NCBI RefSeq assembly: GCF_053078305.1 | Contig: NZ_CP166879.1 | Length of the DNA: 64,000 bases | Reading direction: 5' to 3' (one strand) | Shown here: piece by piece, positions 1 through 64,000 of the stretch | Position numbering within the stretch: the stretch's first letter is position 1 | How the letters are laid out: the number at the start of each line of letters is the position of its first letter | Notes under the pieces: model-generated | Told to the model about the DNA's origin: nothing | Database searches by the model: none | The model's input: the letters and a program-made list of their open reading frames with translations, nothing else | Translations under genes and position numbers: made by a program

Positions 1-24
1 GACAGTGATTATGCTAAGCAACAT
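1..24 (-). CDS. probable start of the next colanic-acid gene (wcaE-like), partial, runs off window
   Basis: ATG at 22-24 on minus strand just downstream of wcaD stop; only 8 codons visible; position in wca gene order. Confidence 0.3.
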
Positions 25-34
25 GTTCTTATTC

Positions 35-1252
35 TTACCTCGTAATATTTAACGCTTTTCGCAAAATAAACGGACAGACGATTAAAAATGCATATTCCGG
101 GCTAAATATCGAACCGGTAAAAAACAGCGATACCGGAGTAAAAAGATATAATTGCACGCGAAAATTGCGGTTATCACCAAAAGCGTTGATCATCATTTTT
201 ATCACTTTCCCCATGTACCACAGCGATAAAAACACCGCAAACCAGGAAAAATAAATAATCAGCAGATACAAACCATTGTCTATGGTTTTTCCGACATCCG
301 CACCGTTAAATATTCCGAATGATGCGACATATTCATAAAGTGAGCCAAATCTAACTACACCGTCAATATGGGTCAAAGAATAACCGACCATCACCAGCGG
401 ACCGACAATACGATAATACGATGACGATCCTTCCGTACCTAAATCGCCCAGACGGGTGGAAATATAAGGAAACGCGATTACCACACCAACCAGGAATACA
501 GCCAGAGAAATCAATGCTAATGGTAACTTTTTCTTAATCGCCTCTTTATTCAGATATTGAAATGCCCACTCCAGCAAATAAAACAGGATAAAGGTCATAA
601 CCCCTGAAAACGATCCGGATAATATTATCCCTGCGAGAATCATAGCATCGGTTTTAGGCGTTTTGATACCAAACTGTTTGATGCTGAGCCAAATTGAGAT
701 TAATGCCAGAGCGAAAAATGCCGGTTCGAAATAAAGTGCTGTCGTGCGCTTGCCGCCGAATTTGATGAAATTCAGCACATAGCTGTTGCTGTAAATCAGA
801 TATTTCGAAATCGACTCCATAATACTGCTGCCACCGGTGAGGATAATTTGCGCCATCTCCACCGCCGCCAGCGCCACCACCAGCCCGACCACCAGATAAA
901 AGAAACGTAAAATCTTGCGATGGTTGTGTGGCGAAATCGTTTTAAAGCGAATACTCCACACCATGCCAATAATGATCACAATATAGACAAACAGCATGGT
1001 TGAAGTGACGTATTTACCGGCATCCAACGACTGACCAAACAGGTAGTTAAACGCCGTGAGTCCCGCGCCAATCCCCAGGGCAATCATCAATTTTTTAACG
1101 CTGATGCGTTCTAAAAACAGCAGTAACAAGACAGGTAAAAAAGTGACGATGGTGATGGGGAAACTTTCGCCAAGCTGGGCGATTTTGACGTTAACCAGCA
1201 GGTAGATCAGCGGCAGCAGCAGGTAGCTACAGATTCTGATAGAAGTTGACAT
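35..1252 (-). CDS. wcaD: colanic acid polymerase (Wzy-like polytopic membrane protein)
   Basis: 429-aa ORF, internal Met gives ~406 aa; highly hydrophobic multi-TM protein; position downstream of wcaC in conserved wca order. Confidence 0.8.
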   Translation of the reverse strand: MSTSIRICSYLLLPLIYLLVNVKIAQLGESFPITIVTFLPVLLLLFLERISVKKLMIALGIGAGLTAFNYLFGQSLDAGKYVTSTMLFVYIVIIIGMVWSIRFKTISPHNHRKILRFFYLVVGLVVALAAVEMAQIILTGGSSIMESISKYLIYSNSYVLNFIKFGGKRTTALYFEPAFFALALISIWLSIKQFGIKTPKTDAMILAGIILSGSFSGVMTFILFYLLEWAFQYLNKEAIKKKLPLALISLAVFLVGVVIAFPYISTRLGDLGTEGSSSYYRIVGPLVMVGYSLTHIDGVVRFGSLYEYVASFGIFNGADVGKTIDNGLYLLIIYFSWFAVFLSLWYMGKVIKMMINAFGDNRNFRVQLYLFTPVSLFFTGSIFSPEYAFLIVCPFILRKALNITR

Positions 1253-2444
1253 ACTCCTCCAGCATCTGTTGTCCACTGTAGGCGGCGCGGCTGCGTTGGC
1301 TGAACTCAGCCAGCGTGGTACCAAATATCGCCTGCGCGATTTCCGGTTTGCTTAACTGGACCAGTTGCAGCACCTCTTCTTCGCTGACGGTTTTACCGCC
1401 GGATTTTTGCAACACTTCACGCGCCGCGTCGCTATGGGTGGCAATCACCGGCACGCCAATTGATAACGCCTCACACAAAATCAGCGGGTAGTTATCGACG
1501 CGAGAACTGAATACCAGCGCATCCATCTGATTGAGCGCGCTCATCAGCTTACGTTTGTCGGTTTCAAAGCCGTGATTGACCACGTTGCCAGCGGTGAACG
1601 GCGAGAACTTACCGAAGGTATGCAGTTCGATTTTGTCGTCCAGCGCCATCATCTCGCGCACCAGGTGCTGGTTAGTTTTGCCGTCGTAACGCAGGTCATG
1701 CGCTACCACCGCGATTTTCGGCTTGCCCTGAGTTTCGCGCACCGGAGGCAAATCCGCCAGAATCGCCTCGGTTGCCATATCAATACCGTTATTGATAATC
1801 CGGCAACGCCCTGGACCGTACAGGCTATTGAAAGCGTCAGCCACATGCTGGCTGGGGGAAATAAACTGACAGCCCAGCGCCAGCATCTCACGGAATAACT
1901 GGCGTTTGCCCGCCACCAGCTGGTGCGCCCGATCAATCTTCACCGGCGGATAGTTATTTAAGGTCGGGCATTTCTGGCAGCCCGTTTTCCAGCCTTCACA
2001 ACCGTCGGTAAAGGCGCAGCGCCCGGTAACGCTCCAGTGGTCGTGCAGCGTCCAGACCAGAGTGACGTCCGGTTTATGGTTTTTCACCTTTTCGCAAAAG
2101 CGCACCACGCTCTTAAGATTTAGCCAGTAGCTGTGCAGCACATGAAAATGCAGGACCACCGGACCCGGTGTACGAGTAATGGTGCGATATAACTCATTGA
2201 AATTGCCAAACAGATCGCGATTAAACAGACGAAACAGGGCAATATTCGCCATTGCGGTCATCCGCGGCGTATGTTTGATGACCTGCGGATAGTTCTGATG
2301 GCTGACGCTCTCTTTGCCGCCTTTGCCGTAGCCGTAGACAAAATGTGACGCCAGCCCCTGTTGCAGCGCACGCTGGTGGAGATCTAACGCCACACCTGCC
2401 GCCCCGCCTTCCGCCAGTCGCACATTAAATTGCAGAATATTCAT
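1227..2444 (-). CDS. wcaC: colanic acid biosynthesis glycosyltransferase (GT family 4-like)
   Basis: 405-aa ORF; conserved position between wcaB and wcaD; overlaps wcaD start. Confidence 0.85.
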   Translation of the reverse strand: MNILQFNVRLAEGGAAGVALDLHQRALQQGLASHFVYGYGKGGKESVSHQNYPQVIKHTPRMTAMANIALFRLFNRDLFGNFNELYRTITRTPGPVVLHFHVLHSYWLNLKSVVRFCEKVKNHKPDVTLVWTLHDHWSVTGRCAFTDGCEGWKTGCQKCPTLNNYPPVKIDRAHQLVAGKRQLFREMLALGCQFISPSQHVADAFNSLYGPGRCRIINNGIDMATEAILADLPPVRETQGKPKIAVVAHDLRYDGKTNQHLVREMMALDDKIELHTFGKFSPFTAGNVVNHGFETDKRKLMSALNQMDALVFSSRVDNYPLILCEALSIGVPVIATHSDAAREVLQKSGGKTVSEEEVLQLVQLSKPEIAQAIFGTTLAEFSQRSRAAYSGQQMLEEYVNFYQNL

Positions 2445-2929
2445 TTAATTACCTTCACTCGCGCTTTTTCTCCCACCACCAGCGCGTTGTCCGGGACAGA
2501 GTCGAGCACCACGCTGCCCGCGCCCACGGTGACGTTGTTACCAAGCGTGATATCACCAAGAATAATGACGTTGGCACCGAGTTCGACGCCGTTGCCAATG
2601 TGTGGACATGCCATGTTATCGGCACCACGATTGCCGATAGTGACGCCGTGGCGAATGGTGAAATCATCCCCCGCTACCACGTTTTTATTGATCACTACGG
2701 CGTAACCGTGATGGATAGTAAAGCGGCGGCCAATGGTCGCGGCAGCCTGGATTTCATAACCGAAAAAGCATTCGGTGATAATGCGATACAGCACCAGCAG
2801 CGGGGCCGCCCACAGATTGTTGAGAACGTTCTTTTTGCGCCACACCGAACAAAAATGAGCGACGCGATAGGCAAGAACCATGCAGCACGGGCGTAAACTC
2901 CAGCTGTTGGCGCGTAGATCTTCCAGCAT
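2441..2929 (-). CDS. wcaB: colanic acid O-acetyltransferase (hexapeptide-repeat family)
   Basis: 162-aa ORF with left-handed beta-helix hexapeptide repeats (e.g. GDDFTIRHGVTIGN, GANVIILGDITLGNNVTVGAGSVV); 4-bp overlap with wcaC. Confidence 0.85.
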   Translation of the reverse strand: MLEDLRANSWSLRPCCMVLAYRVAHFCSVWRKKNVLNNLWAAPLLVLYRIITECFFGYEIQAAATIGRRFTIHHGYAVVINKNVVAGDDFTIRHGVTIGNRGADNMACPHIGNGVELGANVIILGDITLGNNVTVGAGSVVLDSVPDNALVVGEKARVKVIK

Positions 2930-2931
2930 AT

Positions 2932-3771
2932 TTAGCGCCCCCGAATACCATCAGCCAGACGTTTGCCGTTACGCACCGACAGCAGCGTCAGCAAAGTGCG
3001 CCAGGTCATACGTTTATTGCGGATCTGGTAGAGAGTAAACAGCTGATATTTTTTACTGGCACGGTCGAATTTGTCTTTGTGCTTGCGGTAAAAGTGGAAG
3101 TATCCGGAGAATTTTTTCGGTGACGAGGTGATCTGCATTTCGCCGTGATTGATATGCAGGATCTGCGTCGCCTCTTCCACTTTCCACGGTTCGCCATACT
3201 CCACCACCATCCGCAGGAAGATGTCGTAATCCTGTGCCGCTTTCAGTTCGGTATCGAACAAACATTCTTTGAAACGCCACGCCCAGGTAAAGACCTGATT
3301 GCCAATGATATTGCGTTTATAGAACAGGCGGCGTGAATACGGCGATTTGGGATACAGCGGCAAACTTGCTGGTTGGGAATAGACTTCGCCCTGGCAAACG
3401 TAGTCGTTAGCGTACAAAAAGGCGTGAGTGACCAGTTGCTGTTTATGGGCGAGGAAGACGCTCAGACGGTTGGGTGTCCATTCATCATCATCATCGATCC
3501 CGGTGATGTATTCCCCTTGCGCCAGCATAATCGCCTGGTTACGTACCGCGCACGCCCCGCTGTTAATGTCGTTGTGAATGTAGGTAATACGCGGATCGTT
3601 GAGGGCGGTGACGTACTGTTGCAGTTGTTCCCAGGAGGTGGAGCAATCATCCACGATGATCATCTCCCAGTTGCTGTAGTCCTGGCGCAGGACCGATTTT
3701 ATCGCCCGAATCGCCAGTTGTTGGCGGTTCCAGGTCGGCATATAGATTGAGATCAGCGGATTGTCTTTCAT
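2932..3771 (-). CDS. wcaA: colanic acid glycosyltransferase (GT family 2)
   Basis: 279-aa ORF; N-terminal GT2 signature (ISIYMPTWNR...IIVDDCS...DDDDEW); conserved order. Confidence 0.85.
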   Translation of the reverse strand: MKDNPLISIYMPTWNRQQLAIRAIKSVLRQDYSNWEMIIVDDCSTSWEQLQQYVTALNDPRITYIHNDINSGACAVRNQAIMLAQGEYITGIDDDDEWTPNRLSVFLAHKQQLVTHAFLYANDYVCQGEVYSQPASLPLYPKSPYSRRLFYKRNIIGNQVFTWAWRFKECLFDTELKAAQDYDIFLRMVVEYGEPWKVEEATQILHINHGEMQITSSPKKFSGYFHFYRKHKDKFDRASKKYQLFTLYQIRNKRMTWRTLLTLLSVRNGKRLADGIRGR

Positions 3772-3863
3772 AGGTTGTACTCCCGGCTTATGAGCTGGTT
3801 TGCTTGCCGGATGCGGCGTGAACGCCTTATCCGGCCTACGGGGCGGTGCGAATGCAGGCGTCG

Positions 3864-6026
3864 TTATTTCGCATCCGACTTATATTCGTATTCGTAATAG
3901 CCATAATCCTGATACGCGCTGGCGCGGCGGAAGATGGAGTTCAGAATCACCCCTTTCACCGGAATACCATTTTGCTCAAAGCGGCTCAGACTGGTTTCCA
4001 CTTCTTTCAATGTGTTGACCGCATAACGCGCCACCATTAACGTGGTTCCGACATGACGACCAACAATTGCGGCATCGGTCACTGCCAGAATCGGCGGCGT
4101 ATCAATCAACACCAGGTCGTAGTTTTTACTCGCCCAGTTCACCAGTTCGGCAAAGCGTTCGCTCATCAACAATTCAGAAGGATTTGGCGGTACCTGACCG
4201 CGCGGGATCAGGTCAAATTTGGCAATCGAAGTGGGTTTAGCAGCGGTAGTAATATCGCCCTGACCAATCAGAATTTCCGACAGGCCATTGACGTTATTGG
4301 TGCCCAACAGCTCGTGGGTGTAGCCTTTGCGCATATCGCAGTCGATCAACAATACGCGTTTATTAGTCTGGCTAATGACCGCCGCCAGGTTAGCGCAGAC
4401 AAAGGTTTTACCGATTGACGGGCTAACCCCGGTCATCATCAACACATTGTTCTGCGCCTGCATCATCGCGAAGTGCAGACTGGTACGCAGACTGCGGATG
4501 GCTTCAATCGCCAGATCGGTTGGATTCCCCACCGCCAGTAGCTGGCTCTGTTTATAGCGTTTAACTCCTTTGATGGTTTTGACGCTATCGCGCGCTTTCT
4601 GCCATTCCGACAACGGGATGCTGGCATAGACGCTGATACCGTGTTCTTCCAGCACTTGCGGGCTTTCAATGCCGCGATTAAACAACGAGCGCAGCAGTAC
4701 ACCCACGATAGAGAGCATCAGGCCGAGGATAATCGCCCCAAGGATAATCAGCCCTTTCTTCGGTTTCAGTACACCTGGCTGGGTGATTGCCGGGTCAACA
4801 ATGCGCACATCGCCGACGGTGCTGGCCTCGGTGATTTTCAGCTCCTGCTCTTTATTCAGCAGTTGCATATAGACCTGCTGACCAGACTCGACATCGCGGG
4901 TCAGACGCACAATTTCCTGCTGGGTTTTCGGCATCGCCGTTACGCGACCATTAAGTTTGGCTTTTTCGTCTTCCAGCGCCTGCCGTTTCTCCAGCAGCGT
5001 GCGGTACGCCGGGTGAACTTTGGTGTACAGCTTGGAGATTTCCGCCTCTTTAAAGGTCAGTTCGTTCAACTGCGCGTCGATGTTCACCATCGAATCGAGC
5101 ACCGCTTTCGCTTCCAGCGGCAGATCAACAGAATCTTTATCCTGACGGAAGGCATTCAGTTTGTTTTCGGCAACATCAAGGCGGCTACGTACTTCCGGTA
5201 ACTGTTGCGCGAGGAAAGCGAGACTTTTCGACGCTTCCGCCGATTTGCGCTCAATATTTTGTTCCTGATAGTTACGGGCGATGCTGTTAAGAATGTCGCG
5301 GATCTGTTCGCGATCTTCACCGGTATAAGTCAGGCTCAGTACGCCTGCGTCTTTGCCGTTCTCCGTTACCGTCAGGCTGTTTTGCAGTTGATTGATCATC
5401 CCCAGCGTGGAGTATTTGGTGACGGTAAACTCACTGCCCGGGCTGGCGTGAATGGCTTCAACCATCAGTGTGACGCCTTCTTTTTTCAGCATCTGGCCCG
5501 CTTGCCCACGGGCGCTAAAGCCGCCATCACTGCTCAGGGTGTAGTTTTTGTCATCCAGCACATTAAGCGTAAACACCTGATCCGCCATCTCTTTCGGACG
5601 GTTAAAGGTAGTCACTTTCACCGTCTCGTTCTGGCGTCCCATCAGGCGATCCCAGCCCGCACCGAAAATCGGGAACGTGTTTTTGCTCACCGCAATATCG
5701 AGGTCGAGATCGTCCACCGTTTTACCAAGCACCAGGCGCGAACGAATCAACTGGATCTCGGCGTCCGATGCTGGCGGTTTGTTGGCTAACGCCGATCCGA
5801 TATCCTGCACTAACGAATTGCCGCTGCTTTGCTCGATTTGTACCAGTGCGTCGGCACTATAAATCGGCGTGGCGAAGAAGGTGTAAACCACGGCACAAAG
5901 GGCGAATACAGCGGTGATGCCAATCACCCACCAGCGCGCTTCAATGACGGTGCCGACCAGGCGACCAATATCGATTTCATCACTGCCCGTTACCGGAGCG
6001 GCATGTTGTTTTACTTTTTCTGTCAT
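3864..6026 (-). CDS. wzc: tyrosine autokinase / polysaccharide co-polymerase
   Basis: ~720 aa from internal Met MTEKVKQH; Walker A GVSPSIGKT; C-terminal Tyr-rich tail YQDYGYYEYEYKSDAK. Confidence 0.9.
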   Translation of the reverse strand: MTEKVKQHAAPVTGSDEIDIGRLVGTVIEARWWVIGITAVFALCAVVYTFFATPIYSADALVQIEQSSGNSLVQDIGSALANKPPASDAEIQLIRSRLVLGKTVDDLDLDIAVSKNTFPIFGAGWDRLMGRQNETVKVTTFNRPKEMADQVFTLNVLDDKNYTLSSDGGFSARGQAGQMLKKEGVTLMVEAIHASPGSEFTVTKYSTLGMINQLQNSLTVTENGKDAGVLSLTYTGEDREQIRDILNSIARNYQEQNIERKSAEASKSLAFLAQQLPEVRSRLDVAENKLNAFRQDKDSVDLPLEAKAVLDSMVNIDAQLNELTFKEAEISKLYTKVHPAYRTLLEKRQALEDEKAKLNGRVTAMPKTQQEIVRLTRDVESGQQVYMQLLNKEQELKITEASTVGDVRIVDPAITQPGVLKPKKGLIILGAIILGLMLSIVGVLLRSLFNRGIESPQVLEEHGISVYASIPLSEWQKARDSVKTIKGVKRYKQSQLLAVGNPTDLAIEAIRSLRTSLHFAMMQAQNNVLMMTGVSPSIGKTFVCANLAAVISQTNKRVLLIDCDMRKGYTHELLGTNNVNGLSEILIGQGDITTAAKPTSIAKFDLIPRGQVPPNPSELLMSERFAELVNWASKNYDLVLIDTPPILAVTDAAIVGRHVGTTLMVARYAVNTLKEVETSLSRFEQNGIPVKGVILNSIFRRASAYQDYGYYEYEYKSDAK

Positions 6027-6028
6027 TC

Positions 6029-6472
6029 TTATACCTGCTCTGCGTTCAATGCCTGCGCCCACTGGCGGGCAGACCGTTCAAGTAATGTGTACACCGCTGC
6101 AAACGTTTCCCGGCTTTTGCGATACGGATCGGGGATTTCACATTCGTTATCCCAGTGACCAAACAGCATCACTTTGCCGCGCATCTCGGGTGCCATCTCG
6201 CATAAGCGTTCGATATGGCGCTTTTCCATGGTCAAAATCAGGTCATAGTTGCGACACAGGCGGCGGCTGATTTGTCGTGCACAGTGGCCTTCCAGAGACA
6301 GTTGATGTTCTGCGGCGACGCTGATAGCGGTAGGATCAGCGCCCTTACCGACCAGCGCGCCGAGTCCAGCGGACTCCACTTTCAGTTCCGGGTGATAACG
6401 TTGCAGTAAGCGTTCCGCCGTCGGGGAACGGCAAATATTGCCGACACAGACAACTAATATGTTGTTAAACAT
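6029..6472 (-). CDS. wzb: low-molecular-weight protein-tyrosine phosphatase
   Basis: 147 aa; N-terminal CVGNICRSP phosphatase P-loop motif. Confidence 0.9.
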   Translation of the reverse strand: MFNNILVVCVGNICRSPTAERLLQRYHPELKVESAGLGALVGKGADPTAISVAAEHQLSLEGHCARQISRRLCRNYDLILTMEKRHIERLCEMAPEMRGKVMLFGHWDNECEIPDPYRKSRETFAAVYTLLERSARQWAQALNAEQV

Positions 6473-6477
6473 GACGA

Positions 6478-7617
6478 TTACCAGTTATGAATGTCGCTGG
6501 CTGTATCCGTCATGTAACGGACACCGCTAATAGTTGGCAGCAACTGATTGATCAGACGGTTCCAGCGGGAAACCGGGGCGGTGGTGACATACACCACGTC
6601 ATAAGGTTGCAGGCGGAATTCTGTCGCCATCACCAGCGACGTGGCATCGGACATATCCAGCTGGTAGATATTGGCAATCTTGCCGTTACGCCCGCCCTCG
6701 CCTTTCAGCGGACGAATGACAAAGATGCCGCTGGCGTTGGAGGTGGTCATGTCGATGCCTTCAGCATTGCCCAGGGCTTCAGTCAGGGTCATGCCGCTAA
6801 AGTCCATTTTCAGGGTGCTCTGTTTCTTCACTTCACCCATCACAAATACTTTCAGATCATCATTACGTGGCACGTAGAGAATATCGCCGGGGTAAAGCAG
6901 GCGATTCTGGTTGAGGTCGCCGTTTTGCATCAGCGCCTGCAAAGAAATGCGCTCTTCACGACCATTGTGTGTTAGCACCACGTTGCGCCAGTCAGCGGTG
7001 TCGGTCAGGCCACCTGCGGCGTTGATGGCATCGAGAATGGTCAGTGGTACGTTGGTAATCGCCTGTTGACCGGATTTATTCACCTGGCCGGAGATATAGG
7101 CTTTTTGCGAGCGGAAGGCGGCGATATTAACGTCCACCTGCGGGTCAGCGATGTACGTCGCTAAGCGCCCGGTAATATCACTGCGGATTTCAGCGAGCGT
7201 TTTCCCCACGACGTGAACCTTGCCGATATACGGGTAGAACATGGTGCCGTCAGGCTGTACCCAGTTGCCGGTGTCGCTGGAACTGCGGTACTGACCAGCT
7301 GGCGTGGTGAGTTCCGGGTGATCCCAGACGGTGACATTAAGAACGTCGCCCGGCCCGACGCGATACTGGTAATTCGCGATCTCGCTTTCCAGCGTCATAT
7401 TGGGGCGCGCTACATTCGGGCGTGGGCGTAATTGGTCAATCAGGCGCGGGGTCAGCGGATACACATTCACCATTTTGTCGAGATCGAAATCAGCGTCCTG
7501 CTGTTTGATGACGTCTTTGCCCATCGTCGACATATTGCTGCCCGGAAGTACTGTGCAACCGCTTATCAAGGTTACTGACACCAATAATGGCATCAATTTC
7601 ATTTTGGATTTCATCAT
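6478..7617 (-). CDS. wza: outer-membrane polysaccharide export lipoprotein
   Basis: 379 aa; signal peptide with lipobox LISGC; conserved position upstream of wzb/wzc. Confidence 0.9.
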
Positions 7618-7794
7618 TGTTTATTTATCACTTTGGCAGAGTAATTATCCTGTGCACTATTAATAGCAATGTCGCCATGCACATTTACCTTGCAGTTAAT
7701 TGAATAAAAATTTAACTGGCATCAGTCCTAAAAAAATTGATTTCATCCGCAGGCTATTGACAGAATAATTCAGACTGGCTTTCAGGCATCCAGA

Positions 7795-7806
7795 CACGCT
7801 ACCGCC
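7795..7806 (-). promoter_or_regulatory. ops element (RfaH-dependent antitermination site, part of JUMPstart) in wza leader
   Basis: minus-strand sequence GGCGGTAGCGTG matches ops consensus GGCGGTAGnnTG, ~180 bp upstream of wza start. Confidence 0.6.
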
Positions 7807-8274
7807 CCTGGCTTTTTAGCTACCAATACACTGATTTAGCTTAATTTTTAAAACCCTCTCAACATACAGTCGTTGATGAGAAAGGGTTATTGCGGAAATT
7901 AACTTCCGAATATAAGGTGACATTATGGTAATTGAATATTGGCTCTCCAATAATGCAGGAGGAAGTGTTACAGCTAACGGAATAGCAGGCAAGGTAACAA
8001 TTCGGCAATTGGCTATTTTTAAGAATTATATTAAGTGTCATTCAATATGGTTTTTAGGAGTTTCTTTAGGTTGACAATATTTAATATTGCGTCTCCACAT
8101 GCGATATTTCTTAAATAATGTTTTATTATTACCACTTTTAATTCAGGGATAATGTGAGGTTATTACCCTCAAATAATATGAGATAAATAGTGCTGCAACA
8201 TTGCATTTTTGCCCCGATTTATCCATGATCGAATTGTGACATTTGTCATACAACGAATAGGTTTTGTACTTACT

Positions 8275-8898
8275 ATGGAATGGATTGCCGATCCGTCTAT
8301 CTGGGCCGGGTTAATCACGCTGATTGTGATCGAACTGGTCCTCGGCATTGATAATCTGGTCTTTATTGCCATCCTCGCCGAAAAACTACCGCCGAAGCAG
8401 CGCGACCGCGCACGGGTTACCGGGCTGTTGCTGGCGATGTTAATGCGCCTGTTACTGCTGGCGTCAATCTCCTGGCTGGTCACCCTGACTCAACCGCTGT
8501 TCAGCTTCCGCTCGTTTACCTTTAGCGCCCGCGACTTAATCATGCTGTTTGGTGGTTTCTTCTTGTTGTTCAAAGCCACGATGGAGCTGAACGAACGGCT
8601 GGAAGGGAAAGACAGCAATAACCCCACGCAACGCAAAGGTGCGAAGTTCTGGGGGGTGGTGACACAAATTGTGGTACTGGACGCCATCTTCTCACTCGAC
8701 TCGGTGATTACAGCCGTCGGGATGGTCGACCATTTACTGGTCATGATGGCCGCCGTGGTTATCGCTATCAGCCTGATGTTGATGGCCAGCAAGCCGTTAA
8801 CGCAATTTGTTAACAGTCACCCGACCATCGTTATTCTCTGCTTAAGCTTCCTGTTGATGATTGGCTTTAGCCTGGTGGCAGAAGGTTTCGGCTTCGTG
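8275..8898 (+). pseudogene. yegH: yegH (TerC-family membrane protein) 5' fragment, interrupted by prophage left end
   Basis: ORF begins [18 protein letters not shown]... and carries only ~208 codons of a ~527-aa protein before reading into phage end and a stop at 8899-8901. Confidence 0.8.
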
Positions 8899-9075
8899 TA
8901 ACCAGGTGAATCATTTGATACCAACGAGGGTTTTAGTGAAAGGAGGTGAAATCACCTGTAAGATACTGAAATAAAACAGGTGATACCAATGCGAGCGCGG
9001 AAAGTCTATTTGATACCGATTGTGCAATAATTAGTCGTTTATTCTAAAATCGGCAACACTTTTGATACTACGGAT
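8897..9075 (+). repeat. prophage left end (attL-like) with transposase-binding-site repeats
   Basis: TTTGATACC at 8914 and 9009, TTTGATACT at 9061, GTGATACCA at 8979; spacing (about 17, 112, 164 bp from terminus) resembles Mu L1/L2/L3; terminus begins TGTA. Confidence 0.6.
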
Positions 9076-9168
9076 TGACGCTTAAAATGGTTTTAAAAAG
9101 GCTTAAAACGCTTTTCTCCAGATTGTCTTTAAAGGAGTGTACCACAGCACAAAATTTGCACCACTCCC

Positions 9169-9729
9169 TTACGCACTAGCCTTTTTCTGGGTTACATTTA
9201 AATGATTAACCTTAGCTTCACATTCTTCATAAATCTCTCTTGCTTCAGAATCTGACATATCCTTTAACCTTAAAGCAAGCTCTCGGCGAAAACCGCTAAG
9301 TGCATGTAATTCCTGAATATTATCATCCAATAAGATCGTTAGAAAATCAGCCCCCTTTCTGCCAAGCAATCGGGCTAATTCTAGTTGCTCATCGGTGCTG
9401 AGAGAGGACAGAATTGCCGTAATTGTTTGATTTGCATTATCTAAATTACCTGCATCGACAGTTGAACAACATGGAGTGCTTGGGGTATTTTCATCAGAAC
9501 CAAAAGCTAACCAATTTAAACTCACGTGCTCTTTATTTGATATAAGGCAAGCCATTTTAAAAGAGGGTTCTGTGCCTTTGTGTATGTAGTTATTTAAGGT
9601 TGATACAGGAACCCCCCAATCCTTTGCTGCTGCCCTTACACTCCGCGTCCCGATCAGGCTTAGTAAGCGGGCTTTAAAACTTTCTTTTCCTGGTGCATCA
9701 AAAGAAAAATTTCCATTCTCTTCAATCAT
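9169..9729 (-). CDS. Mu c-type lysogeny repressor
   Basis: 186 aa, leftward gene next to left end, divergent from ner; N-terminal DNA-binding region; position identical to Mu Repc. Confidence 0.75.
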   Translation of the reverse strand: MIEENGNFSFDAPGKESFKARLLSLIGTRSVRAAAKDWGVPVSTLNNYIHKGTEPSFKMACLISNKEHVSLNWLAFGSDENTPSTPCCSTVDAGNLDNANQTITAILSSLSTDEQLELARLLGRKGADFLTILLDDNIQELHALSGFRRELALRLKDMSDSEAREIYEECEAKVNHLNVTQKKASA

Positions 9730-9914
9730 TTTTTCTTTTCCTCATAACATATTGAAATAAAAAGAGATAACCAAATAAAACCCACTTCAGCCCACGGAGA
9801 CAAAAGAAAAAGCTATTTTTGCTTTACATGGACTACATTTGGATCAATACTTGTATCAAACTTGATAACAAAATTTAGTTATCAAATTTCGTAACTTTTT
9901 AGGATAGATGAATC
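9730..9914. promoter_or_regulatory. early operator / divergent promoter region between c and ner
   Basis: AT-rich 185-bp intergenic region between divergent repressor and ner genes, as in Mu; individual sites not resolved. Confidence 0.45.
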
Positions 9915-10145
9915 ATGGCGAGAAATGAAGTTAAGCCTGATTGGCATCCTCAAAGAATCTTGGGGGAAGTCAGAGCCAGAGAAGGAAGTATGAGGGCGCT
10001 GGCCCGTAAAGCTGGCGTAGGTCAGAACAACCTGTACAACGCGGTATACCGTCATGTTCCCAAGTATGAGGGGATTATTGCGGAATGCCTAGGTGTGCCA
10101 CCCGAGGAGATTTGGCCCAGCCGCTACATTCGTAAGGTCGCGTAA
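9915..10145 (+). CDS. ner: Ner-like DNA-binding protein
   Basis: 76 aa; first gene of early operon; HTH region LARKAGVGQNNLYNAVYR typical of the Ner/Nlp family. Confidence 0.8.
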   Translation: MARNEVKPDWHPQRILGEVRAREGSMRALARKAGVGQNNLYNAVYRHVPKYEGIIAECLGVPPEEIWPSRYIRKVA

Positions 10146-10147
10146 TT

Positions 10148-12235
10148 ATGTTTGCTTCAGTTAAAGAGCTGGTTGGATTACCGGGAATGCCGGGAACGGA
10201 GCAAGGCGTCCGCTATTCAATCAGGAAGTATGCAACCAGCGAAACCAGCAGACGCCGCCAGGAAGGCAGTAAAGGTTTTGAATACAGCATCGACTGTTTA
10301 CCTGAAGTGACGCAGCAGGCATTGCGTGAGCGCTACGCCCTGCAACTGATGACGCAAAAAGTCGATGAATCACCGGCTCCGGTGGTGACAAAGGCCAGAC
10401 GCTCGCCTGCCGTGGTTGATGCGGTGGAGGCATATCGCGGATCACCACAACTGATGGTTGAACGCCTTAATGCCCTGACTGAAAACCAGCGCCAGGTGGC
10501 TGATGCACGAATCGCGATCGTCAGCGAAGTGATGAAAGTCGCGCAACACCCCGGTTTCAGCTGTGCGAAAGCTATCCGGTTTATCGTTGACAACCTGGCA
10601 CGTTCGCAACTGGACGAGCGCATTGTGGCAATGGTTGAGACGGCGAACGCCAAAAAGGGAAACAGCCGTGCGTTGAGTGAAATAACGCTGAAACGCTGGA
10701 TTGCGGCCTTTAACAAGGCGCAGAACGCCGCTGAACGCCTGCTTTTACTGGCACCGGGTAAGCGCCAGGAAATAAAAGCCGAAGATATTAACTGGCTGCC
10801 CGAATTTCTGGCGCAGTATCGCCAGTCAAACGGCCGACCAATGACCGAGGCTTACGAGGATTTTGTCGCTGAATGGCAGCACCGGCACGCTGATGAGCCT
10901 TATATGCTCGATATCATGCCGTCTTATGACACCATTCGCCGCGCAATGAAGAAACTGCCGGAAGTGGTGAAACAAAAAGGCCGGGTGACCGGCAGTGAAT
11001 ACCGCCAGCTTGAGGGATTCACGCGCCGCGACTGGTCCAGAATGCCGGTGAATTATGTCTGGATTGGTGACGGTCACGGCATGAAGCTGAAATGCGCACA
11101 CCCGGTTCACGGTCGGCCATTTGCACCGGAAGTGACCTTTGTTATCGACGGTGGCACGCGCTTTGTGGTGGGCTGGAGCCTTGACCTGGCTGAAAATGTT
11201 TTCGCCGTAGCCGGTGCCATACAGCACGGCATTCGCCATCACGGCAAACCGTTTCTGTATTACTCGGATAACGGCTCCGGGGAAACCGCCGACATCCTGG
11301 ATAAGGAGGTTGTGGGGATACTGCCGCGACTGGGGATTAATCACCCGACCGGGATTGCCGGTAATCCGCAGGGACGAGGCATTATCGAACGGCTTAACCG
11401 CACATTACCGATGCGCATAGCCCGTAAATACCGCACCTATTTCGGGAAAGGTGCAGATCGCGAGACGTTACGCAAAACCAACCGCGATTTACGCTCGGCA
11501 TTTACTGCCCTGCAACAGGGCAAACGGCTGAACGTCCGGCAGCAGTCAGCGATGCGTGATTTACCGTCCTGGTCTGAACTGATTGATGCCATTCGTGACG
11601 GTGTTGAGTGGTACAACAACCGGCCGCACGATGAATTACCGGTGAAGCCGAACGGCAAGCATTACAGCCCGGCGGAGTTCAGAAAAAAACGCCTGGCGGA
11701 AGAGGACACGGAAATTGAATGGCTGTCCGATGTTGAGCTGCGGGATATGTTCCGGCCGATGGTGGAACGCCCTGTAAGACGCTGTGAAATACGCTGGCTG
11801 AATAATATTTACTACGCGCCCGAGCTGCGTGACGAGCATGGTCGTAAGGTGCTTATCAGCTATGACATTCATGATGCCGAACGAATTACCGTACGTCGCC
11901 TGGATGGCAGCGTGATTTGCGAGGCGGTATGGGACGGTAATAAACGCGAAGCCTTCCCGGTTAGTGCGGAATACTACAAACAGCAGCAACGCCTTAAAGG
12001 CATGCGTAAACGCGCAGAGGAAAAAATCCGTGATGCCGAGGATGAGGTTGTCAACGTGCTGGAGCACAAGCCGCAGGAGCCCTGGCTGGAAAACATCTAT
12101 CGCCCGGTAGGTAATACGGTGGCCGTTCAGCAACCGGTCGCTGACGATGAACCTGATGAAGAATACGAGCGTAATTTCCAGCGGGGATTGCAGTTGCTGG
12201 AAGCGAAATTAAAAGAAAATGACCCGCTGGCCTGA
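10148..12235 (+). CDS. MuA-like DDE transposase
   Basis: 695 aa; position after ner; central integrase-like core; size and order as MuA. Confidence 0.9.
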   Translation: MFASVKELVGLPGMPGTEQGVRYSIRKYATSETSRRRQEGSKGFEYSIDCLPEVTQQALRERYALQLMTQKVDESPAPVVTKARRSPAVVDAVEAYRGSPQLMVERLNALTENQRQVADARIAIVSEVMKVAQHPGFSCAKAIRFIVDNLARSQLDERIVAMVETANAKKGNSRALSEITLKRWIAAFNKAQNAAERLLLLAPGKRQEIKAEDINWLPEFLAQYRQSNGRPMTEAYEDFVAEWQHRHADEPYMLDIMPSYDTIRRAMKKLPEVVKQKGRVTGSEYRQLEGFTRRDWSRMPVNYVWIGDGHGMKLKCAHPVHGRPFAPEVTFVIDGGTRFVVGWSLDLAENVFAVAGAIQHGIRHHGKPFLYYSDNGSGETADILDKEVVGILPRLGINHPTGIAGNPQGRGIIERLNRTLPMRIARKYRTYFGKGADRETLRKTNRDLRSAFTALQQGKRLNVRQQSAMRDLPSWSELIDAIRDGVEWYNNRPHDELPVKPNGKHYSPAEFRKKRLAEEDTEIEWLSDVELRDMFRPMVERPVRRCEIRWLNNIYYAPELRDEHGRKVLISYDIHDAERITVRRLDGSVICEAVWDGNKREAFPVSAEYYKQQQRLKGMRKRAEEKIRDAEDEVVNVLEHKPQEPWLENIYRPVGNTVAVQQPVADDEPDEEYERNFQRGLQLLEAKLKENDPLA

Positions 12236-12306
12236 AATAAAAAAATAACCCGAGCGGCGACTCAGGTTATTTGATTAAACAAGGTATCAAATGAGAGGTT
12301 AATAAT

Positions 12307-13239
12307 ATGACTGATATTAACGATGTAATCAAGACCATTGATGAACTTATTGATGGCGGCGTACTGACGCAGTATGCCATCGCCAGAGAGGCGGGAATTT
12401 CCGACGGCACATTATCGGCTTTCCGTAAGGGAAAATATAAAGGCGATAACGCTGCTGTGGCTGCTTCCCTGCGTTCCTGGTATGAGAACTGGAATAAACA
12501 AAGCGCACTGCCGGAACCGCCGCAGTTTGTGGAAACGCAGACAGTCCAGGAGCTGCGCGCACTGTTTCAGGCGGTTCGTCTGATGGGCTGTATTAACGTT
12601 ATTGTGGGCGTACCGGGTGTGGGTAAAACGGCCACTGCCCGTAATTACTGCCAGGAGCAACCAAACACCTGGATGATCACCCTGTCACCCGCGCACTCCA
12701 GCGTCACGGAGTGTCTGCTGGAGCTGGCCGATGCGCTGGGGATTGATTACACCCGCGCGAACAAAGGGGCATTATCCCGCGCCATCCGCCGTCGCCTGAT
12801 GGGAACGCGTGGACTGGTGATTGTGGATGAGGCGGATCATCTTGGTATTGACGGTCTGGAGCAACTCCGGGCAATTCAGGACGCCACGGGGATCGGGATG
12901 GTGCTTATTGGTAACCCGCGCGGATTGTTTAAAGGTGGACGCCGCGCCTTTGATGATTTATCGCGCCTGTTCAGCCGTCTTGCCCGTACAAAACAACTTC
13001 GCAAGGCCAAAAAGGCGGATGTGCTGGCCATTGCCAGGGCATGGGGTATCAGTGGTGAGGCCGAGCTGGCCGTCATGCAGGCTATCGCTGAAAAGCCCGG
13101 TGCGTTACGTGTTCTGACACATACGCTTAACCAGGCGTGGCTCACAGCCAGCGGTGAAGGCGCGGCGCTGACAGAAAAACATATTAATGCGGCCTTTAAA
13201 GAGGTTTATACCAACCCTGAATTACTCTCACAGGTGTGA
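12307..13239 (+). CDS. MuB-like AAA+ ATPase, transposition target activator
   Basis: 310 aa; Walker A GVPGVGKT; Walker B VIVDEADHL; clear similarity to Mu B as recalled. Confidence 0.9.
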   Translation: MTDINDVIKTIDELIDGGVLTQYAIAREAGISDGTLSAFRKGKYKGDNAAVAASLRSWYENWNKQSALPEPPQFVETQTVQELRALFQAVRLMGCINVIVGVPGVGKTATARNYCQEQPNTWMITLSPAHSSVTECLLELADALGIDYTRANKGALSRAIRRRLMGTRGLVIVDEADHLGIDGLEQLRAIQDATGIGMVLIGNPRGLFKGGRRAFDDLSRLFSRLARTKQLRKAKKADVLAIARAWGISGEAELAVMQAIAEKPGALRVLTHTLNQAWLTASGEGAALTEKHINAAFKEVYTNPELLSQV

Positions 13240-13463
13240 TTATGGCGGTATTTAATATTCCTGATATTTACGGACGCTTTTACCTGGTTAATTTCGATAA
13301 CGTGAAGGTGATTTCACTGGCCGAAAATAAAGAATGTGGCGATTTACTTTTTGAATTTAATGACCGCACACGAATGGTGATATCTGCCGGACTTGATCGC
13401 GAAGGTGCGACAGACGTTTACAGCGGAATATGCCGTTCTGTTGGTGCGAAACAAGTCAGCTAA
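13236..13463 (+). CDS. small early protein (Kil position)
   Basis: 75-aa ORF overlapping B stop by 4 bp; same position and size as Mu kil; no motif confirmed. Confidence 0.4.
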   Translation: MIMAVFNIPDIYGRFYLVNFDNVKVISLAENKECGDLLFEFNDRTRMVISAGLDREGATDVYSGICRSVGAKQVS

Positions 13464-13730
13464 ATGAGGTGTTATATGAATATGCAATCCTGCGGTAACA
13501 AAATGAATTTATTCGACTCCCTGAACAGCGCGCGCCGTCTGACCGAACTTGCCGGTGCGGTACTGGAACGCAGTAAGCGCTATCCGCAACGTTTTGCACT
13601 GAAAACCACGCCGCCGGTAGGCAACGTGCAGGGAACCGGTGAAATTGAAATCACCATACAGACCAACGGCCTGCGCCGCCGTGTGAAGGCCACCCGCATC
13701 AGCGGCTGCACGGTTTACTGGGAGGTGTGA
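13464..13730 (+). CDS. early-region hypothetical protein
   Basis: 88-aa ORF tightly packed in early operon. Confidence 0.4.
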   Translation: MRCYMNMQSCGNKMNLFDSLNSARRLTELAGAVLERSKRYPQRFALKTTPPVGNVQGTGEIEITIQTNGLRRRVKATRISGCTVYWEV

Positions 13731-13731
13731 G

Positions 13732-14013
13732 GTGAAAAAAAATCTCATTGCATGGGCGTGGTCGAGTGGTCTTATTGAGTTTGGTTACGTCCTGCCGGAA
13801 GGTGCATTGCCGATAGTTGCCGGAAAGCCTGTCACGGTACGGCATGTGATTGAGGTTATGGCGCGTCATGGACGTGATGAACAGGAGCAGTTACTGGTTC
13901 CGGGGATACCGGAAGCGGTGACGGAGGAAGAAGCCTTTAATGCCATGATTCGGTTCTGCCGTGAGGTCAGACGCCGGGTCAGTTATCCAAACAGAACGAG
14001 GACCAGAGGATGA
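13732..14013 (+). CDS. early-region hypothetical protein
   Basis: 93-aa ORF, 2 bp after previous stop. Confidence 0.4.
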   Translation: MKKNLIAWAWSSGLIEFGYVLPEGALPIVAGKPVTVRHVIEVMARHGRDEQEQLLVPGIPEAVTEEEAFNAMIRFCREVRRRVSYPNRTRTRG

Positions 14014-14282
14014 GTAAAGTCGTACGCATTATTTTCGAATACAAGGAGCACGTTATCCATAAAAACGCTGATGGAACAGTGCGCATGGGGGTAAGTCTGG
14101 ACATACGTTCAACCGGGATAAAGCAGAAAGGTGATGGACCCGCCATGATTTTTGGAGTGGTTATGCTCGCGGAAAGCAGAGACTTTGCTGAACTTGTGGC
14201 AATGAAAGCCAGTGCGCTCATGAAAGATATGAGCATGCGTTCCGGGGTTATTAAAGGTAATGAATTTAATCAGCAGGGGTAA
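14010..14282 (+). CDS. early-region small protein, paralog 1 of tandem pair
   Basis: 90 aa; N-terminus MSKVVRIIFEYKEHVIHKNADG resembles next gene. Confidence 0.45.
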   Translation: MSKVVRIIFEYKEHVIHKNADGTVRMGVSLDIRSTGIKQKGDGPAMIFGVVMLAESRDFAELVAMKASALMKDMSMRSGVIKGNEFNQQG

Positions 14283-14286
14283 TTCC

Positions 14287-14580
14287 ATGAGCAAAGTACG
14301 CGTTATTTTTGAATTTAAGCATGTTTCGCATGACGAAAAACCGGCAGGTAATGACTGTGTTGAAGTGCATGAAAAGATTGGTGTGGATGTAAAAACAGAA
14401 CGTGATACGAATAACAGGCCGACGTCACTCTGTGACGTTTATGCAAGTATTCTCCAGTATCACAGTCCTGAAATTATTCAGTTTCTCTCAGCGGAATTTC
14501 AGGCATCTGTACAGGCTTTTGGGGCGGATGCCATCATTAAACGCCACCGCGTGCATAAAGCATCAGGCACACTGCAATAA
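14287..14580 (+). CDS. early-region small protein, paralog 2 of tandem pair
   Basis: 98 aa from internal Met; MSKVRVIFEFKHVSHDEKPAGN parallels previous ORF. Confidence 0.45.
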   Translation: MSKVRVIFEFKHVSHDEKPAGNDCVEVHEKIGVDVKTERDTNNRPTSLCDVYASILQYHSPEIIQFLSAEFQASVQAFGADAIIKRHRVHKASGTLQ

Positions 14581-14591
14581 GGAAAAACAAA

Positions 14592-15122
14592 ATGGCTAAA
14601 CGTGTTACAAAATTAAAGGCCGCAGCCGAGGCTGCACCGCAGACCCGCGAAGAAGTCAGCCGCGATATCCGTACCCTGGGCGATATTCAGCGAGAGGCGC
14701 TACGGCTGGAAACGGCGATGAATGATGAAGTGGCAGAAATCACCGCCCGTTATACGCCGCAGATTGAAAACCTTAAAAAAGAAATCAAAGTGCTTTTTAA
14801 GGGGATTCAGGACTGGTGCAAAACCAACCGCGATGAGCTGACGAACGGCGGCAAAACCAAAACAGTCAATCTGACCACCGGCACGGTGTCATGGCGGCTG
14901 GGAACGCCATCATGCAGCGTCAGCCGTGATGTGGAAGGTGTGATTGAAATGCTGCGCCGTATGGGGCTTGAGCGATTCATCCGCACGAAAGAGGAAGTGA
15001 ACAAGGAAGCGGTCCTGGCGGAGCCGGATGCGGTGAAAGGGATTGCCGGTATTAAGGTAAATAAAGGCGCTGAAAGTTTTTATGTCGAGCCTTTTGAACA
15101 GGACGCCGGACTGAATAAATAA
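14592..15122 (+). CDS. gam: Gam-like host-nuclease inhibitor (Ku-like DNA-end binding protein)
   Basis: 176 aa; strong similarity to Mu Gam as recalled (RLETAMNDEVAEITARY, NRDELTNGGKTKT, GLERFIRTKEEVNKEA). Confidence 0.85.
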   Translation: MAKRVTKLKAAAEAAPQTREEVSRDIRTLGDIQREALRLETAMNDEVAEITARYTPQIENLKKEIKVLFKGIQDWCKTNRDELTNGGKTKTVNLTTGTVSWRLGTPSCSVSRDVEGVIEMLRRMGLERFIRTKEEVNKEAVLAEPDAVKGIAGIKVNKGAESFYVEPFEQDAGLNK

Positions 15123-15219
15123 CACCACATTAAATCTTTAAATATCACATCGTTTTAATTATGGCGCTCGCGTCAGGGGACTGCCTGCGCCTGTAAACTG
15201 AAAATAAGGAACAGGAAAT

Positions 15220-15762
15220 ATGGCATATTTTTATTTCAAATTAGACCGTGTGCAGACAAATAAATATTTCACCAAATATCAACAGACTGTTTTACCGCTA
15301 CGCAACAGTATTCTTCGGGCATTACTGAAAAATACAGGCGCTGCCGGATTGCGCTTAAAGCCGTTCGCCATGGACAGAATCAGTGAGTTTTATTTTTCCG
15401 GTGCTCTGCCTGCGGGCTGGCGTAAGCGCGATGATGTGGCTTTTATCGGGGACGGACCGTGCTTTATTGCCAGACCTGATGAGTTATGCCCTGAAGGACC
15501 GGCGATTGCCGCAATGGTTGAAGCCGCTGAACGCGATTTAAGAAAGCGTCCTGATTTCCTTGTCTGGCTCTGTGAAAAGCTGGGGGTAATGAGAATCCCC
15601 TCCATGTTTAACATGGACTCCTGGTGGACCCCGTCACTCTCCCGTGATGCCCTGTGCGTGGTGTTTAAAGTAGGCGCTTATGGCAGGGAAATAAACGGGT
15701 GTATTCCTGAAGAATGCCAGGAAATTAAACATTCTGAATATGTGGCGCTGACGGAGGAATAA
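15220..15762 (+). CDS. early-region hypothetical protein
   Basis: 180-aa ORF. Confidence 0.4.
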   Translation: MAYFYFKLDRVQTNKYFTKYQQTVLPLRNSILRALLKNTGAAGLRLKPFAMDRISEFYFSGALPAGWRKRDDVAFIGDGPCFIARPDELCPEGPAIAAMVEAAERDLRKRPDFLVWLCEKLGVMRIPSMFNMDSWWTPSLSRDALCVVFKVGAYGREINGCIPEECQEIKHSEYVALTEE

Positions 15763-15765
15763 TTC

Positions 15766-16299
15766 ATGATTGATGCAAAAGTGCTTGAAGGGGTTAAAAA
15801 CTGGCTGAGTATTTACGGGCGTCTGACCTGCGGAGTTCTGGCTGAAAAAATGAATATGCCGCCATCCTCGATGGTTTATTTTCTGCGTGATGCGGTTGAT
15901 GCCGGGGTGCTGACGGAATGTAACGGTTTTTATGATATTCCGCGTCCCCGCCCGGTGCAGCCGGTTCGTCGCAAATGCAGCCAGGAGTCTGCGGCTGATG
16001 ATGTTCAGTGGTGCAGCTTCAGAAAATCCCTGCCGTGGATTGAGGGGCATGATATTCCGTCGATGGCGTGGGAATTTGCTCAGGGCATACTGACCTGTGA
16101 AACCGTTTATGTGGTGGCTGAAGTTGATGAGCAGGCCATGAAAGAAGGTGTACCCCAGTTTGTGATGGCGTATATCGACATACGCCTGGGTGTCATTATC
16201 TGCGGTTTAAGCGGCTGGAATATCACCGGACATGTTCTGCGTTACCTGATTGTTGACCGGACAGCGGCACCGGCCGCGATTTCTGCGGAGGTGGCGTAA
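15766..16299 (+). CDS. early-region hypothetical protein
   Basis: 177-aa ORF. Confidence 0.4.
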   Translation: MIDAKVLEGVKNWLSIYGRLTCGVLAEKMNMPPSSMVYFLRDAVDAGVLTECNGFYDIPRPRPVQPVRRKCSQESAADDVQWCSFRKSLPWIEGHDIPSMAWEFAQGILTCETVYVVAEVDEQAMKEGVPQFVMAYIDIRLGVIICGLSGWNITGHVLRYLIVDRTAAPAAISAEVA

Positions 16300-16814
16300 T
16301 GTTCTTTAAAACATCGAACCCTGCCGCGCTGGCCGCGTGGCAAAAATATCAGCAGGACTGCCAGACGGTAAAAGATGAGGCGAAACGCCTTGAGGCCGTG
16401 CTGAATGTTGCGTGCCGGTCGGTATTTGAATTCAGTATCAGTGGTTTTTGTTTTAAGGGACTGCGTTTTACGGAGGACAAATATCCTTTTCATCGTGATT
16501 TATGGCGAAAACCAACTGCGTCGAATGGCTGGAGCTGCACACCGCGCACATCACGTATTCCCAAAGCCCTGCGCGTTGCCTCTGACGAACTTAACAGTCT
16601 GTGGCGTGAATATTCGCCCGTCACGTATGCCAGAACCGATGCACTGTTGTTCTGGCTGGGCATTGATTTCTCGGCAATCCTGTTTGGCCCTGTGGAGTGG
16701 TTCTGCGTTGACGATGTGATTTACCTTCAGTGCGGCGTAAAACCCGCAAAACAGAAAATGACCGAAATTCTGTCTGATGAGTTTTATGCTGCTGAAAAGC
16801 GAGTCAGGGGGTGA
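16299..16814 (+). CDS. early-region hypothetical protein
   Basis: 171-aa ORF. Confidence 0.4.
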   Translation: MFFKTSNPAALAAWQKYQQDCQTVKDEAKRLEAVLNVACRSVFEFSISGFCFKGLRFTEDKYPFHRDLWRKPTASNGWSCTPRTSRIPKALRVASDELNSLWREYSPVTYARTDALLFWLGIDFSAILFGPVEWFCVDDVIYLQCGVKPAKQKMTEILSDEFYAAEKRVRG

Positions 16815-16817
16815 TGC

Positions 16818-17369
16818 ATGATGATATTACAACCCATGGGGAGAAAAGGCAGTGCACCCGCTCATGTTCGCGCATGGACACCTGAAGAAGATGCGCTGCT
16901 GATTGCGCTTTATCCATCCACCCCGGTTAAGGATATTGCTGTCAGGGTAAAAAGAAGTTTCTGGGGTGTACATCACCGGATTGTTTTATTACGCGGCACT
17001 TACCCGGAGTTGCTCAAATGCAAACGTCCAAGATTTAAACATGATGAAGATAAATTTATCCGAAAAAATGCCAGAACGATGACCGGTAAGCAAATAGGAG
17101 AATATCTGGGGCGAGACCGGGATTCTGTCCACAATCGGGCGCGATATATTGGCGTAAGCATGAAAAAATACGGAGAATTGCTGCCCTTCACCCGTATATC
17201 TGATGATGATGTTCGTCTTATTCGTGAATTACGGGATGCTGAATCACCACGACGTCTTACCTTCCGGGAAATAGGCGAGAAATTTGAATTATCCGAGAGT
17301 ACGGTAAATTTTATTTATCACCATCGCCGGACTGCCGAAGATGTTGTATTACGGGAGTTAATGCCATGA
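16818..17369 (+). CDS. putative DNA-binding protein with three Myb/SANT-like helix-turn-helix repeats
   Basis: 183 aa; three ~45-aa repeats each with an acidic triplet and a basic helix (WTPEEDALLIALY..., FKHDEDKFIRKNARTMTGKQIGEYLGR..., ISDDDVRLIRELRDAESPRRLTFREIGEKF...). Confidence 0.45.
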   Translation: MMILQPMGRKGSAPAHVRAWTPEEDALLIALYPSTPVKDIAVRVKRSFWGVHHRIVLLRGTYPELLKCKRPRFKHDEDKFIRKNARTMTGKQIGEYLGRDRDSVHNRARYIGVSMKKYGELLPFTRISDDDVRLIRELRDAESPRRLTFREIGEKFELSESTVNFIYHHRRTAEDVVLRELMP

Positions 17370-17677
17370 TAACGACATTATTTGTTGAATCAGACGAGCC
17401 TCTGGTATGTGCCGCCGGAATGTCGGTTTGTGGCGGAACGCTGACCGGTGTTTATTTCGGGGATTTGCGCGGTTATCCCTGGCATTCACTGGATGACGCA
17501 TTTCCGCCTGATATGGAGGCAGTCGTGCTGATTGTTCAGTATGGTGACCAACAGGAACTGCGCATCGGCCATATGGGGTATGAAGGCTTTTTTATTGATG
17601 AAGAAACCGGAGCCTGCCTTGAAGATGAGGACGGACAGGTGACGCACTGGTGCCATATTTCAGCTTTACCGGAATGA
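17366..17677 (+). CDS. early-region hypothetical protein
   Basis: 103-aa ORF overlapping previous stop by 4 bp. Confidence 0.4.
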   Translation: MITTLFVESDEPLVCAAGMSVCGGTLTGVYFGDLRGYPWHSLDDAFPPDMEAVVLIVQYGDQQELRIGHMGYEGFFIDEETGACLEDEDGQVTHWCHISALPE

Positions 17678-18042
17678 CGGGAGGTGAATGCGTGAGAAGT
17701 TATATTGATAATGAAAAACTGAAGACAATCAGCGACTGTCTTAGCTTGCTGGCAAAAATAAAAGAAACCATTGAAGAGATTAAATTTCAGCTTGAATACG
17801 CACCCTGTGGTGATGATACATGGCGTAACTCTGCCAGAAAAGCACTGGCTGTCTTTCAGAAACAACGCCGGACTGTTGAATACCGCCTTGCTGTATTACG
17901 CCAGGAGGAAAAGGAAAGAAATATAAGATGTCACGAGCGCGTTAATAACTTCCTTGTTCGTGAATTAAAAGAACGTGTGCCGGAGTCGGTATTTTTTGAG
18001 TGTGAGGCTGTTGCCCGTAGCAAAGCACTGGAAACTGATTAA
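17650..18042 (+). CDS. early-region hypothetical protein (start uncertain)
   Basis: 130-aa ORF; likely starts at an internal Met near 17674. Confidence 0.35.
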   Translation: MPYFSFTGMTGGECVRSYIDNEKLKTISDCLSLLAKIKETIEEIKFQLEYAPCGDDTWRNSARKALAVFQKQRRTVEYRLAVLRQEEKERNIRCHERVNNFLVRELKERVPESVFFECEAVARSKALETD

Positions 18043-18054
18043 ACAGGCAGGTGA

Positions 18055-18390
18055 ATGATGAGTATTGAATTAAGATCGTCTTATGAATATCGTAAAATTC
18101 TCATCGCCGGAGGCATGAAACCGGAAGATGCAGAAAAAATTGTTTCTTTTATGGATAAAGAATGTGACAAACGGGATATGCCAGAAATTATTATGGATGA
18201 CATGATTCTGCATTCAGCCGTAGCGTTAAGCCCGTTATGGATTGTGCATTCTCTTGCTGAAATTGCCAAAGGCACCGATAAACAGGCAGCTGTTGCTGCC
18301 CTTCAGACGCTTAATGAAATGCGTATATCTCCACGCCCGACATTAATACATATGATTCTCTCCAGTATGGAGGATAAAGCAAATGAATAG
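18055..18390 (+). CDS. early-region hypothetical protein
   Basis: 111-aa ORF. Confidence 0.4.
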   Translation: MMSIELRSSYEYRKILIAGGMKPEDAEKIVSFMDKECDKRDMPEIIMDDMILHSAVALSPLWIVHSLAEIAKGTDKQAAVAALQTLNEMRISPRPTLIHMILSSMEDKANE

Positions 18391-18580
18391 TCTACCCGCT
18401 GGATGGGCGCGGCCACTAATGGCCAGGAAGCATCATTTTTTTAAAACAGGCGAAAATATCAGTATATGTGGACGGTGGTTATATCTGGCTCATAATCGCG
18501 AGCCGGATACATTTGAAAGCCCTGATGACTGTGCCGAATGCCGCAGAAGAGTGAATAAGGAGAAAGATAATGGACAATAG
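18383..18580 (+). CDS. small Cys-containing protein
   Basis: 65-aa ORF overlapping neighbours; CxxC near C-terminus (DDCAECRRR). Confidence 0.3.
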   Translation: MNSLPAGWARPLMARKHHFFKTGENISICGRWLYLAHNREPDTFESPDDCAECRRRVNKEKDNGQ

Positions 18581-18866
18581 TTCTCTGTTGTTCTGGTGCT
18601 TATATATCACATCCTTTTTCGGCGCATTTGTTATTACCCGGTGGTTATGTCGAAAAATCATCTGCTTTTTTGATAAAAGACATCCGGTTGAACGGGCGGC
18701 TGATGCGCTCATTCAGCAGGCCATTGTGTTATATAGCGGTGAATTTTTCTGCCGGATAACAACCAGAGATGGCTGGCACATAATGATTATTCCGCCAACA
18801 CACCATGCCCGGTGGGATGAGGCAGAAAAGGCTTTCCATGTCCGTAAAAAGGTAAATACGGTATGA
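18570..18866 (+). CDS. small protein with N-terminal transmembrane segment
   Basis: 98 aa; hydrophobic N-terminus LLFWCLYITSFFGAFVITRWL. Confidence 0.35.
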   Translation: MDNSSLLFWCLYITSFFGAFVITRWLCRKIICFFDKRHPVERAADALIQQAIVLYSGEFFCRITTRDGWHIMIIPPTHHARWDEAEKAFHVRKKVNTV

Positions 18867-19372
18867 GAGGAAAACTGATATCCGCCATTCATGTGGCAAA
18901 GCGCGAGCTTGCCCTGGATGATGAGACCTACACATTCGTACTACTGGCAGCCACCGGCAAAACCAGTTGCCGGGATATGTCACCCGGTGAGTTATCCCGC
19001 GTGCTGGATGTTTTCAAAAAACGCGGTTTTAAAGTGCGTCAGAAACCGGTTAACCGGGCCTTAAAACCGGGTACGGTGACCGCCAGAATTCGCGCCATCT
19101 GGAAAGTGATGCACCGGCAGGGCTTTATCTCTGATGGTGCGGAAACCGCTCTTAACCGCTGGGTGAAATCGCAGACGGCCGCGCAGAACGGCGGCGAAGG
19201 TGTGGCAAACTGGCAGTGGCTGGAGCAACACCCCGCCCTGGCCTCAGATGTGCTGGAGCGTCTCAAGCGATGGCACCGCCGCAAAATGCTGGCCGCGATG
19301 GGAATGCCCGAACGCACGCTGATGGGGTATGACGCCGTTTGCAGGCAGTATGAAAAATCACTTCCCCGTTAA
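18863..19372 (+). CDS. gemA: GemA-like regulatory protein (Mu gp16 family)
   Basis: 169 aa; last gene before terminator at the end of the early operon; N-terminal region resembles Mu GemA as recalled. Confidence 0.6.
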   Translation: MRGKLISAIHVAKRELALDDETYTFVLLAATGKTSCRDMSPGELSRVLDVFKKRGFKVRQKPVNRALKPGTVTARIRAIWKVMHRQGFISDGAETALNRWVKSQTAAQNGGEGVANWQWLEQHPALASDVLERLKRWHRRKMLAAMGMPERTLMGYDAVCRQYEKSLPR

Positions 19373-19378
19373 CCCCAA

Positions 19379-19407
19379 ATCCCGCCACAACGCGGGATTT
19401 TTATTTT
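19379..19407 (+). terminator. rho-independent terminator at end of early operon
   Basis: hairpin ATCCCGC-CACAAC-GCGGGAT followed by TTTTTATTTT immediately after gemA stop. Confidence 0.7.
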
Positions 19408-19441
19408 AAACTTACCGGGAACGCGAGAACCGGAGGCTGAT

Positions 19442-19867
19442 ATGGCAGAAACTCAGATGAGCATGTTTGGTGGTGACAGTGAGCAACTGCACGCCCTTAT
19501 CGACCGCCTTGATGACATCCCTGATGATGTTCTCAAAAAGAACTGGCCGCGGACCCTGTCAGAACTGGTTGAAGTCACCGGCGCAGAACTTCAGCGTCAG
19601 GGGATTGAGCCGGTACTGGCCGGTAAACTGGCACGCAAGGTGGCTGCGGCTCAGGCAGCCTATATGGGCGGACGGGGTTATTACCTGCCGGTCGGGGAAT
19701 CTCTCTTTGCCGAGCTGCGAAACAATGAGATATTTTCGCGCTGGGACCGGGGCGAGAAGATTGAATCCCTTCGCCGCCATTACCGGATGTCAGAAACCCA
19801 GATTTATACCGTCATACGTGAACAGCGCCGTCTGCATCTGGCAAGAACGCAACCGCCACTTTTCTGA
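19442..19867 (+). CDS. Mor/C-family transcriptional activator (late-gene activator)
   Basis: 141 aa; follows terminator and precedes lysis genes as Mu C; C-terminal HTH (RMSETQIYTVIREQRR). Confidence 0.7.
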   Translation: MAETQMSMFGGDSEQLHALIDRLDDIPDDVLKKNWPRTLSELVEVTGAELQRQGIEPVLAGKLARKVAAAQAAYMGGRGYYLPVGESLFAELRNNEIFSRWDRGEKIESLRRHYRMSETQIYTVIREQRRLHLARTQPPLF

Positions 19868-19938
19868 TATTCCGCAAAGCCTGCCGCCTCTCCTTCACCG
19901 TTACGCTGACTCAGAGAACATCATGAGACAGCGTAACA

Positions 19939-20439
19939 ATGCCAAAACTCCCCGCACCACTGCGTAAAAAGCTGATTGCCCTTGTTCTGGCCGGTGCCGG
20001 GACGTTCACGATTGCCACGCATTACACCGGTTACTGGGAAGGGAAAGAAAACTCCACGTATATCGATCCCACCGGTACACCCACCATCTGTTACGGCCAT
20101 ACCGGCCCGGATGTGAAACCGGGTATGACCCTGACAGATGAAGAATGCCTGGAACTACTGGAAAAGGACATGAAATGGGCCTTTGCGGCCATTGATCGGC
20201 GTGTTCAGGTGCCGCTTACCCGTGGTCAGACGGTGGCGCTGGCTTCGTGGATCTTCTGGGCCGGTGAAACGAACTTTCGCAACTCCACGCTTCTGCGCCT
20301 GATCAATGCCGGGCAGATGCCCGCGTCCTGTAAGCAGTATATCCGCTGGATTTATTCAAAGGGGGTGAAACTTCCCGGCCTTGAGGCCCGCCGTTCGGCG
20401 GATGAATGGTTATGTCGCTACGACTTGCCGAAAGTCTGA
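19939..20439 (+). CDS. endolysin (T4-lysozyme-like muramidase) with probable N-terminal SAR signal-anchor
   Basis: 166 aa; weakly hydrophobic Gly/Ala-rich N-terminus LIALVLAGAGTFTIA then catalytic region; position as Mu lys. Confidence 0.75.
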   Translation: MPKLPAPLRKKLIALVLAGAGTFTIATHYTGYWEGKENSTYIDPTGTPTICYGHTGPDVKPGMTLTDEECLELLEKDMKWAFAAIDRRVQVPLTRGQTVALASWIFWAGETNFRNSTLLRLINAGQMPASCKQYIRWIYSKGVKLPGLEARRSADEWLCRYDLPKV

Positions 20440-20902
20440 ACCGCTTCTGGCGACCGCTCATGATAGCGCTGCTGTGTGCGGTACTGCTGTTACGGGGTGT
20501 CCTGTGGCTGCGGTGAATAACGCCTTACCGGCCCTGATTGCCGGGGCGTGCATGGCGGCGCTGGGGACTATCGCTGTACTGGTTGCCGCGATATGGGGAA
20601 TGCACCAGAAGACGCAGCGCCTTGAAGACAATAATCAGGTGCTTGTGCGTGAGCGGGATGAGGCGCGTCAGGTGCTGGCAAATCAGCAGCACACCCTGCA
20701 ACTCATTTCACAAATCAGTGAGGCGGCCACGAATGAAAAGCAACAGAACATTCAGCACAGCGAGGAGCAGCAGAGCGTTGTCCGCCGGTCGCTGGCAGCA
20801 GTGCCTGCGGCCTCTGTCCCTGTTCCTGATGATGTGGCTGACCGGGTGCGCCGGGCCGTCTGTGAAATACGTGCCTGTGAAGCCGGTGCCGATCCCCGCT
20901 GA
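20402..20902 (+). CDS. i-spanin (Rz-like); start codon ambiguous (ATG 20402 or GTG 20513)
   Basis: TM segment ALPALIAGACMAALGTIAVLVAAIW followed by Q/E-rich coiled-coil; overlaps endolysin end. Confidence 0.55.
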   Translation: MNGYVATTCRKSEPLLATAHDSAAVCGTAVTGCPVAAVNNALPALIAGACMAALGTIAVLVAAIWGMHQKTQRLEDNNQVLVRERDEARQVLANQQHTLQLISQISEAATNEKQQNIQHSEEQQSVVRRSLAAVPAASVPVPDDVADRVRRAVCEIRACEAGADPR

Positions 20903-21104
20903 ATGGCTGGCTGACTGCCTGGTCCCTCCTGCGCCGGAGCCGTTCACGTTTGGGGCATCGGTCACTTACAACCTGCAACTGCTGGCGGTGATCAAGAACT
21001 GCAACGTGGATAAGGCCAGTATTCGTCGTCTGGAGGCGCGGCGACAACATGAATTTACTGATATGGCCGGAACGCCTGCTGTTCCGGCAGGAAAGACGAA
21101 GTAA
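20733..21104 (+). CDS. o-spanin (Rz1-like outer-membrane lipoprotein), out-of-frame overlap with i-spanin
   Basis: lipobox LTGC after hydrophobic stretch; Pro-rich mature region VKYVPVKPVPIPAEW...VPPAPEP; starts inside i-spanin in another frame. Confidence 0.5.
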   Translation: MKSNRTFSTARSSRALSAGRWQQCLRPLSLFLMMWLTGCAGPSVKYVPVKPVPIPAEWLADCLVPPAPEPFTFGASVTYNLQLLAVIKNCNVDKASIRRLEARRQHEFTDMAGTPAVPAGKTK

Positions 21105-21114
21105 GGAAAAAGGT

Positions 21115-21342
21115 ATGGATGATTCAGATCGTGCTCAGGCTGTGATGGAGCGGGGATCAGAACGCGCCCTTTGTAACCGGCTGACACGTAAGCGCCGGGC
21201 AGTGGATGCTCCGGGCAGACGTGTCTGCGCGGACTGTGGCGGAGAGATCCCCGCCGCACGTCTTGTTGCTGTGCCGGATGCCATCCGTTGTGTGAACTGC
21301 CAGAACATCATGGAGGCCCGTCATGTGGGTCAGCATCGTTAA
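21115..21342 (+). CDS. TraR/DksA-family C4 zinc-finger protein
   Basis: ~75 aa from Met MDDSDRAQ; CxxC...CxxC (CADCGGEI...CVNCQN). Confidence 0.6.
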   Translation: MDDSDRAQAVMERGSERALCNRLTRKRRAVDAPGRRVCADCGGEIPAARLVAVPDAIRCVNCQNIMEARHVGQHR

Positions 21343-21631
21343 AGATTATGTTGTGCCGATCCTTTCGGCGACGGCAACCGCTGGCGGGATATTCATGGCG
21401 CTGATGCGCAAAACGTTTGTCCCCCGCGAGGCCTTTGAAAAACTCTCCGACCGCGTTGAGAAGGTGGAAACCCGTCTGTCGTCACTGCCGACAGAAGCCG
21501 AGGTCAACCGTCTGAATGTGGAAATCGTGACCCTGCGGGGTGAACTGAAAACCACGAACGCCACGCTCCGCTCTGTCTCCTATCAGAACGAACTGCTGCT
21601 GGAGCAGGCTGTAAGGAAAAAAACGCAATGA
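21323..21631 (+). CDS. small membrane protein with coiled-coil (possible lysis accessory / releasin-like)
   Basis: 102 aa; N-terminal TM VVPILSATATAGGIFMAL then heptad-rich region; function is inference. Confidence 0.4.
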   Translation: MWVSIVKDYVVPILSATATAGGIFMALMRKTFVPREAFEKLSDRVEKVETRLSSLPTEAEVNRLNVEIVTLRGELKTTNATLRSVSYQNELLLEQAVRKKTQ

Positions 21632-21918
21632 GTGATTTCATTACTGAAGATCAGCGTCTGGTCATTCTGCGGTCGCTGGCAGATTACAACGGTGAACTGG
21701 GTGAATCCGTGCTCCAGGACTGTCTGGATGATTACGGCCACCGCGTGTCCCGCGACACCGTTCACACCCACATTGCCTGGCTTGCCGAGCAGGGACTGGT
21801 GCGCAAACGTGTTCTGATTAACGGTTATTTCATCGCAGAGCTGACCGGCCGGGGGCAGGATGTGGCGGAAGGCCGCGCCAGTGTTCCGGGTGTGAAGAAA
21901 CCACGCGCAAGGGGGTAA
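21628..21918 (+). CDS. Mu gp26-like small protein
   Basis: 96-aa ORF immediately upstream of small terminase. Confidence 0.4.
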   Translation: MSDFITEDQRLVILRSLADYNGELGESVLQDCLDDYGHRVSRDTVHTHIAWLAEQGLVRKRVLINGYFIAELTGRGQDVAEGRASVPGVKKPRARG

Positions 21919-21920
21919 CG

Positions 21921-22502
21921 ATGGACAAGCCGACGCGTGGTCGTGTACGCAAGGTGGATTTGCTCCCCGACAGTATCCGTAAGCCGCTGCTGGAAATGCT
22001 GCGTGAAAAACGTCTGACGCAGGTCCAGATCCGCGAGGAAATCAACCGTCTGATCCGTGAGGCGGGCCTGCCGGAAGAGCAGCAGCTTTCACCGGCGGCC
22101 ATCAGCCGGGAAGCCTCCCGTAATGAGCTGATTGCCCGTAACCTGCGTGATTTACGCGAGCAGACAAAAGCCATGATGGCCGAACTGGGGGACAAGCCGA
22201 CCGGTGAAACCACTGCACTGATTCTGGAGATGTCCCGCGCCCTGATGTACCGCCGTCTGCGTGCCGCCACCGAATCCCTGAACAGCGACAGCGACGTGGA
22301 TATGCGTCTTATTAAGGACATCCTCCTGTCAGCACAGCGTGCGGAAAGTGCCGCCGAGCGCAGCATTAAGCGTGAAAAAGAAATCCGGGCTGCATTTGCT
22401 GAAGAGATGGCAAACGCCGTCACCGACGAGCTGCGCGGCGTGGACGGGATGAGTGAACAGCTTGAGTCCCGTATTAAGGGGATTCTGTTGGGTAAAGCCT
22501 GA
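21921..22502 (+). CDS. terminase small subunit-like protein (Mu gp27 family)
   Basis: 193 aa; directly precedes and overlaps large terminase start. Confidence 0.65.
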   Translation: MDKPTRGRVRKVDLLPDSIRKPLLEMLREKRLTQVQIREEINRLIREAGLPEEQQLSPAAISREASRNELIARNLRDLREQTKAMMAELGDKPTGETTALILEMSRALMYRRLRAATESLNSDSDVDMRLIKDILLSAQRAESAAERSIKREKEIRAAFAEEMANAVTDELRGVDGMSEQLESRIKGILLGKA

Positions 22503-24166
22503 TGAATAACGCCGAAGAACGCTCACCCTTACTGACGAATACCGTCTCCACCCGCAAAATTGATCTGGCCGGTGAAAAAGCCCTGCTGGGCGTGGATGTG
22601 CCGGACAGCCTTGATTTGCCCGGTGATATGCCGGTGTTTCTGGATTATCAGGCCCGCTGGTTTGAGGATGAAAGCGAGGTCTGCATCGCGGAAAAATCCC
22701 GCCGCACCGGGCTTACCTGGGCGGAAGCCGGGCGTAACGTCATTACCGCTGCAAAACCGAAGCGGCGTGGTGGCCGCAATGTGTTTTATGTGGGGTCAAA
22801 GCAGGAGATGGCGCTGGAATATATTTCTGCCTGTGCATTGTTCTCCCGTGCCTTTAACCAGCTGGCCGATGCTGATGTGTATGAGCAGACCTTCTGGGAT
22901 CGGGATAAAAAAGAAGAAATTCTGACCTACATGATCCGCTTTCCGAACAGTGGATTCAAAATTCAGGCGCTGTCTTCCCGTCCGTCAAACCTGCGCGGCC
23001 TTCAGGGGGATGTGGTGATTGATGAAGCCGCGTTCCACGAGTCGCTGGATGAACTTCTCAAGGCGGCAATGGCGCTTACCATGTGGGGCGCGCGCGTGCG
23101 TATTATCTCCACGCATAACGGCGTCGATAATCTGTTTAATCAGTACATTCAGGAAGCCCGCGAGGGGCGCAAGGATTACAGCGTCCACCGCATTACCCTG
23201 GATGATGCCATTACGGACGGGTTGTACCGTCGTATCTGTTATGTCACCGGCCGCGAATGGTCACCGGAAAGCGAGCAGAAGTGGCGTGATGATCTCTACA
23301 AAAACGCCCCGACCCGTGAGGATGCCGACGAGGAATACGGCTGTATCCCGAAAAAATCCGGCGGTGCCTATATTCCTCACGCACTTATTGAAATGGCGAT
23401 GATCCGCGACATCCCGATTCTGACGTTTGAAGCCCCGGACGACTTCATCAGCCGTGCCGCATGGCTGCGTGAATCGGAAGTTTTAACCTGGTGTGAAGAA
23501 CATTTAAAACCGCTTTTAGAGGCGTTAAATCCCCGTTCCCGCTTCAGCTTCGGGGAAGACTTTGCCCGCACCGGTGACCTGTCCTGCTTTGTGCTGCTGG
23601 AAATCACTGAATCCCTGGCAAAACGCGAGGTGTTTCGCGTGGAGCTGCGCAACCTGCCGTATGCCCAGCAGGAGCAGGTGATGATGTACATCCTGACCCG
23701 CGTTCCGGCGCTGGTCGGTGCGGCGTTCGACGCCACCGGTAACGGCGGCTATCTGGCCGAAGCCGCGCTGCTGGCCTTTGGCCCGGACATCATCGACTGC
23801 GTGATGTTATCGCCGAAGTGGTACGGCGAGTGGATGCCAAAACTGAAGGCCGAGTTTGAAGATCAGAATATCCTCGTCGCCCGCCATCAGACCACGCTTG
23901 ATGATTTGCGCCATGTGAAGATGGTGAACGGTATCCCGCAAATCGACAAGGGGCGCACGAAGGACCAGAACGCAACGGCTGTGAACGCCCGCCGCCATGG
24001 CGATTTTGCCGTGGCGCTCTGTATGGCAAACCGGGCGTCATACATGGAGGGCTTCATCCTGGATGAATCAGCCTGTCAGGCGCTGCCGGAGCGGTCGCGG
24101 GCAATGGAGGGCGGTTATCGTGATGACGATGAGGCATATCATGAATTTGATCGGGGGTGCTGGTAG
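22502..24166 (+). CDS. terminase large subunit
   Basis: 554 aa; ATPase and nuclease regions; position before portal. Confidence 0.85.
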   Translation: MNNAEERSPLLTNTVSTRKIDLAGEKALLGVDVPDSLDLPGDMPVFLDYQARWFEDESEVCIAEKSRRTGLTWAEAGRNVITAAKPKRRGGRNVFYVGSKQEMALEYISACALFSRAFNQLADADVYEQTFWDRDKKEEILTYMIRFPNSGFKIQALSSRPSNLRGLQGDVVIDEAAFHESLDELLKAAMALTMWGARVRIISTHNGVDNLFNQYIQEAREGRKDYSVHRITLDDAITDGLYRRICYVTGREWSPESEQKWRDDLYKNAPTREDADEEYGCIPKKSGGAYIPHALIEMAMIRDIPILTFEAPDDFISRAAWLRESEVLTWCEEHLKPLLEALNPRSRFSFGEDFARTGDLSCFVLLEITESLAKREVFRVELRNLPYAQQEQVMMYILTRVPALVGAAFDATGNGGYLAEAALLAFGPDIIDCVMLSPKWYGEWMPKLKAEFEDQNILVARHQTTLDDLRHVKMVNGIPQIDKGRTKDQNATAVNARRHGDFAVALCMANRASYMEGFILDESACQALPERSRAMEGGYRDDDEAYHEFDRGCW

Positions 24167-25755
24167 TGGGACGCATAATTGATCTTGACGGAAAACCTTT
24201 CTCCTTTGACCCGGAGATGCAGAGTGCCGTGCTGGATATTCCGCAGATTGCCAGCCGTTATATTGAGCATCCGGCCTCGGGTATCACCCCGAACCGGGCG
24301 GCACAGTGCCTTCGCGGGGCTGAACGTGGCGATCTGATTGCCCAGTCCGATCTGGCCGCTGACATTGAAGAAAAGGATACCCATCTTTTTGCAGAGCTGG
24401 GCAAGCGACGTCTTGCCATTCAGGGGGTGCCCTGGAGTATTGAGCCGCCCCCGAACGCCAGCGCGAATGAGAAAAAGGACGCGGAAATGCTCGACGAATA
24501 CCTGCATTCCGCCGACTGGTTTGATGCCATGCTGTTTGATGCCACCGATGCCATCCTGAAAGGCTATTCCTGCATGGAGATTGAGCACGGGATGCTCGGT
24601 AAAATGCACATCATCCGCGCCATCCGCTGGCGTGACAGCGGGCATTTCTGCCTTAACCCGGATGATTTGAGCGAACTGCGGCTGCGTGACGGCAGCCATG
24701 CCGGGGTGGCGTTTCAGCCCTTTGGCTGGATAGTGCATCAGTCACGTTCACGCACCGGTTACGGCGGCGCAACAGGGCTTGTCAGAACGCTTATCTGGCC
24801 GTTCATTTTCAAAAACTATTCCGTGCGCGATCTGGCTGAATTTCTGGAGGTGTACGGCCTGCCGATGAAGGTCGGTAAATACCCGTCCGGGGCAACACCG
24901 GAGCAGAAAAGCGCCCTGATGCGGGCGGTGATGGATATCGGGCGACGTACAGGCGGGATCATCCCGGCCGGGATGTCGCTGGAGTTTCAGGCAGCCGCGA
25001 ACGGTCAGGCCGATCCGTTTGAAACCATGATTTCGTGGGGGGAGCGTTCCATCTCCAAAGCAATACTCGGCGGCACGCTGACCACGGAAGCCGGAGACAA
25101 AGGCGCGCGCTCGCTGGGTGAAGTGCATAACGAGGTGCGCCGGGAAATCAGGGATTCTGATTTACGCCAGCTGGCCGCCACGCTGAACCGCGATCTGGTG
25201 TATCCGCTGTATGCCCTGAACACCGCCCACGCCATTGATATCCGTCGCCTGCCGCGTATCTGTTTCCAGACAAAAGAGCCGGGGGATATCACCAAAATCA
25301 CCAGTGCGGTGATGCAGCTCAGTACGGGGATGGATATTCCTGATCCCTGGATAAGGGAGCAGACCGGTATTCCGCAGCCCACGCCCGGTGAAGCCATCTT
25401 CCGTGTCCGTCAGAGTGGAAATGAACCTGCTCAGACAGACAAAGAGATGCCACCGGAAAAACAGGAGAAGACAGAGCAGACAGCGCTGGCTGCCAGACTG
25501 CCGGAAGCGAAAAGCAGCCCCCGTGATGAACTGGACGACATGGGGGATGCGGTGCCTGCCCGCCGGTTACAGGAGGCCATCGACCCGCTACTGGAGCCGG
25601 TCATTGATGCCATCAGAACGCGGGGGCTGGCGGAGGCACTGGCAGACCTGCCCGCCCTTTACCGTGAAATGGATGATTCCCGCCTGATGACGCTGCTCAG
25701 TGATGCCATGTTTGCTGCGGAAATGAAGGGGATGCTGGATGGCACAGGGGATTGA
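24157..25755 (+). CDS. portal protein (Mu gp29 family)
   Basis: 532 aa; position between terminase and F. Confidence 0.85.
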   Translation: MLVVGRIIDLDGKPFSFDPEMQSAVLDIPQIASRYIEHPASGITPNRAAQCLRGAERGDLIAQSDLAADIEEKDTHLFAELGKRRLAIQGVPWSIEPPPNASANEKKDAEMLDEYLHSADWFDAMLFDATDAILKGYSCMEIEHGMLGKMHIIRAIRWRDSGHFCLNPDDLSELRLRDGSHAGVAFQPFGWIVHQSRSRTGYGGATGLVRTLIWPFIFKNYSVRDLAEFLEVYGLPMKVGKYPSGATPEQKSALMRAVMDIGRRTGGIIPAGMSLEFQAAANGQADPFETMISWGERSISKAILGGTLTTEAGDKGARSLGEVHNEVRREIRDSDLRQLAATLNRDLVYPLYALNTAHAIDIRRLPRICFQTKEPGDITKITSAVMQLSTGMDIPDPWIREQTGIPQPTPGEAIFRVRQSGNEPAQTDKEMPPEKQEKTEQTALAARLPEAKSSPRDELDDMGDAVPARRLQEAIDPLLEPVIDAIRTRGLAEALADLPALYREMDDSRLMTLLSDAMFAAEMKGMLDGTGD

Positions 25756-27064
25756 TTTAGGTTATGCCGCCACCCTTCCCTCAAAAGAGGCGGTGGCATA
25801 CTTCCGCGCCAAAGGGGCGCATATCAGCTGGAACTGGTTCGAAACAGACGCGGATGTTCATGCCCGTTCATTCACGGCGGCAAAAGCGGCACGCCTGGAC
25901 GTACTGACTACACTACAGGCGGAAGTGCAACGGGCTATTGATGAGGGGATTTCACAGAAAGCATTTATCCGCACACTGACCCCCCGCCTGCAAAAGCTGG
26001 GATGGTGGGGAAAGCAGATTGTGGTGGACAGCGCTGGTAACGCAGAAGAAGTGCAGCTGGGCAGTCCCCGCCGTCTGGCGCTGATTTACAACGTGAACAC
26101 CCGCGTGGCTTACAATGCCGGGCGTTACACGCAGATGATGAACAACACGGACACGCATCCGTTCTGGCAGTATGTGGCGGTGATGGACAGCCGCACCCGC
26201 CCGGCGCATTCCGCCCTTAACGGGCTGGTATTCCGCTATGACGATCCGTTCTGGAAAACACACTACCCGCCCAATGGCTGGAACTGCCGCTGCCGTGTCC
26301 GGCCATTGTCTCAGGCCCGTCTGGATGCGATGGGGCTGTCTGTTTCATCCGGTCAGGATCATCTCTCCACCCGCAATGTTGAGGCTGGCGTGGATAAGCA
26401 GACCGGGGAAGTCAGAGAAATGCCGGTGACCACATATTCAGATGGCACCAGAACCATGACACCGGATGTGGGCTGGTCATATAACCCCGGTTCGGCGGCG
26501 TTCGGCACAGACCAGGCGCTGATCCGTAAACTGATCGAGGTGAAAAGCCCGGCGTTACGGGAAATGGTGGTTCAGGAGATGAACAACAGCCCGGAGCGGC
26601 AGCTGGCGTTCCGCATCTGGGCAAAAAACATCATGAAAACCCGGCGAGGCGGTAACGATATCCGCACGCTGGGCTTTATGACCGAAAGTATTGCGCAGGC
26701 GGTGGAAAGCCGGACGGGAACGCCACCGGCCCGCCTGCTGGCGATGAGCGGTAAAAATGTGCTCCATGCGGACAGCGTGAAACATCAGAATGACGGTATC
26801 GCCCTGACGCCGGAGGATTTCGCGCAGTTTCCCGCCATGCTGGCTGCCCCCGATGCCGTGCTGTGGGATCATGTCCATCAGAACTTGCTTTACATCACTG
26901 AAACCCGTGACGGAACGGCAAAGATTGCCGTCAATGCGCCTTATAGTGTGAAACGTCAGCCGGATAAGCTGGATGTGGTGATTAATGCCTATAGAGTGAG
27001 CAGGAATACTCTGATTGATGCTGTTCAGGGAGGTAAGATGGAGATCCTCGAAGGGAAATTGTAA
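25739..27064 (+). CDS. Mu F-like head morphogenesis protein
   Basis: 441 aa; position after portal; size as Mu gpF. Confidence 0.8.
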   Translation: MAQGIDLGYAATLPSKEAVAYFRAKGAHISWNWFETDADVHARSFTAAKAARLDVLTTLQAEVQRAIDEGISQKAFIRTLTPRLQKLGWWGKQIVVDSAGNAEEVQLGSPRRLALIYNVNTRVAYNAGRYTQMMNNTDTHPFWQYVAVMDSRTRPAHSALNGLVFRYDDPFWKTHYPPNGWNCRCRVRPLSQARLDAMGLSVSSGQDHLSTRNVEAGVDKQTGEVREMPVTTYSDGTRTMTPDVGWSYNPGSAAFGTDQALIRKLIEVKSPALREMVVQEMNNSPERQLAFRIWAKNIMKTRRGGNDIRTLGFMTESIAQAVESRTGTPPARLLAMSGKNVLHADSVKHQNDGIALTPEDFAQFPAMLAAPDAVLWDHVHQNLLYITETRDGTAKIAVNAPYSVKRQPDKLDVVINAYRVSRNTLIDAVQGGKMEILEGKL

Positions 27065-27151
27065 GTCGGTGGTGGGGGTCGAACCCACATAAACATCCTT
27101 CGGGTGAAGATATCCCTCAGGTGCCGCTTTACCAGTTAAGAGTACACCGAC
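27065..27151 (-). tRNA. degenerate tRNA-Leu-like element (anticodon-loop GAG), no encoded CCA
   Basis: minus strand: 7-bp acceptor stem GTCGGTG/CACCGAC, consensus T-arm GTGGG-TTCGACC-CCCAC adjacent to acceptor 3' strand, U8, loop CTGAGGG with U33, ~20-nt variable region; D and anticodon stems imperfect. Confidence 0.4.
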
Positions 27152-27189
27152 CTGCTTTTATTTTAACCAGGTAGTTTCACGGAGGCAAT

Positions 27190-27663
27190 ATGTCATCCAT
27201 TGATGCCGCTGTCGTTGTTGACGTTACGCGTCTCCAGCGGGTCTTTGCCCGGCTTCAGTTTGTGGGTGGTGGAAAAGACCTGGCCCGCAGTGTGGCGGCG
27301 AGTCTTCTGTCATCGTCAGAAATGGCGTTTGAACAGGAAAAAGAGCCGGACGGCGAACGCTGGCATGACTGGTCAGATCCTTACCGCAAGTGGCGTACCC
27401 GTAAGGGATACATGCCCGGCAAAATCCTGACGCTGAACGGCGATCTGGCCCGACGCCTGACCACGGATTATGGAGATACCTGGGCGCTGATTGGATCAAA
27501 TGAGCCTTATGCGGCCATTCATCAGTGGGGTGGCCTGCCAGGTATGCCGCCTGGACCGGCGGCCATTGGTGCACGTCCGTATATGGGCTTTGATCAGGTG
27601 GCAGAGCAGGAGATCATGGACGAAATCAGAAAACGCTTTAAAAAGGCCACAGAAACGCCTTAA
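27190..27663 (+). CDS. virion morphogenesis protein (Mu G family)
   Basis: 157 aa; position after F. Confidence 0.7.
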   Translation: MSSIDAAVVVDVTRLQRVFARLQFVGGGKDLARSVAASLLSSSEMAFEQEKEPDGERWHDWSDPYRKWRTRKGYMPGKILTLNGDLARRLTTDYGDTWALIGSNEPYAAIHQWGGLPGMPPGPAAIGARPYMGFDQVAEQEIMDEIRKRFKKATETP

Positions 27664-27838
27664 TTGTTTAAGGTATGCAAATGCATTACCTTACCCCCTT
27701 CAGGCGCGTGTCGTGATTTTCTAACCTGTATTTAACGGGCTTTAAAATCTGCGTGAAGCGCCTTTGCATTTTTCCCTGAAAATACTTCCTGAAATCCCGC
27801 AAAACCCGCCCTGAAAATTCCCGGCTTATGCTGCCGGT
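27664..27838 (+). promoter_or_regulatory. candidate C-dependent late promoter region upstream of protease/scaffold gene (PI-like)
   Basis: 175-bp gap in otherwise tightly packed late genes; three direct CCTGAAA(A)T repeats and a near-palindrome GGTATGCAAATGCATTACC; Mu has a late promoter at this position. Confidence 0.35.
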
Positions 27839-28972
27839 ATGAAGACAGAAAATCACCCAAAAGACGCAAATCGCCCCTCTGGTTTAGCCGTGCTTTCAGC
27901 TTCGCTGACTGCATCCGGCGACGGATGGTGTCAGTTACTGCCAGCAGGCAGGGTAAAGGCCCGTGACGGTCGCCCGGAAAAACCGGCTGAAGGCTGGCTG
28001 ATTAACGAATCCGCCTGCAACCGGATGAAAGCCGGGCTTTCCGCCCTGAATCAGCCGTTACTGATTGATTATGACCATCACTCCATGAATGCGCGGAAAA
28101 ACGGATTCAAGGCCATTGCCGCAGGTTGGGTTAAGCCGGAAAACATCGAATGGCGTGAGGGTCAGGGGATTTTCATTAAACCTGAATGGACGCCGCAGGC
28201 CCAAAAACATATTGATGACCGTGAATATGCCTATCTGTCTGCGTATATGCATTATTTCGCTGACACCGGGGAACCCTACCTGTTGCGCATGGCTTCCCTG
28301 ACGAATGATCCAGGTATTACGGGTATGAACCCTGTCGCAGCACTCAGTGCTGACGATCTCTATGTAGTTTCCCCTTCTCAGGAGCAACACCCCATGAATG
28401 AGCAATTACGCCAGTTGCTGACGGCGCTCGGTCTGACCGTGGCTGATGGTGACGAATTTACGCCGGAGCTGGGCACGGCAGCGCTGTCTGCCCTCACCGG
28501 GATCAAAACCCGTGCGGATGCACACGACAACCTGAAAACACAGGTCGCCTGTCTGTCGGCAGAGCTGGAAACTGCAAAAGGCACACCGGCTGGCGGCAGT
28601 ATTGATCTGACGAAATACGTGCCCGTTGAAACGTATAACGCCCTGCGTACCGAATACGTTGCGCTGTCGGCGCAGCACGGCAGCACCACGCTGGAGCAGT
28701 TGCTGGACAAGGCCGAGTCCGAAGGACGCATCTTCAAAAGTGAACGCGGCTATCTGGAACAACTGGGCGGGCAGATTGGCGTGGCGGCACTTTCTGCACA
28801 GCTTGACGCCCGACAGCCGGTTGCGGCCCTGACCGGTCTTCAGACCGACACCGTGACCGTGCCGGATAAAAAGACTGCCACCGCTGTGCTGTCGGCTGAA
28901 GATATCGCGGCCGCCAAACTGCTGGGTAAAACCGAAGCCGAGTTCCTGAAAATGAAAGAGGAAATGCAATAA
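27839..28972 (+). CDS. head maturation protease / scaffold (Mu I family)
   Basis: 377 aa; N-terminal protease-like region, C-terminal helical Ala/Leu-rich scaffold-like region; order I-T. Confidence 0.8.
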   Translation: MKTENHPKDANRPSGLAVLSASLTASGDGWCQLLPAGRVKARDGRPEKPAEGWLINESACNRMKAGLSALNQPLLIDYDHHSMNARKNGFKAIAAGWVKPENIEWREGQGIFIKPEWTPQAQKHIDDREYAYLSAYMHYFADTGEPYLLRMASLTNDPGITGMNPVAALSADDLYVVSPSQEQHPMNEQLRQLLTALGLTVADGDEFTPELGTAALSALTGIKTRADAHDNLKTQVACLSAELETAKGTPAGGSIDLTKYVPVETYNALRTEYVALSAQHGSTTLEQLLDKAESEGRIFKSERGYLEQLGGQIGVAALSAQLDARQPVAALTGLQTDTVTVPDKKTATAVLSAEDIAAAKLLGKTEAEFLKMKEEMQ

Positions 28973-39573: not shown

Positions 39574-40655
39574 TGCCTTATCAGCCCTTACCACTGGCGC
39601 AACTGATCACACAGACACAACAGGATATCAGCCAGCGCCTGCCCGGTTCGCAGCCGGGCGTGAATGAAACCACCCTGAATGCCATTGCGTATGCACTGGC
39701 GGGTCTGTCAGCACAGGAGCATGAACATCTGGCCTGGATCTCCCGGCAGATAATTCCGACAGAAGCTGATGAAGCCGAACTCCTGAAACACTGCGCATTC
39801 TGGGGTGTCATCCGTAAACCGGCTTCCCGCGCTGACGGACCGGTACAACTGATGCTGACCACGGATGCAGGGATCACGGAAGGCGTACTCCTTCAGCGAA
39901 GCGATGGTGTTGTGTACCGCATCACCGGCTCTGCGACCGGAAAAGCCGGAACACTGAATGTTAATGTGGAGGCGGAAAGTGCGGGGCGCGCCGGAAATAC
40001 CCCGACCGGAACCCGCCTGTCCTTTATCACGCCACAGGCGGGCATCAACCAGACAGCCACGGTTACCGGCACGGGACTCACCGGTGGTGCGGATGTGGAA
40101 ACGGTGCCGGAGTTGCTGTCCAGGCTGGTATTCCGGGTACAGAACCCGCCATCAGGGGGAACACAGTATGATTTTGAACGTTGGGCACGGGAAGTACCGG
40201 GCGTGACGCGGGCATGGTGTAAGCCTGAATGGCCAGAGGCGGGTAGTGTTGGTGTGACTTTTGTTCAGGATAATAACCCTGACATTTTCCCCGGAGAAGG
40301 TGATGTGAAGCGGGTGGCGGATTATATCCGCAGTCATGATGATCCGGCGACGGGCCAGCCCGTTGGTCAGCCACTTGGGCCGACAATCAGCGTGTTTAAG
40401 CTGACCAATAAGCCGGTGGCGTTTGAGATCAGGATTGTACCCAAAACGCCGGAAAATCAGGCTGCCGTAAAACAGGCATTAACGGACCTGCTTTATAACG
40501 AATCGCGGCCGGGTGGACTTGTATTGCCTTCATCATTCTGGCGGGCTGTTGCAGGGGTGAAAGGACTGGAGGATTTTGAAGTTCGCAGTCCGCTGAAGTC
40601 CGTAATGGCCGGAGATACAGAGTTGCTGACCGTGGGGGAAATCACATGGCTGTAA
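39570..40655 (+). CDS. baseplate wedge protein (Mu gp47, J-like)
   Basis: 361 aa. Confidence 0.7.
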   Translation: MMPYQPLPLAQLITQTQQDISQRLPGSQPGVNETTLNAIAYALAGLSAQEHEHLAWISRQIIPTEADEAELLKHCAFWGVIRKPASRADGPVQLMLTTDAGITEGVLLQRSDGVVYRITGSATGKAGTLNVNVEAESAGRAGNTPTGTRLSFITPQAGINQTATVTGTGLTGGADVETVPELLSRLVFRVQNPPSGGTQYDFERWAREVPGVTRAWCKPEWPEAGSVGVTFVQDNNPDIFPGEGDVKRVADYIRSHDDPATGQPVGQPLGPTISVFKLTNKPVAFEIRIVPKTPENQAAVKQALTDLLYNESRPGGLVLPSSFWRAVAGVKGLEDFEVRSPLKSVMAGDTELLTVGEITWL

Positions 40656-41206
40656 CCCTGACCCCGCATCAGCGCGCCCTGTTGCAGTTGCTGCCTGACG
40701 GGCTGGCATGGGATAAGCGGCCGTCATCCGTTCTTGCAGCTTTGTGCCTGGGTCTCAGTCATTCCACGGAGCGTGTTTCCTGGACCGGTAACCAGATGCT
40801 GGCAGAACGTTTTCCTGATTCATCCCGTCTGCTACTGGAAGACTGGGAGCGTTATCTGGGGTTACCGGAATGTGATATGACCGGCGCAACCATTCAGGAG
40901 CGTCAGCGTTATGCCGGGAATAAATACCGGATGAAACCCTCTCTTAACCGTGAATTTTATATCCGGTTTGCGGCAGAGTTTGGTTATGAAATAGATATCC
41001 AGCCATCACCGGAATCACAATGGATCAGTATTGTGACAGTGAAGACGGCGGTGGGATACCGTCACATGAATGTGCTGGATGATATTCTCACGCCGCTGCG
41101 TATTTATGAAGGCGGTGCGCTGGAATGTATTCTGAACCGTTATAAGCCTGCATGGCAGACGTTTATTTACGTGTATGCAAACAGCCATGAAGAGGAGACT
41201 ATTTAA
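40646..41206 (+). CDS. baseplate / tail protein (Mu gp48)
   Basis: 186 aa. Confidence 0.65.
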   Translation: MAVTLTPHQRALLQLLPDGLAWDKRPSSVLAALCLGLSHSTERVSWTGNQMLAERFPDSSRLLLEDWERYLGLPECDMTGATIQERQRYAGNKYRMKPSLNREFYIRFAAEFGYEIDIQPSPESQWISIVTVKTAVGYRHMNVLDDILTPLRIYEGGALECILNRYKPAWQTFIYVYANSHEEETI

Positions 41207-42117
41207 TGTTTCATGTTGATAATAATTCCGGCGTGGCGAATATGCCTGCGCTGGCACCGGCGCAGAGTAATACCACCACCTGGTTTACCGAAGGTGACGG
41301 ACAAAAAGGTATCAGCTGGATTGGTCAGGACTGGCTGAATATTCTCCAGGCCGAACTGCTGAATATTCTGGCTGAAGCCAGTATTCAGCCGGATAAGGCG
41401 CAGTTAAACCAGCTTACGCTGTCCATTAAAGCCATTATCGCTGCGAATGCCTTTTCCCGGAAAAACAACCTGAAAGAAATTGCTGATGCCGGTGCGGAAG
41501 CCCAGCGTCTTGCCCGTGGTTATCTTGGTCTTGGGGCGCTTGCCACAAAAAACAGTCTTGGTCCCGGTGACGTTAATGCTCTGGCGAAGGATCAGAACCT
41601 TGCCGACCTGGAGAATGCGGGAACCGCCCGTAATAATCTGGATGTTTACAGCAAAAGCGAAGGTGATAACCGTTACCTGCGCAGGGAGCAGAACGGCGCA
41701 GACATTCCGGATAAAGGCGCTTTTATCGATAACGTCGGTTTACGGGAAACGGTAAATAAGGCTGCTGATGCCCTGCCATCGGGTGGAACCGCCGTGGCAG
41801 CAAACAGACTCGCCACCCCAAGAAATATTAATGGCGTTCCTTTTGACGGAACGCAGGATATCAACATCACGTCAGGAATGACGCAGTCAACCGCAGATGG
41901 CCGGTATGTACAGAATGTTCAGCTTGGAGCACAGAGCTATCATTCACCCGGAGGCAATGAAATATCATGGAATTACAGCGCACCTTCCGGTTGTATGCTT
42001 TCCGGTATTAACGTGCAGGAAACCGGCTCCCGGTCTGCGGACAATATCGGTGGGGTCTATTATCGCCCGGTTCAGATTTATATTAATAATGCCTGGAGAA
42101 CGGTAAGTTCAGTGTAA
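41206..42117 (+). CDS. tail fiber protein S; C-terminal ~120 codons lie inside the invertible segment (Sv in current orientation)
   Basis: 303 aa; C-terminus homologous to the minus-strand alternative segment (YYRPVQIYINNAWRTVSS vs YYRPVQFLIDGSWKTASS). Confidence 0.8.
   Translation: MFHVDNNSGVANMPALAPAQSNTTTWFTEGDGQKGISWIGQDWLNILQAELLNILAEASIQPDKAQLNQLTLSIKAIIAANAFSRKNNLKEIADAGAEAQRLARGYLGLGALATKNSLGPGDVNALAKDQNLADLENAGTARNNLDVYSKSEGDNRYLRREQNGADIPDKGAFIDNVGLRETVNKAADALPSGGTAVAANRLATPRNINGVPFDGTQDINITSGMTQSTADGRYVQNVQLGAQSYHSPGGNEISWNYSAPSGCMLSGINVQETGSRSADNIGGVYYRPVQIYINNAWRTVSSV
41735..41888 (+). repeat. left inverted repeat of invertible segment
   Basis: TCGGTTTACGGG ... CCAAGAAATATTAATGG ... 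ACGCAGTC matches reverse complement of 42957-43110. Confidence 0.7.
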
Positions 42118-42151
42118 ACCACAGAAAAGGGTGCTGAATGCACCCTCTGAA

Positions 42152-42673
42152 TTATTCCGGTTTTTCCGGCCAGGGAATCGCCTGGTAATGCCCCTCACTG
42201 GCAATATCATTAAAGTGCATTTCTTTAAGCTGTCGGATATACGCCATCCAGCGCGTCAGCTGTAATTTATTTTCATCGCTAATCATGTCCAGTTTTAATT
42301 CTGTTTTCCAGTCATCCACGGTTTCGTTGGCTTCCTGGAGCAGCGATGAGCGACGCTTTTCAGCAACCGTCTTCCAGTTTACCGGCACCTTTGATATCAG
42401 GCCATCAGAAAACTGCCAGTTACCGTCAATATTCACACCTTCCGGCAGTTCGTCCACTTCAACAACAGTAAAACCTGCCGGATATAAAGCAGAGACATCT
42501 TCAGCAACAGAGCAGATAATACCCGTTACAGGCGAAATACAGAGTTTGTATTTCTTTGTGAAAAGCGGGATAGATTCATAAAAATCCCTTCCGTCCTCAC
42601 TCTGGAAATACTGAACATCCTCACCATAGGGTTTGTGTTCCGGGTAATATCGTTTTACGTTAATAAGCTCCAT
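42152..42673 (-). CDS. tail fiber assembly chaperone (Tfa/U-like), inverted relative to S in current orientation
   Basis: ~174 aa from MELINVKRYYPE; typical Tfa N-terminus; lies inside invertible segment. Confidence 0.75.
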   Translation of the reverse strand: MELINVKRYYPEHKPYGEDVQYFQSEDGRDFYESIPLFTKKYKLCISPVTGIICSVAEDVSALYPAGFTVVEVDELPEGVNIDGNWQFSDGLISKVPVNWKTVAEKRRSSLLQEANETVDDWKTELKLDMISDENKLQLTRWMAYIRQLKEMHFNDIASEGHYQAIPWPEKPE

Positions 42674-42752
42674 TATTTCACCTTGTTTTTGTTGAAAAGA
42701 CAAAATCATCATATATTTATTCAGATAATCTGTTTTTTGAACTACTGCACTT

Positions 42753-43095
42753 TTATGCGCTGGAAGCTGTTTTCCACGAACCATCTATCAGAAACTGAAC
42801 AGGTCGATAATATGCGGTTACCGTTGCATTACCATCACCAGCGACATCAAGCCCTGTAAGTACGCATCCGTCAGGAACTTCAAAAATATTATATTGCATT
42901 CCAATCGTTGACCTTGAACCTCTTCGAATGCTTTGAACATAACGTGAGTCAGCCACAGACTGCGTCATCCCCGATGTAATATTTATATCCTGCGTTCCGT
43001 CAAATGGGACACCATTAATATTTCTTGGAGTGGCGAGTTTATTCGCTGCAACAGCCGTTCCGTTCGATGGCAGGGCATTCGCGGCCCTGTTTACA
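42753..43095 (-). CDS. alternative tail-fiber C-terminal segment (Sv'-like), promoterless in current orientation
   Basis: minus-strand frame open from the right gix site; homologous to S C-terminus (MTQSVADSRYVQ..., YYRPVQFLIDGSWKTASSA). Confidence 0.65.
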
Positions 43096-43110
43096 GTATC
43101 CCGTAAACCG
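42957..43110 (-). repeat. right inverted repeat of invertible segment
   Basis: reverse complement matches 41735-41888 with scattered mismatches. Confidence 0.7.
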
Positions 43111-43177
43111 AGGTTTCAGGGATGCCGTATATCTGCTTTAAAAGGCCTTTCCACCTCTTTTTAAGGAAGGTAAATAC

Positions 43178-43738
43178 ATGCTGATTGGCTATATACGCGT
43201 ATCAACAAATGACCAGAACACCGGTTTACAAAGAAATGCGCTGGAATGTGCAGGATGTGAGCAGATTTTTGAAGACAAAATGAGTGGTAAAACGACACAG
43301 CGGCCGGGACTGAAGCGGGCACTGAAGAAACTAAAACCCGGTGACACACTGATGGTCTGGAAACTGGACAGGCTGGGGCGCAGTATGCGCCACCTTGTTG
43401 CGCTGACAGATGAATTACAGCAACAGGGGATAAATTTTCGTAGTCTTACTGACAACATTGATACGTCAACCCCCATGGGGCGCTTCTTTTTTCACATAAT
43501 GGGTGCGCTGGCAGAAATGGAGCGTGAATTAATTGTCGAACGGACACGGGCTGGTCTTGCAGCTGCCCGTGAAAGGGGACGAACCGGCGGCAGACCCCGT
43601 CGTCTCACGCAGGAACAATACGAGCAGGTCGGGCGTTTACTGGCCGGGGGTGTCAGTCGAAGACAGGTGGCACTTATTTTTGATATCGGCCTTTCAACCC
43701 TTTATCGTTATTATCCTGCGAGCGTTTCGGAAAAATAA
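43178..43738 (+). CDS. gin: Gin/Hin/Pin-family serine DNA invertase
   Basis: 186 aa; catalytic-Ser N-terminus MLIGYIRVSTNDQN; C-terminal HTH; adjacent to invertible segment. Confidence 0.9.
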   Translation: MLIGYIRVSTNDQNTGLQRNALECAGCEQIFEDKMSGKTTQRPGLKRALKKLKPGDTLMVWKLDRLGRSMRHLVALTDELQQQGINFRSLTDNIDTSTPMGRFFFHIMGALAEMERELIVERTRAGLAAARERGRTGGRPRRLTQEQYEQVGRLLAGGVSRRQVALIFDIGLSTLYRYYPASVSEK

Positions 43739-43828
43739 GACGCTCCCTTTGTTGGGCCTTTACTGAATTAACGCAAAATGGCGTTTATCGGTCTGTGGAT
43801 ATGATAATTCTGTTTATTCAGGAACAGG

Positions 43829-45886
43829 ATGAATATTATGACGTCCAAATGGGTTCAACTATCATCAATGCCCGGAAACTTTACCGTTAAAGTTTCCGGT
43901 GGTACAGCGGCATTTCTTGAGGCTCCCTTTCCTCCTGCTGAAACGAAAGGAGGAATGACATTTGCTGACTGTCTCATCAGTTTTAATACACAGGATTGCC
44001 TGTGGGTAAGGCCAGTATCCGGTGATCCGAACGTGGAAATTACCGGAGCGGGTATTGGTGCTGTCATTCCGTTAAGTGCTGATGTTGCCGGTACTACTGA
44101 ACCGTCAGACTGGGATAATGCAGAAACACATACCCGTCCGGCAGGAAATGAAACGGCTTCCAGCTCCCCTTCCTGGTATTACGTGATTGTTATAGCCGGC
44201 CAGTCCAATGCTTCATCTTATGGTGAAGGGTTGCCCCTTCCGGATTCTTATGATCGTCCTGATCCACGTATTATGCAGCTGGCACGCAGGAATACACAAA
44301 CCCCCGGAGGTATTCCCTGCAAATACAATGAAATCATTCCAGCAGATCACTGCCTTCATGATGTTCAGAATATGAGTCTGCTGAACCATCCAAAAGCAGA
44401 CCTGAAAAAAGGGCAGTATGGTTGTGTGGGGCAGGGACTTCATATTGCGAAAAAAGTATTACCGGTGATTCCTGCTGATGCCGGGATTTTACTGGTTCCC
44501 TGTGCCCGTGGCGGCTCTGCTTTTACAACCGGCGCAGTTGGCTCATTCGATCCGGCAAGTGGTGCAGCCGAGGCGTCACTACGCTGGGGAGTGGATACCC
44601 CACTGTATCAGGATCTTGTCAGTCGAACTAAAGCGGCACTTGAGGCGAATCCAAAGAATGTGCTGTTATCTGTCGTATGGATTCAGGGGGAAGGAGACCT
44701 TAAAGCGACCCCGGCCCAGCATGGTGCCCAGTTTACTGCGATGGTGAAAAAATTCCGTGCGGATCTTGGGGCTTTCTCCGGTCAGTGTATTGGTGGTTCA
44801 TCAGACAGTGTGCCGTGGTTATGTGGTGACACAACCTATGACTGGAAAGAGAAGAACCCGGCGGCATATGAAACCATTTATAGCGGATATAAAAACCGGG
44901 CTTCCGAGAACATTCACTTTGTTCCACTGATGCACGATGAGTTCGGTAATAAAACCGCGACCAACCTGCCGGAGCACGACCCGGATATCGCTTCTGCCGG
45001 GTATTATGGTGCGGAATCACGGGGAGATGGCAACTGGACAACAGCATCCAGGGCAACCCATTTTAGCTCCTGGGCGCGCCGTTTTCTGGTCTCAGATCGT
45101 TTTGCATCAGCAATTCTTAAATATGCAGGTCTGACCTCTGCATTTATTGCCGGTGTGGCCCCTGATGGTGAAACCCTGCCTCAGCCCGCGCCGGGTGGGA
45201 AACCGGAAGCGCCGACAGGTAGTCAGCCAGGAGGCAGTGAGTCCCCCCATCCGACATCCCCGTCACTCCGTACGCTGCTTTCACTTAAAGCATCAGCAGG
45301 AGAAGCCCCGGCTCAGGGCTGGAAAATTACAGATGGTACAATCCAGCTGACGGACGAAGGTAAAGCGTTGACCGTATCCAAACAAAGCGGAAAAACCTGG
45401 ACGCTTACCCATGGAACTGATGCAGCCGGTGAACTTCTGAAGCATGGTGGTCAGTTGACCTGTAAATTCCGTCTGTCAGGTGAAGTAAAAGAAGGCCAGT
45501 TTGCTCTGGGTATTTACCTCCACACCGATACGGTCCCGGAAGGTGTAACCATGAGTGGTACAGGCACACCGTTCCTGATGGCGTATTATCTCCAGACAAC
45601 AGGCGGCCAGTTAAATCTGATGCACCATAAAACAGGGGGGAATACGAAACTGGGATCATTTGGAGCCTACAATAACCAGTGGCATACACTTGTCCTGAAG
45701 TTTACGGCGGGAAGTGCCCAGGTAACGCCTGTGCTGGATGGCACTCCGGGCCAGGCATTCCAGATGGTGAAAGATGCACTTTCCCCTGCCAAAGATACGC
45801 TGACACTGACAGATGTCACCAAAGGGGCAACTTATGGCGTGTCTTTTGAGAGCGTTGTCCTTGAGGTTAATACCCCTGCGGCATAA
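43829..45886 (+). CDS. cargo protein with central SGNH / sialate-O-acetylesterase-like domain and C-terminal beta-sandwich domain
   Basis: 685 aa; GQSNASSYGE motif after a hydrophobic strand, typical of SASA/DUF303 esterases; Pro/Gly-rich linker PQPAPGGKPEAPTGSQPGGSESP; Mu has no gene here. Confidence 0.6.
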   Translation: MNIMTSKWVQLSSMPGNFTVKVSGGTAAFLEAPFPPAETKGGMTFADCLISFNTQDCLWVRPVSGDPNVEITGAGIGAVIPLSADVAGTTEPSDWDNAETHTRPAGNETASSSPSWYYVIVIAGQSNASSYGEGLPLPDSYDRPDPRIMQLARRNTQTPGGIPCKYNEIIPADHCLHDVQNMSLLNHPKADLKKGQYGCVGQGLHIAKKVLPVIPADAGILLVPCARGGSAFTTGAVGSFDPASGAAEASLRWGVDTPLYQDLVSRTKAALEANPKNVLLSVVWIQGEGDLKATPAQHGAQFTAMVKKFRADLGAFSGQCIGGSSDSVPWLCGDTTYDWKEKNPAAYETIYSGYKNRASENIHFVPLMHDEFGNKTATNLPEHDPDIASAGYYGAESRGDGNWTTASRATHFSSWARRFLVSDRFASAILKYAGLTSAFIAGVAPDGETLPQPAPGGKPEAPTGSQPGGSESPHPTSPSLRTLLSLKASAGEAPAQGWKITDGTIQLTDEGKALTVSKQSGKTWTLTHGTDAAGELLKHGGQLTCKFRLSGEVKEGQFALGIYLHTDTVPEGVTMSGTGTPFLMAYYLQTTGGQLNLMHHKTGGNTKLGSFGAYNNQWHTLVLKFTAGSAQVTPVLDGTPGQAFQMVKDALSPAKDTLTLTDVTKGATYGVSFESVVLEVNTPAA

Positions 45887-45943
45887 TCGTGACGGCCGGG
45901 AATTTATCCGGCTGTAACATCAGTTAATAAGAGTGAGGCTTAT

Positions 45944-46123
45944 ATGACATATATAAACGTCTGCCTGCTGTATTTCTGCACGGTGGTTTGTTGTCTGTTG
46001 CTTGTCAGCGGTGGTTATAAAATTATTCGCAATTATTTTCGAAATAAAATTGATGCAGCTGCCGAGGAAAAGATAAAAAGCGGTGCTGTAATGCCGCAGC
46101 CGAAAGACTCCGGTCAGATTTAA
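45944..46123 (+). CDS. small membrane protein (59 aa)
   Basis: ATG with GAGG Shine-Dalgarno 6 nt upstream; hydrophobic Cys-rich N-terminus CLLYFCTVVCCLLLVSGG; below the 60-aa ORF-track cutoff. Confidence 0.4.
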   Translation: MTYINVCLLYFCTVVCCLLLVSGGYKIIRNYFRNKIDAAAEEKIKSGAVMPQPKDSGQI

Positions 46124-46158
46124 TTTTTTGTGAACCAGAAAAGGAAAGGAGAATATTC

Positions 46159-46404
46159 ATGCCAGAGATTAAAGGCACGGTTACTGAAGAGCTTGTCAAA
46201 CAGGCACTTTATTCTGAAGAAGTGAACCGCGTGCTGAAGGCGCAGGTTCGCAAGGATTTTGAGGCACAAATCGACGCATATGTTGATGAAGTGCTGGCCC
46301 GAATGGTTGGTCGTTCTCCGGCTGAAAACAGCACGGAAAATGAGCCTCAACCCGTAGAGCAACCAGAGCCGGTTCAACCCGGAACTGACGGTACTATGAT
46401 GTAA
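46159..46404 (+). CDS. small acidic hypothetical protein
   Basis: 81 aa; AGGAG Shine-Dalgarno upstream; acidic Pro/Glu-rich C-terminus. Confidence 0.45.
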   Translation: MPEIKGTVTEELVKQALYSEEVNRVLKAQVRKDFEAQIDAYVDEVLARMVGRSPAENSTENEPQPVEQPEPVQPGTDGTMM

Positions 46405-46442
46405 CAATACCGACCGGCAGGTTTCCCTGCCGGGTGAATTTG

Positions 46443-46613
46443 TTAATGCACGTTTTGTGTATTTTCCCTCCGGGGAGAACAGGCAGGACATATCAGCATC
46501 CTGAAACAGGAAGCATTTTTTGGTTTGTATGTCTTGCCATTTTGAGATCGAGAACGGCGATAGATGAGCTGTAAGGGAGTCTTACAGGCAGGGCAAACAG
46601 GCTCTTTATCCAT
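46443..46613 (-). CDS. small zinc-ribbon protein (two CPAC motifs)
   Basis: 56 aa from internal Met (MDKEPVCPACKTPL...ICPACSPRR); AAGGAGA Shine-Dalgarno 8 nt upstream on minus strand. Confidence 0.45.
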   Translation of the reverse strand: MDKEPVCPACKTPLQLIYRRSRSQNGKTYKPKNASCFRMLICPACSPRRENTQNVH

Positions 46614-46721
46614 GATAAAGATCTCCTTTTTATGCATCTCTGCTTTACAGGAGACCGGGGAATATCATAGGATACGCCACGAGCTCGAAGTAAAGCATTG
46701 ATGCAAGTTTTTACAGATTGA

Positions 46722-46756
46722 CCCAGCATAGTTCCAGCTATGCTGGGTTTCCCTTT
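46722..46756 (+). terminator. rho-independent terminator-like hairpin (or palindromic operator)
   Basis: perfect 10-bp inverted repeat CCCAGCATAG-TTCCAG-CTATGCTGGG followed by TTTCCCTTTTA. Confidence 0.5.
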
Positions 46757-46757
46757 T

Positions 46758-47019
46758 ATGTAGTATCCTGTTGATTTGAAACATACTACATATACGCGCG
46801 ATCCTACCTTCACTGTATAAAAAGTCAATAAAATGATCATTTTATGATCGTTTTCACCACCTAACTCTTCGTTTCTTTAAGTAAATAATCACCGCCCTGA
46901 ATCATTGTTGATGACTTTTAAATCTATTTGTTGTATCAATTAAACAAATCGAATCGATCGTTTTTGTCGATCGATTGCATGAGAAAGGCATCAACAACAA
47001 AGCAGGAGGTTATGCGGCC
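46758..47019 (+). promoter_or_regulatory. com-mom control region with dyad symmetries and Dam GATC cluster
   Basis: ATGTAGTAT-N16-ATACTACAT dyad (46758-46791); palindrome AAATGATCATTT (46831-46842); GATC at 46800, 46835, 46846, 46956, 46969; two TCGATCG motifs 13 bp apart ~50-65 bp upstream of com. Confidence 0.5.
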
Positions 47020-47220
47020 ATGTATCGAAACATACGGTGCCGACACTGCAATAAGCTACTGGCACGGGCCAGTTTCAGTTATCTGGAAGTAAAATGTCCG
47101 CGCTGTAAAACCCTCAATCAAATCACATCTCCGAGCGCCACAGAGCACCCCACATACACAAGGAAATCCTGTCGTGGGGAACAGAAAGCAAGTCACATCC
47201 CGTATCATCAGCACGCCTGA
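47020..47220 (+). CDS. com: Com zinc-finger translational activator of mom
   Basis: 67 aa; [10 protein letters not shown]...[12 protein letters not shown] parallels Mu Com as recalled; AGGAGG Shine-Dalgarno upstream; overlaps mom start. Confidence 0.8.
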
Positions 47221-47911
47221 ACTTATTCGCTATAACGACAATATCGTTGGTTATGGCTCCCGTGAGTTGCGGGTTGAGACAATAAGTTGCTGGCTGGCCA
47301 GACTGGTTATCGTCAATAAACATTACAGCCACCGTTTCGTAAATAATTCCTACCTTCATCTGGGTATATTTTCAGAACGGGAACTTGTTGGCGTAATGCA
47401 ATGGGGTTACGCCCTTAACCCAAACAGTGGTGCACGCGTCGTAACGGGTACGCAGAACCGAGAATATATGGAGCTTAACCGGCTATGGATGCATGACTGT
47501 ATGCCGAGAAACTCCGAATCAAGGGCAATCAGTTACGCGCTCAAGCTAATCAGGCAGCTTTATCCGCAGGTACAGTGGGTTCAGTCGTTTGCAGATGAGC
47601 GTTGTGGCTGTCTTGGTGTCGTGTATCAGGCAAGCAATTTTGATTATGTAGGCAGCCATGAATCAACATTCTATGAACTTGATGGCGAGTGGTATCACGA
47701 GATTTGCAGGAGTGCCATTAAACGAGGCGGACAACGAGGTGAACATCTGAGGGCTAATATCGACAGAGCCAGTGTGCATAAGTTCCGACAGTTTCGTTAC
47801 ATCCGGTTTCTGAACAAGAGGGCCAGAAAACGCCTCAACACAAAGCTATTCAAAGTCCAGCCTTACCCAAAACCACAAACAGTTAAAACTGGTTTGAAAG
47901 AGAGTGAATGA
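47174..47911 (+). CDS. mom: Mom DNA-modification enzyme (adenine N6 modification, anti-restriction)
   Basis: 245 aa; last prophage gene, overlapped by com as in Mu; family assignment from position and com linkage. Confidence 0.7.
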
Positions 47912-47957
47912 GCGCTTAAAAACTCATTCTAAAACTCAAAAGAAAAGCGCCGATTTA

Positions 47958-48039
47958 GTATCAAATAAGTTGCGTATCGGCGTTTTTCAGCGGTATCAAA
48001 TGAAATGCAAATCGGTATCAAAAAAATCGCCGCGCTATA
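47958..48039 (+). repeat. prophage right end (attR-like) with three transposase-binding-site repeats
   Basis: AGTATCAAA (47958), GGTATCAAA (47992), GGTATCAAA (48014): inverted copies of the left-end motif, clustered like Mu R1-R3; terminus placed where ftnB reading frame diverges. Confidence 0.6.
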
Positions 48040-48177
48040 CTGGGCGCGAAGGAAAGTGGCGGTGCCGTTCAGACTCTGTTCAGAACACCAGTTACTCAGG
48101 TGAAGGTAGAGATTGGATGCGTAAAACTCGCGGTTCATTTGAGAGTTGAGTTTGAGAAGCATTCCAGCGGTTGCCAT
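48040..48177 (-). pseudogene. ftnB: ftnB (ferritin-like protein) 5' fragment, truncated by prophage right end
   Basis: minus-strand ORF begins [46 protein letters not shown] (ferritin-like N-terminus) then runs into phage end sequence. Confidence 0.7.
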
Positions 48178-48973
48178 ACCTAATATCCTTATATCCAGAA
48201 GTGGAGAGGTGCAAGATAAATCAAAACACCATAATTACTGTTTGCAGAATAATTCCTTTCTGCCGGTCCGAAATGTGATCGTGGAGTCAATTCTGACGAT
48301 GATCTGAAATAAGAATAACGTCTGAACGAGTATAAGAAAATGCTTAAATCATCAAGTTTATATATTTTTACATTTCATTGATGAAATCAATGTAACTGCA
48401 ATGAATTTTAATGATAGTGATTTTTGTATCTTGTTGATATTAATCGATGAATTTGAATTCATGATGAAGTGATGATTTTATAAAACGTTTTTTCATTTTT
48501 GCGAGATGGCTCTCATTATACGTGTTCTGTTAATTAATGAGCACAGTGATAATTAATGGCGAAATGAATGACGCGCATTTTCCACATCTTTGAGTTGTGG
48601 TTATTACACCATTTCAAAAACTCAACGCCAGGTAATGCGGCCTATTGACTGGTTAAAAAGAAGACATCCCGCATGGGTACCAAAGACAACAAGGATTTCC
48701 AGGCTAATCTTATGGATTAATCTGCTGTGCATTCGACAATTTGTCTGACAAATTGGCTTTCCCTTATGTCTTTTCCCGCTAAATTTATGCACGTTCTCAC
48801 TGTAATTCTGCGATGTGATATTGCTCTCCTATGGAGAATTAATTTCTCGCTAAAACTATGTCAACACAGTCACTTATCTTTTAGTTAAAAGGTAATGCTT
48901 TGTTTTCCGATTAATTTAACGAATGTCATTCGTTTTTGCCCTACACAAAACGACACTAAAGCTGGAGAGAACC

Positions 48974-49963
48974 ATGCACAAATTTACTAAAGCCCTGGCA
49001 GCCATTGGTCTGGCAGCCGTTATGTCACAATCCGCTATGGCGGAGAACCTGAAGCTCGGTTTCCTGGTGAAGCAACCGGAAGAGCCGTGGTTCCAGACCG
49101 AATGGAAGTTTGCCGATAAAGCTGGGAAGGATTTAGGGTTTGAAGTTATTAAGATTGCCGTGCCGGATGGCGAAAAAACATTGAACGCTATCGACAGCCT
49201 GGCTGCCAGTGGCGCGAAAGGTTTCGTTATTTGTACTCCGGACCCGAAACTCGGCTCTGCCATCGTGGCGAAAGCGCGTGGCTACGATATGAAAGTCATT
49301 GCCGTGGATGACCAGTTTGTTAACGCCAAAGGTAAGCCAATGGATACCGTTCCTCTGGTGATGATGGCGGCGACTAAAATTGGCGAACGTCAGGGCCAGG
49401 AACTGTATAAAGAGATGCAGAAACGTGGCTGGGATGTCAAAGAAAGCGCGGTGATGGCGATTACCTCCAACGAACTGGATACGGCTCGTCGCCGTACTAC
49501 GGGTTCTATGGATGCGCTGAAAGCTGCAGGATTCCCGGAAAAACAAATTTATCAGGTACCTACCAAATCTAACGACATCCCCGGGGCATTTGACGCTGCC
49601 AACTCAATGCTGGTTCAACATCCGGAAGTTAAACATTGGCTGATCGTCGGTATGAACGACAGCACCGTGCTGGGCGGCGTACGCGCGACGGAAGGTCAGG
49701 GCTTTAAAGCGGCCGATATCATCGGTATCGGTATTAACGGTGTGGATGCGGTGAGCGAACTGTCTAAGGCACAGGCAACCGGCTTCTACGGTTCCCTGTT
49801 GCCAAGCCCGGACGTACATGGTTATAAGTCCAGCGAAATGCTTTACAACTGGGTAGCAAAAGGTGTTGAACCGACCAAATTCACCGAAGTTACCGACGTG
49901 GTGCTGATCACGCGTGACAACTTTAAAGAAGAACTGGAGAAAAAAGGTTTAGGCGGTAAGTAA
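48974..49963 (+). CDS. araF: L-arabinose ABC transporter periplasmic binding protein
   Basis: 329 aa from MHKFTKALAAIGLAAVMSQSAMA signal peptide; followed by araG and araH. Confidence 0.9.
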   Translation: MHKFTKALAAIGLAAVMSQSAMAENLKLGFLVKQPEEPWFQTEWKFADKAGKDLGFEVIKIAVPDGEKTLNAIDSLAASGAKGFVICTPDPKLGSAIVAKARGYDMKVIAVDDQFVNAKGKPMDTVPLVMMAATKIGERQGQELYKEMQKRGWDVKESAVMAITSNELDTARRRTTGSMDALKAAGFPEKQIYQVPTKSNDIPGAFDAANSMLVQHPEVKHWLIVGMNDSTVLGGVRATEGQGFKAADIIGIGINGVDAVSELSKAQATGFYGSLLPSPDVHGYKSSEMLYNWVAKGVEPTKFTEVTDVVLITRDNFKEELEKKGLGGK

Positions 49964-50032
49964 TTTGCCGGAAAAATTCCCCTCTGCATGATGCAGAGGG
50001 GGTGTGAACGACCAGTGATTCACGGAGACGTT

Positions 50033-51547
50033 ATGCAACAGTCTACCCCGTATCTCTCATTTCGCGGCATCGGTAAAACGTTTCCCGGCGTTAAGGCGCT
50101 GACGGATATTAGTTTTGACTGCTATGCCGCTCAGGTTCATGCGTTGATGGGTGAAAATGGCGCAGGAAAATCAACTCTCTTAAAAATCCTCAGCGGCAAC
50201 TATGCGCCAACCACGGGTTCTGTAGTGATTAATGGGCAGGAAATGTCCTTTTCCGACACGACCGCAGCACTTAACGCGGGTGTGGCGATTATTTACCAGG
50301 AACTGCATCTCGTGCCGGAAATGACCGTCGCGGAAAACATCTATCTCGGCCAGCTGCCGCATAAAGGCGGCATTGTGAATCGCTCATTGCTGAATTATGA
50401 GGCGGGTTTACAACTTAAACATCTTGGTATGGATATTGACCCGGACACGCCGCTGAAATATCTCTCCATTGGTCAGTGGCAGATGGTTGAAATCGCCAAA
50501 GCGCTGGCGCGTAACGCTAAAATTATCGCCTTTGATGAGCCAACCAGCTCCCTTTCTGCCCGCGAAATCGACAATCTTTTCCGCGTTATTCGTGAACTGC
50601 GAAAAGAGGGGCGGGTGATCTTATACGTTTCTCACCGTATGGAAGAAATATTTGCCCTCAGCGATGCCATCACTGTCTTTAAAGATGGACGTTATGTCAA
50701 AACCTTTACCGATATGCAGCAGGTTGACCACGACGCGCTGGTGCAGGCGATGGTCGGGCGCGACATTGGCGATATCTACGGCTGGCAACCGCGTAGTTAT
50801 GGCGAGGAGCGCCTGCGTCTTGATGCTGTGAAAGCACCAGGCGTGCGTACGCCAATAAGTCTGGCGGTTCGCAGTGGTGAAATTGTTGGGCTGTTTGGTC
50901 TGGTAGGGGCGGGGCGTAGCGAATTAATGAAAGGCATGTTTGGCGGGACGCAAATCACCGCCGGTCAGGTTTATATCGACCAACAGCCGATCGATATTCG
51001 TAAACCGAGCCACGCCATTGCCGCAGGCATGATGCTCTGCCCGGAAGATCGCAAAGCGGAAGGCATTATTCCCGTGCACTCCGTTCGCGACAATATCAAC
51101 ATCAGTGCCAGACGTAAACATGTGCTCGGCGGTTGTGTAATCAACAACGGTTGGGAAGAAAACAATGCCGATCACCACATTCGTTCGCTCAACATCAAAA
51201 CGCCGGGCGCGGAGCAACTGATCATGAATCTCTCAGGCGGAAATCAGCAAAAAGCCATTCTGGGCCGCTGGTTATCGGAAGAGATGAAGGTCATTTTGCT
51301 GGATGAACCTACGCGCGGCATTGATGTTGGCGCTAAGCACGAAATATATAACGTAATTTATGCGCTGGCGGCGCAGGGCGTGGCGGTGCTGTTTGCCTCC
51401 AGCGACTTACCTGAAGTCCTCGGCGTTGCCGACCGGATTGTGGTGATGCGGGAAGGTGAAATCGCCGGTGAATTGTTACACGAGCAGGCAGATGAGCGTC
51501 AGGCACTGAGCCTTGCGATGCCTAAAGTCAGCCAGGCAGTTGCCTGA
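50033..51547 (+). CDS. araG: L-arabinose ABC transporter ATP-binding protein (duplicated ABC domains)
   Basis: ~504 aa from [10 protein letters not shown]; Walker [10 protein letters not shown] and second P-loop GLVGAGRSE; LSGGNQQK signature. Confidence 0.9.
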
Positions 51548-51561
51548 GTAAGGAGAGTATG

Positions 51562-54914
<3,353 letters not shown>

Positions 54915-54920
54915 GAGCGG

Positions 54921-55349
54921 TTAATCTCCTGTAAGTGGAACTAACAGCACATCGACCTCACTTGAGGCAATCACTCTTTTCGCCGAGCAGGATGCTCGCG
55001 AAAAGAAACTGTGATTGTGATTACCGCAAATCACCAAATCGAAATGATATTTGCGACAAACTTCCAGAATATGTTCGCTTAACTCACCGTAGGCAATAAA
55101 CGTCTTGTCAACGGGATACCCCGCATCCTGAATTAACTTATCAAGAAAGCTTTGCGTTTCTTCCTGCATCACGCTGCGTAAATCTTCAAGCATCGGCGCA
55201 GCTAATTGATTGTACATTTCCGGGTCGGAAGCGAGAGTAATTAAACTGATGTGTCCCTTTACTGGCCTGGCGATAGATACCGCTTTTGCCAGCAGTTGCT
55301 GACTTTCCGGTGTAACCGCAACAGCGACAAGAATATTGCTATAGCTCAT
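54921..55349 (-). CDS. uspC: universal stress protein C
   Basis: 142 aa UspA-family; convergent with otsA; upstream of flhDC regulatory region. Confidence 0.8.
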   Translation of the reverse strand: MSYSNILVAVAVTPESQQLLAKAVSIARPVKGHISLITLASDPEMYNQLAAPMLEDLRSVMQEETQSFLDKLIQDAGYPVDKTFIAYGELSEHILEVCRKYHFDLVICGNHNHSFFSRASCSAKRVIASSEVDVLLVPLTGD

Positions 55350-56128
55350 AACCTGTTCCTTATTCTGTGAACTTCAGGTGACATTAAAGCTTTACTCCTA
55401 ATGGAGAAACGACGCAATCCCAACTCAGTCAAACAGGTAAATATTAGTCTGATTATTAGTAAAGACAATTAATTAATCACTCTCGGTGATCATATGATTT
55501 CAACTGTAATTATAAGAAAATAATTTACTGATTCCCCGCATTAAACAAGTGGTTAATATATGCAAAACATTTTATTAACATTAAGTTGATTGTTGCCTTT
55601 CTTTGTATTTAATTAGTTTGTTGTGCGGTAAGTGTCTGTTTAAAAATAGCTTATCTGGTATTGCATGAAAGTGATTATTTATAGCAGATGATTATTTACG
55701 GTGAGTTATTTTAACTGTGCGCAACATCCCATTTCGATTATTCCTGTTTCATTTTTGCTTGCTAGCGTAGCGAAAAACTTTTTAACAGATTGAAATACAC
55801 CCAAAACAAAAGTATGACTTATACATTTATGTTAAGTAATTGAGTGTTTTGTGTGATCTGCATCACACATTATTGAAAATCGCAGCCCCCCTCCGTTGTA
55901 TGTGCGTGTAGTGACGAGTACAGTTGCGTCGATTTAGGAAAAATCTTAGATAAGTGTAAAGACCCCCTTCTATTTGTAAGGACTTATTAAACCAAAAAGG
56001 TGGCTCTGCTTATTGCAGCTTATCGCAACTATTCTAATGCTAATTATTTTTTACCGGGGCTTCCCGGCGACATCACGGGGTGCGGTGAAACCGCATAAAA
56101 ATAAAGTTGGTTATTCTGGGTGGGAATA

Positions 56129-56479
56129 ATGCATACCTCCGAGTTGCTGAAACACATTTATGACATCAACTTGTCATATTTACTACTTGCACAGCGTCTG
56201 ATTGTTCAGGACAAAGCGTCCGCTATGTTTCGTCTCGGCATAAATGAAGAAATGGCGACAACATTAGCGGCACTGACTCTTCCGCAAATGGTTAAGCTGG
56301 CAGAAACCAATCAGCTGGTTTGTCACTTCCGTTTTGACAGCCACCAGACGATTACTCAGTTGACGCAAGATTCCCGCGTTGACGATCTCCAGCAAATTCA
56401 TACCGGCATCATGCTCTCAACACGCTTGCTGAACGATGTTAATCAGCCTGAAGAAGCGCTGCGCAAGAAAAGGGCCTGA
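56129..56479 (+). CDS. flhD: flagellar master regulator subunit FlhD
   Basis: 116 aa from [24 protein letters not shown]. Confidence 0.95.
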
Positions 56480-56481
56480 TC

Positions 56482-57060
56482 ATGAGTGAAAAAAGCATTG
56501 TTCAGGAAGCGCGGGATATTCAGCTGGCAATGGAATTGATCACCCTGGGCGCTCGTTTGCAGATGCTGGAAAGCGAAACACAGTTAAGTCGCGGACGCCT
56601 GATAAAACTTTATAAAGAACTGCGCGGAAGCCCACCGCCGAAAGGCATGCTGCCATTCTCAACCGACTGGTTTATGACCTGGGAACAAAACGTTCATGCT
56701 TCGATGTTCTGTAATGCATGGCAGTTTTTACTGAAAACCGGTTTGTGTAATGGCGTCGATGCGGTGATCAAAGCCTACCGTTTATACCTTGAACAGTGCC
56801 CGCAAGCAGAAGAAGGACCGCTGCTGGCATTAACCCGTGCCTGGACATTGGTGCGGTTTGTTGAAAGTGGATTACTGCAACTTTCCAGCTGCAACTGCTG
56901 CGGCGGCAATTTTATTACCCACGCTCACCAGCCTGTTGGCAGCTTTGCCTGCAGCTTATGTCAACCGCCATCCCGGGCAGTAAAAAGACGTAAACTTTCC
57001 CAGAATCCTGCCGATATTATCCCACAACTGCTGGATGAACAGAGAGTACAGGCTGTTTAA
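56482..57060 (+). CDS. flhC: flagellar master regulator subunit FlhC
   Basis: 192 aa; Cys-rich zinc site [10 protein letters not shown]...CSLCQPP. Confidence 0.95.
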
Positions 57061-57086
57061 CTGATACGGTGTGGCGCAACATTCCA

Positions 57087-57118
57087 GCAGCGGTAACGAC
57101 GTACCGCTGCTTTTTTTT
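57087..57118 (+). terminator. rho-independent terminator after flhC
   Basis: stem GCAGCGGTAC/GTACCGCTGC followed by TTTTTTTT. Confidence 0.7.
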
Positions 57119-57186
57119 GCCCCAATCGCGCGTTAACGCCTGACGACTGAACATCCTGTCATGGTCAACAGTGGAAGGATGATGTC

Positions 57187-58070
57187 GTGCTTATCTTATT
57201 AGGTTACCTGGTTGTTCTCGGTACAGTTTTCGGCGGTTATTTGATGACCGGTGGAAGCCTTGGAGCACTCTATCAACCCGCTGAACTGGTGATTATTGCC
57301 GGTGCAGGGATTGGGTCGTTTATCGTCGGCAATAATGGCAAAGCGATTAAAGGCACGCTGAAGGCGCTGCCGTTGCTGTTTCGTCGCTCCAAATACACCA
57401 AAGCAATGTATATGGATCTGCTGGCTCTGCTTTATCGGTTGATGGCGAAATCGCGGCAGATGGGGATGTTTTCGCTGGAACGTGATATTGAAAATCCCCG
57501 TGAGAGCGAGATCTTCGCCAGCTACCCACGCATCCTTGCGGATGGCGTCATGCTTGATTTTATCGTCGATTATCTGCGCCTGATTATCAGCGGTCACATG
57601 AACACCTTCGAAATCGAATCCCTGATGGATGAAGAGATTGAGACGCACGAAAGCGAGGCAGAAGTCCCGGCGAACAGTCTGGCGCTGGTCGGGGACTCAC
57701 TTCCGGCGTTTGGTATTGTCGCGGCTGTAATGGGGGTCGTTCACGCGTTAGGTTCAGCCGATCGTCCTGCCGCCGAGCTGGGGGCGCTTATCGCACATGC
57801 GATGGTGGGGACTTTCCTCGGCATTTTATTGGCTTACGGATTTATTTCCCCATTAGCGAGTGTTTTACGTCAGAAAAGCGCCGAAACCAGCAAAATGATG
57901 CAGTGCGTCAAAGTCACACTGCTTTCTAATCTGAACGGTTACGCACCGCCTATCGCCGTTGAGTTTGGTCGCAAAACGCTCTATTCCAGCGAACGTCCGT
58001 CGTTTATTGAACTGGAAGAGCATGTGCGTGCGGTGAAAAATCCGCAACAACAGACGACAACCGAGGAAGC

Positions 58071-58074
<4 letters not shown>
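57187..58074 (+). CDS. motA: flagellar motor stator protein MotA
   Basis: 295 aa, four-TM proton-channel protein; followed by motB. Confidence 0.95.
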
Positions 58075-60966
<2,892 letters not shown>

Positions 60967-60986
60967 ATGAGTAAAAAGGTAACAAT

Positions 60987-61490
60987 ATGACCGGTATGAC
61001 GAATGTAACAAAGCTGGCCAGCGAGCCGTCAGGCCAGGAATTTCTGGTATTTACCCTTGGTGATGAAGAGTACGGTATTGATATCCTGAAAGTGCAGGAG
61101 ATCCGTGGCTACGATCAGGTAACACGGATTGCGAACACGCCAGCGTTTATCAAAGGCGTCACGAATCTGCGCGGCGTTATTGTGCCGATTGTTGACTTAC
61201 GAATTAAGTTCAGCCAGGTGGATGTGGACTATAACGACAACACGGTAGTTATCGTCCTGAATCTCGGACAGCGGGTGGTCGGCATCGTGGTTGACGGCGT
61301 TTCAGACGTGCTTTCATTGACGGCGGAGCAAATTCGTCCGGCACCGGAATTTGCCGTGACGCTTTCAACAGAATATCTCACTGGACTGGGCGCACTGGGC
61401 GACCGGATGTTGATTCTGGTGAACATCGAAAAACTGCTGAACAGCGAAGAGATGGCGCTGTTAGAAAGCGCGGCGTCAGAAGTGGCGTAA
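60987..61490 (+). CDS. cheW: chemotaxis coupling protein CheW
   Basis: 167 aa. Confidence 0.95.
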
Positions 61491-61527
61491 TTCTCCCGAT
61501 TTCCTCAATTGAAATGAACCCGATGAT

Positions 61528-61556
61528 CTGCGCATCGGGTTTTTTATTTCAATTTT
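61528..61556 (+). terminator. rho-independent terminator after cheW
   Basis: stem ACCCGATG/CATCGGGT followed by TTTTT. Confidence 0.7.
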
Positions 61557-61566
61557 GCGGCGGGTG

Positions 61567-61593
61567 GCATCAGCAATAAAGTTTCCCCCCTTC
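61567..61593 (+). promoter_or_regulatory. sigma-28 (FliA) class III promoter of tar
   Basis: TAAAGTTT-N11-GCCGATAA, exact match to sigma-28 consensus, ~45 bp upstream of tar start. Confidence 0.8.
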
Positions 61594-61634
61594 TTGCCGA
61601 TAACGAGATCAACTTGTTTTCAGGAAGGTGCCTT

Positions 61635-63296
61635 ATGATTAACCGTATCCGCGTAGTCACGCTGTTGGTCATGGTGCTGGGGGTATTCGCACTGTTACAG
61701 CTTATTTCCGGCAGTCTGTTTTTTTCTTCCCTTCACCATAGCCAGAAGAGCTTTGTGGTTTCCAATCAATTACGGGAACAGCAGGGCGAGCTGACGTCAA
61801 CCTGGGATTTAATGCTGCAAACGCGCATTAACCTGAGTCGTTCAGCGGTGCGAATGATGATGGATTCCTCCAATCAACAAAGTAATGCCAAAGTTGAATT
61901 GCTCGATAGCGCCAGGAAAACATTGGCCCAGGCCGCGACTCATTATAAAAAATTCAAAAGCATGGCACCGTTACCTGAAATGGTCGCTACCAGTCGTAAT
62001 ATTGATGAAAAATATAAAAACTATTACACAGCGTTAACTGAACTGATTGATTATCTTGATTATGGCAATACTGGAGCTTATTTCGCTCAGCCAACCCAGG
62101 GAATGCAAAATGCAATGGGCGAAGCGTTTGCTCAGTACGCCCTCAGCAGTGAAAAACTGTATCGCGATATCGTCACTGACAACGCAGATGATTACCGATT
62201 TGCCCAGTGGCAACTGGCGGTTATCGCGCTGGTGGTAGTATTGATTCTGCTGGTGGCGTGGTACGGCATTCGCCGTATGTTGCTTACACCGCTGGCAAAA
62301 ATTATTGCTCACATTCGCGAAATCGCCGGTGGTAACCTGGCGAATACCCTGACCATTGACGGGCGCAGTGAAATGGGCGACCTGGCGCAGAGCGTTTCAC
62401 ATATGCAACGCTCTTTGACTGACACCGTCACTCATGTCCGCGAAGGTTCAGATGCCATCTATGCCGGTACCCGTGAAATTGCGGCGGGCAACACCGATCT
62501 TTCCTCCCGTACTGAACAGCAGGCATCCGCGCTGGAAGAAACTGCCGCCAGCATGGAGCAGCTCACCGCGACAGTGAAGCAAAATGCCGATAACGCCCGC
62601 CAGGCCTCGCAACTGGCGCAAAGTGCCTCCGACACCGCCCAGCACGGCGGCAAAGTGGTGGATGGCGTAGTGAAAACGATGCATGAGATCGCCGATAGTT
62701 CGAAGAAAATTGCCGACATTATCAGCGTTATCGACGGTATTGCCTTCCAGACTAATATCCTCGCGCTGAATGCCGCGGTTGAAGCCGCGCGAGCGGGTGA
62801 ACAGGGCCGTGGTTTTGCCGTGGTGGCGGGCGAAGTGCGTAATCTTGCCAGTCGTAGCGCCCAGGCGGCAAAAGAGATCAAAGCTCTCATTGAAGACTCC
62901 GTCTCGCGCGTTGATACCGGTTCGGTGCTGGTCGAAAGCGCCGGGGAAACAATGAACAATATCGTCAATGCTGTCACTCGCGTGACTGACATTATGGGCG
63001 AGATTGCATCGGCATCGGATGAACAGAGCCGTGGCATCGATCAAGTCGCATTGGCGGTTTCGGAAATGGATCGCGTCACGCAACAGAACGCATCGCTGGT
63101 GCAGGAATCAGCTGCCGCCGCAGCTGCGCTGGAAGAACAGGCAAGTCGTTTAACGCAAGCGGTTTCCGCGTTTCGTCTGGCAGCCAGCCCACTCACCAAT
63201 AAACCGCAAACACCATCCCGTCCTGCTAGTGAGCAACCACCGGCACAGCCACGACTGCGAATTGCTGAACAAGATCCAAACTGGGAAACATTTTGA
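61635..63296 (+). CDS. tar: methyl-accepting chemotaxis protein II (aspartate/maltose chemoreceptor)
   Basis: 553 aa from MINRIRVV; two TM segments, HAMP, methylation helices, C-terminal NWETF. Confidence 0.9.
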
Positions 63297-63341
63297 CGAG
63301 TATTTACTAACGCGGTCATTGCCGCCTGATGGGGAGCGTTG

Positions 63342-64000
63342 ATGTTTAATCGTATTCGAATTTCGACCACGCTGTTTTTAATTTTGATTCTCTGCGGGAT
63401 CTTGCAGATTGGCAGTAACGGCATGTCTTTTTGGGCATTTCGCGACGATTTGCAACGACTGAATCAGGTCGAGCAGAGCAATCAGCAACGTGCGGCATTA
63501 GCGCAAACTCGGGCGGTAATGTTACAGGCCAGTACCGCGCTGAACAAAGCAGGCACTCTGACAGCGCTTAGCTATCCGGCGGATGACATTAAAACGTTGA
63601 TGACGACGGCGCGCGCCAGTCTGACGCAATCCACCACGCTGTTTAAAAGTTTTATGGCGATGACTGCGGGCAACGAGCACGTCAGGGCATTGCAAAAAGA
63701 GACGGAGAAAAGTTTTGCCCGCTGGCACAACGATCTCGAACATCAGGCGACCTGGCTTGAAAGTAATCAACTTTCGGATTTCCTCACTGCGCCGGTGCAG
63801 GGATCACAGAATGCGTTTGACGTTAACTTTGAGGCCTGGCAGCTGGAGATCAACCATGTGCTGGAAGCTGCCAGTGCGCAAAGCCAGCGTAACTATCAGA
63901 TTTCGGCGCTGGTGTTTATCAGCATGATTATTGTTGCGGCGATCTACATCAGCAGTGCGCTGTGGTGGACGCGCAAGATGATTGTTCAACCACTGGCCAT
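63342..64000 (+). CDS. tap: methyl-accepting chemotaxis protein IV (dipeptide chemoreceptor), partial, runs off window
   Basis: starts MFNRIRISTTLFLILILCGILQIG; no stop before window end; follows tar as in the meche operon. Confidence 0.8.
   Translation, partial: MFNRIRISTTLFLILILCGILQIGSNGMSFWAFRDDLQRLNQVEQSNQQRAALAQTRAVMLQASTALNKAGTLTALSYPADDIKTLMTTARASLTQSTTLFKSFMAMTAGNEHVRALQKETEKSFARWHNDLEHQATWLESNQLSDFLTAPVQGSQNAFDVNFEAWQLEINHVLEAASAQSQRNYQISALVFISMIIVAAIYISSALWWTRKMIVQPLA

Follow-up and report, generated by a model that had tools for sequence, protein, structure and literature searches.

A tRNA-like RNA, conserved in structure, lacking an anticodon and apparently also a free acceptor end, between the head genes F and G of Mu-like prophages

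The stretch of DNA analysed here, which is 64,000 nucleotides long and is called the window in the following, contains a Mu-like prophage of Escherichia coli of the type known from strain Sakai as Sp18. The genes for the portal, for F and G, for protease I and for the major head protein T form a block which is read from the plus strand throughout (Table 1). Between F and G lies a spacer without open reading frames longer than 23–25 amino acids and thus without coding potential beyond these. In Mu this spacer is absent and F and G overlap by 4 nucleotides, so that an earlier note on this DNA, made from the sequence alone, was right in stating that Mu lacks the element in the spacer which is the subject of this work. 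The element is present in 264 of 5426 complete E. coli genomes (about 5%), among them that of O157:H7 Sakai with its prophage Sp18. The 265 E. coli records which hold the region are drawn from these 264 genomes, and in most of them the PGAP annotation carries a label of 88 nucleotides on the identical strand reading tRNA-OTHER, isotype undetermined. Mom, or another tRNA-using enzyme of the prophage, was considered as a partner of the element and was dropped, because the gene content of the prophage is ordinary for a Mu-like phage and Mu has Mom without having the RNA.

Table 1. Position of genes, RNA parts and predicted signals in the window.
Feature	Position	Strand	Basis or remark
Portal	24157-25755	+	
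Gene F, MuF/gp30 family, 441 aa	25739..27064	+	Phage_Mu_F and C-terminal MuF_C domains
Motif L-H-A-D-S-V-K-H, residues 342-349, start of MuF-C (PBECR)	26762..26785	+	translation; predicted catalytic His
Predicted whole RNA, ~91 nt, core plus closing pairs -2:74 and -1:73	27063..27153	-	model R1
tRNA-like core, 87 nt	27065..27151	-	Rfam RF00005; PGAP label at homologous position
Closing ('acceptor') helix, 3' strand: CACCGAC, U73, U74; CCA not encoded	27063..27071	-	covariation
T-arm GUGGG-UUCGACC-CCCAC	27072-27088	-	T-stem 100% paired, T-loop UUCGA conserved
Variable loop UUAU	27089-27092	-	
Central hairpin CACC-UGA-GGG-AUAUCUUCA-CCC-GAA-GG(A)UG, in the place of the anticodon arm	27093..27123	-	hypervariable across relatives
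D-arm CUCUU-AACUGGUA-AAG(C)GG	27124..27142	-	columns invariant in A2 alignment
U8 and A9	27144-27143	-	
Closing helix, 5' strand: A-2, G-1, GUCGGUG	27145..27153	-	covariation
Predicted -10 box TAAAAT	27160..27165	-	consensus scan
-35-like TTGCCT, 17-nt spacer	27183..27188	-	consensus scan; weaker than -10 box
Gene G, virion morphogenesis, 157 aa, downstream of the RNA gene	27190..27663	+	
Protease I	27839-28972	+	
Major head protein T	from 28972	+	

Read from the minus strand, the segment from 27065 to 27151 has the sequence GUCGGUG-UA-CUCUUAACUGGUAAAGCGG-(31-nt centre)-UUAU-GUGGG-UUCGACC-CCCAC-CACCGAC, and the 3' strand of the predicted whole RNA shares two bases with the stop codon of F (27062–27064). 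This reading bears out the 7-bp acceptor stem, the T-arm, the U8 and the absence of an encoded CCA which had been described in the earlier note. Other parts of that description had to be revised. The D stem, which had been called weak, is a conserved stem of 5 bp with one bulged base, the second pair of which covaries (U.G, G-C, U-A), and the D-arm nucleotides A14, A15, G18, G19 and A21 are present. The CTGAGGG which had been taken for an anticodon-like loop belongs to a long hairpin with unrelated sequence in sister phages, and where a long class-II variable region had been assumed, the loop before the T-arm is the short UUAU.

The Rfam tRNA model RF00005, which has a gathering score of 29, matched a short stretch of this DNA on the minus strand with 30.0 bits (E 6e-4) end to end, over the model positions 1–71, so that the search with covariance models recommended in the earlier note was positive. 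In the alignment to this model a 26-nt insert stands for the anticodon loop, and the match was not listed when the whole window was scanned with default filters. An Rfam scan at E values of up to 10 yielded no match to tmRNA and none to YrlA or Y RNA. ARAGORN called neither a tRNA nor a tmRNA on the element, and its calls across all family members amounted to zero. Folding of the single sequence gave z-scores of -0.93 for the minus and -1.26 for the plus strand; as these are not significant on either strand, single-sequence folding is uninformative in this case. A covariance model was also built in this analysis from members of the family. This model, R1, found one match only in the 64-kb window, with 83.9 bits and an E value of 4e-18. 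Family members score between 44 and 93 bits with R1, the sole one below 53 bits being L188:119-198, and genuine tRNAs at the same loci score 24–41 bits; the far-diverged phage copies L135 and L140 reach 36–47 bits, which overlaps the range of the true tRNAs. A BLAST search with the element among phages and plasmids returned only generic T-arm matches to phage tRNA-Leu, with no parent tRNA identifiable. The likeness to tRNA-Leu which had been proposed in the earlier note consists of these non-significant T-arm matches, and since no relative has an anticodon loop this assignment was abandoned.

Relatives of the RNA were gathered via the G protein, a DNA pattern of the D-arm, the C-terminus of F, a scan of species-representative genomes, which yielded Citrobacter braakii, Shewanella sp., and Edwardsiella anguillarum, and a metagenome scan. 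Already in a first four-way alignment the acceptor, D and T arms were kept with compensatory changes, and the centre was unrelated in sequence. The structure that was tested consists of 19 pairs, namely a closing helix of 9 bp, a D stem of 5 bp with one bulge, and a T stem of 5 bp. In an alignment of 22 distinct sequences (A2) 97.8% of the cells were paired and 11 of the 19 pairs were altered on both sides, the observed covariation score was reached by none of 500 shuffles, and pairing dropped to 35–59% when the 3' partners were slid. With 34 distinct sequences aligned on R1 the paired cells amounted to 98.4%, a figure which has to be read with the caveat that this alignment was fitted to R1 itself; 16 of the 19 pairs were altered on both sides, and the slid controls yielded at most 53%. 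All nine pairs of the closing helix were altered on both sides among these 34 sequences. The T stem is paired to 100% with three covarying pairs, and the D-stem pair at columns 15:31 is found in A2 as U.G eight times, as G-C seven times, and as U-A six times. The unpaired nucleotides of the tRNA core (U8, A9, the D-loop AAyyGGUA, and the T-loop UUCGA) are invariant or nearly invariant in A2. These comparative data make the fold certain, and they indicate a conserved structured RNA under strong structural selection and no relic. The covariation across related prophages which the earlier note had suggested to look for is thus found, and together with the match to the Rfam model it supports the tRNA-like RNA on the minus strand which that note had put forward. 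The view of a degenerate or decayed tRNA, however, is contradicted by pairing in 98% of the cells and by compensation in 16 of the 19 pairs, and the suggested integration target does not fit either, as covariation at the level of RNA is unlike what a DNA site shows.

Several features bear on the strand from which the RNA is made. G.U cells number 25 as compared to four A.C cells, pairing amounts to 97.8% if the alignment is read as minus strand and to 92.8% if it is read as plus strand, and UNCG tetraloops occur in the minus-strand reading only. Transcription is predicted to start 7 nucleotides downstream of the -10 box at 27153, which is the first base of the closing helix. When a match to at least five of the six consensus positions and an end 8–14 nucleotides upstream of +1 were taken as criterion, 30 of the 34 distinct upstream regions contained a -10 box, as compared to a mean of 2.8 and a maximum of 8 in shuffles. 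The hexamer takes the forms TAAAAT, TATACT, TATAAT, and TATATT, and this variation argues for a functional box rather than for shared descent. The -35-like element overlaps, on the opposite strand, the Shine-Dalgarno sequence GGAGG of G (27181–27185). A terminator was not recognisable after the RNA in the window, where the 3' flank is coding sequence of F, and the 3' end would there probably be formed by Rho-dependent termination followed by trimming. In the locus L135 a canonical hairpin with a U-run, i.e., an intrinsic terminator, comes after the RNA, and U-runs also follow copies which lie apart from any F gene (L166, L181). The G.U pairs, the tetraloops, the -10 box, and the terminators in some relatives argue for a separate small RNA gene on the minus strand with a predicted promoter of the sigma-70 type. 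In the transcriptome literature on Sakai there was no match near ECs4971/4972.

The excess of G.U over A.C (25 to 4), the restriction of UNCG loops to one strand, and the conserved minus-strand -10 box disfavour the structure within the late mRNA which the earlier note had listed among its possibilities. More generally, a decayed tRNA pseudogene, an integration site, or a plus-strand structure serving the late mRNA as terminator or stabiliser might have been supposed from the marginal score with the tRNA model, the negative result of ARAGORN, and a T-rich run which follows the stem on the plus strand. Against compensatory changes in 16 of 19 pairs, the G.U asymmetry and the tetraloops, and a conservation downstream which concerns a -10 box of the form TAnnnT (TATACT, TATATT, TAAAAT) and not a U-tract, this reading is largely refuted and hardly credible any more.

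The late mRNA is the exact complement of the RNA, and antisense effects are possible. A regulator acting in cis on the F-G junction, either on the expression of F and G or through cleavage by RNase III, would make use of this exact complementarity and of the overlap of the promoter with the ribosome-binding site of G, and the tRNA shape would then serve stability only. Such a role would leave unexplained why every tertiary nucleotide of tRNA is retained, why orphan copies are found far from F and G, and why the RNA is linked to a motif in F (see below); moreover, a tight fold with sealed ends would be a poor antisense partner. A target for the variable hairpin was sought in the window, and the longest complementary run was 10 nucleotides, which is to be regarded as chance because shuffles reach 9–13 nucleotides; no further complementary target above chance thus exists in the window for an antisense regulator, and we consider this role improbable.

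The RNA shares with tRNA as described by RF00005, and with phage tRNAs of class-II-like form, the 7-bp acceptor, U8, A14, G18-G19, A21, UUCGA, and G53:C61. It departs from them in the anticodon arm and at the ends. In all of the 39 distinct cores (70–100 nt) the centre is a single hairpin of 6–17 bp with a loop of 3–10 nt, the sequence of which is unrelated between lineages. On the minus strand of these 39 cores the loop is UUCG eight times and UCCG three times, on unrelated stems, and a 7-nt anticodon loop on a 5-bp stem occurs in none of them. The closing helix is always longer than 7 bp; it has at least 9 bp and reaches 11–15 bp in some lineages, and the pairs -1:73 and -2:74 covary (G-C, A-U, G.U, U-A, U.G). 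With an acceptor helix of this length, of 9 bp or more, the sequence does not encode a free 3' end. While the cloverleaf core of a tRNA (U8, A14, G18-G19, A21, UUCGA) is there, the anticodon stem-loop and the single-stranded N73-CCA are missing and the closing helix has 9–15 bp, and the RNA is the body of a tRNA which lacks an anticodon and apparently also a free acceptor end. This bears on the idea that RNase P and the CCA-adding enzyme might turn the transcript into a non-decoding tRNA-like molecule which is then aminoacylated. The canonical tRNA core would allow this, and G-1:C73, which is found in many variants, resembles tRNA-His. Yet -1:73 is also A-U, U-A, G.U, and U.G, the pairing does not stop at -2:74 and can reach 15 bp, which speaks for a closed helix, CCA is not encoded, and transcription is predicted to begin where the helix has its base, so that a chargeable molecule appears very improbable.

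The RNA likely originated from a phage tRNA, the ancestor being of a tRNA-Asn(GUU)-like type. This is suggested by the D-arm sequence which it has in common with the nearest true tRNAs encountered, namely 'tRNA-Asn(GUU)' genes of class-II-like form and 85–86 nt in length which belong to clusters of phage tRNAs (L189, L193). Non-decoding RNAs which keep the elbow of tRNA are tmRNA and YrlA with their tRNA-like domains and the vtRNAs of the herpesvirus MHV68; they are products of mobile elements or have a part in RNA surveillance, and to our knowledge none of them is linked with a head protein of a phage. In tmRNA the CCA end is free and chargeable, and pseudoknots and a frame for the tag peptide are present, whereas the RNA described here has only about 90 nucleotides and no tag frame. 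YrlA, a bacterial Y RNA, is a circular permutation with its paired ends in a Ro-binding stem at the anticodon side and with a capped acceptor-like stem, and it has rsr as neighbour, whereas the present RNA ends on the acceptor side and has F and G as neighbours. It is therefore neither a tmRNA nor a YrlA. Identical in architecture are the engineered 'tRNA scaffold' RNAs, in which the anticodon arm is swapped for a cargo hairpin and which are tolerated and stabilised by E. coli. These are man-made, have normal tRNA ends, and pass through maturation by RNase P and the CCA enzyme.

The protein F, next to which the RNA is encoded, matches the Pfam families PF04233 at 5e-29 and PF18819 (MuF_C) with an i-E-value of 3e-7 at residues 347–426. 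Iyer et al. 2017 assigned MuF-C as a PBECR domain, a phage branch of the barnase/EndoU/colicin D-E5/RelE fold (PMC5512222). According to these authors RNases of the BECR fold are metal-independent and have the catalytic histidine in the first helix, the MuF-C of Mu is inactive while orthologues are predicted to be active, and F is a head protein which is believed to be injected (PMC5512222). A BECR-fold RNase is marked by an N-terminal helix with 4–5 strands after it and, besides the catalytic histidine, by a Ser/Thr in strand 4. When the F C-terminus was compared with the PDB by Foldseek and with its sequences by a profile, no match was obtained. Histidines 343 and 349 are conserved in every RNA-positive locus and are lost in Mu and in other RNA-negative loci. 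The C-terminal domain of F is predicted to be a BECR-fold RNase of the kind found in colicin D, RelE, and CdiA-CT.

The association of the RNA with this domain was examined in 75 loci which had been gathered by the C-terminus of F and 53 of which are matched by R1. In all 53 RNA-positive loci F contains the motif L-x-H-[A/T/I]-[D/Y]-S-x-[K/R]-H and also the later motif [I/V]-N-x-[Y/F]-[R/K/Q]. The motif histidine is absent throughout the 19 informative RNA-negative loci and also from Mu. The spacer from F to G is mostly 85–159 nt long in RNA-positive loci (49 nt at L090 and L150 according to the automated start finder, which probably mis-called the start of G there), as compared to -4 to 25 nt in the 19 RNA-negative loci and Mu, and the RNA begins 0–2 nt past the stop codon of F in most loci. 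The motif has been lost in different ways. A 7-residue deletion removed it from the RNA-negative F of the Mu type. In L136-139 the domain is kept with the histidine replaced by glutamine and the later asparagine and tyrosine by threonine and glutamine, the spacer is 0 nt, and there is no RNA; L135, which is a sister of L136/137, has both the histidine and the RNA. In L151, L155/157/161, and L158-164, which are RNA-negative as well, the C-terminal domains are diverged or replaced. When 300 residues of F from outside the C-terminal domain were used for a neighbour-joining tree, the groups without the RNA, of which at least five are clear, lay dispersed between those with it, and seven changes are the minimum under Fitch parsimony. 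No locus in the sample has the RNA together with a dead motif. Throughout these loci, then, the presence of the RNA correlates with an F which keeps the His/Asp/Ser/Lys/His motif, and the RNA is found only there, a link which had not been noticed in the earlier note. The adjacency of RNA and domain could inflate this correlation, and joint loss or replacement of the RNA and the neighbouring C-terminus of F could in part be one recombination event rather than a matter of function. Four loci were considered as exceptions to the rule and rejected as such: in L114 a deletion has fused F to the downstream tail gene, L153 and L154 lie at contig ends, and L167 is a remnant beside dusB-fis.

Copies of the RNA are also found outside the F-G spacer. 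In 13 complete E. coli genomes an island next to dinD has three tandem and mutually divergent copies at its right end. This island carries genes for an integrase, AntA-like and Icd-like proteins, a toprim and DUF927 primase, PerC, and a Mor-family activator, and looks satellite-like in make-up; PGAP labels the copies of the array as tRNA-OTHER and one of them as 'tRNA-Tyr'. A reduced Mu-like element without F, with a MuB-like and a Mor-like protein and the major head protein, has one copy of the RNA upstream of a candidate defence gene (DUF2971/PDC-S31). In one genome this reduced element coexists with a full Mu-like prophage, the F of which is of the active type and which has an RNA of its own (L053, L054). 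L198 resembles the case of the reduced element. A further orphan, located 230 nt upstream of a CRISPR array of 50 repeats, has a TATATT promoter and a U-run. In two short metagenome contigs, in which frameshift errors are possible, the RNA, a C-terminal fragment of F, and again the RNA are found in that order, an arrangement which recalls orphan toxin-tip/immunity cassettes. Since copies are found away from the F-G spacer, the RNA is, to judge from these positions, a portable, trans-acting module which accompanies Mu-type biology.

The known tRNases of the BECR fold cut either in the anticodon loop, as do colicins D and E5, or at the 3' acceptor end, as do some CdiA-CT toxins. Both of these sites are absent from the RNA or sealed in it, which suggests that it would not be cleavable. 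The reading which we prefer, and to which we assign a probability of about 0.4, is that the RNA is an uncleavable tRNA mimic which neutralises the RNase of F or partners it. The RNA would bind the RNase domain as a pseudo-substrate which resists cutting. The RNA-bound domain would stay harmless in a lysogen, which would transcribe the RNA constitutively, and the cell producing virions would be protected likewise. The RNA would thus act as an 'immunity' factor in the position which the immunity gene has in polymorphic toxin loci, and the orphans carried by satellites and host islands would serve as antidotes or decoys on their own. In common with immunity modules, the RNA lies immediately downstream of the toxin domain and is inherited together with it, co-occurrence being perfect, and orphan copies and arrays are found elsewhere, cassettes of F fragment and RNA being limited to the two short contigs. 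Imitation of tRNA is also how the colicin D immunity protein acts. A decoy without a cleavage site would bind only to an enzyme which reads the body of the tRNA; an enzyme reading only the anticodon loop or the free 3' end would not bind the RNA. It also speaks against the immunity model that the RNA was never seen with a dead motif, a state which immunity would tolerate at least briefly. In its boldest form the proposal would make the RNA the first RNA 'immunity factor' against a toxin delivered by virions, one which plugs the F RNase, is constitutive in prophages, and has been captured, as single copies and as arrays, by satellites and host islands for use as an antidote against Mu-like phages; in this form it is possible and at the same time doubtful.

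The co-occurrence of the RNA with the intact motif would fit equally well if the RNA were not an inhibitor and served the F RNase as cognate substrate, cofactor, or cargo, being processed by it, involved in prohead loading, or packaged and injected. The gene of the RNA is located within the head-gene block, and injection is assumed for F, itself a head protein (PMC5512222). Orphans in elements without F, however, suit protection better, and the sealed ends and UUCG caps look made to resist cleavage, and we therefore think a substrate or cargo distinctly unlikely. One may also suppose that the RNA has nothing to do with F and is a general tRNA decoy for anti-defence, where it would sequester host enzymes with an affinity for the tRNA body, or for lysogenic conversion or defence, and that mere physical linkage ties it to the motif. 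RNA decoys of phages are a known theme, the RNA gene is moron-like with its own predicted promoter antisense to the late operon, and orphans are found beside the PDC-S31/DUF2971 candidate defence gene and beside the CRISPR array. What makes this proposal unlikely, though it deserves to be taken seriously, is the association of 53/0 versus 0/19 over at least five independent lineages, together with the finding that point-mutated motifs go with a precise deletion of the RNA.

As compared to colicin D/ImmD, CdiA-CT/CdiI, and toxins fused to MuF, the arrangement preferred here would be different in that the downstream gene is one for an RNA, lies on the opposite strand, and has its own predicted promoter. 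It would be similar to ToxI of the type III systems and to phage pseudo-ToxI, since a structured RNA would neutralise an endoribonuclease and copies can be carried by phages and satellites. ToxI, however, is a tandem repeat which is processed by the toxin and forms a pseudoknot, whereas the copy in the window is single and has a tRNA fold. The fold of ToxN differs from that of the F domain and F is not ToxN-like according to Pfam, so that the locus is not a type III system. Taking these comparisons together we infer that the RNA behaves most like a tRNA mimic within a toxin-immunity arrangement.

Searches of the literature on tRNA-like RNAs of Mu-like phages, on prophage tRNA-OTHER, on tRNA decoys, and on experiments with PBECR domains found nothing relevant, and the family was previously known only by the automatic label 'tRNA-OTHER'. 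If the RNA is expressed, it constitutes a new and well-defined family among the few tRNA mimics of bacteria. Immunity to a delivered RNase on the basis of an RNA would, if confirmed, be categorically new. An RNA imitating the substrate of such an RNase would, if true, join polymorphic toxins, RNA antitoxins, and the conflicts of phages with satellites. For MuF-C, which is an RNase by prediction only, the association with the motif offers the first experimental handle. The label of tRNA, as given by annotation pipelines, is wrong for these loci; at loci of the Sakai Sp18 type the RNA is found either unannotated or labelled as tRNA-OTHER.

The tRNA-like RNA encoded without an anticodon on the minus strand of the spacer between the head genes F and G is matched by the Rfam tRNA model at window 27064-27151 with 30.0 bits, just above the gathering score of 29. 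This match was reported only when a short stretch was searched under lax filters and was not listed by the default scan of the whole window, so routine Rfam annotation would overlook the family. Two further gathering-level Rfam matches, one to the sRNA C0465 and the other to a JUMPstart element, belong to the host chromosome on the prophage flanks. Just ahead of G (window 27181-27188), TTGCCT, the minus-strand hexamer that serves as the -35-like element in the promoter of the RNA, coincides in part with the plus-strand Shine-Dalgarno sequence of G. The sequence GGAGGCAA(T/C)ATG is kept here in many relatives, a conservation which suggests a dual constraint or transcriptional interference between the gene for the RNA and the late operon. 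Just after G, the spacer to the protease gene I is the positional counterpart of the point at which the Mu record annotates cutting by gyrase within its strong gyrase site.

Features of the window and of the collected loci
Feature	Location	Strand	Remarks
JUMPstart element	window 7795-7833	-	Rfam, gathering level
C0465 sRNA	window 61510-61587	-	Rfam, gathering level
G-I spacer	window 27664-27838		175 nt
Tandem tRNA-like RNA copies	L166:1128-1436; L199:9730-10040		2-3 copies, mutually divergent; right end of island
Reduced Mu-like element	L048:5671-14313; also L053, L064, L198		
Orphan family RNA	L181:6355-6432		-10 box TATATT, U-rich tail
RNA copy, F C-terminal-only fragment, second RNA copy	L188:119-834; L173:1202-1624		two short metagenome contigs
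'tRNA-Asn(GUU)' genes	L189:6894-6979; L193:58-142		85-86 nt; in two phage tRNA clusters

Members of the family also occur outside the F-G spacer. Tandem copies, each followed by a U-run, lie in an island with integrase, AntA, Icd, primase, PerC and Mor genes which adjoins dinD and was found in 13 complete E. coli genomes; L168, L180 and L187 have the same arrangement as the two listed loci. One of these copies carries the PGAP label 'tRNA-Tyr', probably a mis-call because its palindromic hairpin contains GUA. Another orphan copy, with a closing helix of 15 bp, resides in a reduced Mu-like element immediately upstream of a DUF2971 gene (PADLOC candidate defence gene PDC-S31). The genes of this element, which may be a satellite that depends on Mu-like phages, include those for a MuB-like transposition protein, for a Mor-like activator and for a major head protein; portal, F and protease genes are absent. 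The orphan RNA of L181 is located about 230 nt upstream of a CRISPR array (6663 onward) with 50 repeats of GTTTCAATCCACGCGCCTGCGGGAGGCGCGAC.

In two metagenome contigs, where frameshifts may be sequencing errors, RNA copies flank a fragment of F and truncated G starts are scattered in between, an order reminiscent of the orphan cassettes, toxin tip plus immunity, that occur at polymorphic toxin loci. In a defective prophage (L114:1540-1980) the RNA has been lost together with G and the genes for head and tail, through a deletion that fuses the F C-terminal domain at about codon 120 to a YmfQ/gp48-like tail gene downstream.

A possible ancestor of the tRNA-like element is an unusual class-II-like asparagine tRNA annotated as 'tRNA-Asn(GUU)', which has a long extra arm and a D-arm sequence identical to that of the family.

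Follow-up and report, generated by a model that had tools for sequence, protein, structure and literature searches.

The gap between genes G and I of a Mu-like Escherichia coli prophage as a predicted combination of strong gyrase site and PI-type late promoter

[quoted passage not shown] Gyrase covers ~130 bp centred on the cut (PMC6379681), and the Mu record carries the annotation 'gyrase cut site' in the gap between genes G and I, 20 bp past the G stop codon. Among the sites tried, that of a Mu-like prophage from E. coli O157:H7 Sakai was the sole heterologous one able to replace the SGS of Mu and to promote Mu replication, according to a review (PMC10052514).

The same Mu gap holds PI, a late promoter dependent on the activator C (PMC2582627). 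The late promoters of Mu combine a -10 hexamer with a C-binding dyad centred at -43.5 and lack a -35 element (PMC2582627), and the consensus of the C site is TTAT-N5-6-ATAA (PMC12867686). The layout that can be read from the sequences of Plys, PI and Pmom is ATAAnCnC followed, after 20 nt, by the -10 hexamer, the pairs of box and hexamer being ATAATCCC/TAGACT in Plys, ATAACCCC/CAAACT in PI and ATAACCAC/TAAGAT in Pmom. This layout agrees with the published centre at -43.5.

The stretch of DNA analysed here, referred to as the window, is a 64-kb segment of an E. coli chromosome that harbours a Mu-like prophage of ~39.1 kb, from 8897 to ~48040, whose gene order matches that of Mu. The repressor gene (9169-9729, minus strand) is followed by the genes coding for transposase A (10148-12235) and for B (12307-13239). 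A gene on the plus strand (19442-19867), recognized by tblastn and named 'Mor transcription activator family protein' by PGAP, is the only one of the Mor/C family in the prophage and precedes the lysozyme gene lys (19939-20439). The genes for terminase, portal and F lie between lys and G. The latter (27190-27663, plus strand) is an open reading frame that PGAP assigns to virion morphogenesis in the 99.8%-identical locus L001 and that has ~70% DNA identity to Mu G. The open reading frame of I (27839-28972, plus strand) codes for the protease and scaffold of the head, called 'phage protease' by PGAP and 'protease/scaffold protein' in the prophage Sp18; it is followed by the gene of the major head protein T (28972-29919) and, further 3', by the tail genes, the invertase gene and com/mom.

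The left end of the prophage is TGTAACCAGG at 8897. Its right end was fixed via homology to Sp18 and L001, at the point where homology to these two independent copies ends. A target-site duplication was also sought for that purpose and none was found, as the two flanks belong to different loci. The whole prophage is ~97% identical to Sp18, which is the Mu-like prophage of E. coli O157:H7 Sakai, in five alignment blocks that are mostly ~97-99% identical, with one at 93%. Among 5,426 complete E. coli genomes, 271 have regions homologous to the G-I region, and in ~10 E. coli copies this region is at least 95% identical to that of the window. Conservation was assessed with 71 loci coding for relatives of protein I in viral contigs, plus Sp18 and three other E. 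coli copies; the counts given below refer to 19 distinct close versions that were aligned.

The gap separating the end of G (27663) from the ATG of I (27839) is 175 bp long, as an earlier note had described, but it is not the only sizeable intergenic gap of the late region that the note took it for. Others measure 125 bp between F and G (27065-27189), 126 bp (33900-34025), 90 bp (43739-43828) and 71 bp between the activator gene and lys. The 126-bp gap precedes the tape-measure gene and the 90-bp gap a gene coding for a protein of 685 aa. The sequence elements reported in the G-I gap are present: a near-palindrome at 27669-27693, AAGGTA-TGCAAATGCA-T-TACCTT, which begins 6 nt past the G stop, and three copies of CCTGAAA on the plus strand at 27775, 27788 and 27810. 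The first (27774-27783) and third (27809-27818) copies have the exact 10-mer CCCTGAAAAT in common. Any 7-mer is found three times within 60 bp in 55 of 20,000 dinucleotide-preserving shuffles of the gap, and triple clusters of this kind occur at just three loci across the 64-kb window. Another of these clusters is formed by GTATCAA repeats at the right end of the prophage, presumably bound by the transposase. CCTGAAA is over-represented window-wide (27 observed versus 8.8 expected), an excess attributed putatively to the frequent codon pair CTG-AAA.

Comparison with Mu makes it probable that the gap is a cis-acting region in two parts, homologous to the centre of the Mu genome, with an SGS followed by a promoter of the PI type. 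It would be the Sp18-type counterpart of the Mu SGS plus PI.

The left part of the gap (27664-27765) is predicted from its sequence and position to be a Mu-type SGS, a feature overlooked in the earlier note. The best local alignment of the Mu and window gaps (CGGGATTTTTAAACCGGTATTTAACGG versus CGTGATTTTCTAACCTGTATTTAACGG) has 23 of 27 positions identical, a score reached in none of 2000 shuffles. This 27-bp core of the right arm lies at 27712-27738 in the window, and its distance from the G stop codon is identical in the two phages (offset 48-75). Because the offset is shared, the cut is predicted at ~27683/27684, ~20 bp past the G stop as in Mu and inside the near-palindrome. In terms of prophage length the predicted cut falls at 48.0%, near the genome centre, compared to 48.7% in Mu and 47.2% in Sp18. 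The near-palindrome had been proposed as a possible activator element, a role that does not fit its position where the Mu gyrase cut maps; with the register transferred from Mu, it is instead the predicted SGS core (27669-27693, unstranded).

The adjoining right arm (27694-27765, likewise unstranded) contains the Mu-like core and phased motifs of the TTTAA type, also found in the Mu SGS: TTTTCTAA at 27716-23, ATTTAA at 27730 (TTTAA 27731-35) and TTTAAAA at 27741-47. The G-I gaps of distant Mu-like loci also contain TTTAAAC-like motifs, in pairs or triplets with 11-bp spacing, the distance to the first motif of a triplet being 20-21 bp. The A/T periodicity of the right arm ranks among the top 1-3% of the window, that of Mu being in the top 0.4-0.8%. 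A scan with the published 133-bp gyrase consensus, scored by identity or by strong/weak base class, does not place the Mu SGS itself near the top. The two sites differ in several respects. The sequences can hardly be aligned beyond the 27-bp core, the near-palindrome at the core of the window site has no counterpart in Mu, and the window lacks the first TTTTTTAAAA block of Mu at offset 33-42.

The relationship to Sp18 is much closer. The first 103 bp of the gap, comprising the SGS core and right arm, are 100% identical (103/103), while the promoter half diverges at 7 positions. Sp18 has CCTATGCT in place of CTTATGCT of the window, and CCCCTGGAAGC stands where the window has repeat copy 1. The SGS half can be considered, in effect, as already characterised through Sp18. 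The abstract of Oram and Pato of 2004 (J Bacteriol 186:4575) reportedly agrees that the SGS of the Sakai prophage replaces the Mu SGS.

Seventeen of the 19 relatives share an identical block 27701-27765, the remaining two differing from it at 1 and 2 positions, and this near-invariance extends to relatives whose I protein is just ~74% identical. The neighbouring gene G is 90-100% conserved across the same relatives, so the invariance of the right arm could in part reflect a shared recombination block rather than selection. All 19 relatives retain the outer arms AAGGTA/TACCTT of the near-palindrome, four of them with one A-to-G change, and its central 8 bp vary freely without compensatory changes. 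These data also bear on a different reading, in which the near-palindrome acts in RNA, as a 3' stem-loop that ends or stabilizes the late transcript running from lys to G, instead of or besides serving as gyrase core. Its location 6 nt past the G stop, a predicted fold of -10 kcal/mol (z = -3.8) and an outer 6-bp stem present in all relatives, with a single T-A to T-G change of a kind tolerated in RNA only, are in line with such a role. However, the inner positions vary to uncompensated A-C mismatches, no U-tract follows the stem, the terminator scan of the plus strand calls nothing there, and Mu has an SGS at this place with no such palindrome. An RNA stem-loop is thus quite unlikely, and the near-palindrome was rejected as an intrinsic terminator for want of a U-tract and of a call in the scan.

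As a gyrase site, the element would span ~27618-27765 and comprise the end of G, the near-palindrome and the right arm, the 3' end of G forming the left arm of the wrapped region. Host DNA gyrase would bind there and cleave near 27683/84, and the phased A/T motifs of the right arm would wrap the carboxyl-terminal domain of GyrA, leading to highly processive supercoiling. On prophage induction, the resulting plectoneme would bring the two prophage ends together for assembly of the transpososome, since the predicted SGS sits in the middle of the 39-kb prophage. This end-pairing mechanism is taken from Mu and we infer it for the present prophage by analogy.

The right arm is followed by a variable linker (27766-27783, unstranded) that holds repeat copy 1 and scores lowest in conservation among the bins of the gap (0.71), with indels of 1-2 bp among the relatives. 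These indels are relevant to a possible small protein or small RNA encoded by the gap. Two open reading frames on the minus strand, of 56 aa (27686-27856) and 60 aa (27732-27914), could code for the former. Both are hit by the 1-2 bp indels of the relatives, at 27766-27775, the gap has no Rfam match at E <= 1, and the succession of invariant block, variable linker and conserved box is devoid of codon periodicity. A small product is rejected because of the indels and the lack of an Rfam match, and is scarcely credible.

The right part of the gap (27784-27838) is predicted to be a Mor/C-dependent late promoter of the PI type for the head genes. The earlier note had pointed out that Mu has its C-dependent promoter PI in this gap, which the Mu literature bears out (PMC2582627), and had proposed the repeats as activator sites; the promoter-proximal third of the gap does resemble an activator-dependent promoter, but the repeat array finds no support. 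A promoter scan of the plus strand of the gap detects no complete sigma-70 promoter. The hexamer TATGCT (27827-27832, plus strand) matches the -10 consensus at 4 of 6 positions, while the sequence at the '-35' position 17 bp upstream, ACCCGC, has no match to TTGACA (0/6). TATGCT occupies the loop of an inverted repeat that, together with the hexamer and the ATG of I, is found in all 19 relatives (CCGGC-YTATGCT-GCCGG). With position +1 set at 27839, the predicted activator box CTGA-N6-GCAAA (27789-27803, plus strand) covers -50 to -36, and its extended form CTGAA[AG]TCCCGCAAAACC is kept in 19 of 19 relatives.

The upstream regions of lys and I share TTYCTGAWATYCCGCAAARCCYGCC, identical at 20 of 25 positions (a score reached in 5 of 5000 shuffles), as well as TTAYGCTG at identical spacing, and in each case 20 nt lie between the end of the box and the -10 hexamer. 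The predicted late promoter of lys (plus strand) has its box at 19864-19878, the -10 hexamer TACGCT at 19902-19907 and a predicted +1 at ~19914; box and hexamer are conserved in relatives, with an intervening spacer of variable sequence. A third candidate, also on the plus strand, precedes the 685-aa open reading frame (43829-45886) and has its box at 43763-43777 and a -10 hexamer, TATGAT, at 43800-43805. In a weight matrix built from the lys and I boxes alone, the site at 43760 has the fifth-highest score of the prophage, exceeded by the two training sites and by two sites within coding sequence, and is the sole additional hit that is both intergenic and followed at the right spacing by a hexamer with 5 of 6 matches to the -10 consensus.

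The motif CTGA-N6-GCAAA occurs four times in the 64 kb. Three of the occurrences are on the plus strand and all of these are intergenic (19864, 27789 and 43763), each 37-38 bp before a -10-like hexamer and conserved in Sp18 and L001. Because of this common layout of box and hexamer, the promoters of lys, I and the 685-aa gene are grouped in a late regulon. A search for further late promoters with the full 21-22-bp box, allowing up to 3 mismatches, returned lys and I only, and a scan with a relaxed box plus -10 hexamer added just the site at 43763. The regions upstream of the tail genes and of com/mom contain no copy of the box and no convincing promoter. A Mu-like ATAATCAC box at 46885 was considered as a late promoter and rejected since it stands 26 nt, not 20, from the best -10 hexamer.

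The proposed promoter shares with C-dependent promoters of Mu a -10 hexamer without -35 element, an upstream element over -50 to -37 (the window box reaching -36), the same 20-nt gap to the -10 hexamer, an A/T run in the spacer, and an activator of the Mor/C family encoded just upstream of lys. The differences concern the recognition sequence, CTGA-N6-GCAAA rather than TTAT-N5-6-ATAA, the presence of one activator gene instead of Mor plus C, and the set of promoters, three being found, of which none serves the tail genes or mom. The Mu C consensus TTAT-N5-6-ATAA has six matches in the window and none in the late-gene gaps, the G-I gap included, and the proposed box has a weak dyad symmetry (CTGA versus TTGC). 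The right part of the gap thus appears to act like a C-dependent promoter and yet fails the sequence definition of a Mu C site. It is best described as a putative addition to the class of Mor/C-dependent promoters, with a box of another sequence.

The candidate protein for binding this box is the single Mor/C-family activator of the prophage. By tblastn it is closer to Mu C (39% identity, E = 5e-28) than to Mor (26%, 1e-10), and no second copy is detected in the window. A cryo-EM preprint lists the residues of Mu C that contact DNA. The activator of the window differs from Mu C at several of these (R98E, Q116T, R120E), as counted on the alignment. It would bind CTGA-N6-GCAAA at the place where Mu C binds TTAT-N5-6-ATAA. 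Of the earlier proposal, the presence of a Mor/C-family gene is supported, and the CCTGAAA repeats as the set of activator sites are not.

Those repeats lie at -65 to -56 (copy 1), -52 to -44 (copy 2, CCTGAAA at 27788-27794) and -30 to -21 (copy 3). Copy 2 alone overlaps the box, whose left half, CTGA, it contains; copies 1 and 3 have no GCAAA half-site 6 bp downstream. In the relatives copy 1 reads CCTGAAA in 6 of 19, CCTGTCA in 9 and CCTGGAA in 4; copy 2 is CCTGAAA in 9 of 19; copy 3 is CCTGAAA in 11, CCCGAAA in 5 and CCCAAAA in 3. Since the copies are kept in no more than these fractions and copy 1 is missing from Sp18, the triple repeat is specific to a sub-lineage. CCTGAAA is absent upstream of lys and of com, where the earlier note had suggested looking for it; lys shares CTGA-N6-GCAAA instead.

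A cooperative array of Mor/C-family activator sites formed by the three CCTGAAA(A)T copies would account for the statistically unusual cluster, for the 10-mer common to copies 1 and 3 and for the presence of CTGA, the left half of the box, in all three copies; Mu C, moreover, binds as a tetramer over about three helical turns according to the cryo-EM preprint. Such an array is very unlikely. Copy 1 is found in a minority of relatives, 8 of the 19 lack the TG of copy 3, and these two copies, besides lacking GCAAA, fall outside the Mu C footprint of -30 to -55 (PMC2582627). CTGA occurs just once in the lys promoter and once in the third promoter. Only copy 2 is within the conserved box, and the activator-site claim for the array is set aside.

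Another reading takes the repeats for phased A-tracts that would tune the promoter by curvature or in the manner of an UP element, or extend the gyrase wrap. There are four A-tracts, at 27779, 27792, 27801 and 27814. Copy 3 lies in the promoter spacer, where its A-tract is the only conserved part, kept in 19 of 19 relatives, and a T6 run occupies the equivalent position in the spacers of Mu Plys and Pmom (PMC4461284). A title cited in the same paper states that intrinsic DNA distortion negatively regulates the mom promoter. Against this reading, the spacings of 12.5, 9.5 and 13 bp (mean 11.7) give poor phasing, the first tract is lineage-specific, and the 130-bp gyrase footprint centred at 27684 stops near 27750 (PMC6379681). 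The phased-tract reading of the repeats is unlikely; a role of an A-tract in DNA shape is possible. The preferred view is that the CCTGAAA 'array', although real in the sequence, is a by-product and not a functional unit: copy 2 would be the left half of the box, copy 3 would overlap the spacer A-tract and copy 1, confined to this sub-lineage, would sit in the fast-evolving linker.

Exactly 6 nt separate the hexamer TATGCT from the ATG of I, a distance at which a -10-like hexamer is found only for I among 52 gene starts of Sp18. The predicted +1 is the A of this ATG, and the PI transcript would be leaderless because the -10 hexamer ends so close to it. No Shine-Dalgarno sequence precedes the ATG, and the frame is closed upstream by TGA at 27812-14. 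In contrast, the leader of Mu PI is predicted to have 26 nt with a Shine-Dalgarno sequence. The inverted repeat CCGGC-TTATGCT-GCCGG (27821-27837, plus strand) would fold in RNA with -9.5 kcal/mol (z = -2.1). In the case of lys the inverted repeat is 9 bp (GTTACGCTG/CAGCGTAAC), extends across the -10 hexamer and stops 1 nt short of the ATG; RNA with both arms has a predicted fold of -20.1 kcal/mol (z = -6.0), whereas RNA beginning at the predicted +1 is unstructured. Similar hairpins across the predicted starts are present at the third promoter and at Mu PI. Two distant Mu-like lineages have a near-consensus C box, TTAA-N6-ATAA, followed by 20 nt, the hexamer CACTAT or CACACT, 6 nt and the ATG, here too within an inverted repeat. 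A perfect inverted repeat of at least 5 bp ending within 6 nt of a random position has a chance rate of 12%.

These features lead us to propose tentatively that the PI mRNA has no leader and that translation is restricted to promoter-initiated RNA by the hairpins of lys, I and the 685-aa gene, a proposal that is somewhat more apt to be wrong than right. With the 5' arm across or flanking -10/+1 and the 3' arm against the start codon, the hairpin would form in read-through RNA only. In one of the distant lineages, however, the predicted start is just 5' of the hairpin, which places the hairpin inside the promoter-initiated transcript. A leaderless mRNA is also surprising for an abundant scaffold protein, which counts against this part of the proposal, and a search of the available literature for leaderless I mRNA in Mu-like phages returned nothing relevant. 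A comparable arrangement is said to have been described by Davis, Simons and Kleckner in 1985 as 'fold-back inhibition' of read-through transcripts of IS10 and IS50. The likeness would consist in an inverted repeat with its 5' arm upstream of or across the element's own transcription start and in a putative hairpin specific to read-through RNA. It is a resemblance only, concerning late phage genes here and the transposase there.

The region is ordinary for a Mu-like phage, the repeats being mostly lineage-specific. The gap is assigned to two well-understood functions, a gyrase site that helps to pair the prophage ends and a late promoter for the head genes, and this assignment keeps the repeats from being wrongly annotated as an operator array. 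The right arm of the SGS is a convenient marker of these prophages, because it is near-invariant here and homologous regions occur in 271 of the complete E. coli genomes. CTGA-N6-GCAAA is a testable predicted recognition sequence for the Sp18-type Mor/C activator, different from that of Mu C, and the predicted three-promoter regulon takes in an uncharacterised accessory gene, that of the 685-aa protein. The sole part that might surprise a specialist is the idea of a leaderless mRNA combined with a lock on read-through RNA, which, if true, would represent a new layer in the timing of late gene expression in Mu-type phages.

The repeat CCTGAAA, three copies of which had been noted in the gap between genes G and I (window 27664-27838) and proposed as possible activator sites, occurs 27 times in the window against 8.8 expected. 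This over-representation is attributed to a putative effect of the common CTG-AAA codon pair. Since the excess extends throughout the window, genome-wide shuffles overstate the rarity of the motif.

The G-I gap also carries a predicted strong gyrase site, and the same gap of distant Mu-like loci features TTTAAAC-like motifs, paired or tripled with an exact spacing of 11 bp (TTTAATAG in L037). In the triplets the distance to the first motif is 20-21 bp. Such motifs are found in the viral-contig loci L027, L028, L031, L032, L037, L041, L042, L048, L049, L055, L058, L059, L061, L062, L067 and L069. The phages with this 11-bp spacing are very distant, their I proteins being 38-54% identical, and the motifs are probably a conserved signature of the right arm of the gyrase site.

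The gap between genes F and G holds, on the minus strand (27064-27151), a tRNA-like element that matches the Rfam tRNA family with 30 bits for a gathering score of 29. Its acceptor, D and T arms are all intact, while the anticodon region has 26 nt instead of 11 positions. ARAGORN called no tRNA for this element; its counterpart in the near-identical locus L001 is annotated 'tRNA-OTHER' by PGAP, and a resembling sequence is visible in locus L024.

The prophage is bracketed by yegH on the left (end 8897) and ftnB on the right (end about 48040); in E. coli K-12 about 150 kb separate these two genes. The remainder of yegH is absent from the window and the prophage ends show no target-site duplication (CTTCG left, CTGGG right). 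Together, these features suggest an inversion or deletion linked either to the prophage itself or to recombination between two prophage copies, of which some genomes have as many as 4. Three (G)GTATCAAA repeats are positioned immediately inside the right end (47957-48020), and at the left end TTTGATACC (8915-8925) mirrors them. The terminal repeats are presumably transposase-binding sites.

A third predicted late promoter (43763-43828), preserved in the related prophage Sp18 of E. coli O157:H7 Sakai and in L001, has CTGAATTAACGCAAA followed by TATGAT at 43800. It precedes a 685-aa ORF (43829-45886), assigned to DUF6645 by PGAP, that lies between the invertase and com/mom. The region upstream of com/mom (46885-47020) lacks both a Mu-type C site and the predicted activator box CTGA-N6-GCAAA. 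It shares with Mu a GATC cluster (46957-46976), but the com ATG (47020) is just about 45 bp from this cluster.

Upstream of lys there is a perfect 9-bp inverted repeat, GTTACGCTG/CAGCGTAAC (19900-19937), whose 5' arm includes the predicted -10 hexamer and whose 3' arm stops 1 nt short of the ATG. RNA of the repeat folds with -20.1 kcal/mol (z = -6.0), while RNA starting at the predicted +1 is unstructured. In contrast to Mu, which has both Mor and C, a single Mor/C-family gene (19442-19867) is detectable in the prophage. It follows a gp16/GemA-like gene and directly precedes lys, with no terminator-like hairpin between the two. This arrangement implies a two-step transcription cascade in this prophage rather than a three-step one.

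Follow-up and report, generated by a model that had tools for sequence, protein, structure and literature searches.

An invertible tail-fibre segment with a single chaperone gene in a Mu-like prophage of Escherichia coli

The DNA analysed here is a stretch of 64,000 nucleotides (the window), which holds a Mu-like prophage of the E. coli Sp18 type. In this prophage, an invertible segment of 1.37 kb is bounded by two gix-like sites, and a gene for a Gin-like invertase adjoins it. The cargo of the segment is small: a fibre tip that is now fused to the tail fibre gene S (tip A), one tail-fibre assembly chaperone gene on the opposite strand (tfa), and a promoterless alternative tip (tip B). This one-chaperone invertible segment is a variant of the Mu G-segment switch. 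The reading favoured here, with a probability of roughly 55%, is that one Tfa is shared by both tips and is expressed whatever the orientation, so that the segment would work as a host-range switch with minimal cargo.

Invertible fibre segments are the textbook means of host-range bet-hedging in phages, and in their textbook form a tip-chaperone pair lies on each strand. A preliminary description of this segment recognized its single chaperone gene, co-oriented with the fibre gene only when flipped, and that structure stands. It then offered two choices, a tip that folds without chaperone or an orientation in which the fibre is off or infectivity is low. This either/or is probably wrong, since it omits a shared and independently transcribed tfa, which the tandem and locked relatives described below favour. 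Comparison of these sequences suggests that neither orientation is likely to be "off".

Layout of the Invertible Segment

The present C-terminus of S, the inverted tfa gene and the inverted alternative C-terminus all lie between the gix-like sites where the preliminary description had placed them (Table 1). In the present orientation, S has no chaperone gene on its own strand. Convergent with S, tfa is not directly 3′ of a client; the two stop codons are 34 nt apart, and this interval is taken up by a hairpin. Simulated inversion joins the constant part of S (Sc) in frame to tip B, giving an S′ of 295 aa followed by tfa, and only in this flipped state is tfa co-oriented with the fibre gene, 79 nt behind tip B. 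The two tips are homologous, as had been proposed, with 41% identity over the last 75 aa. Every relative that was examined likewise has a single chaperone gene that shares the strand of the fibre gene only when flipped.

Table 1. Features of the invertible segment and its surroundings (positions in the window)
Feature	Position	Strand	Basis or remark
S, present form (constant Sc + tip A), 303 aa	41206-42117	+	ORF; Mu S homologue
Left gix-like site, within S; core TC 41735-41736	41723-41748	.	TTATCGATAACG-TC-GGTTTACGGGAA
Tip A (Sv), variable C-terminus now joined to S; same-strand chaperone gene absent	41737-42117	+	
Inverted repeat, 182 nt	left arm 41731-41912, right arm 42934-43115	.	79% complementary
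Hairpin between convergent S and tfa; terminator-like on tfa strand	42126-42148	.	Terminator scan, folding
tfa, sole tail-fibre assembly chaperone gene, 173 aa; own RBS AAGGTGA	42152-42673	-	
AT-rich spacer, 79 nt, tip B stop codon to tfa start codon	42674-42752	-	Candidate site of tfa promoter/leader (inferred)
Tip B (Sv′), promoterless alternative C-terminus	42753-43109	-	In frame with Sc after inversion
Right gix-like site; core GA 43110-43111	43098-43123	.	Site score 23/24, own half-site in set
Gin/Cin/Pin-type serine DNA invertase, 186 aa	43178-43738	+	Pfam, Gin identity, PHROG 125

Crossover Sites, Invertase and Orientations in Nature

The left gix-like site, TTATCGATAACGTCGGTTTACGGGAA, shares 22 of its 26 positions with Mu gix (manual count), and in both sites the TC core is on the repeat strand, as in Mu gix. 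When 26-mers between 41 and 44 kb were scored with a set of gix half-sites that included the half-sites of these two sites themselves, the left site reached 24/24 and the right site 23/24. No third crossover site was found in the same interval, the best remaining 26-mer scoring 16/24. A Min-like shufflon that flips tfa alone was therefore rejected, as there is neither an extra site nor an inverted repeat flanking tfa. The imperfect inverted repeat listed in Table 1 extends inward from the gix-like sites. The invertase shares 75% identity with Mu Gin, belongs to PHROG 125 (DNA invertase), and contains the Pfam domains Resolvase (E=2e-51) and HTH_7 (E=3e-14). Its catalytic-serine motif is conserved, YIRVSTNDQ aligning with YVRVSTNDQ of Gin, and over its first 241 nt the gene shares 73% identity with that of Mu gin.

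Both orientations occur in nature. Among 205 complete E. coli genomes, with identity of up to 99.8%, the present orientation is found in 179 and the flipped one in 26; the IMG/VR loci divide into 12 present and 5 flipped. Strains 8479, 07_3636 and Z869 have several copies in both orientations. The complete genomes closest to the window are 99.3% identical to it over 41000-44000. With a serine recombinase, two inverted 26-bp sites and both orientations found in genomes, the segment is an invertible segment of the Gin/Cin/Pin/Hin type, in which the invertase and the two gix-like sites swap the last ~120-125 codons of S, tip A against tip B. The orientation counts were also considered as a sign of which state is infective, and this use was dropped because consensus assemblies exaggerate small biases within cultures and many of the genomes are clonal. 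As an observation apart, near-identical STEC assemblies differ in the orientation of the segment.

The Fibre Gene and Its Two Tips

S belongs to the tail fibre family PHROG 1833 (E=3e-166). Its residues 1-198 match Mu S (PDB 5YVQ_A, E=1e-48), with 48% identity between Sc and Mu S over these first 198 aa, and a match to the tip of Mu S covers its C-terminal 75 aa. In an NCBIfam search, no family was returned for S, Tfa or the DUF6645 protein. Tip A is 61-62% identical to the tips of P2-like H proteins and of an Actinobacillus phage, and 51% identical to gp028 of Cronobacter phage CR3. Tip A is intact. When eight of its alleles were compared at dS 0.75-2.4, with some pairs drawn from two invertible loci, omega was 0.05-0.12, and by this measure purifying selection on tip A is strong.

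Outside the Sp18 family, the phage tip nearest to tip B is that of gp74 of Hafnia phage yong1 (57%). Across loci, the tip-B position is occupied by at least three unrelated types while tfa remains essentially unchanged, and the recombination boundary of these swaps is at the first codons of tfa. The native chaperones of the tip-B types are Mu-U-like and share ~33% identity with the resident Tfa in the N-domain, which is the binding domain. That the resident Tfa folds these tip-B types is assumed in what follows.

The Single Chaperone and Its Possible Expression

Tfa matches Caudo_TAP of Pfam (PF02413, E=2e-18) over residues 62-173, Mu U (PDB 5YVQ_B, E=2e-15) over residues 17-147, and PHROG 136 (E=1e-57). 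Judged from these matches, it combines a Caudo_TAP region at the C-terminus with an N-terminal domain for fibre binding of the Mu U type. The N-domain is nearest to that of CR3 gp029, which is the partner of a tip-A-like tip. From the homology to the Mu S-U complex and the co-occurrence of tip and Tfa, we infer that Tfa binds to the tip and is needed for its folding and trimerisation. Mu Tfa is said to ensure correct assembly and trimerisation of the fibre (North et al., 2019, summarised in PMC9608196).

A second chaperone ORF was sought again, and none exists in the 64 kb, where 42152-42673 alone matches. With Mu U and U′ as queries, tblastn returned no second Tfa homologue in the window, and a search of all its ORFs of at least 25 aa with two profile HMMs (hmmsearch --max) gave a next-best E >2. 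A plus-strand ORF of 44 aa (42131-42265) was considered as a chaperone and rejected, as its start is within the hairpin and it has no similarity to Tfa.

Several features bear on how tfa may be expressed in the present orientation. Ahead of tfa, invertible loci have a spacer of 51, 79 or 121 nt, while that of the 44 tandem loci is 5-17 nt long. At the other end of the gene, the hairpin folds with -14.7 kcal/mol on the plus strand (z -2.3) and -16.5 kcal/mol on the minus strand (z -2.9). A standard scan for sigma-70 promoters on the minus strand 5′ of tfa found none. The weak -10-like matches that a relaxed scan of this region returned are as expected in AT-rich DNA, and they were not counted as evidence for a tfa promoter. 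By eye, no leftward promoter was seen between gixR and gin or inside the inverted repeat. The late-promoter motif of the phage itself, CCGCAAARCCYGCC-N15-TTAYGCT, which was derived from the upstream regions of lys and I, is absent from the segment, the lone half match (2 mismatches) being on the wrong strand; the Mu C-box, CATAACCCC, is also absent. The C-type late activator of the phage is encoded at 19454-19864. Searches for structured RNA gave no Rfam match at E <=1, and the spacer of the window folds no more stably than shuffled sequence (z = -0.4).

Tandem, Diverged and Locked Relatives

The relatives of this locus bear on the client of Tfa. In 44 non-invertible IMG/VR loci (23 distinct tips), the same type of Tfa is encoded 5-17 nt behind the fibre gene, and over the last 60 aa their tips have a median identity of 69% with tip A and of 38% with tip B. 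Since the fibres ahead of this Tfa in tandem loci have tip-A-like tips, tip A, the one lacking a same-strand chaperone here, is the native client type of this Tfa. The same arrangement was found for each tip-A-like tip examined elsewhere, namely in CR3, phAPEC8, a P2-like phage, the Actinobacillus phage and the 44 IMG/VR loci, where a Tfa of the same family as here starts within 1-17 nt. This constant pairing argues against folding of tip A without chaperone. One could suppose that tip A does fold and trimerise without Tfa, and that the chaperone is for tip B only, or alters the specificity of tip B as an adaptor bound to it. Such a view would agree with the missing same-strand chaperone, with the negative promoter searches, and with the conservation of tip A, which is evidently in use. 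However, phages locked with tip A alone keep tfa intact and under constraint, and the homologous tip of Mu S binds its Tfa in 5YVQ, so that chaperone-free folding is decidedly improbable.

The one-chaperone layout is also present in a family whose invertase is 81% identical to that of the window. Sc is 98% identical in this family, whereas the whole cassette has diverged to saturation (dS 0.85 to >2); a layout shared across such divergence is old and stable. The same finding bears on a further rival, in which the locus is what decay has left of a classical G segment after loss of one of its two chaperones, and the asymmetry is without function. Beside related invertases, classical segments in which two tfa genes converge are common (23 loci, manual tally). 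Yet all ORFs have stayed intact and constrained over the saturated divergence, and there is no trace of a second tfa, the stops of S and tfa being only 34 nt apart with the hairpin in between. The prophage family is also intact and packaged, and its members sit at many places in the chromosome. In addition, deletion of one tfa would leave the survivor behind its own tip, while here a Tfa of the tip-A type is behind tip B. Decay is thus extremely improbable.

Loci in which the switch was lost give a further view. Seven IMG/VR loci lack tip B, gixR and most of gin, and in these S with tip A is still convergent with an intact tfa. A prophage of E. coli CI5 is locked likewise, with no pseudogene flags in the gene stretch retrieved. 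In the locked loci, a promoter match of 10/12 (ATGATA-17-TATAAT) precedes tfa by 125 nt. Among four locked lineages tfa has an omega of 0.10-0.23, and the non-coding DNA specific to the junction is 4-4.7% diverged; recombination may have brought in some of the tfa divergence, and the argument from selection is weaker for it. Loci that have no invertase, and are fixed in the state without a same-strand chaperone, nevertheless keep tfa intact and selected, and this argues against a plain off state.

Because no tfa promoter was found in the window, a chaperone-limited state is retained as a rival. It holds that the present orientation transcribes tfa poorly or not at all, that tip-A fibres fold inefficiently and virions carry few or none, and that this orientation is of low infectivity or off. 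The constant pairing of tip-A-like tips with Tfa elsewhere means that tip A probably needs one, and the near-consensus promoter gained at the deletion junction of the locked loci looks as if expression had been limiting. On the other hand, tip A has the low omega given above in invertible lineages, and the layout has been stable over saturated divergence. The present orientation is also the one that was kept when the switch was lost, with seven locked-A loci and no clear locked-B locus, and the consensus sequences of 179 out of 205 complete genomes show it, although assemblies exaggerate small culture biases. On balance this rival is unlikely, but it has to be taken seriously.

The strong promoter of the locked loci is a feature derived at the junction, and it could mean that native expression of tfa in the present orientation is limiting. 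In a graded form of the same idea, the switch would be a chaperone gate and not just an exchange of tips. Weak transcription of tfa from the antisense strand would then yield few functional tip-A fibres (a dimmed state), the flipped state would have full chaperone and a foreign tip, and lineages without invertase would have escaped by way of a strong tfa promoter. If this unlikely gate were real, inversion would set fibre specificity and fibre dosage together.

Supply of Tfa in trans has also to be considered. Replicative transposition of Mu raises its genome to about 100 copies per cell. Sister copies that flip during such replication, or tfa genes of other resident prophages, might provide the chaperone. 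The segment of a related Mu prophage of EPEC flips readily in culture (PMC4272514), some strains have several copies in both orientations, as noted above for three of them, and CI5 contains a second Mu-like prophage that is invertible. Against this, locked loci without invertase keep tfa convergent and intact, and in Mu virions the Tfa is retained on the fibre (PMC9608196), so that a stoichiometric supply would be needed. Reliance on unrelated prophages would leave the purifying selection on the phage's own tfa unexplained, and the 64-kb window contains no other tfa. Supply in trans is therefore quite unlikely.

A Shared Chaperone as the Favoured Reading

Under the shared-chaperone reading, one Tfa would serve both of the tips that the Gin-type invertase exchanges on S. 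In the flipped state, transcription of the late operon would run through tip B into tfa. In the present state, the opposite strand would have to be transcribed from a separate tfa promoter, which would most probably lie in the 79-nt spacer or in the silent tip B, and this minus-strand transcript would end at the hairpin that tfa shares with S. The tip-B slot may then be regarded as a plug-in position, into which foreign tips are recombined without their own chaperones, and such tips would depend on the promiscuity of the resident Tfa.

If the shared-chaperone reading is true, a tail-fibre chaperone gene within a late operon can be transcribed alone and against the direction of that operon. One Tfa would also fold at least four types of tip, some of which have native partners that are only ~33% identical to it in the binding domain, and the one-chaperone loci would represent a natural experiment on Tfa specificity. 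This is of relevance to engineering the host range of phages and tailocins by tip swaps without co-transfer of a chaperone.

Comparison with Known Systems

The closest known system is the G segment of Mu (S-U / U′-S′, Gin). Its gene order from baseplate to fibre is homologous to that of the locus here, the left site is inside S in both, so that inversion swaps the C-terminus, and the tip fold and Tfa are homologous to those in the Mu 5YVQ complex. The differences are mainly in size and in the chaperones. The segment is 1.37 kb here and 3 kb in Mu; the fibre is 303 aa here and 504 aa in Mu, and the tips here are short cassettes of ~120-125 aa. Mu has U and U′, one chaperone on each tip strand, whereas the locus here departs from this rule with its single tfa and has the 79-nt spacer 5′ of tfa as a further difference. 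An imperfect inverted repeat of 182 nt here contrasts with one of 34 bp in Mu (PMC4406740).

Tandem modules such as CR3 gp028-gp029, phAPEC8 gp091-gp090 and P2-like H-G have the tip type of tip A, with the chaperone starting 1-17 nt after the fibre stop. CR3 and the 44 IMG/VR tandem loci share the Tfa N-domain family of the locus here. The same partners are thus convergent in the window, where a foreign tip stands in front of the chaperone.

The C segment of P1 (Cin), the P segment of e14 (Pin) and Min of p15B use recombinases of the same family and also exchange C-termini of tail fibres. A chaperone follows each alternative tip in these systems, and more than two crossover sites are present in Min; the locus here, by comparison, has two sites and one chaperone. 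Pin and e14 are described in PMC4272514. A pantailocin preprint was ruled out as a precedent, because the layout there has two chaperones.

Sp18 of E. coli O157:H7 Sakai, which belongs to the same prophage family as that of the window, has been reported as an intact prophage that is packaged and produces Mu-like particles (PMC2669165). For Sp18, Asadulghani et al. (2009) noted an invertible region for host specificity whose genes differ from those of Mu, and scored its host specificity as atypical. Their study did not analyse the single chaperone of Sp18, its orientation or its client tip. In RefSeq annotation, the fibre gene is often called "hypothetical", and the silent tip is called as a separate small gene.

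Organization of the invertible segment

A Mu-like prophage spans approximately 9.9 kb to 47.9 kb of the window, and tblastn with Mu proteins found the Mu order kept: ner, A, B, gam, C, lys, head and tail genes, baseplate genes, S, one U homologue, gin, com and mom. Over positions 41000-44000, the closest complete genomes are those of E. coli O157:H7 and other STEC (at most 99.3% identity), and in two phage records the region is annotated as a Mu-like phage insertion. The prophage is of the Sp18 type of O157 Sakai. [quoted passage not shown] In some strains the family is multi-copy, with as many as 5-7 matches in a genome. Copies in opposite orientations within one strain occur among CP074994 (8479), CP074928 (07_3636), CP062782 (Z869) and CP011018 (CI5); CI5 has one invertible copy and one "locked" copy, in which the invertible layout and the invertase are lost.

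Parts of the invertible segment and adjacent invertase gene (tip A, C-terminus now fused to S; tip B, silent alternative; tfa, tail-fiber assembly chaperone gene)
Feature	Position	Strand	Remarks
S, 303 aa, short Mu S homologue	41206-42117	+	residues 1-198 match 5YVQ_A (E=1e-48); last 75 residues match Mu tip domain
Left gix-like site	41723-41748		inside S; TC core as in Mu gix; 22/26 positions match Mu gix (manual count, printed sequences)
Tip A	ends 42117	+
Hairpin	42126-42148		between tip A and tfa
tfa, one gene	42152-42673	-
Spacer, 79 nt			between tfa and tip B
Tip B	42753-43109	-	promoterless
Right gix-like site	43098-43123		inverted partner; TC core as in Mu gix
Invertase gene	43178-43738		3' of segment

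The layout in the preliminary description is accurate: every part was found in place, and in silico inversion yields an in-frame 295-aa S' followed by tfa. The stop codons of S and tfa are only 34 nt apart, an interval filled by a hairpin that is terminator-like on the tfa strand. In RefSeq, S is often labeled "hypothetical protein" and the silent tip appears as a separate 67-aa "tail fiber protein" (features of comparison locus L001). A RefSeq 61-aa "hypothetical protein" (42979-43164, +), antisense to the silent tip-B fragment, is probably spurious.

A single chaperone gene and two tips

The asymmetry that had been described, with only one chaperone in the segment, withstood re-inspection: tblastn with Mu U and U' and two Tfa profile HMMs, run unfiltered on all ORFs of at least 25 aa, found just one Tfa across the 64 kb, and each relative that was inspected likewise has one tfa. 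Supply of Tfa in trans from elsewhere is an improbable explanation. The two gix-like sites score 24 and 23 of 24, and no other 26-mer in 41-44 kb scores higher than 16; there is thus no third gix-like site by this scoring, and tfa cannot flip alone. Junction-specific queries found the present orientation in 179 complete E. coli genomes and the flipped one in 26, a ratio rejected as a sign of the infective state since assembly to a consensus magnifies slight biases within a culture and many genomes are clonal. Some flipped genomes match the simulated flip at 99.8% identity.

We favor, with a probability of roughly 0.55, a Gin-type switch with two tips and one chaperone, in which a single Tfa would be common to both tips and tfa would be expressed independently of segment orientation. 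Flipping of a Mu-prophage segment in EPEC cultures is known (Goldberg et al., 2014, PMC4272514), and tail fibers and Tfa are among the families enriched at programmed inversions (Milman et al., 2023, PMC9881135). No published analysis of the single-chaperone layout was found in the literature searched, which lacked most subscription journals, and an earlier description may exist.

Among 80 IMG/VR loci with related invertases, 23 have the classical two convergent tfa genes (manual count from the table). Two Mu-like families have one tfa, the Sp18-like family and one with an 81%-identical invertase. Between them, the constant part of S is 98% identical (dS 0.07) and the whole cassette is saturated in divergence (dS 0.85 to >2), yet the order of tip A convergent with tfa and tip B, and all ORFs, are intact in both. 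The one-chaperone layout is therefore old and not a recent deletion, which makes decay of a classical segment highly improbable. Individual prophages do decay, unlike the intact majority: in a few IMG/VR loci of the second family, tip B is frameshifted (L117, 4058-4387) or tip A, downstream of tfa, is disrupted (L115, L120). Tip B varies, with at least three types (that of the window, one resembling Mu S in L004 and that of L026), all accompanied by a nearly identical tfa; the alignment places the end of the exchanged tip B cassette at the first codons of tfa.

One tfa is also found in the short invertible segment of a P2-like phage (L062, 4143-5866; also L063), whose fiber family is unrelated (tips end in NYIVRA) and whose Tfa is lambda-type. 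L062 has a 200-nt inverted repeat at 85%, and its tfa (4664-5320) is separated by 22 nt from the tip that it follows and by 38 nt from the other, convergent tip. Thus, the layout arose more than once. Two invertase loci that looked single-Tfa have short opposite-strand ORFs, in L057 (5546-5773, +) and L091 (5497-5883, +; 128 aa). The 75-aa L057 product (MNIYFYSASTNQFYP...), missed by HMM, resembles the N-terminal domain of Tfa but lacks the conserved C-terminal part. The window has no ORF of this kind.

Native client of the chaperone

A second scan, seeded with the window-type Tfa, returned 78 loci, of which 44 have no invertase and carry tfa 5-17 nt after a full-length fiber gene. Over their last 60 aa, these tandem fibers have a median identity of 69% to tip A and 38% to tip B. 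Tfa directly follows tip-A-like tips in CR3, phAPEC8, a P2-like phage and an Actinobacillus phage, and the closest match to the window Tfa in the N-domain is CR3 gp029 (44%); the native partners of tip B types are of the Mu-U kind, approximately 33% identical in the N-domain. From these comparisons, tip A, which has no same-strand chaperone here, is the chaperone's native client type, and chaperone-free folding of tip A is quite improbable. As the work of North et al. (2019) is summarized in PMC9608196, TfaMu binds the fiber tip through its non-conserved N-domain, and a role in trimerization is proposed for its conserved C-domain.

Expression of tfa and locked relatives

The preliminary description had offered either a chaperone-free tip or an off or low-infectivity state. 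This interpretation is supported in part: its single-chaperone asymmetry stands, but the constraint on tip A (omega 0.05-0.12 at dS 0.75-2.4; 8 alleles, last 75 codons, invertible-invertible pairs included) and, with more weight, the intact tfa in locked loci speak against an off state. In seven IMG/VR loci (L102-L107, L111), S-tip A is convergent with an intact tfa, and tip B, the right gix-like site and the invertase are absent. The CI5 prophage has this layout too, with no pseudogene flag among the genes of the fetched stretch. In the locked loci, an L004-type spacer is joined to what is left, in diverged form, of the gin 3' end, and the junction-specific non-coding DNA has itself diverged by 4-4.7%; omega of tfa is 0.10-0.23 among four locked lineages. 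Since tfa is permanently antisense to the fiber operon yet intact, it must be transcribed on its own in these phages. They have a sigma-70 match (10/12, ATGATA-17-TATAAT) 125 nt upstream of tfa. This strong promoter is a junction-derived novelty; another reading of it is that native expression is limiting. A dimmed, chaperone-limited state in the present orientation thus stays alive, but it is unlikely given the strong constraint on tip A. No clear locked derivative of the flipped orientation was seen among the scanned IMG/VR loci. Between its head-morphogenesis and virion-morphogenesis genes, the locked CI5 prophage has a feature (L172, 36198-36277) that is annotated as tRNA-OTHER; ARAGORN found no tRNA in 9-49 kb of the window.

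As for the orientation-independent expression that we favor, a standard scan of the window found no sigma-70 promoter upstream of tfa on the minus strand, and a relaxed scan found, in each spacer type, only weak -10-like elements, which lie 20-50 nt upstream of tfa. The spacer upstream of tfa is 51, 79 or 121 nt in invertible loci versus 5-17 nt in tandem loci, and its length may be regarded, from sequence, as one correlate of independent tfa expression. The 121-nt spacer contains a perfect palindrome with 8-bp arms, CTGAAATA-TGCG-TATTTCAG (L004, approximately 4835-4855; L102, 4411-4432), which is kept between invertible and locked loci and may act as an operator or form an RNA hairpin. The window spacer has another short palindrome, CAGAT-T-ATCTG.

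The homologues of lys and I (protease) share an upstream motif, CCGCAAARCCYGCC-N15-TTAYGCT (19872-19907 and 27797-27832, +), which did not occur in 100 shuffles. It is probably the C-dependent late-promoter signature of this phage, unlike the Mu box CATAACCCC. The motif is absent from the invertible segment, and the tail operon and com/mom yielded no equivalent.

The interval from the invertase to com/mom, empty in Mu, here holds the gene for a 685-aa protein (43829-45886, +) with a SASA carbohydrate-esterase domain of the sialate O-acetylesterase type (residues 119-315) and DUF6645 (residues 537-647). It may be a surface-glycan deacetylase tied to host recognition or exclusion. The gene is kept in all relatives, and in locked loci it is divergent from tfa.

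Follow-up and report, generated by a model that had tools for sequence, protein, structure and literature searches.

A predicted NanS-p-type sialate O-acetylesterase with a Mu-lineage-specific N-terminal domain, encoded between gin and com of a Mu-like prophage

A 64,000-nt stretch of DNA (contig NZ_CP166879.1, assembly GCF_053078305.1; hereafter the window) was found to carry a gene for a 685-amino-acid protein and three smaller coding regions between the gin and com genes of a Mu-like prophage. We read this module, with a probability of roughly 70%, as the Mu-like-prophage version of the sialate O-acetylesterase locus of Stx phages, supplying a sialate esterase that would act after lysis. 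Judged by homology, the 685-aa protein is a NanS-p-type sialate O-acetylesterase, that is, a member of an enzyme family already known. [quoted passage not shown] Two features are new: the DUF1737 capsid anchor is replaced by a cupin-like domain found only in Mu-like prophages, and alignment of related prophages marks the segment for the esterase core, C-terminal domain and DUF1378 peptide as an exchangeable cassette, which diverges sharply where the rest is at least 96% identical. The features of the locus are as follows.

43178-43738, plus strand: gin-type DNA invertase gene, phage backbone and left module boundary (phrog_125, E=6e-95)
43739-43828, plus strand: gin-esterase spacer of 90 nt, without a recognisable terminator
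43829-45886, plus strand: predicted NanS-p-type sialate O-acetylesterase gene, 685 aa, three domains (phrog_143, Pfam and PDB matches)
43841-44077, plus strand: Mu-lineage-specific N-terminal beta domain (N-domain), residues ~5-83, in place of DUF1737
44078-44173, plus strand: flexible linker between N-domain and catalytic domain, residues 84-115, ending in SSSP
44174-45130, plus strand: NanS/SASA catalytic domain, residues 116-434 (PDB 3PT5, Pfam SASA)
44204-44206 and 45059-45061, plus strand: codons of catalytic-domain motif residues Ser126 (GQSN) and His411; QGExD lies at residues 286-290
45131-45268, plus strand: P/G/S-rich linker preceding the C-terminal domain, residues 435-480
45269-45883, plus strand: C-terminal lectin-like jelly-roll domain DUF6645, residues 481-685 (Pfam, 6YP6)
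44200-46148, plus strand: apparent exchangeable cassette of esterase core, C-terminal domain and DUF1378, marked by an identity drop against Sp18-type prophages
45944-46123, plus strand: DUF1378 gene, 59-aa single-pass membrane peptide (Pfam E=1e-23; phrog_494)
46159-46404, plus strand: DUF826 gene, 81-aa acidic protein (Pfam E=3.4e-15; phrog_311)
46414-46433, no strand: GC-rich hairpin with 8-bp stem between convergent genes, probable bidirectional terminator
46443-46905, minus strand: frameshifted remnant of a 154-aa gene in two overlapping frames (phrog_26524, unknown function)
47020-47220, plus strand: com, phage backbone and right module boundary (phrog_13819/6417; RefSeq coordinates)
47174-47911, plus strand: mom (phrog_1384; 71% nt identity to Mu mom; RefSeq coordinates)

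Comparison with Mu placed the module precisely. The gin gene of the window is 71% identical in nucleotides to that of Mu, and Mu homology at this level ends at position 43705 within gin and restarts at 47243 within mom. The gin-to-com distance in Mu is 95 bp, such that about 3.2 kb of extra DNA lies in the window where Mu has nothing, in agreement with the insert of about 3 kb described in an earlier note made from the letters alone. The four open reading frames described there were all recovered in the open reading frame listing, each preceded by a Shine-Dalgarno-like sequence. The surrounding prophage was assigned to the Mu-like transposable type represented by Sp18 on the basis of gin, com and mom, Mu-type baseplate and tail Pfam families in homologous genes of related loci, and varied insertion sites, with flanks that differ from genome to genome; candidates for the transposase A and B genes, judged by size and position of the open reading frames, lie at 10148-13239. 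Expression signals were also sought. No terminator-like site was found in the gin-esterase spacer, which folds no better than its shuffles (z=-1.4). The C-box present in Mu Pmom (TTATN6ATAA) was absent near com and near the esterase gene, spacer included, and occurred elsewhere in the window at chance frequency only. A scan upstream of the esterase gene for a clear sigma-70 promoter found none and scored below shuffle expectation, and a search for 11-mers shared by the sequence upstream of com and other parts of the prophage revealed nothing convincing.

The earlier suggestion of a one-off insertion was not borne out. The Sp18 prophage of E. coli O157:H7 Sakai, like relatives such as Phi804-3 of FRIK804, is of the same prophage type and gene order, and the series gin, esterase, DUF1378, DUF826, convergent gene, com and mom is the standard right end of the Sp18-type Mu-like prophages of STEC. 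Of 5426 complete E. coli genomes, 204 (~4%) contain DNA for the N-domain; most of these carriers are STEC from the gut of cattle or humans. A search of genome contigs for related loci using the full 685-aa protein returned nothing. The phage is viable, as the homologous Sp18 was judged to be intact and its DNA packaged (PMC2669165). The copies of nanS-p in these prophages, annotated only as a "DUF6645 domain-containing protein", have been overlooked and add to the STEC count.

The proposal that the 685-aa protein has an SASA/SGNH-type sialate O-acetylesterase core was upheld by homology. The protein matched phrog_143 over residues 65-684 (E=1.9e-273), and the profile search that the earlier note had recommended identified the Pfam SASA family (E=7.5e-13). 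Its catalytic domain is 54.8% identical to NanS of E. coli O157 (PDB 3PT5) over 321 positions (E=3.8e-110). Residues S126, Q286, G287, E288, D290 and H411 were invariant in an alignment of 10 diverse homologues, and against 3PT5 S126 is matched to the GQSN serine (chain residue 30) and H411 to the conserved histidine (chain residue 312); the Ser/His catalytic assignment is based on this alignment and general knowledge of SGNH enzymes. The remaining parts that had been described were likewise recognised: the GQSN motif (residues 124-127), the P/G/S-rich linker (~435-480) and the C-terminal domain rich in beta structure. This last domain matched Pfam DUF6645 (E=2e-25) and the C-terminal structure of phi24B NanS-p (6YP6; 41% identity, E=1e-41). 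Of the four aromatic residues listed for the proposed glycan site of the NanS-p C-terminal domain (PMC10462455), three are kept (F558, Y563 and Y587) and the fourth falls in an alignment gap. Specificity could differ from that of other enzymes, as identity to any characterised NanS-p is at most 63% and one glycan-site aromatic is missing. No signal peptide was predicted, hydropathy peaking at 0.85 within residues 1-60. A single-sequence AlphaFold model of the full-length protein had a pLDDT of 32.

The protein shares the SASA motif variants, the DUF6645 lectin-like domain, the lack of a signal peptide and a prophage location with the NanS-p proteins of Stx and other lambdoid prophages (933W L0105/z1466; phi24B gp84 = vb_24B_21), and DUF1378 and DUF826 genes lie 3' in both settings (PMC10462455). 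Thus, SASA homology, the Ser/QGE/His motifs, DUF6645 and the two downstream genes all point to NanS-p, whereas the N-terminal DUF1737 and the lambdoid late-region location do not apply. Lambdoid NanS-p proteins begin with a DUF1737 capsid-binding domain, in place of which the window protein has an unrelated domain of ~83 residues. Lambdoid nanS-p genes belong to the late region, where they lie between stx, itself preceded by the Q antiterminator, and holin (also PMC10462455), and not downstream of tail genes as had been supposed, whereas gin and com of a transposable Mu-like myophage flank the window gene. Chromosomal NanS (YjhS) of E. coli, the protein of the 3PT5 structure compared above, differs in being a single-domain protein of ~330 aa belonging to the nan regulon, whereas the window protein is phage-encoded with added N- and C-terminal domains. 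NanS is an exported enzyme.

We examined the N-terminal domain by several approaches. It had no Pfam match, DUF1737 included, its profile aligned with that of DUF1737 at only 0.15% probability by hhalign, and the phrog_143 alignment begins past most of it, at residue 65; the view that this domain is unrelated to the usual one was thus supported. Fold searches gave generic cupin-like matches only. An initial word-indexed protein search for homologues yielded only fragments, and in a 50%-representative protein library full-length members were hidden inside DUF1737-type clusters. Every occurrence of the domain was on a NanS gene of an enterobacterial Mu-like prophage, in each case just 3' of the tail-fibre genes. 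Since its DNA is 96-100% conserved across the 204 genomes regardless of the downstream esterase allele, diverged versions (28-61% identity) occupy the same place in other Mu-like prophages, and its dN/dS is 0.10, the N-terminal ~83 residues are, on sequence grounds, an element of the Mu-like phage backbone at the end of the tail-fibre region. Fusion to the esterase has been kept in at least four diverged N-domain lineages. The finding of the same enzyme on a lineage-specific N-domain in a Mu-like prophage provides a natural experiment on the role of the N-terminal domains, be it anchoring or another one.

Downstream of this element the picture changes sharply. When the window was compared to Sp18-type prophages per 100 nt, identity was 92-100% outside and 24-75% inside 44200-46148, the breakpoints falling on the GQSN codons and shortly before the DUF826 gene. 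Relative to its Sp18 relatives, in which the backbone around the cassette is at least 96% identical, the window has another esterase/DUF1378 cassette and a frameshifted convergent gene. Because the drop in identity is restricted to this interval, we interpret it as cassette exchange; the gene would be a fusion of a backbone N-domain and an exchangeable esterase cassette. At 90% the window esterase allele falls in a cluster of its own with 535 member sequences, and its next relatives, found with the full core and C-terminal query, are at most 63% identical and carry DUF1737; identity of the core and C-terminal region to any DUF1737-type allele is 50-63%. The cassette is probably exchanged, in a direction that we infer, by homologous recombination with other nanS-p alleles; lambdoid prophages in the same STEC hosts have many such alleles. 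Such swapping is a natural experiment on the sharing of accessory enzymes among the prophages of one host.

In the explanation that we favour, the 685-aa protein would de-O-acetylate the 9(7,8)-O-acetylated sialic acids of gut mucins by an SGNH-type active site formed by Ser126 and His411, helped by the C-terminal lectin-like domain. As it lacks a signal peptide, the enzyme would meet its substrate only upon prophage-driven lysis, either free or attached to the virion. The de-O-acetylated sialic acid could then be used by surviving E. coli kin, which would benefit the lysogen population, and the mucus may also be made more accessible. NanS and NanS-p are known to de-O-acetylate mucin sialic acids (PMC8319020), and NanS-p provides a growth advantage on Neu5,9Ac2 (PMC10462455). 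The marginal benefit of an extra copy is uncertain, since E. coli has chromosomal nanS and STEC usually have several nanS-p genes.

A related but more tentative reading is that the N-domain tethers the esterase to capsid hexons, baseplate or fibres of the Mu-like particle and that the enzyme helps the phage to move through or dwell in mucus. The chemistry would be the same as in our favoured explanation; site of action and beneficiary would differ. Virion association became more plausible with the report that phi24B NanS-p (gp84) is a capsid decoration protein, which binds capsid hexons via its N-terminal DUF1737 and is then proteolytically processed, SSP motifs being proposed as the cleavage sites (bioRxiv 10.64898/2026.04.10.717836). 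The gp84 and window proteins belong to the same enzyme family and share a three-domain plan with flexible S/P-rich linkers, and the SSSP at residues 111-114, before the esterase core, resembles the proposed processing motif. The lack of a signal peptide is also in keeping with display, as is the finding that the position of DUF1737 is taken by a domain that travels with the Mu-like backbone and not with the enzyme cassette. The gene is always located just past the tail-fibre, fibre-assembly and gin genes, and in one IMG/VR variant the fibre-assembly gene ends where the N-domain homologue starts, their stop and start codons overlapping as ATGA. In a truncated Mu-like locus (L007), the N-domain has diverged about as fast as structural proteins (28.6% identity, against 24-38% in baseplate proteins); of the esterase core only the first 33 residues are visible there, and these stay at 64% identity.

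Other observations argue against display. The capsid-binding domain of gp84 is exactly the part that is replaced in the window protein, by a domain not homologous to it. No N-domain paralogue was found among the prophage's own open reading frames, phage structural genes included. In a second Mu-like locus (L013) the N-domain is more diverged (59%) than the baseplate proteins (85-93%), so that there is no simple co-variation, and the SSP motif is not conserved in Salmonella-type variants. If displayed, the window protein would sit on a Mu-type myovirus, the particle of gp84 being a T=9 podovirus. We hold it possible, yet doubtful, that the N-domain is a virion anchor and that the same esterase cassette is fitted to different particles via small adaptor domains. 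If this were true, with DUF1737 on lambdoid and P2-like phages and the cupin-like domain on Mu-like phages, display of mucus-active enzymes would be a general modular trait of temperate gut coliphages, and frequent cassette exchange would keep the enzyme up to date across co-resident prophages.

It is improbable that, along the lines speculated in the earlier note, the enzyme modifies bacterial O-acetylated glycans (colanic acid, O-antigen or O-acetylated K1 polysialic acid) with a role in adsorption, superinfection exclusion or lysogenic conversion. Other coliphages carry O-antigen-deacetylating SGNH esterases on their virions, the gene adjoins tail-fibre genes, and a colanic-acid (wca/wza) cluster forms the left flank of the window. 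However, Mu-like prophages have random insertion sites, and in other genomes this module is flanked by unrelated genes; the proposed colanic-acid substrate thus had adjacency only in its favour, and we rejected the link as a positional coincidence. Furthermore, the catalytic domain is 55% identical to that of NanS, which is specific for O-acetylated sialic acids (PMC8319020), a protein without a signal peptide could not modify the lysogen's own surface from within, and the predominance of bovine and human gut STEC among carriers fits a mucin substrate. Least probable of all is a functionless, decaying passenger left by recombination between co-resident prophages: the frameshifted convergent gene adjoining the module in this and several other alleles, disruption of the module by IS1 and rearrangement in one genome, and an in-frame stop between N-domain and esterase in one IMG/VR variant would fit decay, but the 685-aa frame is intact with all catalytic motifs invariant, and the fusion, with its low N-domain dN/dS, is maintained across lineages and in 204 genomes.

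The small downstream genes also resemble those of Stx phages. The 59-aa peptide has one hydrophobic N-terminal helix (KD 2.46) and the 81-aa protein is acidic (pI 4.4). A 54%-identical DUF1378 homologue lies immediately 3' of nanS-p in Stx phages PA2 and Ss-VASD, followed by a 45%-identical DUF826 homologue ahead of holin (PMC10462455). The order nanS-p, DUF1378, DUF826, which is frequent in NanS-p loci and not universal, was found in the window; both small genes are absent from a Salmonella-type Mu-like variant (L015). The small genes and the convergent gene had no matches in NCBIfam or PADLOC, and a defence-system reading of them was set aside for want of such support. The convergent open reading frame (46443-46637, minus strand) encodes 64 aa, and an internal Met gives the 56-aa CPAC...CPAC peptide (46443-46613) that was proposed as a zinc-ribbon protein; the frame is present but is not a separate gene, corresponding instead to the 3' part of the frameshifted 154-aa gene. 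That gene is intact in O157:H7 prophages (O157:H7 FRIK2069). RefSeq annotates the window copy as a pseudogene (equivalent to 46443-46905) and several other copies also as 'frameshifted'. The hairpin between the convergent genes is probably a bidirectional terminator: in its 45-nt context it folds at -21.2 kcal/mol (z=-4.4), and none of 200 shuffles was equally stable.

The region between gin and com of the Mu-like prophage was analyzed for gene content and compared to phage Mu. The four ORFs described in the earlier note were all found as given, each preceded by a Shine-Dalgarno-like sequence in agreement with the good ribosome-binding sites it had claimed. The module and its neighbours were as follows:

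43178-43738, gin-type invertase, left neighbour
43829-45886, + strand, ORF, 685-aa esterase gene
45944-46123, + strand, ORF, 59-aa gene
46159-46404, + strand, ORF, 81-aa gene
46443-46637, - strand, convergent ORF, 64 aa (56 aa from an internal Met, ending at 46613)
47020-47220, com, right neighbour
47174-47911, mom, right neighbour

Mu nucleotide homology (71%) was found to stop at 43705 in gin and to restart at 47243 in mom, and the gin-com distance in Mu is only 95 bp. Thus, about 3.2 kb is extra compared to Mu, consistent with the ~3 kb insertion previously proposed.

The largest gene product had been considered SGNH/sialate-O-acetylesterase-like, with an HMM domain search suggested as a check, and Pfam detected SASA at residues 119-315 (E=7.5e-13) and DUF6645 at residues 537-647 (E=2e-25). 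Residues 108-432 aligned to E. coli O157 NanS/YjhS (PDB 3PT5) with 54.8% identity across 321 positions (E=3.8e-110), and residues 481-682 to the solved NanS-p C-terminal domain (6YP6) with 41% identity (E=1e-41); phrog_143 of PHROGs covered residues 65-684 (E=1.9e-273). Ser126 (GQSN), Q286-G-E-x-D290 and His411 were invariant when ten diverse homologues were aligned; Ser126 and His411 correspond to the GQSN serine and conserved histidine of 3PT5. Of the four aromatics that have been proposed to form the glycan site in the phi24B C-terminal domain (PMC10462455), three were retained and the fourth fell in a gap. No signal-peptide-like hydrophobic stretch was detected in the 685-aa protein. Taken together, homology identifies the protein as a sialate O-acetylesterase of the NanS-p type. 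NanS and NanS-p strip O-acetyl groups from the sialic acids of mucin (PMC8319020), and NanS-p provides E. coli with a growth advantage on Neu5,9Ac2 (PMC10462455). Since enzyme family and prophage type are both already known, the identity itself is no surprise.

The 59-aa gene product was assigned to DUF1378 (E=1e-23) and has a single N-terminal transmembrane helix, as expected of the membrane peptide reported before, and the 81-aa product to DUF826 (E=3.4e-15); NCBIfam and PADLOC searches of the small genes gave no match. In Stx phages PA2 and Ss-VASD, nanS-p is directly followed by homologues of DUF1378 (54% identity) and DUF826 (45%) in the same order and then by holin, and small genes after nanS-p in Stx phages have been noted (PMC10462455). 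A strong hairpin at 46414-46433 (-21.2 kcal/mol in 45-nt context, z=-4.4) separates DUF1378/DUF826 from the convergent gene. The latter had been described as a 56-aa zinc-ribbon protein; the ORF exists, but it is only the 3' end of a 154-aa gene (phrog_26524) that is intact in O157:H7 FRIK2069 and carries a frameshift in the window, as it does in other copies of this allele.

The N-terminal domain had been called unrelated. It spans residues ~5-83, and an S/T/P/G-rich linker extends from there to residue 115. Domain and linker matched no Pfam family, and hhalign comparison to DUF1737, the usual capsid-binding N-terminus of NanS-p, gave a probability of 0.15%, by which the two domains are unrelated. 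Searched against 1.8 and 5.8 billion proteins, the domain had homologues (96, ~75, 56-61, 31-41 and 28-34% identity) only as N-termini of NanS-type esterases from E. coli, Shigella and Salmonella. Where context was available (loci L007, L008, L013, L015 and L016), all were in Mu-like prophages, directly 3' of baseplate, tail-fibre, fibre-assembly and sometimes gin genes. The L015 esterase (Salmonella-type, 784 aa, SASA plus DUF6645) is followed by other small genes and then by com and a C5-methyltransferase-like gene; thus, DUF1378 and DUF826 are not universal partners of the esterase. L016 (IMG/VR UViG 2744054454_000013) has the homologue (hhalign 89.6%, E=1.9e-6) on a 78-aa ORF of its own at 1264-1500. 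The ATG of this ORF shares bases with the stop codon of the tail-fibre assembly gene, and an in-frame TAA ends it before the esterase restarts at AGGGAG-ATG (1516-3627), representing either a truly split gene or a nonsense-interrupted fusion. AlphaFold modelling from six sequences was confident for residues 10-70 (pLDDT 81-88) and yielded four long strands that matched only generic cupin/double-stranded beta-helix folds (Foldseek against the PDB library, E>=0.09) and uncharacterised ~90-aa phage proteins (TM 0.55-0.68, E>=0.013). No paralogue of the domain was found within the prophage. Its dN/dS between window and Sp18-type copy was 0.10, a value based on only 8 differences.

We predict, with a probability of roughly 0.7, an active cytoplasmic sialate O-acetylesterase: the enzyme would be synthesized in the cytoplasm, set free by phage-induced lysis, and then act on O-acetylated sialic acids in mucus. 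It is less likely, though compatible with release by lysis, that virions carry the esterase, either in addition or as its main location. In phi24B gp84, DUF1737 anchors the protein to capsid hexons and processing follows; exactly this part is replaced here, by a domain that follows the Mu-like backbone and tail-fibre operon and that would fit a putative adaptor. Colanic acid, suggested earlier as substrate, was rejected, as its genes are neighbours by chance and the closest characterised relatives are sialic-acid esterases.

Compared to Sp18-type prophages in 100-nt windows, identity was 92-100% over 43100-44199 and 46149-47950 and only 24-75% over 44200-46148, with breakpoints at the GQSN codons and just 5' of DUF826. 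Esterase core, C-terminal domain and DUF1378 thus act as a single exchangeable cassette; the N-domain and DUF826 remain with the Mu-like backbone. The window cassette forms its own 90% cluster (535 member sequences), and its nearest relatives, at <=63% identity over the full query, are DUF1737-type from E. coli, E. albertii and Citrobacter. P2-like phage vB_EcoM-705R2 (Peduoviridae; L009, 6800-8050) has, immediately 3' of its lysis genes, a NanS-type esterase with 64% identity to the core of the window's enzyme and, by eye, a DUF1737-type N-terminus; this adds a third phage type to the carriers of NanS-p, and several types of temperate phage thus share the enzyme. Among the papers that could be searched, none linked NanS-p to Mu-like phages; the Mu-lineage-specific domain in place of the capsid-binding one and the sharply bounded cassette exchange are undescribed in the searchable literature and of modest specialist interest. 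In E. coli SMN197SH3 (L004, NZ_CP024056.1; 5001-7903 and 11218-11700), IS1 lies between DUF1378 and DUF826, and a rearrangement splits the esterase gene, with residues 1-161 at a distance of ~4.6 kb, on the opposite strand and beside gin.

The layout, thought unusual for a Mu-like phage, proved not to be unique: many STEC genomes contain Mu-like prophages with this order of genes. Spacer plus N-domain DNA (43760-44150, >=95% identity) was present in 204/5426 complete E. coli genomes; the window's own esterase allele was found in 42 genomes. Among the 204 is FRIK804, whose match at 444,030 falls within the Mu-like prophage Phi804-3. This prophage and Sp18 of O157 Sakai share 96.5% identity (PMC7430833); Sp18 was judged intact and undergoes DNA packaging (PMC2669165). 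In the phage collection, the N-domain occurred in only two phages, both Mu-like and inserted into Stx phages; neither D108 nor SfMu was listed among the matches to the esterase or the N-domain.

The prophage ends at ~8897 and 48040. Its flanks are different chromosomal loci: the 5' part of yegH beside wza/wca on the left (8209-8896), and on the right (48041-48177) ftnB (minus strand, 5' part) followed by araFGH, in inverted orientation with respect to the wca side. No 5-bp target duplication was found at the ends (CTTCG vs TGGGC), and neither junction was found in complete RefSeq E. coli genomes. The flanks look like one junction of an inversion of ~150 kb, going by the K-12 map, that arose either through Mu-type replicative transposition or when two prophage copies recombined.

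No terminator was found between gin and the esterase gene, no Mu-type C-box in the com or esterase region, and no convincing shared late-promoter motif. Two GATC sites 5' of com (46950-46985, CGATCG...CGATCG) resemble the Dam/OxyR control region of Mu Pmom. Unlike Mu, however, the region upstream of com has no C-protein box (TTATGCCCCAATAA), and thus this prophage's late activator probably binds to another site. In L001 (10164-11216; a Mu-like phage within Stx1a phage LC727895) and L015 (11785-12837), com is followed not by mom but by a 350-aa protein that looks by eye like a C5-cytosine DNA methyltransferase; if so, a different DNA-modification enzyme is under seemingly the same com-type translational control.

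Follow-up and report, generated by a model that had tools for sequence, protein, structure and literature searches.

The interval 46443–47019 of the window, the 64,000-nt stretch of contig NZ_CP166879.1 (NCBI RefSeq assembly GCF_053078305.1) analysed here, probably comprises two neighbouring regulatory units, separable from each other, in the right end of an O157 Sp18-type Mu-like prophage. Unit A would be the com promoter region (46925–47019, plus strand), and unit B an independent minus-strand unit (46443–46843) consisting of a promoter, a leader and a zinc-ribbon gene. The basis of this reading is homology, conservation, covariation, a coding signal and fold predictions; what we infer from it is that OxyR and Dam act, where transcription starts, that there is an on/off switch, and whatever function the zinc-ribbon protein may have. 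Current understanding is not overturned. An earlier note on this DNA had taken the whole as a single com-mom control region, but the hairpin, the dyad, the palindrome AAAATGATCATTTT and three of the five GATC sites described there are assigned here to the minus-strand unit. Sibling prophages with a com upstream module ca. 93% identical from 46925 on lack this minus-strand unit or have something else in its place.

The probable com control module

The pair com-mom was correctly recognized as being of the Mu type: both products match PHROG families and are 47% (Com) and 79% (Mom) identical to their Mu counterparts. The C homologue of the window phage, encoded at 19442–19867, is only 39% identical to Mu C. 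The features of unit A and of its surroundings are:

46850–46924, no strand assigned: poorly conserved spacer between the units, holding the ATG (46905–46903) of an annotated 154-aa ORF
46925–47019, plus strand: com control module, with GATC dyad, OxyR-like matches and Shine-Dalgarno sequence, common to prophages with other upstream cargo
Starts at 46904, 46922, 46926 and 46935, com module: matches resembling the OxyR consensus
46952–46976, plus-strand module: GATC dyad AATCGATCG-N7-CGATCGATT, its GATCs at positions −64 and −51 relative to the com ATG
47004–47009, plus strand: Shine-Dalgarno sequence AGGAGG of com, within the module
47020–47220, plus strand: com, 66 aa, a Com-family zinc-ribbon translational activator
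47174–47911, plus strand: mom, overlapping the end of com

The start of the module at 46925 is the same in prophages whose upstream genes are unrelated, and the spacer to its left is not conserved in L071, a diverged relative. All five GATC sites reported earlier in ca. 300 bp are present (starts at 46800, 46835, 46846, 46956 and 46969), and two more are found further left (46546 and 46620). Five sites per 300 bp compare with 1.3 expected (P ~0.005, dinucleotide shuffles), a density only modestly unusual since four other places in the 64 kb likewise hold five GATC per 300 bp; it is conservation and not density that gives the sites their credibility. The last two lie, as described, inside TCGATCG motifs upstream of com, and these motifs form a perfect 9-bp inverted repeat, AATCGATCG (46952–46960) and CGATCGATT (46968–46976) separated by N7. 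A GATC pair 13 bp apart, at −64/−51 or −65/−52, occurs in two enterobacterial groups, and a third com-locus group has three GATCs with spacings of 18 and 13 bp, exactly those of Mu. Other com groups possess a good −10 element (TATACT or TATCAT) 7 nt past the last GATC. In the window lineage the com −10 is degenerate (TGAGAA or CATCAA) and ambiguous in position, so that sister groups have to be relied on for where the GATCs lie with respect to the promoter.

Two further candidates were considered and discarded. An upstream com promoter, ATGACt-17-TATCAA (46910–46938), was rejected as the main promoter, being not conserved in the two other com-locus groups. A Pap-like Lrp/Dam switch formed by two GATCGTTTT boxes 110 bp apart was likewise abandoned, the 46846 box not being conserved in L071.

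The OxyR consensus is ATAGnTnnnAnCTAT-N7-ATAGnTnnnAnCTAT. Scored against this consensus, the com region reaches 13–14 out of 20, with 13 for the known site of Mu, and four of the six best matches of the 64-kb window fall in the com module (P = 0.01, composition-matched shuffles). Control by Dam and OxyR as in Mu, proposed in the earlier note, is upheld at the level of sequence in that the two TCGATCG GATCs are homologous to Mu Dam sites 2 and 3 and are embedded in an OxyR-consensus-like stretch, but a Mu-type C site is absent. The region had also been regarded as an elaborated version of that of Mu; the arrangement is instead more compact. Between the GATCs and com no C-activator site was found, neither a copy of the late-promoter box nor a Mu-like CATAACCCC (Mu sequences for the comparison of this motif were from PMC4461284), and there is no room for a C site because just 47 nt lie between the last GATC and the start codon of com. 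The box yCTGAwATyCCGCAAArCCyGCC-N17-TTAyGCTG is common to Plys and the I-gene promoter; no further copy of it was found, before com or elsewhere. In the mechanism proposed, the com GATC sites, which form a 9-bp inverted repeat in an OxyR-like site, would be located at or just upstream of the com −35 region; host OxyR would bind the unmethylated sites and block RNA polymerase, Dam methylation would lift this block, as at Mu Pmom, and Com would then switch on the translation of mom.

The predicted minus-strand promoter and leader

The predicted features of the promoter and leader of unit B are:

46830–46849, no strand assigned: palindrome AAAATGATCATTTT (GATC 46835) and GATC 46846, just upstream of the minus-strand −35
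46801–46828, minus strand: predicted sigma-70-type promoter, −35 TTGACT (46828–46823), 16-bp spacer, −10 TAGGAT (46806–46801)
46757–46792, minus strand: SL1, TATGTAGTAT-N16-ATACTACATA, stem-loop at the 5' terminus of the predicted transcript
46721–46748, minus strand: SL2, ACCCAGCATAG-N6-CTATGCTGGGT, hypervariable island with preserved pairing
46633–46705, minus strand: SL3, long stem-loop with arms UGCAUCAAUGCUUUAC and GUAAAGCAGAGAUGCA and apical hairpin loop CCUAUG
46649–46656, minus strand: anti-Shine-Dalgarno sequence GGUCUCCU, which can pair with AGGAGAUC over 8 bp
46644–46673, plus strand: promoter-like TTTACA-18-TAGGAT, with a candidate antisense RNA at ~46680–46760, ~80 nt, ending at SL2

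Transcription is predicted to start at ~46793–46795, and the GATC at 46800–46803 overlaps the −10 element. The promoter reads TTGACT-16-TAAGAT in loci L071, L103 and L104 and TTGACG-16-TATAAT in L109, with diverged spacers; matches in promoter scans were no commoner than in shuffled sequence, and the support for the promoters comes solely from conservation. The GATC at the −10 is lost in L014, L022 and L109. The palindrome that had been pointed out, AAATGATCATTT (46831–46842), is present and grows to the 14-bp AAAATGATCATTTT (46830–46843). L071 keeps a GATC 6–7 nt upstream of the −35, whereas the palindrome and the 46846 site are not kept.

The leader, of ca. 180 nt, is predicted to fold into three stem-loops, SL1 to SL3, which correspond to the dyads of the earlier note. 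Both of the dyads measured there were found, with arms one base pair longer than stated: the perfect hairpin with a T-tract has arms of 11 bp (46721–46731 and 46738–46748) rather than 10, around a 6-nt loop and followed by TTTCCCTTTT, and the dyad with the 16-bp spacer has arms of 10 bp (TATGTAGTAT, 46757–46766; ATACTACATA, 46783–46792) rather than 9. The z score of the leader fold was −5.7 for the window and −6.8 for L109, and RNAalifold recovered SL1 to SL3. The stem of SL1 is kept and its loop diverged in L071, L103 and L109; 95% of the cells are paired, two pairs changed in a compensatory way, and the replacements of A-U by G-U are compatible with the minus strand only. SL2 exists in at least five alleles at one place between near-identical flanks. 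Its four perfect alleles show 100% pairing, with six of nine pairs altered on both sides and none of 500 shuffles as good, and fold energies are between −20 and −22 kcal/mol; template-switch mutation can, however, maintain perfect hairpins without selection. When SL2 was inspected as a terminator, the stem was found to be followed by the U run GGGUUUCCCUUUU in the window allele and by CUCCCUUUAU or CGCCCUUUAU in other alleles. In the basal stem of SL3, a U-A pair is replaced by C-G in L071, which also gained G-U pairs, and the apical stem reaches 10 bp in L109 through changes on both sides.

The anti-Shine-Dalgarno sequence GGUCUCCU is invariant among the lineages compared except for GGCCUCCU in alternative-cargo loci, and AGGAGAUC is invariant among lineages carrying the zinc-ribbon gene. 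In the minimum-energy fold of the full-length window leader, the anti-Shine-Dalgarno sequence pairs with GAGCUCG (~46679–46686). The helix sequestering the Shine-Dalgarno sequence forms in folds of 3'-half leaders in three lineages out of three, and the full L109 leader has it in its minimum-energy fold; it is devoid of covariation support because it is invariant. Unit B would thus have a sigma-70 promoter of its own, with one Dam site overlapping the −10 and others before the −35. In the mechanism proposed for it, translation of the zinc-ribbon gene may be gated by a choice between two pairings of the anti-Shine-Dalgarno sequence: translation would be on when this pairs with upstream SL3 sequence and off when it pairs with the Shine-Dalgarno sequence, and a plus-strand antisense RNA may modulate the choice. 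A scan of 46000–48200 against Rfam (E up to 1) yielded only two chance-level matches, with E above 0.1. In viral, genome and metagenome collections, DNA pattern scans for the conserved leader motif found nothing beyond this prophage family and chance matches, and the L071-type region had no megablast match in complete E. coli genomes.

The zinc-ribbon gene and its distribution

The gene downstream of the predicted leader and its flanking signals are:

46623–46628, minus strand: Shine-Dalgarno sequence AAGGAG of the zinc-ribbon gene, 9 nt before the ATG, within AGGAGAUC
46443–46613, minus strand: zinc-ribbon gene, 56 aa, start ATG at 46613–46611, product MDKEPVCPACKTPLQLIYRRSRSQNGKTYKPKNASCFRMLICPACSPRRENTQNVH
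46414–46433, no strand assigned: putative two-way terminator hairpin CCGGCAGG-TTTC-CCTGCCGG, with weak T tracts

Four cysteines (C7, C10, C42 and C45) are invariant in the product, a basic, cysteine-rich protein predicted to be all-beta; its AlphaFold2 model (pLDDT 80) contains four beta strands. Seven synonymous and four non-synonymous changes were counted in its frame across variants (pN/pS 0.17, P = 0.004), and pN/pS was 1.45 and 0.76 in the two other frames. This pattern indicates that the ORF is under purifying selection. A homologue, P0032, 47% identical, occupies the same position beside com in L071/L072 and L109. Upstream lies another in-frame ATG, at 46637, which in L103, L106 and L109 stands in a different frame. 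No informative relatives of the 154-aa ORF, the zinc ribbon or the alternative cargo ORFs were found in Pfam, PHROGs, NCBIfam, PADLOC or PDB sequences; Foldseek of the zinc-ribbon model against the PDB gave no match below E = 1, and only four clusters came out of 1.84 billion representative proteins searched exhaustively with HMMER. A relationship to Com was considered and dropped, the alignment being confined to the CPxC motif.

The gene had been called convergent, which holds with respect to the upstream DUF826 gene only, since it is divergent from com. The hairpin at 46414–46433 sits between the stop codons of DUF826 (46404, plus strand) and of the zinc-ribbon gene (46443, minus strand) and is likely a two-way terminator; in L071 the zinc-ribbon gene ends in a canonical hairpin followed by TTTTT.

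Mu-like prophages of this type were detected in 232 of 5,426 complete genomes, including O157, O111, O103 and O26. The zinc-ribbon gene was found only beside com in Mu-like prophages, and this constant adjacency is compatible with the idea, put forward earlier, that it encodes an extra regulator. The distance between both genes is ca. 390–400 bp in group 1 and in L071/L072, and in L109 only ca. 170 bp separate the minus-strand promoter from com. Sibling prophages swap the cassette for other genes or delete it; about 14% of the E. coli genomes with a com module have no cassette (of 234 records, 202 match over 80% or more of the query), and a different ORF of 68 aa is found behind the same leader in L021, L032, L034 and L040. 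As far as these comparisons indicate, the zinc-ribbon gene is dispensable for the com module. Literature searches on Sp18 small RNAs or com regulation gave nothing on the com-upstream locus.

Alternative explanations

RefSeq annotates a long ORF here, and the dyads could accordingly be coding sequence of one protein-coding gene at 46443–46905 (154 aa in O157, 135 aa elsewhere) that has suffered two single-base deletions in this DNA. An intact 154-aa ORF, from which the window differs by two 1-nt deletions, is present in PA20, PHROG 26524 matches its residues 1–104, 135-aa versions are found on hundreds of contigs, and an open frame of 135 codons, kept in allele A and C lineages, is improbable by chance in AT-rich DNA. 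However, the ORF ends after 56 aa in allele-B lineages, takes lengths of 82, 99 and 106 aa with other cargo or hairpins, and is absent from the homologous regions of L071 and L109; its lengths across loci (WP_115801860/PHROG 26524) are 56, 82, 99, 106, 115, 135, 137, 153 and 154 aa. The long frame shows 18 non-synonymous versus 8 synonymous changes, with 7/8/11 at the three codon positions (pN/pS 0.58, P = 0.15), and no synonymous excess over the other frames (0.75 and 0.67); such an excess belongs to the zinc-ribbon frame and not to the overlapping 135-aa frame. Moreover, the O157 fusion to the zinc-ribbon frame hinges on one extra base, and the conserved promoter and the covarying structures lie within the ORF. 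A single long gene is thus quite improbable, and the 154-aa "frameshifted pseudogene" of RefSeq is probably an annotation artefact. We also consider it rather improbable that 46640–47019 is one enlarged com-mom operator/promoter with the zinc-ribbon protein as an additional mom regulator, as the earlier reader had it. The exclusive occurrence of the zinc-ribbon gene beside com and the intergenic distance kept in group 1 and L071/L072 (though not the promoter-com distance of L109) speak for it, as do the GATC sites flanking both promoters and the toxicity of mom, which in Mu is controlled at many levels (PMC3378877). Against it, the cassette is lacking from a part of the E. coli genomes that have the com module and is replaced or deleted in siblings that keep 46925–47019, the stretch between the units is not conserved in L071, and the zinc-ribbon ORF can be exchanged for an unrelated one behind the same leader.

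Within unit B, a cassette resembling type I toxin-antitoxin systems, in which a plus-strand RNA of ca. 80 nt pairs with the zinc-ribbon leader and stops its translation or triggers its cleavage, is possible but doubtful. The plus-strand hexamers are conserved in three lineages while spacer and discriminator diverged, and after them come the 26 nt that are best conserved in the region, then the hairpin; the RNA would be complementary to the SL3 strand that keeps the anti-Shine-Dalgarno sequence occupied, the body of the plus-strand unit is tandemly duplicated in two independent lineages, and SL2 is hypervariable yet always paired, like the specificity stem-loops of antisense RNAs. On the other hand, U residues directly follow the SL2 stem in allele A only, with CUCCCUUUAU in others, the G-U pairs of the SL1 and SL3 stems speak for the minus strand, the conservation of the plus-strand hexamers can be put down to constraint on the RNA of the opposite strand, the basic, cysteine-rich protein is no hydrophobic toxin, and no antitoxin RNA of Rfam matched 46000–48200. 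That the dyads act as DNA, as protein-binding inverted repeats, cruciforms or recombination sites, appears very improbable. SL1 lies just downstream of the predicted start, a possible place for an operator, recombination breakpoints between cargo variants cluster at module edges, and template switching at quasi-palindromes could produce the paired changes of SL2; but A-U to G-U changes preserve pairing only in a minus-strand RNA, the SL1 loop varies freely while the stem is kept, and three hairpins in a row with an anti-Shine-Dalgarno sequence directly before the ribosome-binding site have the layout of a leader RNA. A more far-reaching proposal, that the three-hairpin leader and the orphan zinc-ribbon gene are an undescribed riboregulated cassette, possibly antisense-controlled, whose product would be a second small zinc-ribbon nucleic-acid binder beside Com with a part in keeping the toxic mom (or Dcm) modification function silent in lysogens or in timing it, is considered unlikely.

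Implications

With the two-unit reading, the Mu paradigm of Dam/OxyR control over a toxic DNA-modification gene would extend to the wiring of Mu-like prophages of pathogenic E. coli, in a form more compact than in Mu, the Dam sites being placed at the core promoter and an activator site not being evident. The recurrent RefSeq entry, called either a "frameshifted pseudogene" or a "hypothetical protein", more probably spans a promoter together with an RNA leader. This leader, which matches no Rfam family, would be a structured RNA, conserved and covarying, that precedes an orphan zinc-ribbon gene, and both together offer a compact system to study translational gating in a prophage accessory gene.

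Comparison with known systems

Switches of the agn43 (flu) type respond to Dam and OxyR, the latter binding GATC-containing DNA at or downstream of the promoter. The com region is similar in that its GATCs are part of an OxyR-like site overlapping the core promoter, where binding of OxyR would occlude RNA polymerase directly; it differs in having two GATCs instead of three and a phage late-gene context, and phase variation is not indicated. The promoters of the IS10 transposase gene (pIN) and of finP carry a GATC in the −10 element. Similarly, the −10 of the minus-strand promoter runs at its 3' end into a GATC (TAGGATC), but this GATC is lost in the three loci mentioned above and the promoter kept, so that Dam control would there be lineage-specific at most.

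Unit B differs from type I toxin leaders (hok, zorO, tisB class), and from other 5' UTRs in which the Shine-Dalgarno sequence is sequestered, in encoding a basic four-cysteine zinc ribbon and not a membrane peptide, in that its antisense RNA is putative, and in the absence of sequence and Rfam similarity. It resembles them in being prophage-borne, with a small ORF behind a long structured 5' UTR that starts with a 5'-terminal hairpin, an anti-Shine-Dalgarno sequence with an alternative partner, and a possible antisense promoter within the leader.

The mom operon of Mu is under Dam/OxyR control (PMC3378877). The activator C and, at the level of translation, Com also belong to its regulation. 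Common to it and the window are the com-mom pair with overlapping reading frames, two GATCs with 13-bp spacing and homologous flanks (TCGATCG ... GATCGATT), an OxyR-consensus-like sequence, and the placement at the very right-hand end of a transposable prophage. By contrast, the distal GATC of Mu (site 1) is absent in the window lineage, and the distance from the last GATC to the com ATG is 47 nt here versus 74 nt in Mu, for which reason the C-binding site and T-tract spacer of Mu have no counterpart. The phage's own late-promoter box, found before lys and an I-like gene, is absent before com, and upstream, where Mu has gin, this prophage carries a divergent gene cassette.

Prophage setting

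Within the window lies a Mu-like prophage belonging to the Sp18 type of E. coli O157; Sp18 is the name given to the copy in strain PA20. Com, Mom and the C-type activator are 47, 79 and 39% identical, respectively, to their Mu counterparts. The features considered here are:

6478-8901, left chromosomal flank, wza and truncated yegH
9169-9729, minus strand, repressor
19442-19867, C-type late activator
19939, start of the endolysin gene
43178-43738, Gin-like invertase
43829-46404, SASA/DUF6645 esterase, DUF1378 gene and DUF826 gene, between the invertase and com
46443-46613, minus strand, 56-aa zinc-ribbon ORF
46623-46628, minus strand, its Shine-Dalgarno (SD) sequence AAGGAG; start codon at 46613
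46828-46801, minus strand, putative promoter TTGACT-16-TAGGAT
47020-47220, plus strand, com
47174-47911, plus strand, mom
47929-49963, right chromosomal flank, truncated ftnB (as a fusion ORF) and araF

Segment 46380-47060 was found in 232 of 5426 complete E. coli genomes, with at least 80% coverage in 202 records. The esterase is NanS-p-like and belongs to a three-gene cassette characteristic of lambdoid Stx-converting phages. In LC727895.1 (our locus L001) and LC727881.1, annotation places this Mu-like phage within Stx1a- and Stx2c-converting prophages; these insertions show active transposition among STEC genomes. The two prophage flanks represent different chromosomal loci, which lie about 150 kb apart on the K-12 map, with the araF-side flank inverted relative to K-12. 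This arrangement suggests an inversion, by Mu-type replicative transposition or by recombination between two prophage copies. Repeated TTGATACC motifs are present at both prophage ends.

Dyads and GATC sites upstream of com

An earlier note had described several dyads and GATC sites in this region and read them as an elaborated com-mom control region. The elements themselves were confirmed: a hairpin with perfect 11-bp arms (46721-46731 and 46738-46748), a dyad with 10-bp arms (46757-46766 and 46783-46792) and a 16-bp spacer, the 14-bp palindrome AAAATGATCATTTT (46830-46843), and five GATC sites starting at 46800, 46835, 46846, 46956 and 46969, the last two within a perfect 9-bp inverted repeat, AATCGATCG-N7-CGATCGATT. 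Five sites in 300 bp exceed the expectation about fourfold (P ~0.005, dinucleotide shuffles), but GATC density alone is weak evidence because the same count is reached in four other stretches of 300 bp elsewhere in the window. The zinc-ribbon ORF, thought to be convergent, is in fact divergent from com. The interpretation was partly right: homology points to a Dam/OxyR-type switch, confined to about 95 bp and simpler than that of Mu, whereas the remaining dyads are, judging from comparative sequence evidence, RNA stem-loops and promoter elements of the neighbouring small gene.

The zinc-ribbon gene

In RefSeq, 46443-46905 (minus strand) is a frameshifted pseudogene; in O157 strain PA20 the same ORF is annotated as intact, encoding a hypothetical protein of 154 aa. 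The window differs from PA20 by two single-base deletions. Across 16 distinct versions of the locus, this ORF measures 56, 82, 99, 106, 115, 135, 137, 153 or 154 aa, and its fusion to the zinc-ribbon frame in O157 requires one extra base. Its first 50 codons contain 18 non-synonymous and 8 synonymous changes, distributed evenly across codon positions, with a pN/pS of 0.58 versus 0.75 and 0.67 in the other frames, and it has no counterpart in diverged homologues of the region. The long ORF thus seems unlike a gene, and the RefSeq annotation is probably wrong. The 56-aa ORF showed 7 synonymous versus 4 non-synonymous changes (pN/pS 0.17, P = 0.004; 1.45 and 0.76 in the other two frames), and all four of its cysteines are retained in P0032, a homologue with 47% identity. 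It looks like a real gene.

The encoded protein fell into just four clusters in a search of 1.84 billion representative proteins. Family and defence-system searches gave no match, nor did a sequence search of the PDB, and a fold search gave no significant match. The AlphaFold2 model was confident (pLDDT 80) and contained four strands; the CPxC motif is the sole feature shared with Com. The gene adjoins com in every occurrence found. In the related prophage loci L071 and L072, P0032 is separated from com by about 390 bp and is oriented divergently to the com-mom or com-Dcm pair. This constant neighbourhood fits a functional link and fits equally well a prophage right end acting as a hotspot for accessory genes.

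Predicted minus-strand promoter and leader RNA

The search with P0032 led to a diverged relative of the whole region (L071, L072) and to further relatives (L103, L104, L106, L109). The putative minus-strand promoter reads TTGACT-16-TAAGAT in L071, L103 and L104 and TTGACG-16-TATAAT in L109, and its spacers have diverged between lineages. Two of the five GATC sites are located here: one, overlapping the -10 element, is lost in L014, L022 and L109, and the other, 6 nt upstream of the -35 element, is kept in L071, where the surrounding palindrome is not. The site at 46846 is not conserved.

The predicted leader of about 180 nt folds far better than shuffled sequence (z = -5.7 and -6.8), and RNAalifold recovered all three of its stem-loops. 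In SL1, at the predicted 5' end, the loop has been exchanged but the stem persists, with pairing in 95% of cells, compensatory change in two pairs and several A-U to G-U substitutions that are compatible with the minus strand only. SL2, the perfect hairpin, forms a hypervariable island: at least five alleles occur, and the sequence on either side of them is nearly identical. Its four perfect alleles are 100% paired, with six of nine pairs changed on both sides, and none of 500 shuffles did as well. The basal stem of SL3 (46633-46705) covaries (U-A to C-G, plus G-U pairs), and its apical hairpin is lengthened to 10 bp in L109 by changes on both sides. An anti-SD element, GGUCUCCU, has two predicted alternative partners, GAGCUCG within SL3 and the SD stretch AGGAGAUC; both are conserved, the former with a single-base variant. 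Folding without the 5' half of SL3 yields the helix that sequesters the SD in three lineages, and this helix is also part of the minimum-energy structure predicted for the complete L109 leader.

A further GATC (46620-46623), inside the zinc-ribbon ribosome-binding region (AAGGAGATC), is invariant in lineages carrying the gene, probably reflecting constraint on SD/anti-SD pairing at the RNA level rather than Dam. Two independent lineages (L005 2677-2810, L023, L025, L038, L059; L106 and L109) carry a tandem duplication of a unit of about 80 bp, which comprises the region's most conserved 26 nt and the SL2 hairpin; the two copies bear different hairpin alleles.

The plus strand could instead, or in addition, encode an antisense RNA, since TTTACA-18-TAGGAT (46644-46673) precedes the conserved 26 nt and then SL2 with a T tract. 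These hexamers are retained in three lineages while spacer and discriminator diverge, and the duplicated unit corresponds to the body of such a transcript. However, the hexamers fall in leader parts that are conserved anyway, U residues directly follow the stem in the window allele only, and wobble pairs favour the minus strand; we regard the antisense RNA as rather unlikely. The minus-strand leader also occurs, behind the same promoter, with an unrelated 68-aa ORF in L021-type loci, which favours a regulatory cassette over a protein domain. Leader and zinc-ribbon gene together are undescribed and moderately interesting.

The com control module and its relation to Mu

Sibling prophages differ widely in gene content upstream of com, with an 86-aa minus-strand ORF in HH35, a 66-aa plus-strand ORF in AST198 and the 68-aa ORF of L021-type loci, and their homology to the window starts at 46925, 46887 or near 46632-46636. 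Positions 46925-47019 therefore appear to be a self-contained com control module, DNA to the left being optional. The same module occurs in siblings that have a DNA cytosine methyltransferase gene (PF00145) after com and not mom (L006 2634-3840, L011 165-1217, L071 2398-3610, L166/L167 885-1937); there, a Com-type translational activator seems to have become linked with another modification enzyme.

Within the module, TCGATCG-N8-GATCGATT aligns with Mu Dam sites 2 and 3 at an identical 13-bp spacing. A survey of 80 com loci yielded three enterobacterial groups, with GATC sites at -64 and -51 from the com ATG (window group), at -65 and -52 with TATACT 7 nt later, or at -82, -64 and -51 with TATCAT 7 nt later, the last with the 18- and 13-bp spacing exactly as in Mu. 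The Dam sites of these phages thus abut the core promoter. The -10 element of the window lineage, TGAGAA or, further downstream, CATCAA, is degenerate, which prevents placement of the com start site. Scored against an OxyR consensus, four of the six best matches in the 64 kb start at 46904-46935 (13-14 of 20; a score of 14 is reached in 1% of composition-matched shuffles), compared with 13 for the known Mu region and 15 for the third com group.

Late promoters before lys (19864-19909) and an I-like gene (27789-27834) share a 22-nt box and a -10 element, yCTGAwATyCCGCAAArCCyGCC-N17-TTAyGCTG. The box, probably recognized by the phage's C homologue, has no copy before com, and no third or fourth copy was found; C-dependence of com is not supported by the sequence. 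It differs from the CATAACCCC-type box of Mu.

Control of Mu mom by Dam and OxyR is established (PMC3378877). The com module would work on the same principle in a more compact geometry: in Mu, 42 bp containing the C-binding region separate the last GATC from the -10 element, compared with 7 nt in the second and third com groups. The com module is a variant of a known system.

Follow-up and report, generated by a model that had tools for sequence, protein, structure and literature searches.

Bacteriophage Mu, like D108 and SfMu, is a temperate transposable phage that encodes an A transposase and a B ATPase, carries three transposase-binding repeats at each end, inserts nearly at random and bears com and mom at its right end. 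The CA dinucleotide is said to be important in Mu, as Lee and Harshey reportedly found in 2001. The same chemistry is used by retroviral integrases, which belong to a different class of element, and in which the duplication length varies between related enzymes, being 4 bp for MLV and PFV and 6 bp for ASLV. To our knowledge, the retroviral elements all keep CA-3′ ends. HIV makes a 5-bp duplication, and so does Mu, which carries CA at both ends (TG...CA in its own record) and joins to its target with a 5-bp stagger (PMC3562280), CA-3′ being the usual site of cleavage by DDE enzymes (PMC10122671). A survey from 2021 found TG-CA conserved in all Mu- and B3-like phages and prophages described so far, with the exception of a set of Leptospira prophages (the WETA1 group) that carry TA at both ends and are apparently actively transposing; both B3 and the Leptospira prophages make 6-bp duplications (PMC8705779). 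The Leptospira elements are thus a published precedent that TG-CA is not obligatory.

Among the prophages of Escherichia coli, Sp18 of the O157:H7 strain Sakai is predicted to be intact and packages its DNA efficiently (PMC2669165), and Sp18-like phages occupy variable sites in STEC strains, consistent with transposition (PMC7430833, PMC10132054). The 64,000-nt stretch of DNA analysed here (referred to as the window) contains a complete Sp18-type, Mu-like transposable prophage of 39,143 bp on the + strand (8897..48039), the ends of which were defined from seven independent insertions and from native yegH and ftnB. This prophage is colinear with six other copies at 90–98% nucleotide identity and has the same ends (TGTAACCAGG...GCCGCGCTATA) as Sakai Sp18 and the Sp18-like phages of STEC, so that identity, colinearity and ends all place it in the Sp18 type. 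With Sp18 it has in common a gene order of repressor, ner-like gene, A and B, then Gam, Mor and lysis genes, followed by head and tail genes, an invertible tail-fibre segment and com-mom, whereas the immunity region and a few modules differ, as does the insertion site (yegH/ftnB with rearranged flanks in the window, sorM in Sakai). The prophage of strain FRIK804, which is 96.5% identical to Sp18 (PMC7430833), is identical to the right end of the window prophage over its last 65 nt.

At the left side of the prophage, a CI-type HTH repressor gene (9169..9729, – strand) belongs to an immunity module that is variable between family members. The gene for the 695-aa MuA-type transposase A (10148..12235, + strand) is adjoined by that for a MuB-type AAA+ transposition ATPase (12307..13239, + strand) with Phage-MuB_C (2.5e-25) and AAA_22 matches. 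Mu-like late genes are present, and the rightmost genes, as in Mu, are those of a com-mom module (46975..47911, + strand; com 46975–47220, mom 47174–47911). BLASTP aligned transposase A with MuA over its full length at 22% identity (E 1e-13), and Pfam revealed the Mu-transpos_C (1.3e-17) and HTH_Tnp_Mu_1 (8e-8) domains of a Mu-type DDE transposase, the alignment with MuA suggesting D308, D374 and E414 as the catalytic triad. The element resembles Mu in the general features listed above, but its end repeats (TTGATACY) are unrelated in sequence to those of Mu, its termini are TG...TA instead of TG...CA, and its target duplication is 4 bp instead of 5 bp, so that neither hallmark of Mu in the strict sense (terminal TG...CA and a 5-bp duplication) is found. 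With the Leptospira prophages it shares transposability and a non-canonical TA terminus, but those elements have TA at both ends, a 6-bp duplication, a B3/Tn552-like TnpA, and an unrelated sequence and host, whereas the left end here is TG and the duplication 4 bp.

The right terminus was positioned by alignment to the intact ftnB gene of strain SK1144 (...ACTCTGTGC|CTGGGCGCG). The + strand of the window reads ...aatcggtatcaaaaaaatcgccgcgcTATA|ctgggcgcgaagg, or ...aatcggtatcaaaaaaatcgccgcgcTATA|ctgggcgcgaaggaaagtgg when followed further into the host side, with the break between 48039 and 48040 and host homology beginning at 48040. Megablast of positions 47800–48300 against 5,426 complete E. 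coli genomes revealed chromosomal (ftnB) homology from 48040 in more than 5,400 of them. The ftnB frame, which runs on the – strand from 48177 down to 48040, is native for codons 1–46 and then diverges, placing the junction between codons 46 and 47 and leaving a 5′ fragment of ftnB (48040..48177, – strand) that was cut by the insertion. Because the base preceding 48040 is an A in the window and a C in native ftnB, the junction lies no further to the left, and because the base following TATA varies among independent junctions, it lies no further to the right. The + strand of the prophage terminates ...ATCGCCGCGCTATA at 48039, and the right terminus (48023..48039, + strand) reads ...AAAATCGCCGCGCTATA, with TA-3′ and not CA-3′ as its terminal dinucleotide (48038–48039); CA is absent from the last 19 nt of this end. 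The original prediction that the right end finishes in TA (GCGCTATA) where ftnB diverges was thereby confirmed, and the ±2-bp uncertainty that had accompanied it was removed. Cleavage at the internal CA of GGTATCA, 19 nt inside the end, was considered as well and rejected, because the 19 nt beyond it are in every case transposed along with the rest of the element.

The left junction, at 8897, reads ...ggcttcg|TGTAACCAGGTGAATCATTTGATACC. The left terminus (8897..8922, + strand) opens with a canonical 5′-TG, which reads as CA-3′ on the bottom strand, and includes the outermost repeat for transposase binding, TTGATACC (8915–8922). From the window alone this junction is ambiguous by 1 nt, native yegH likewise having a T at that position, but the ambiguity is resolved by the family consensus, the left-terminus sequence being identical in six loci (L002–L006 and L009) and in Sakai Sp18. 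This consensus agrees with the earlier proposal of a left end starting TGTAACC, and the spacing proposed with it, in which both termini lie 17 nt outside their outermost site, also held, at 17–18 nt: the outermost TTGATACC stands 18 nt from either terminus (8915–8922 on the + strand, 48014–48021 on the – strand), in equal register at both ends. A motif scan located the inner left-end TTGATACY repeats at 9010–9017 and 9062–9069 (+ strand) and the three right-end repeats at 48014–48021, 47992–47999 and 47957–47964 (– strand; spacing 22 and 35 nt). Across the window TTGATACY matches 10 times, where chance would give 2.8, and six of the 10 lie at the two prophage ends, three per end and inverted between the ends, as in Mu-type transposable phages.

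Two further repeats were observed in or near these regions. An extra perfect end-binding repeat (CATTTGATACC) is present in the short A–B intergenic gap (12283–12290, – strand) and is kept in another family member (L005 4898–4908), where, as in the window, it may serve inside the element for transposase binding or for regulation. Directly downstream of mom, a 13-nt inverted repeat (GAAAAGCGCCGAT / ATCGGCGTTTTTC; 47942–47988) overlaps the innermost right-end binding repeat and looks like a terminator embedded in the right end.

The TA right end proved to be widespread. The 1,040-nt right end was found in 232 of the 5,426 complete E. coli genomes, at 291 places, with up to 4–5 copies per genome, and its last 65 nt matched 216 records (214 genomes) at 259 places in many different genes. 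These 65 nt were identical in at least 202 of the 216 matching complete E. coli records, spread across loci (identity being scored as at least 99% over 65 nt, a threshold that 202 records meet), and 60 of 60 evenly sampled rows aligned through the final base of the right end. Moreover, all 20 independent right junctions that were compared (from five E. coli loci, GenBank LC727881 and 15 IMG/VR contigs, the latter found with a probe that stopped short of the terminus) carried GCGC-TATA. The base after TATA was A in eight, T in six, C in five and G in one (20 in the tally), with 19 junctions extending past TATA and one locus ending exactly there. A right-end variant finishing in CA was not seen among the family members examined. 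The terminal 65 nt of the window copy are the consensus, and not those of an end-mutated, defective prophage. Judged by this conservation, the TA-3′ end is the norm in the Sp18-type family, very probably as its working end, and is no lesion of the window copy.

The target duplication was examined in six full insertions, located in melA, a ydjL-like dehydrogenase gene, dacD, two lambdoid prophage genes and the Stx2c phage of LC727881. When terminus offsets (±3) and duplication lengths (2–8 bp) were scanned jointly, all six insertions fitted only at offsets 0,0 with a duplication of 4 bp (CGTT, TGGA, TGAT, TCTT, CGAC and CATC), whereas the best 5-bp model fitted two of the six. Joining the flanks of the melA insertion and removing one 4-bp copy reconstructed an empty site that matched intact melA without gaps (160/160). 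Sakai Sp18 provided a seventh insertion (...ggtattaaa|TGTAACC...GCGCTATA|taaagaac, duplication TAAA), its true extent being 5040970..5079724 (loci L033 and L034), and a clean 4-bp target duplication thus bounded TGTAACC...GCGCTATA in seven out of seven cases. In LC727881.1, the depositors had independently labelled 4-bp repeats 'duplication due to insertion of Mu_JNE082796', a prophage with exactly the Sp18-type ends. As expected of a Mu-type element, the family has inserted at numerous unrelated positions and has left a short target duplication in every full insertion examined. The junctions and their spread contradict vertical inheritance of the TA-ended copies at just a few loci. These alignments document the position of the terminus, its conservation, its many independent insertion sites and the 4-bp duplication at the level of sequence.

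The nearest isolated phages are vB_YpM_5 and vB_YpM_6, plaque-forming phages that were isolated as infecting Yersinia pestis and whose transposase is 81% identical to that of the window prophage. More distant transposases are those of Klebsiella phages (57% identity), SuMu and Mannheimia phages (about 43%) and D3112-like phages (about 31%). Comparison of vB_YpM_5/6 with three prophages of their type from E. coli revealed that this lineage shares the TTGATAC end repeats, the 18-nt register, the TA-3′ right end (...GCGCGCTTTA) and the 4-bp duplication, while its left end (TATAGAGAGG or TATGAAGAGG) starts with TA where the Sp18 type has TG. The aligned ends of the clade accordingly fall into two patterns, TG...TA (Sp18 type) and TA...TA (YpM_5 type). 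Two clean insertions of the YpM_5 type carried 4-bp duplications (AGCC and CGCG), bringing the number of insertions with a 4-bp duplication to nine out of nine over the two lineages. The existence of a sister lineage with TA at both ends, isolated phages included, argues that TA-3′ is a competent substrate for the enzyme of this clade.

By analogy with Mu (PMC3562280), the A protein, a MuA-related DDE transposase, would assemble on the three TTGATACY repeats at each end and would nick by hydrolysis on the 3′ side of the terminal A, which lies 18 nt beyond the outermost repeat. The two resulting 3′-OH ends would then be joined to target phosphates 4 bp apart, the constant 4-bp duplication implying a 4-bp stagger. 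With a 3′-terminal dinucleotide of CA at the left and TA at the right, either pyrimidine would be accepted at the penultimate position, and Mu's sequence rules need not apply, because the transposase is only 22% identical to MuA. Nicking chemistry, stagger and DDE residues are in this respect expected to follow from the established Mu mechanism. We consider it very probable that 48023–48039 represents the genuine, wild-type form of the right end (attR) in an Sp18-type prophage, and that the transposase of the clade cuts after either TA-3′ or CA-3′ with a 4-bp stagger.

The alternative that fares best also takes TA as normal for the family, but supposes that it is deliberately weaker than the CA left end and so imposes an order or a check on end cleavage. 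A comparable asymmetry between left and right ends has been reported for IS2, and the Sp18 type does consistently present CA-3′ at its left and TA-3′ at its right end. Since the sister lineage with TA at both ends still transposes, however, such asymmetry is not required, and we regard this explanation as rather unlikely. The TA end may nonetheless be a quantitatively weaker substrate than the CA end, although the genomic spread of the family suggests that it is cleaved efficiently.

It is far less probable that a 5-bp stagger, as in Mu (PMC3562280), is disguised as a 4-bp duplication because a single terminal nucleotide was lost or replaced in the course of repair. In our reading, the RefSeq boundaries of Sp18 were drawn on just such an assumption, that is, on an imperfect 5-bp repeat (TAAAT/TAAAG), but the outermost T and A are invariant from site to site and differ from the bases of the target, an empty site with exactly 4 bp removed gives a perfect ungapped match, and 4 bp holds in both lineages. 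The corresponding RefSeq feature (prophage Sp18 in NC_002695.2, 5040971..5079729) takes the G of TGTAACC as its first base, 1 nt too far in, and extends 5 nt past ...GCGCTATA.

Hardly any weight remains for a copy-specific C-to-T change at the penultimate position that crippled end cleavage, as the original prediction expected of a penultimate T, and stranded the prophage. That expectation arose because the rule was borrowed from Mu, which, like many DDE elements, ends in CA-3′ (PMC3562280, PMC10122671), and the mismatched flanks of the window prophage could suggest an abnormal history. Against it, the same terminus is the family consensus in at least 202 records and at many loci, all 20 right junctions end in TATA with no CA-right-ended member among them, the seven full TA-ended insertions all carry clean duplications, and the closest plaque-forming relatives end in TA. 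The TA-3′ end is accordingly not a lesion, and it gives no reason to regard the window copy as immobile. That the junction is instead misplaced by 1–3 bp and the true end is a canonical CA can practically be dismissed, for although a junction often cannot be placed exactly when only one sequence is at hand, as is the case by 1 nt on the left side here, native ftnB differs directly before 48040, the base after TATA varies, the last 19 nt hold no CA and the offset scan rejects every alternative.

The flanks of the window copy do not match each other. On the left lies a 5′ fragment of the TerC-family gene yegH (8275..8896, + strand; alignment to native yegH), cut by the insertion, and on the right lies ftnB; the two genes are about 250 kb apart in SK1144 and inverted here in their relative orientation. 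As the left flank is yegH, the window alone gives no duplication to test. The yegH-side copy of the expected 4-bp duplication would be TTCG (8893..8896, + strand; native yegH GGC-TTCG-TCATTCC) and the ftnB-side copy CTGG (48040..48043, + strand; native ftnB TGC-CTGG-GCG), each with its partner outside the window. The remainder of ftnB was not found in the window by tblastn, and neither window junction occurs in any of the 5,426 complete RefSeq E. coli genomes. A simple deletion between yegH and ftnB does not fit the orientation. Rather, the mismatched flanks look like one junction of a later large inversion between two oppositely oriented prophage copies, arising either by homologous recombination or by intramolecular replicative transposition. 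Under such an inversion the reciprocal junctions are predicted to read ...GCGCTATA|TTCGTCATTCC, leading into the 3′ part of yegH, and ...CTCTGTGCCTGG|TGTAACCAGG, with the 3′ part of ftnB. Non-matching flanks were also observed around a YpM_5-type prophage (locus L028; NZ_CP066032.1 4018721–4059721), which lies between a fragment of an SDR oxidoreductase gene and a truncated permease gene adjoining ycjO; as with the window copy, these flanks point to an adjacent deletion or a rearrangement in which the phage was involved.

For the Sp18 clade, a search that covered literature outside subscription journals found no paper on TA ends or on 4-bp duplications, the papers on SuMu and PluMu held no end information, and the only trace of a 4-bp repeat was the annotation in GenBank LC727881. 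The element itself is a member of a known phage group, and its end chemistry an under-described variant of the Mu scheme. We give about even chances to the broader proposal that the Sp18/vB_YpM_5 clade is an undescribed MuA-type branch that staggers by 4 bp, next to the 5 bp of Mu (PMC3562280) and the 6 bp of B3 and the Leptospira prophages (PMC8705779), and that accepts TA-3′ as well as CA-3′. If so, the clade would lend itself naturally to studying the part that the 'conserved CA' plays in DDE catalysis, and, being experimentally tractable in E. coli, would permit direct tests of what the penultimate C does and of what sets the length of the stagger. The significance is modest: chiefly, the family departs from the textbook Mu rule, which has consequences for the annotation of prophage boundaries. 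About 4% of complete E. coli genomes carry the clade, which obeys neither the TG-CA nor the 5-bp rule, so that boundary or 'defectiveness' calls based on Mu (TG...CA, 5 bp) will misjudge this family of phages, a common one in STEC; the Sp18 feature of Sakai in RefSeq, off by 1 nt at the left and 5 nt at the right, is an example of a boundary misplaced in this manner, and in the window the TA terminus is no evidence of a dead prophage.

Away from its ends, the family is variable. Segments corresponding to 9070–10310, 17373–18042, 28007–28388, 41481–42935 and 44641–46144 of the window are missing in some or all of the six other members, among them the immunity region (repressor/ner) and the tail-fibre/invertible segment. 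The phage family is thus mosaic, with heteroimmune variants, and its ends are nevertheless conserved. In three relatives, PGAP annotated a 'tRNA-OTHER' between the head-morphogenesis and virion-morphogenesis genes (L002 21890–21969, L003 21982–22061 and L004 20059–20138), at a position corresponding to about 27064–27190 of the window; ARAGORN detected no tRNA in the window's prophage. In some members (L005, L006 and LC727881), the mom gene that follows com is swapped for an annotated DNA cytosine methyltransferase gene (the region concerned is 47188–47938 in the window, 39785–40837 in L005 and 665–1717 in L006), the last ~100 bp of the right end still being conserved. This replacement of mom looks like an exchange of an anti-restriction module under com control.
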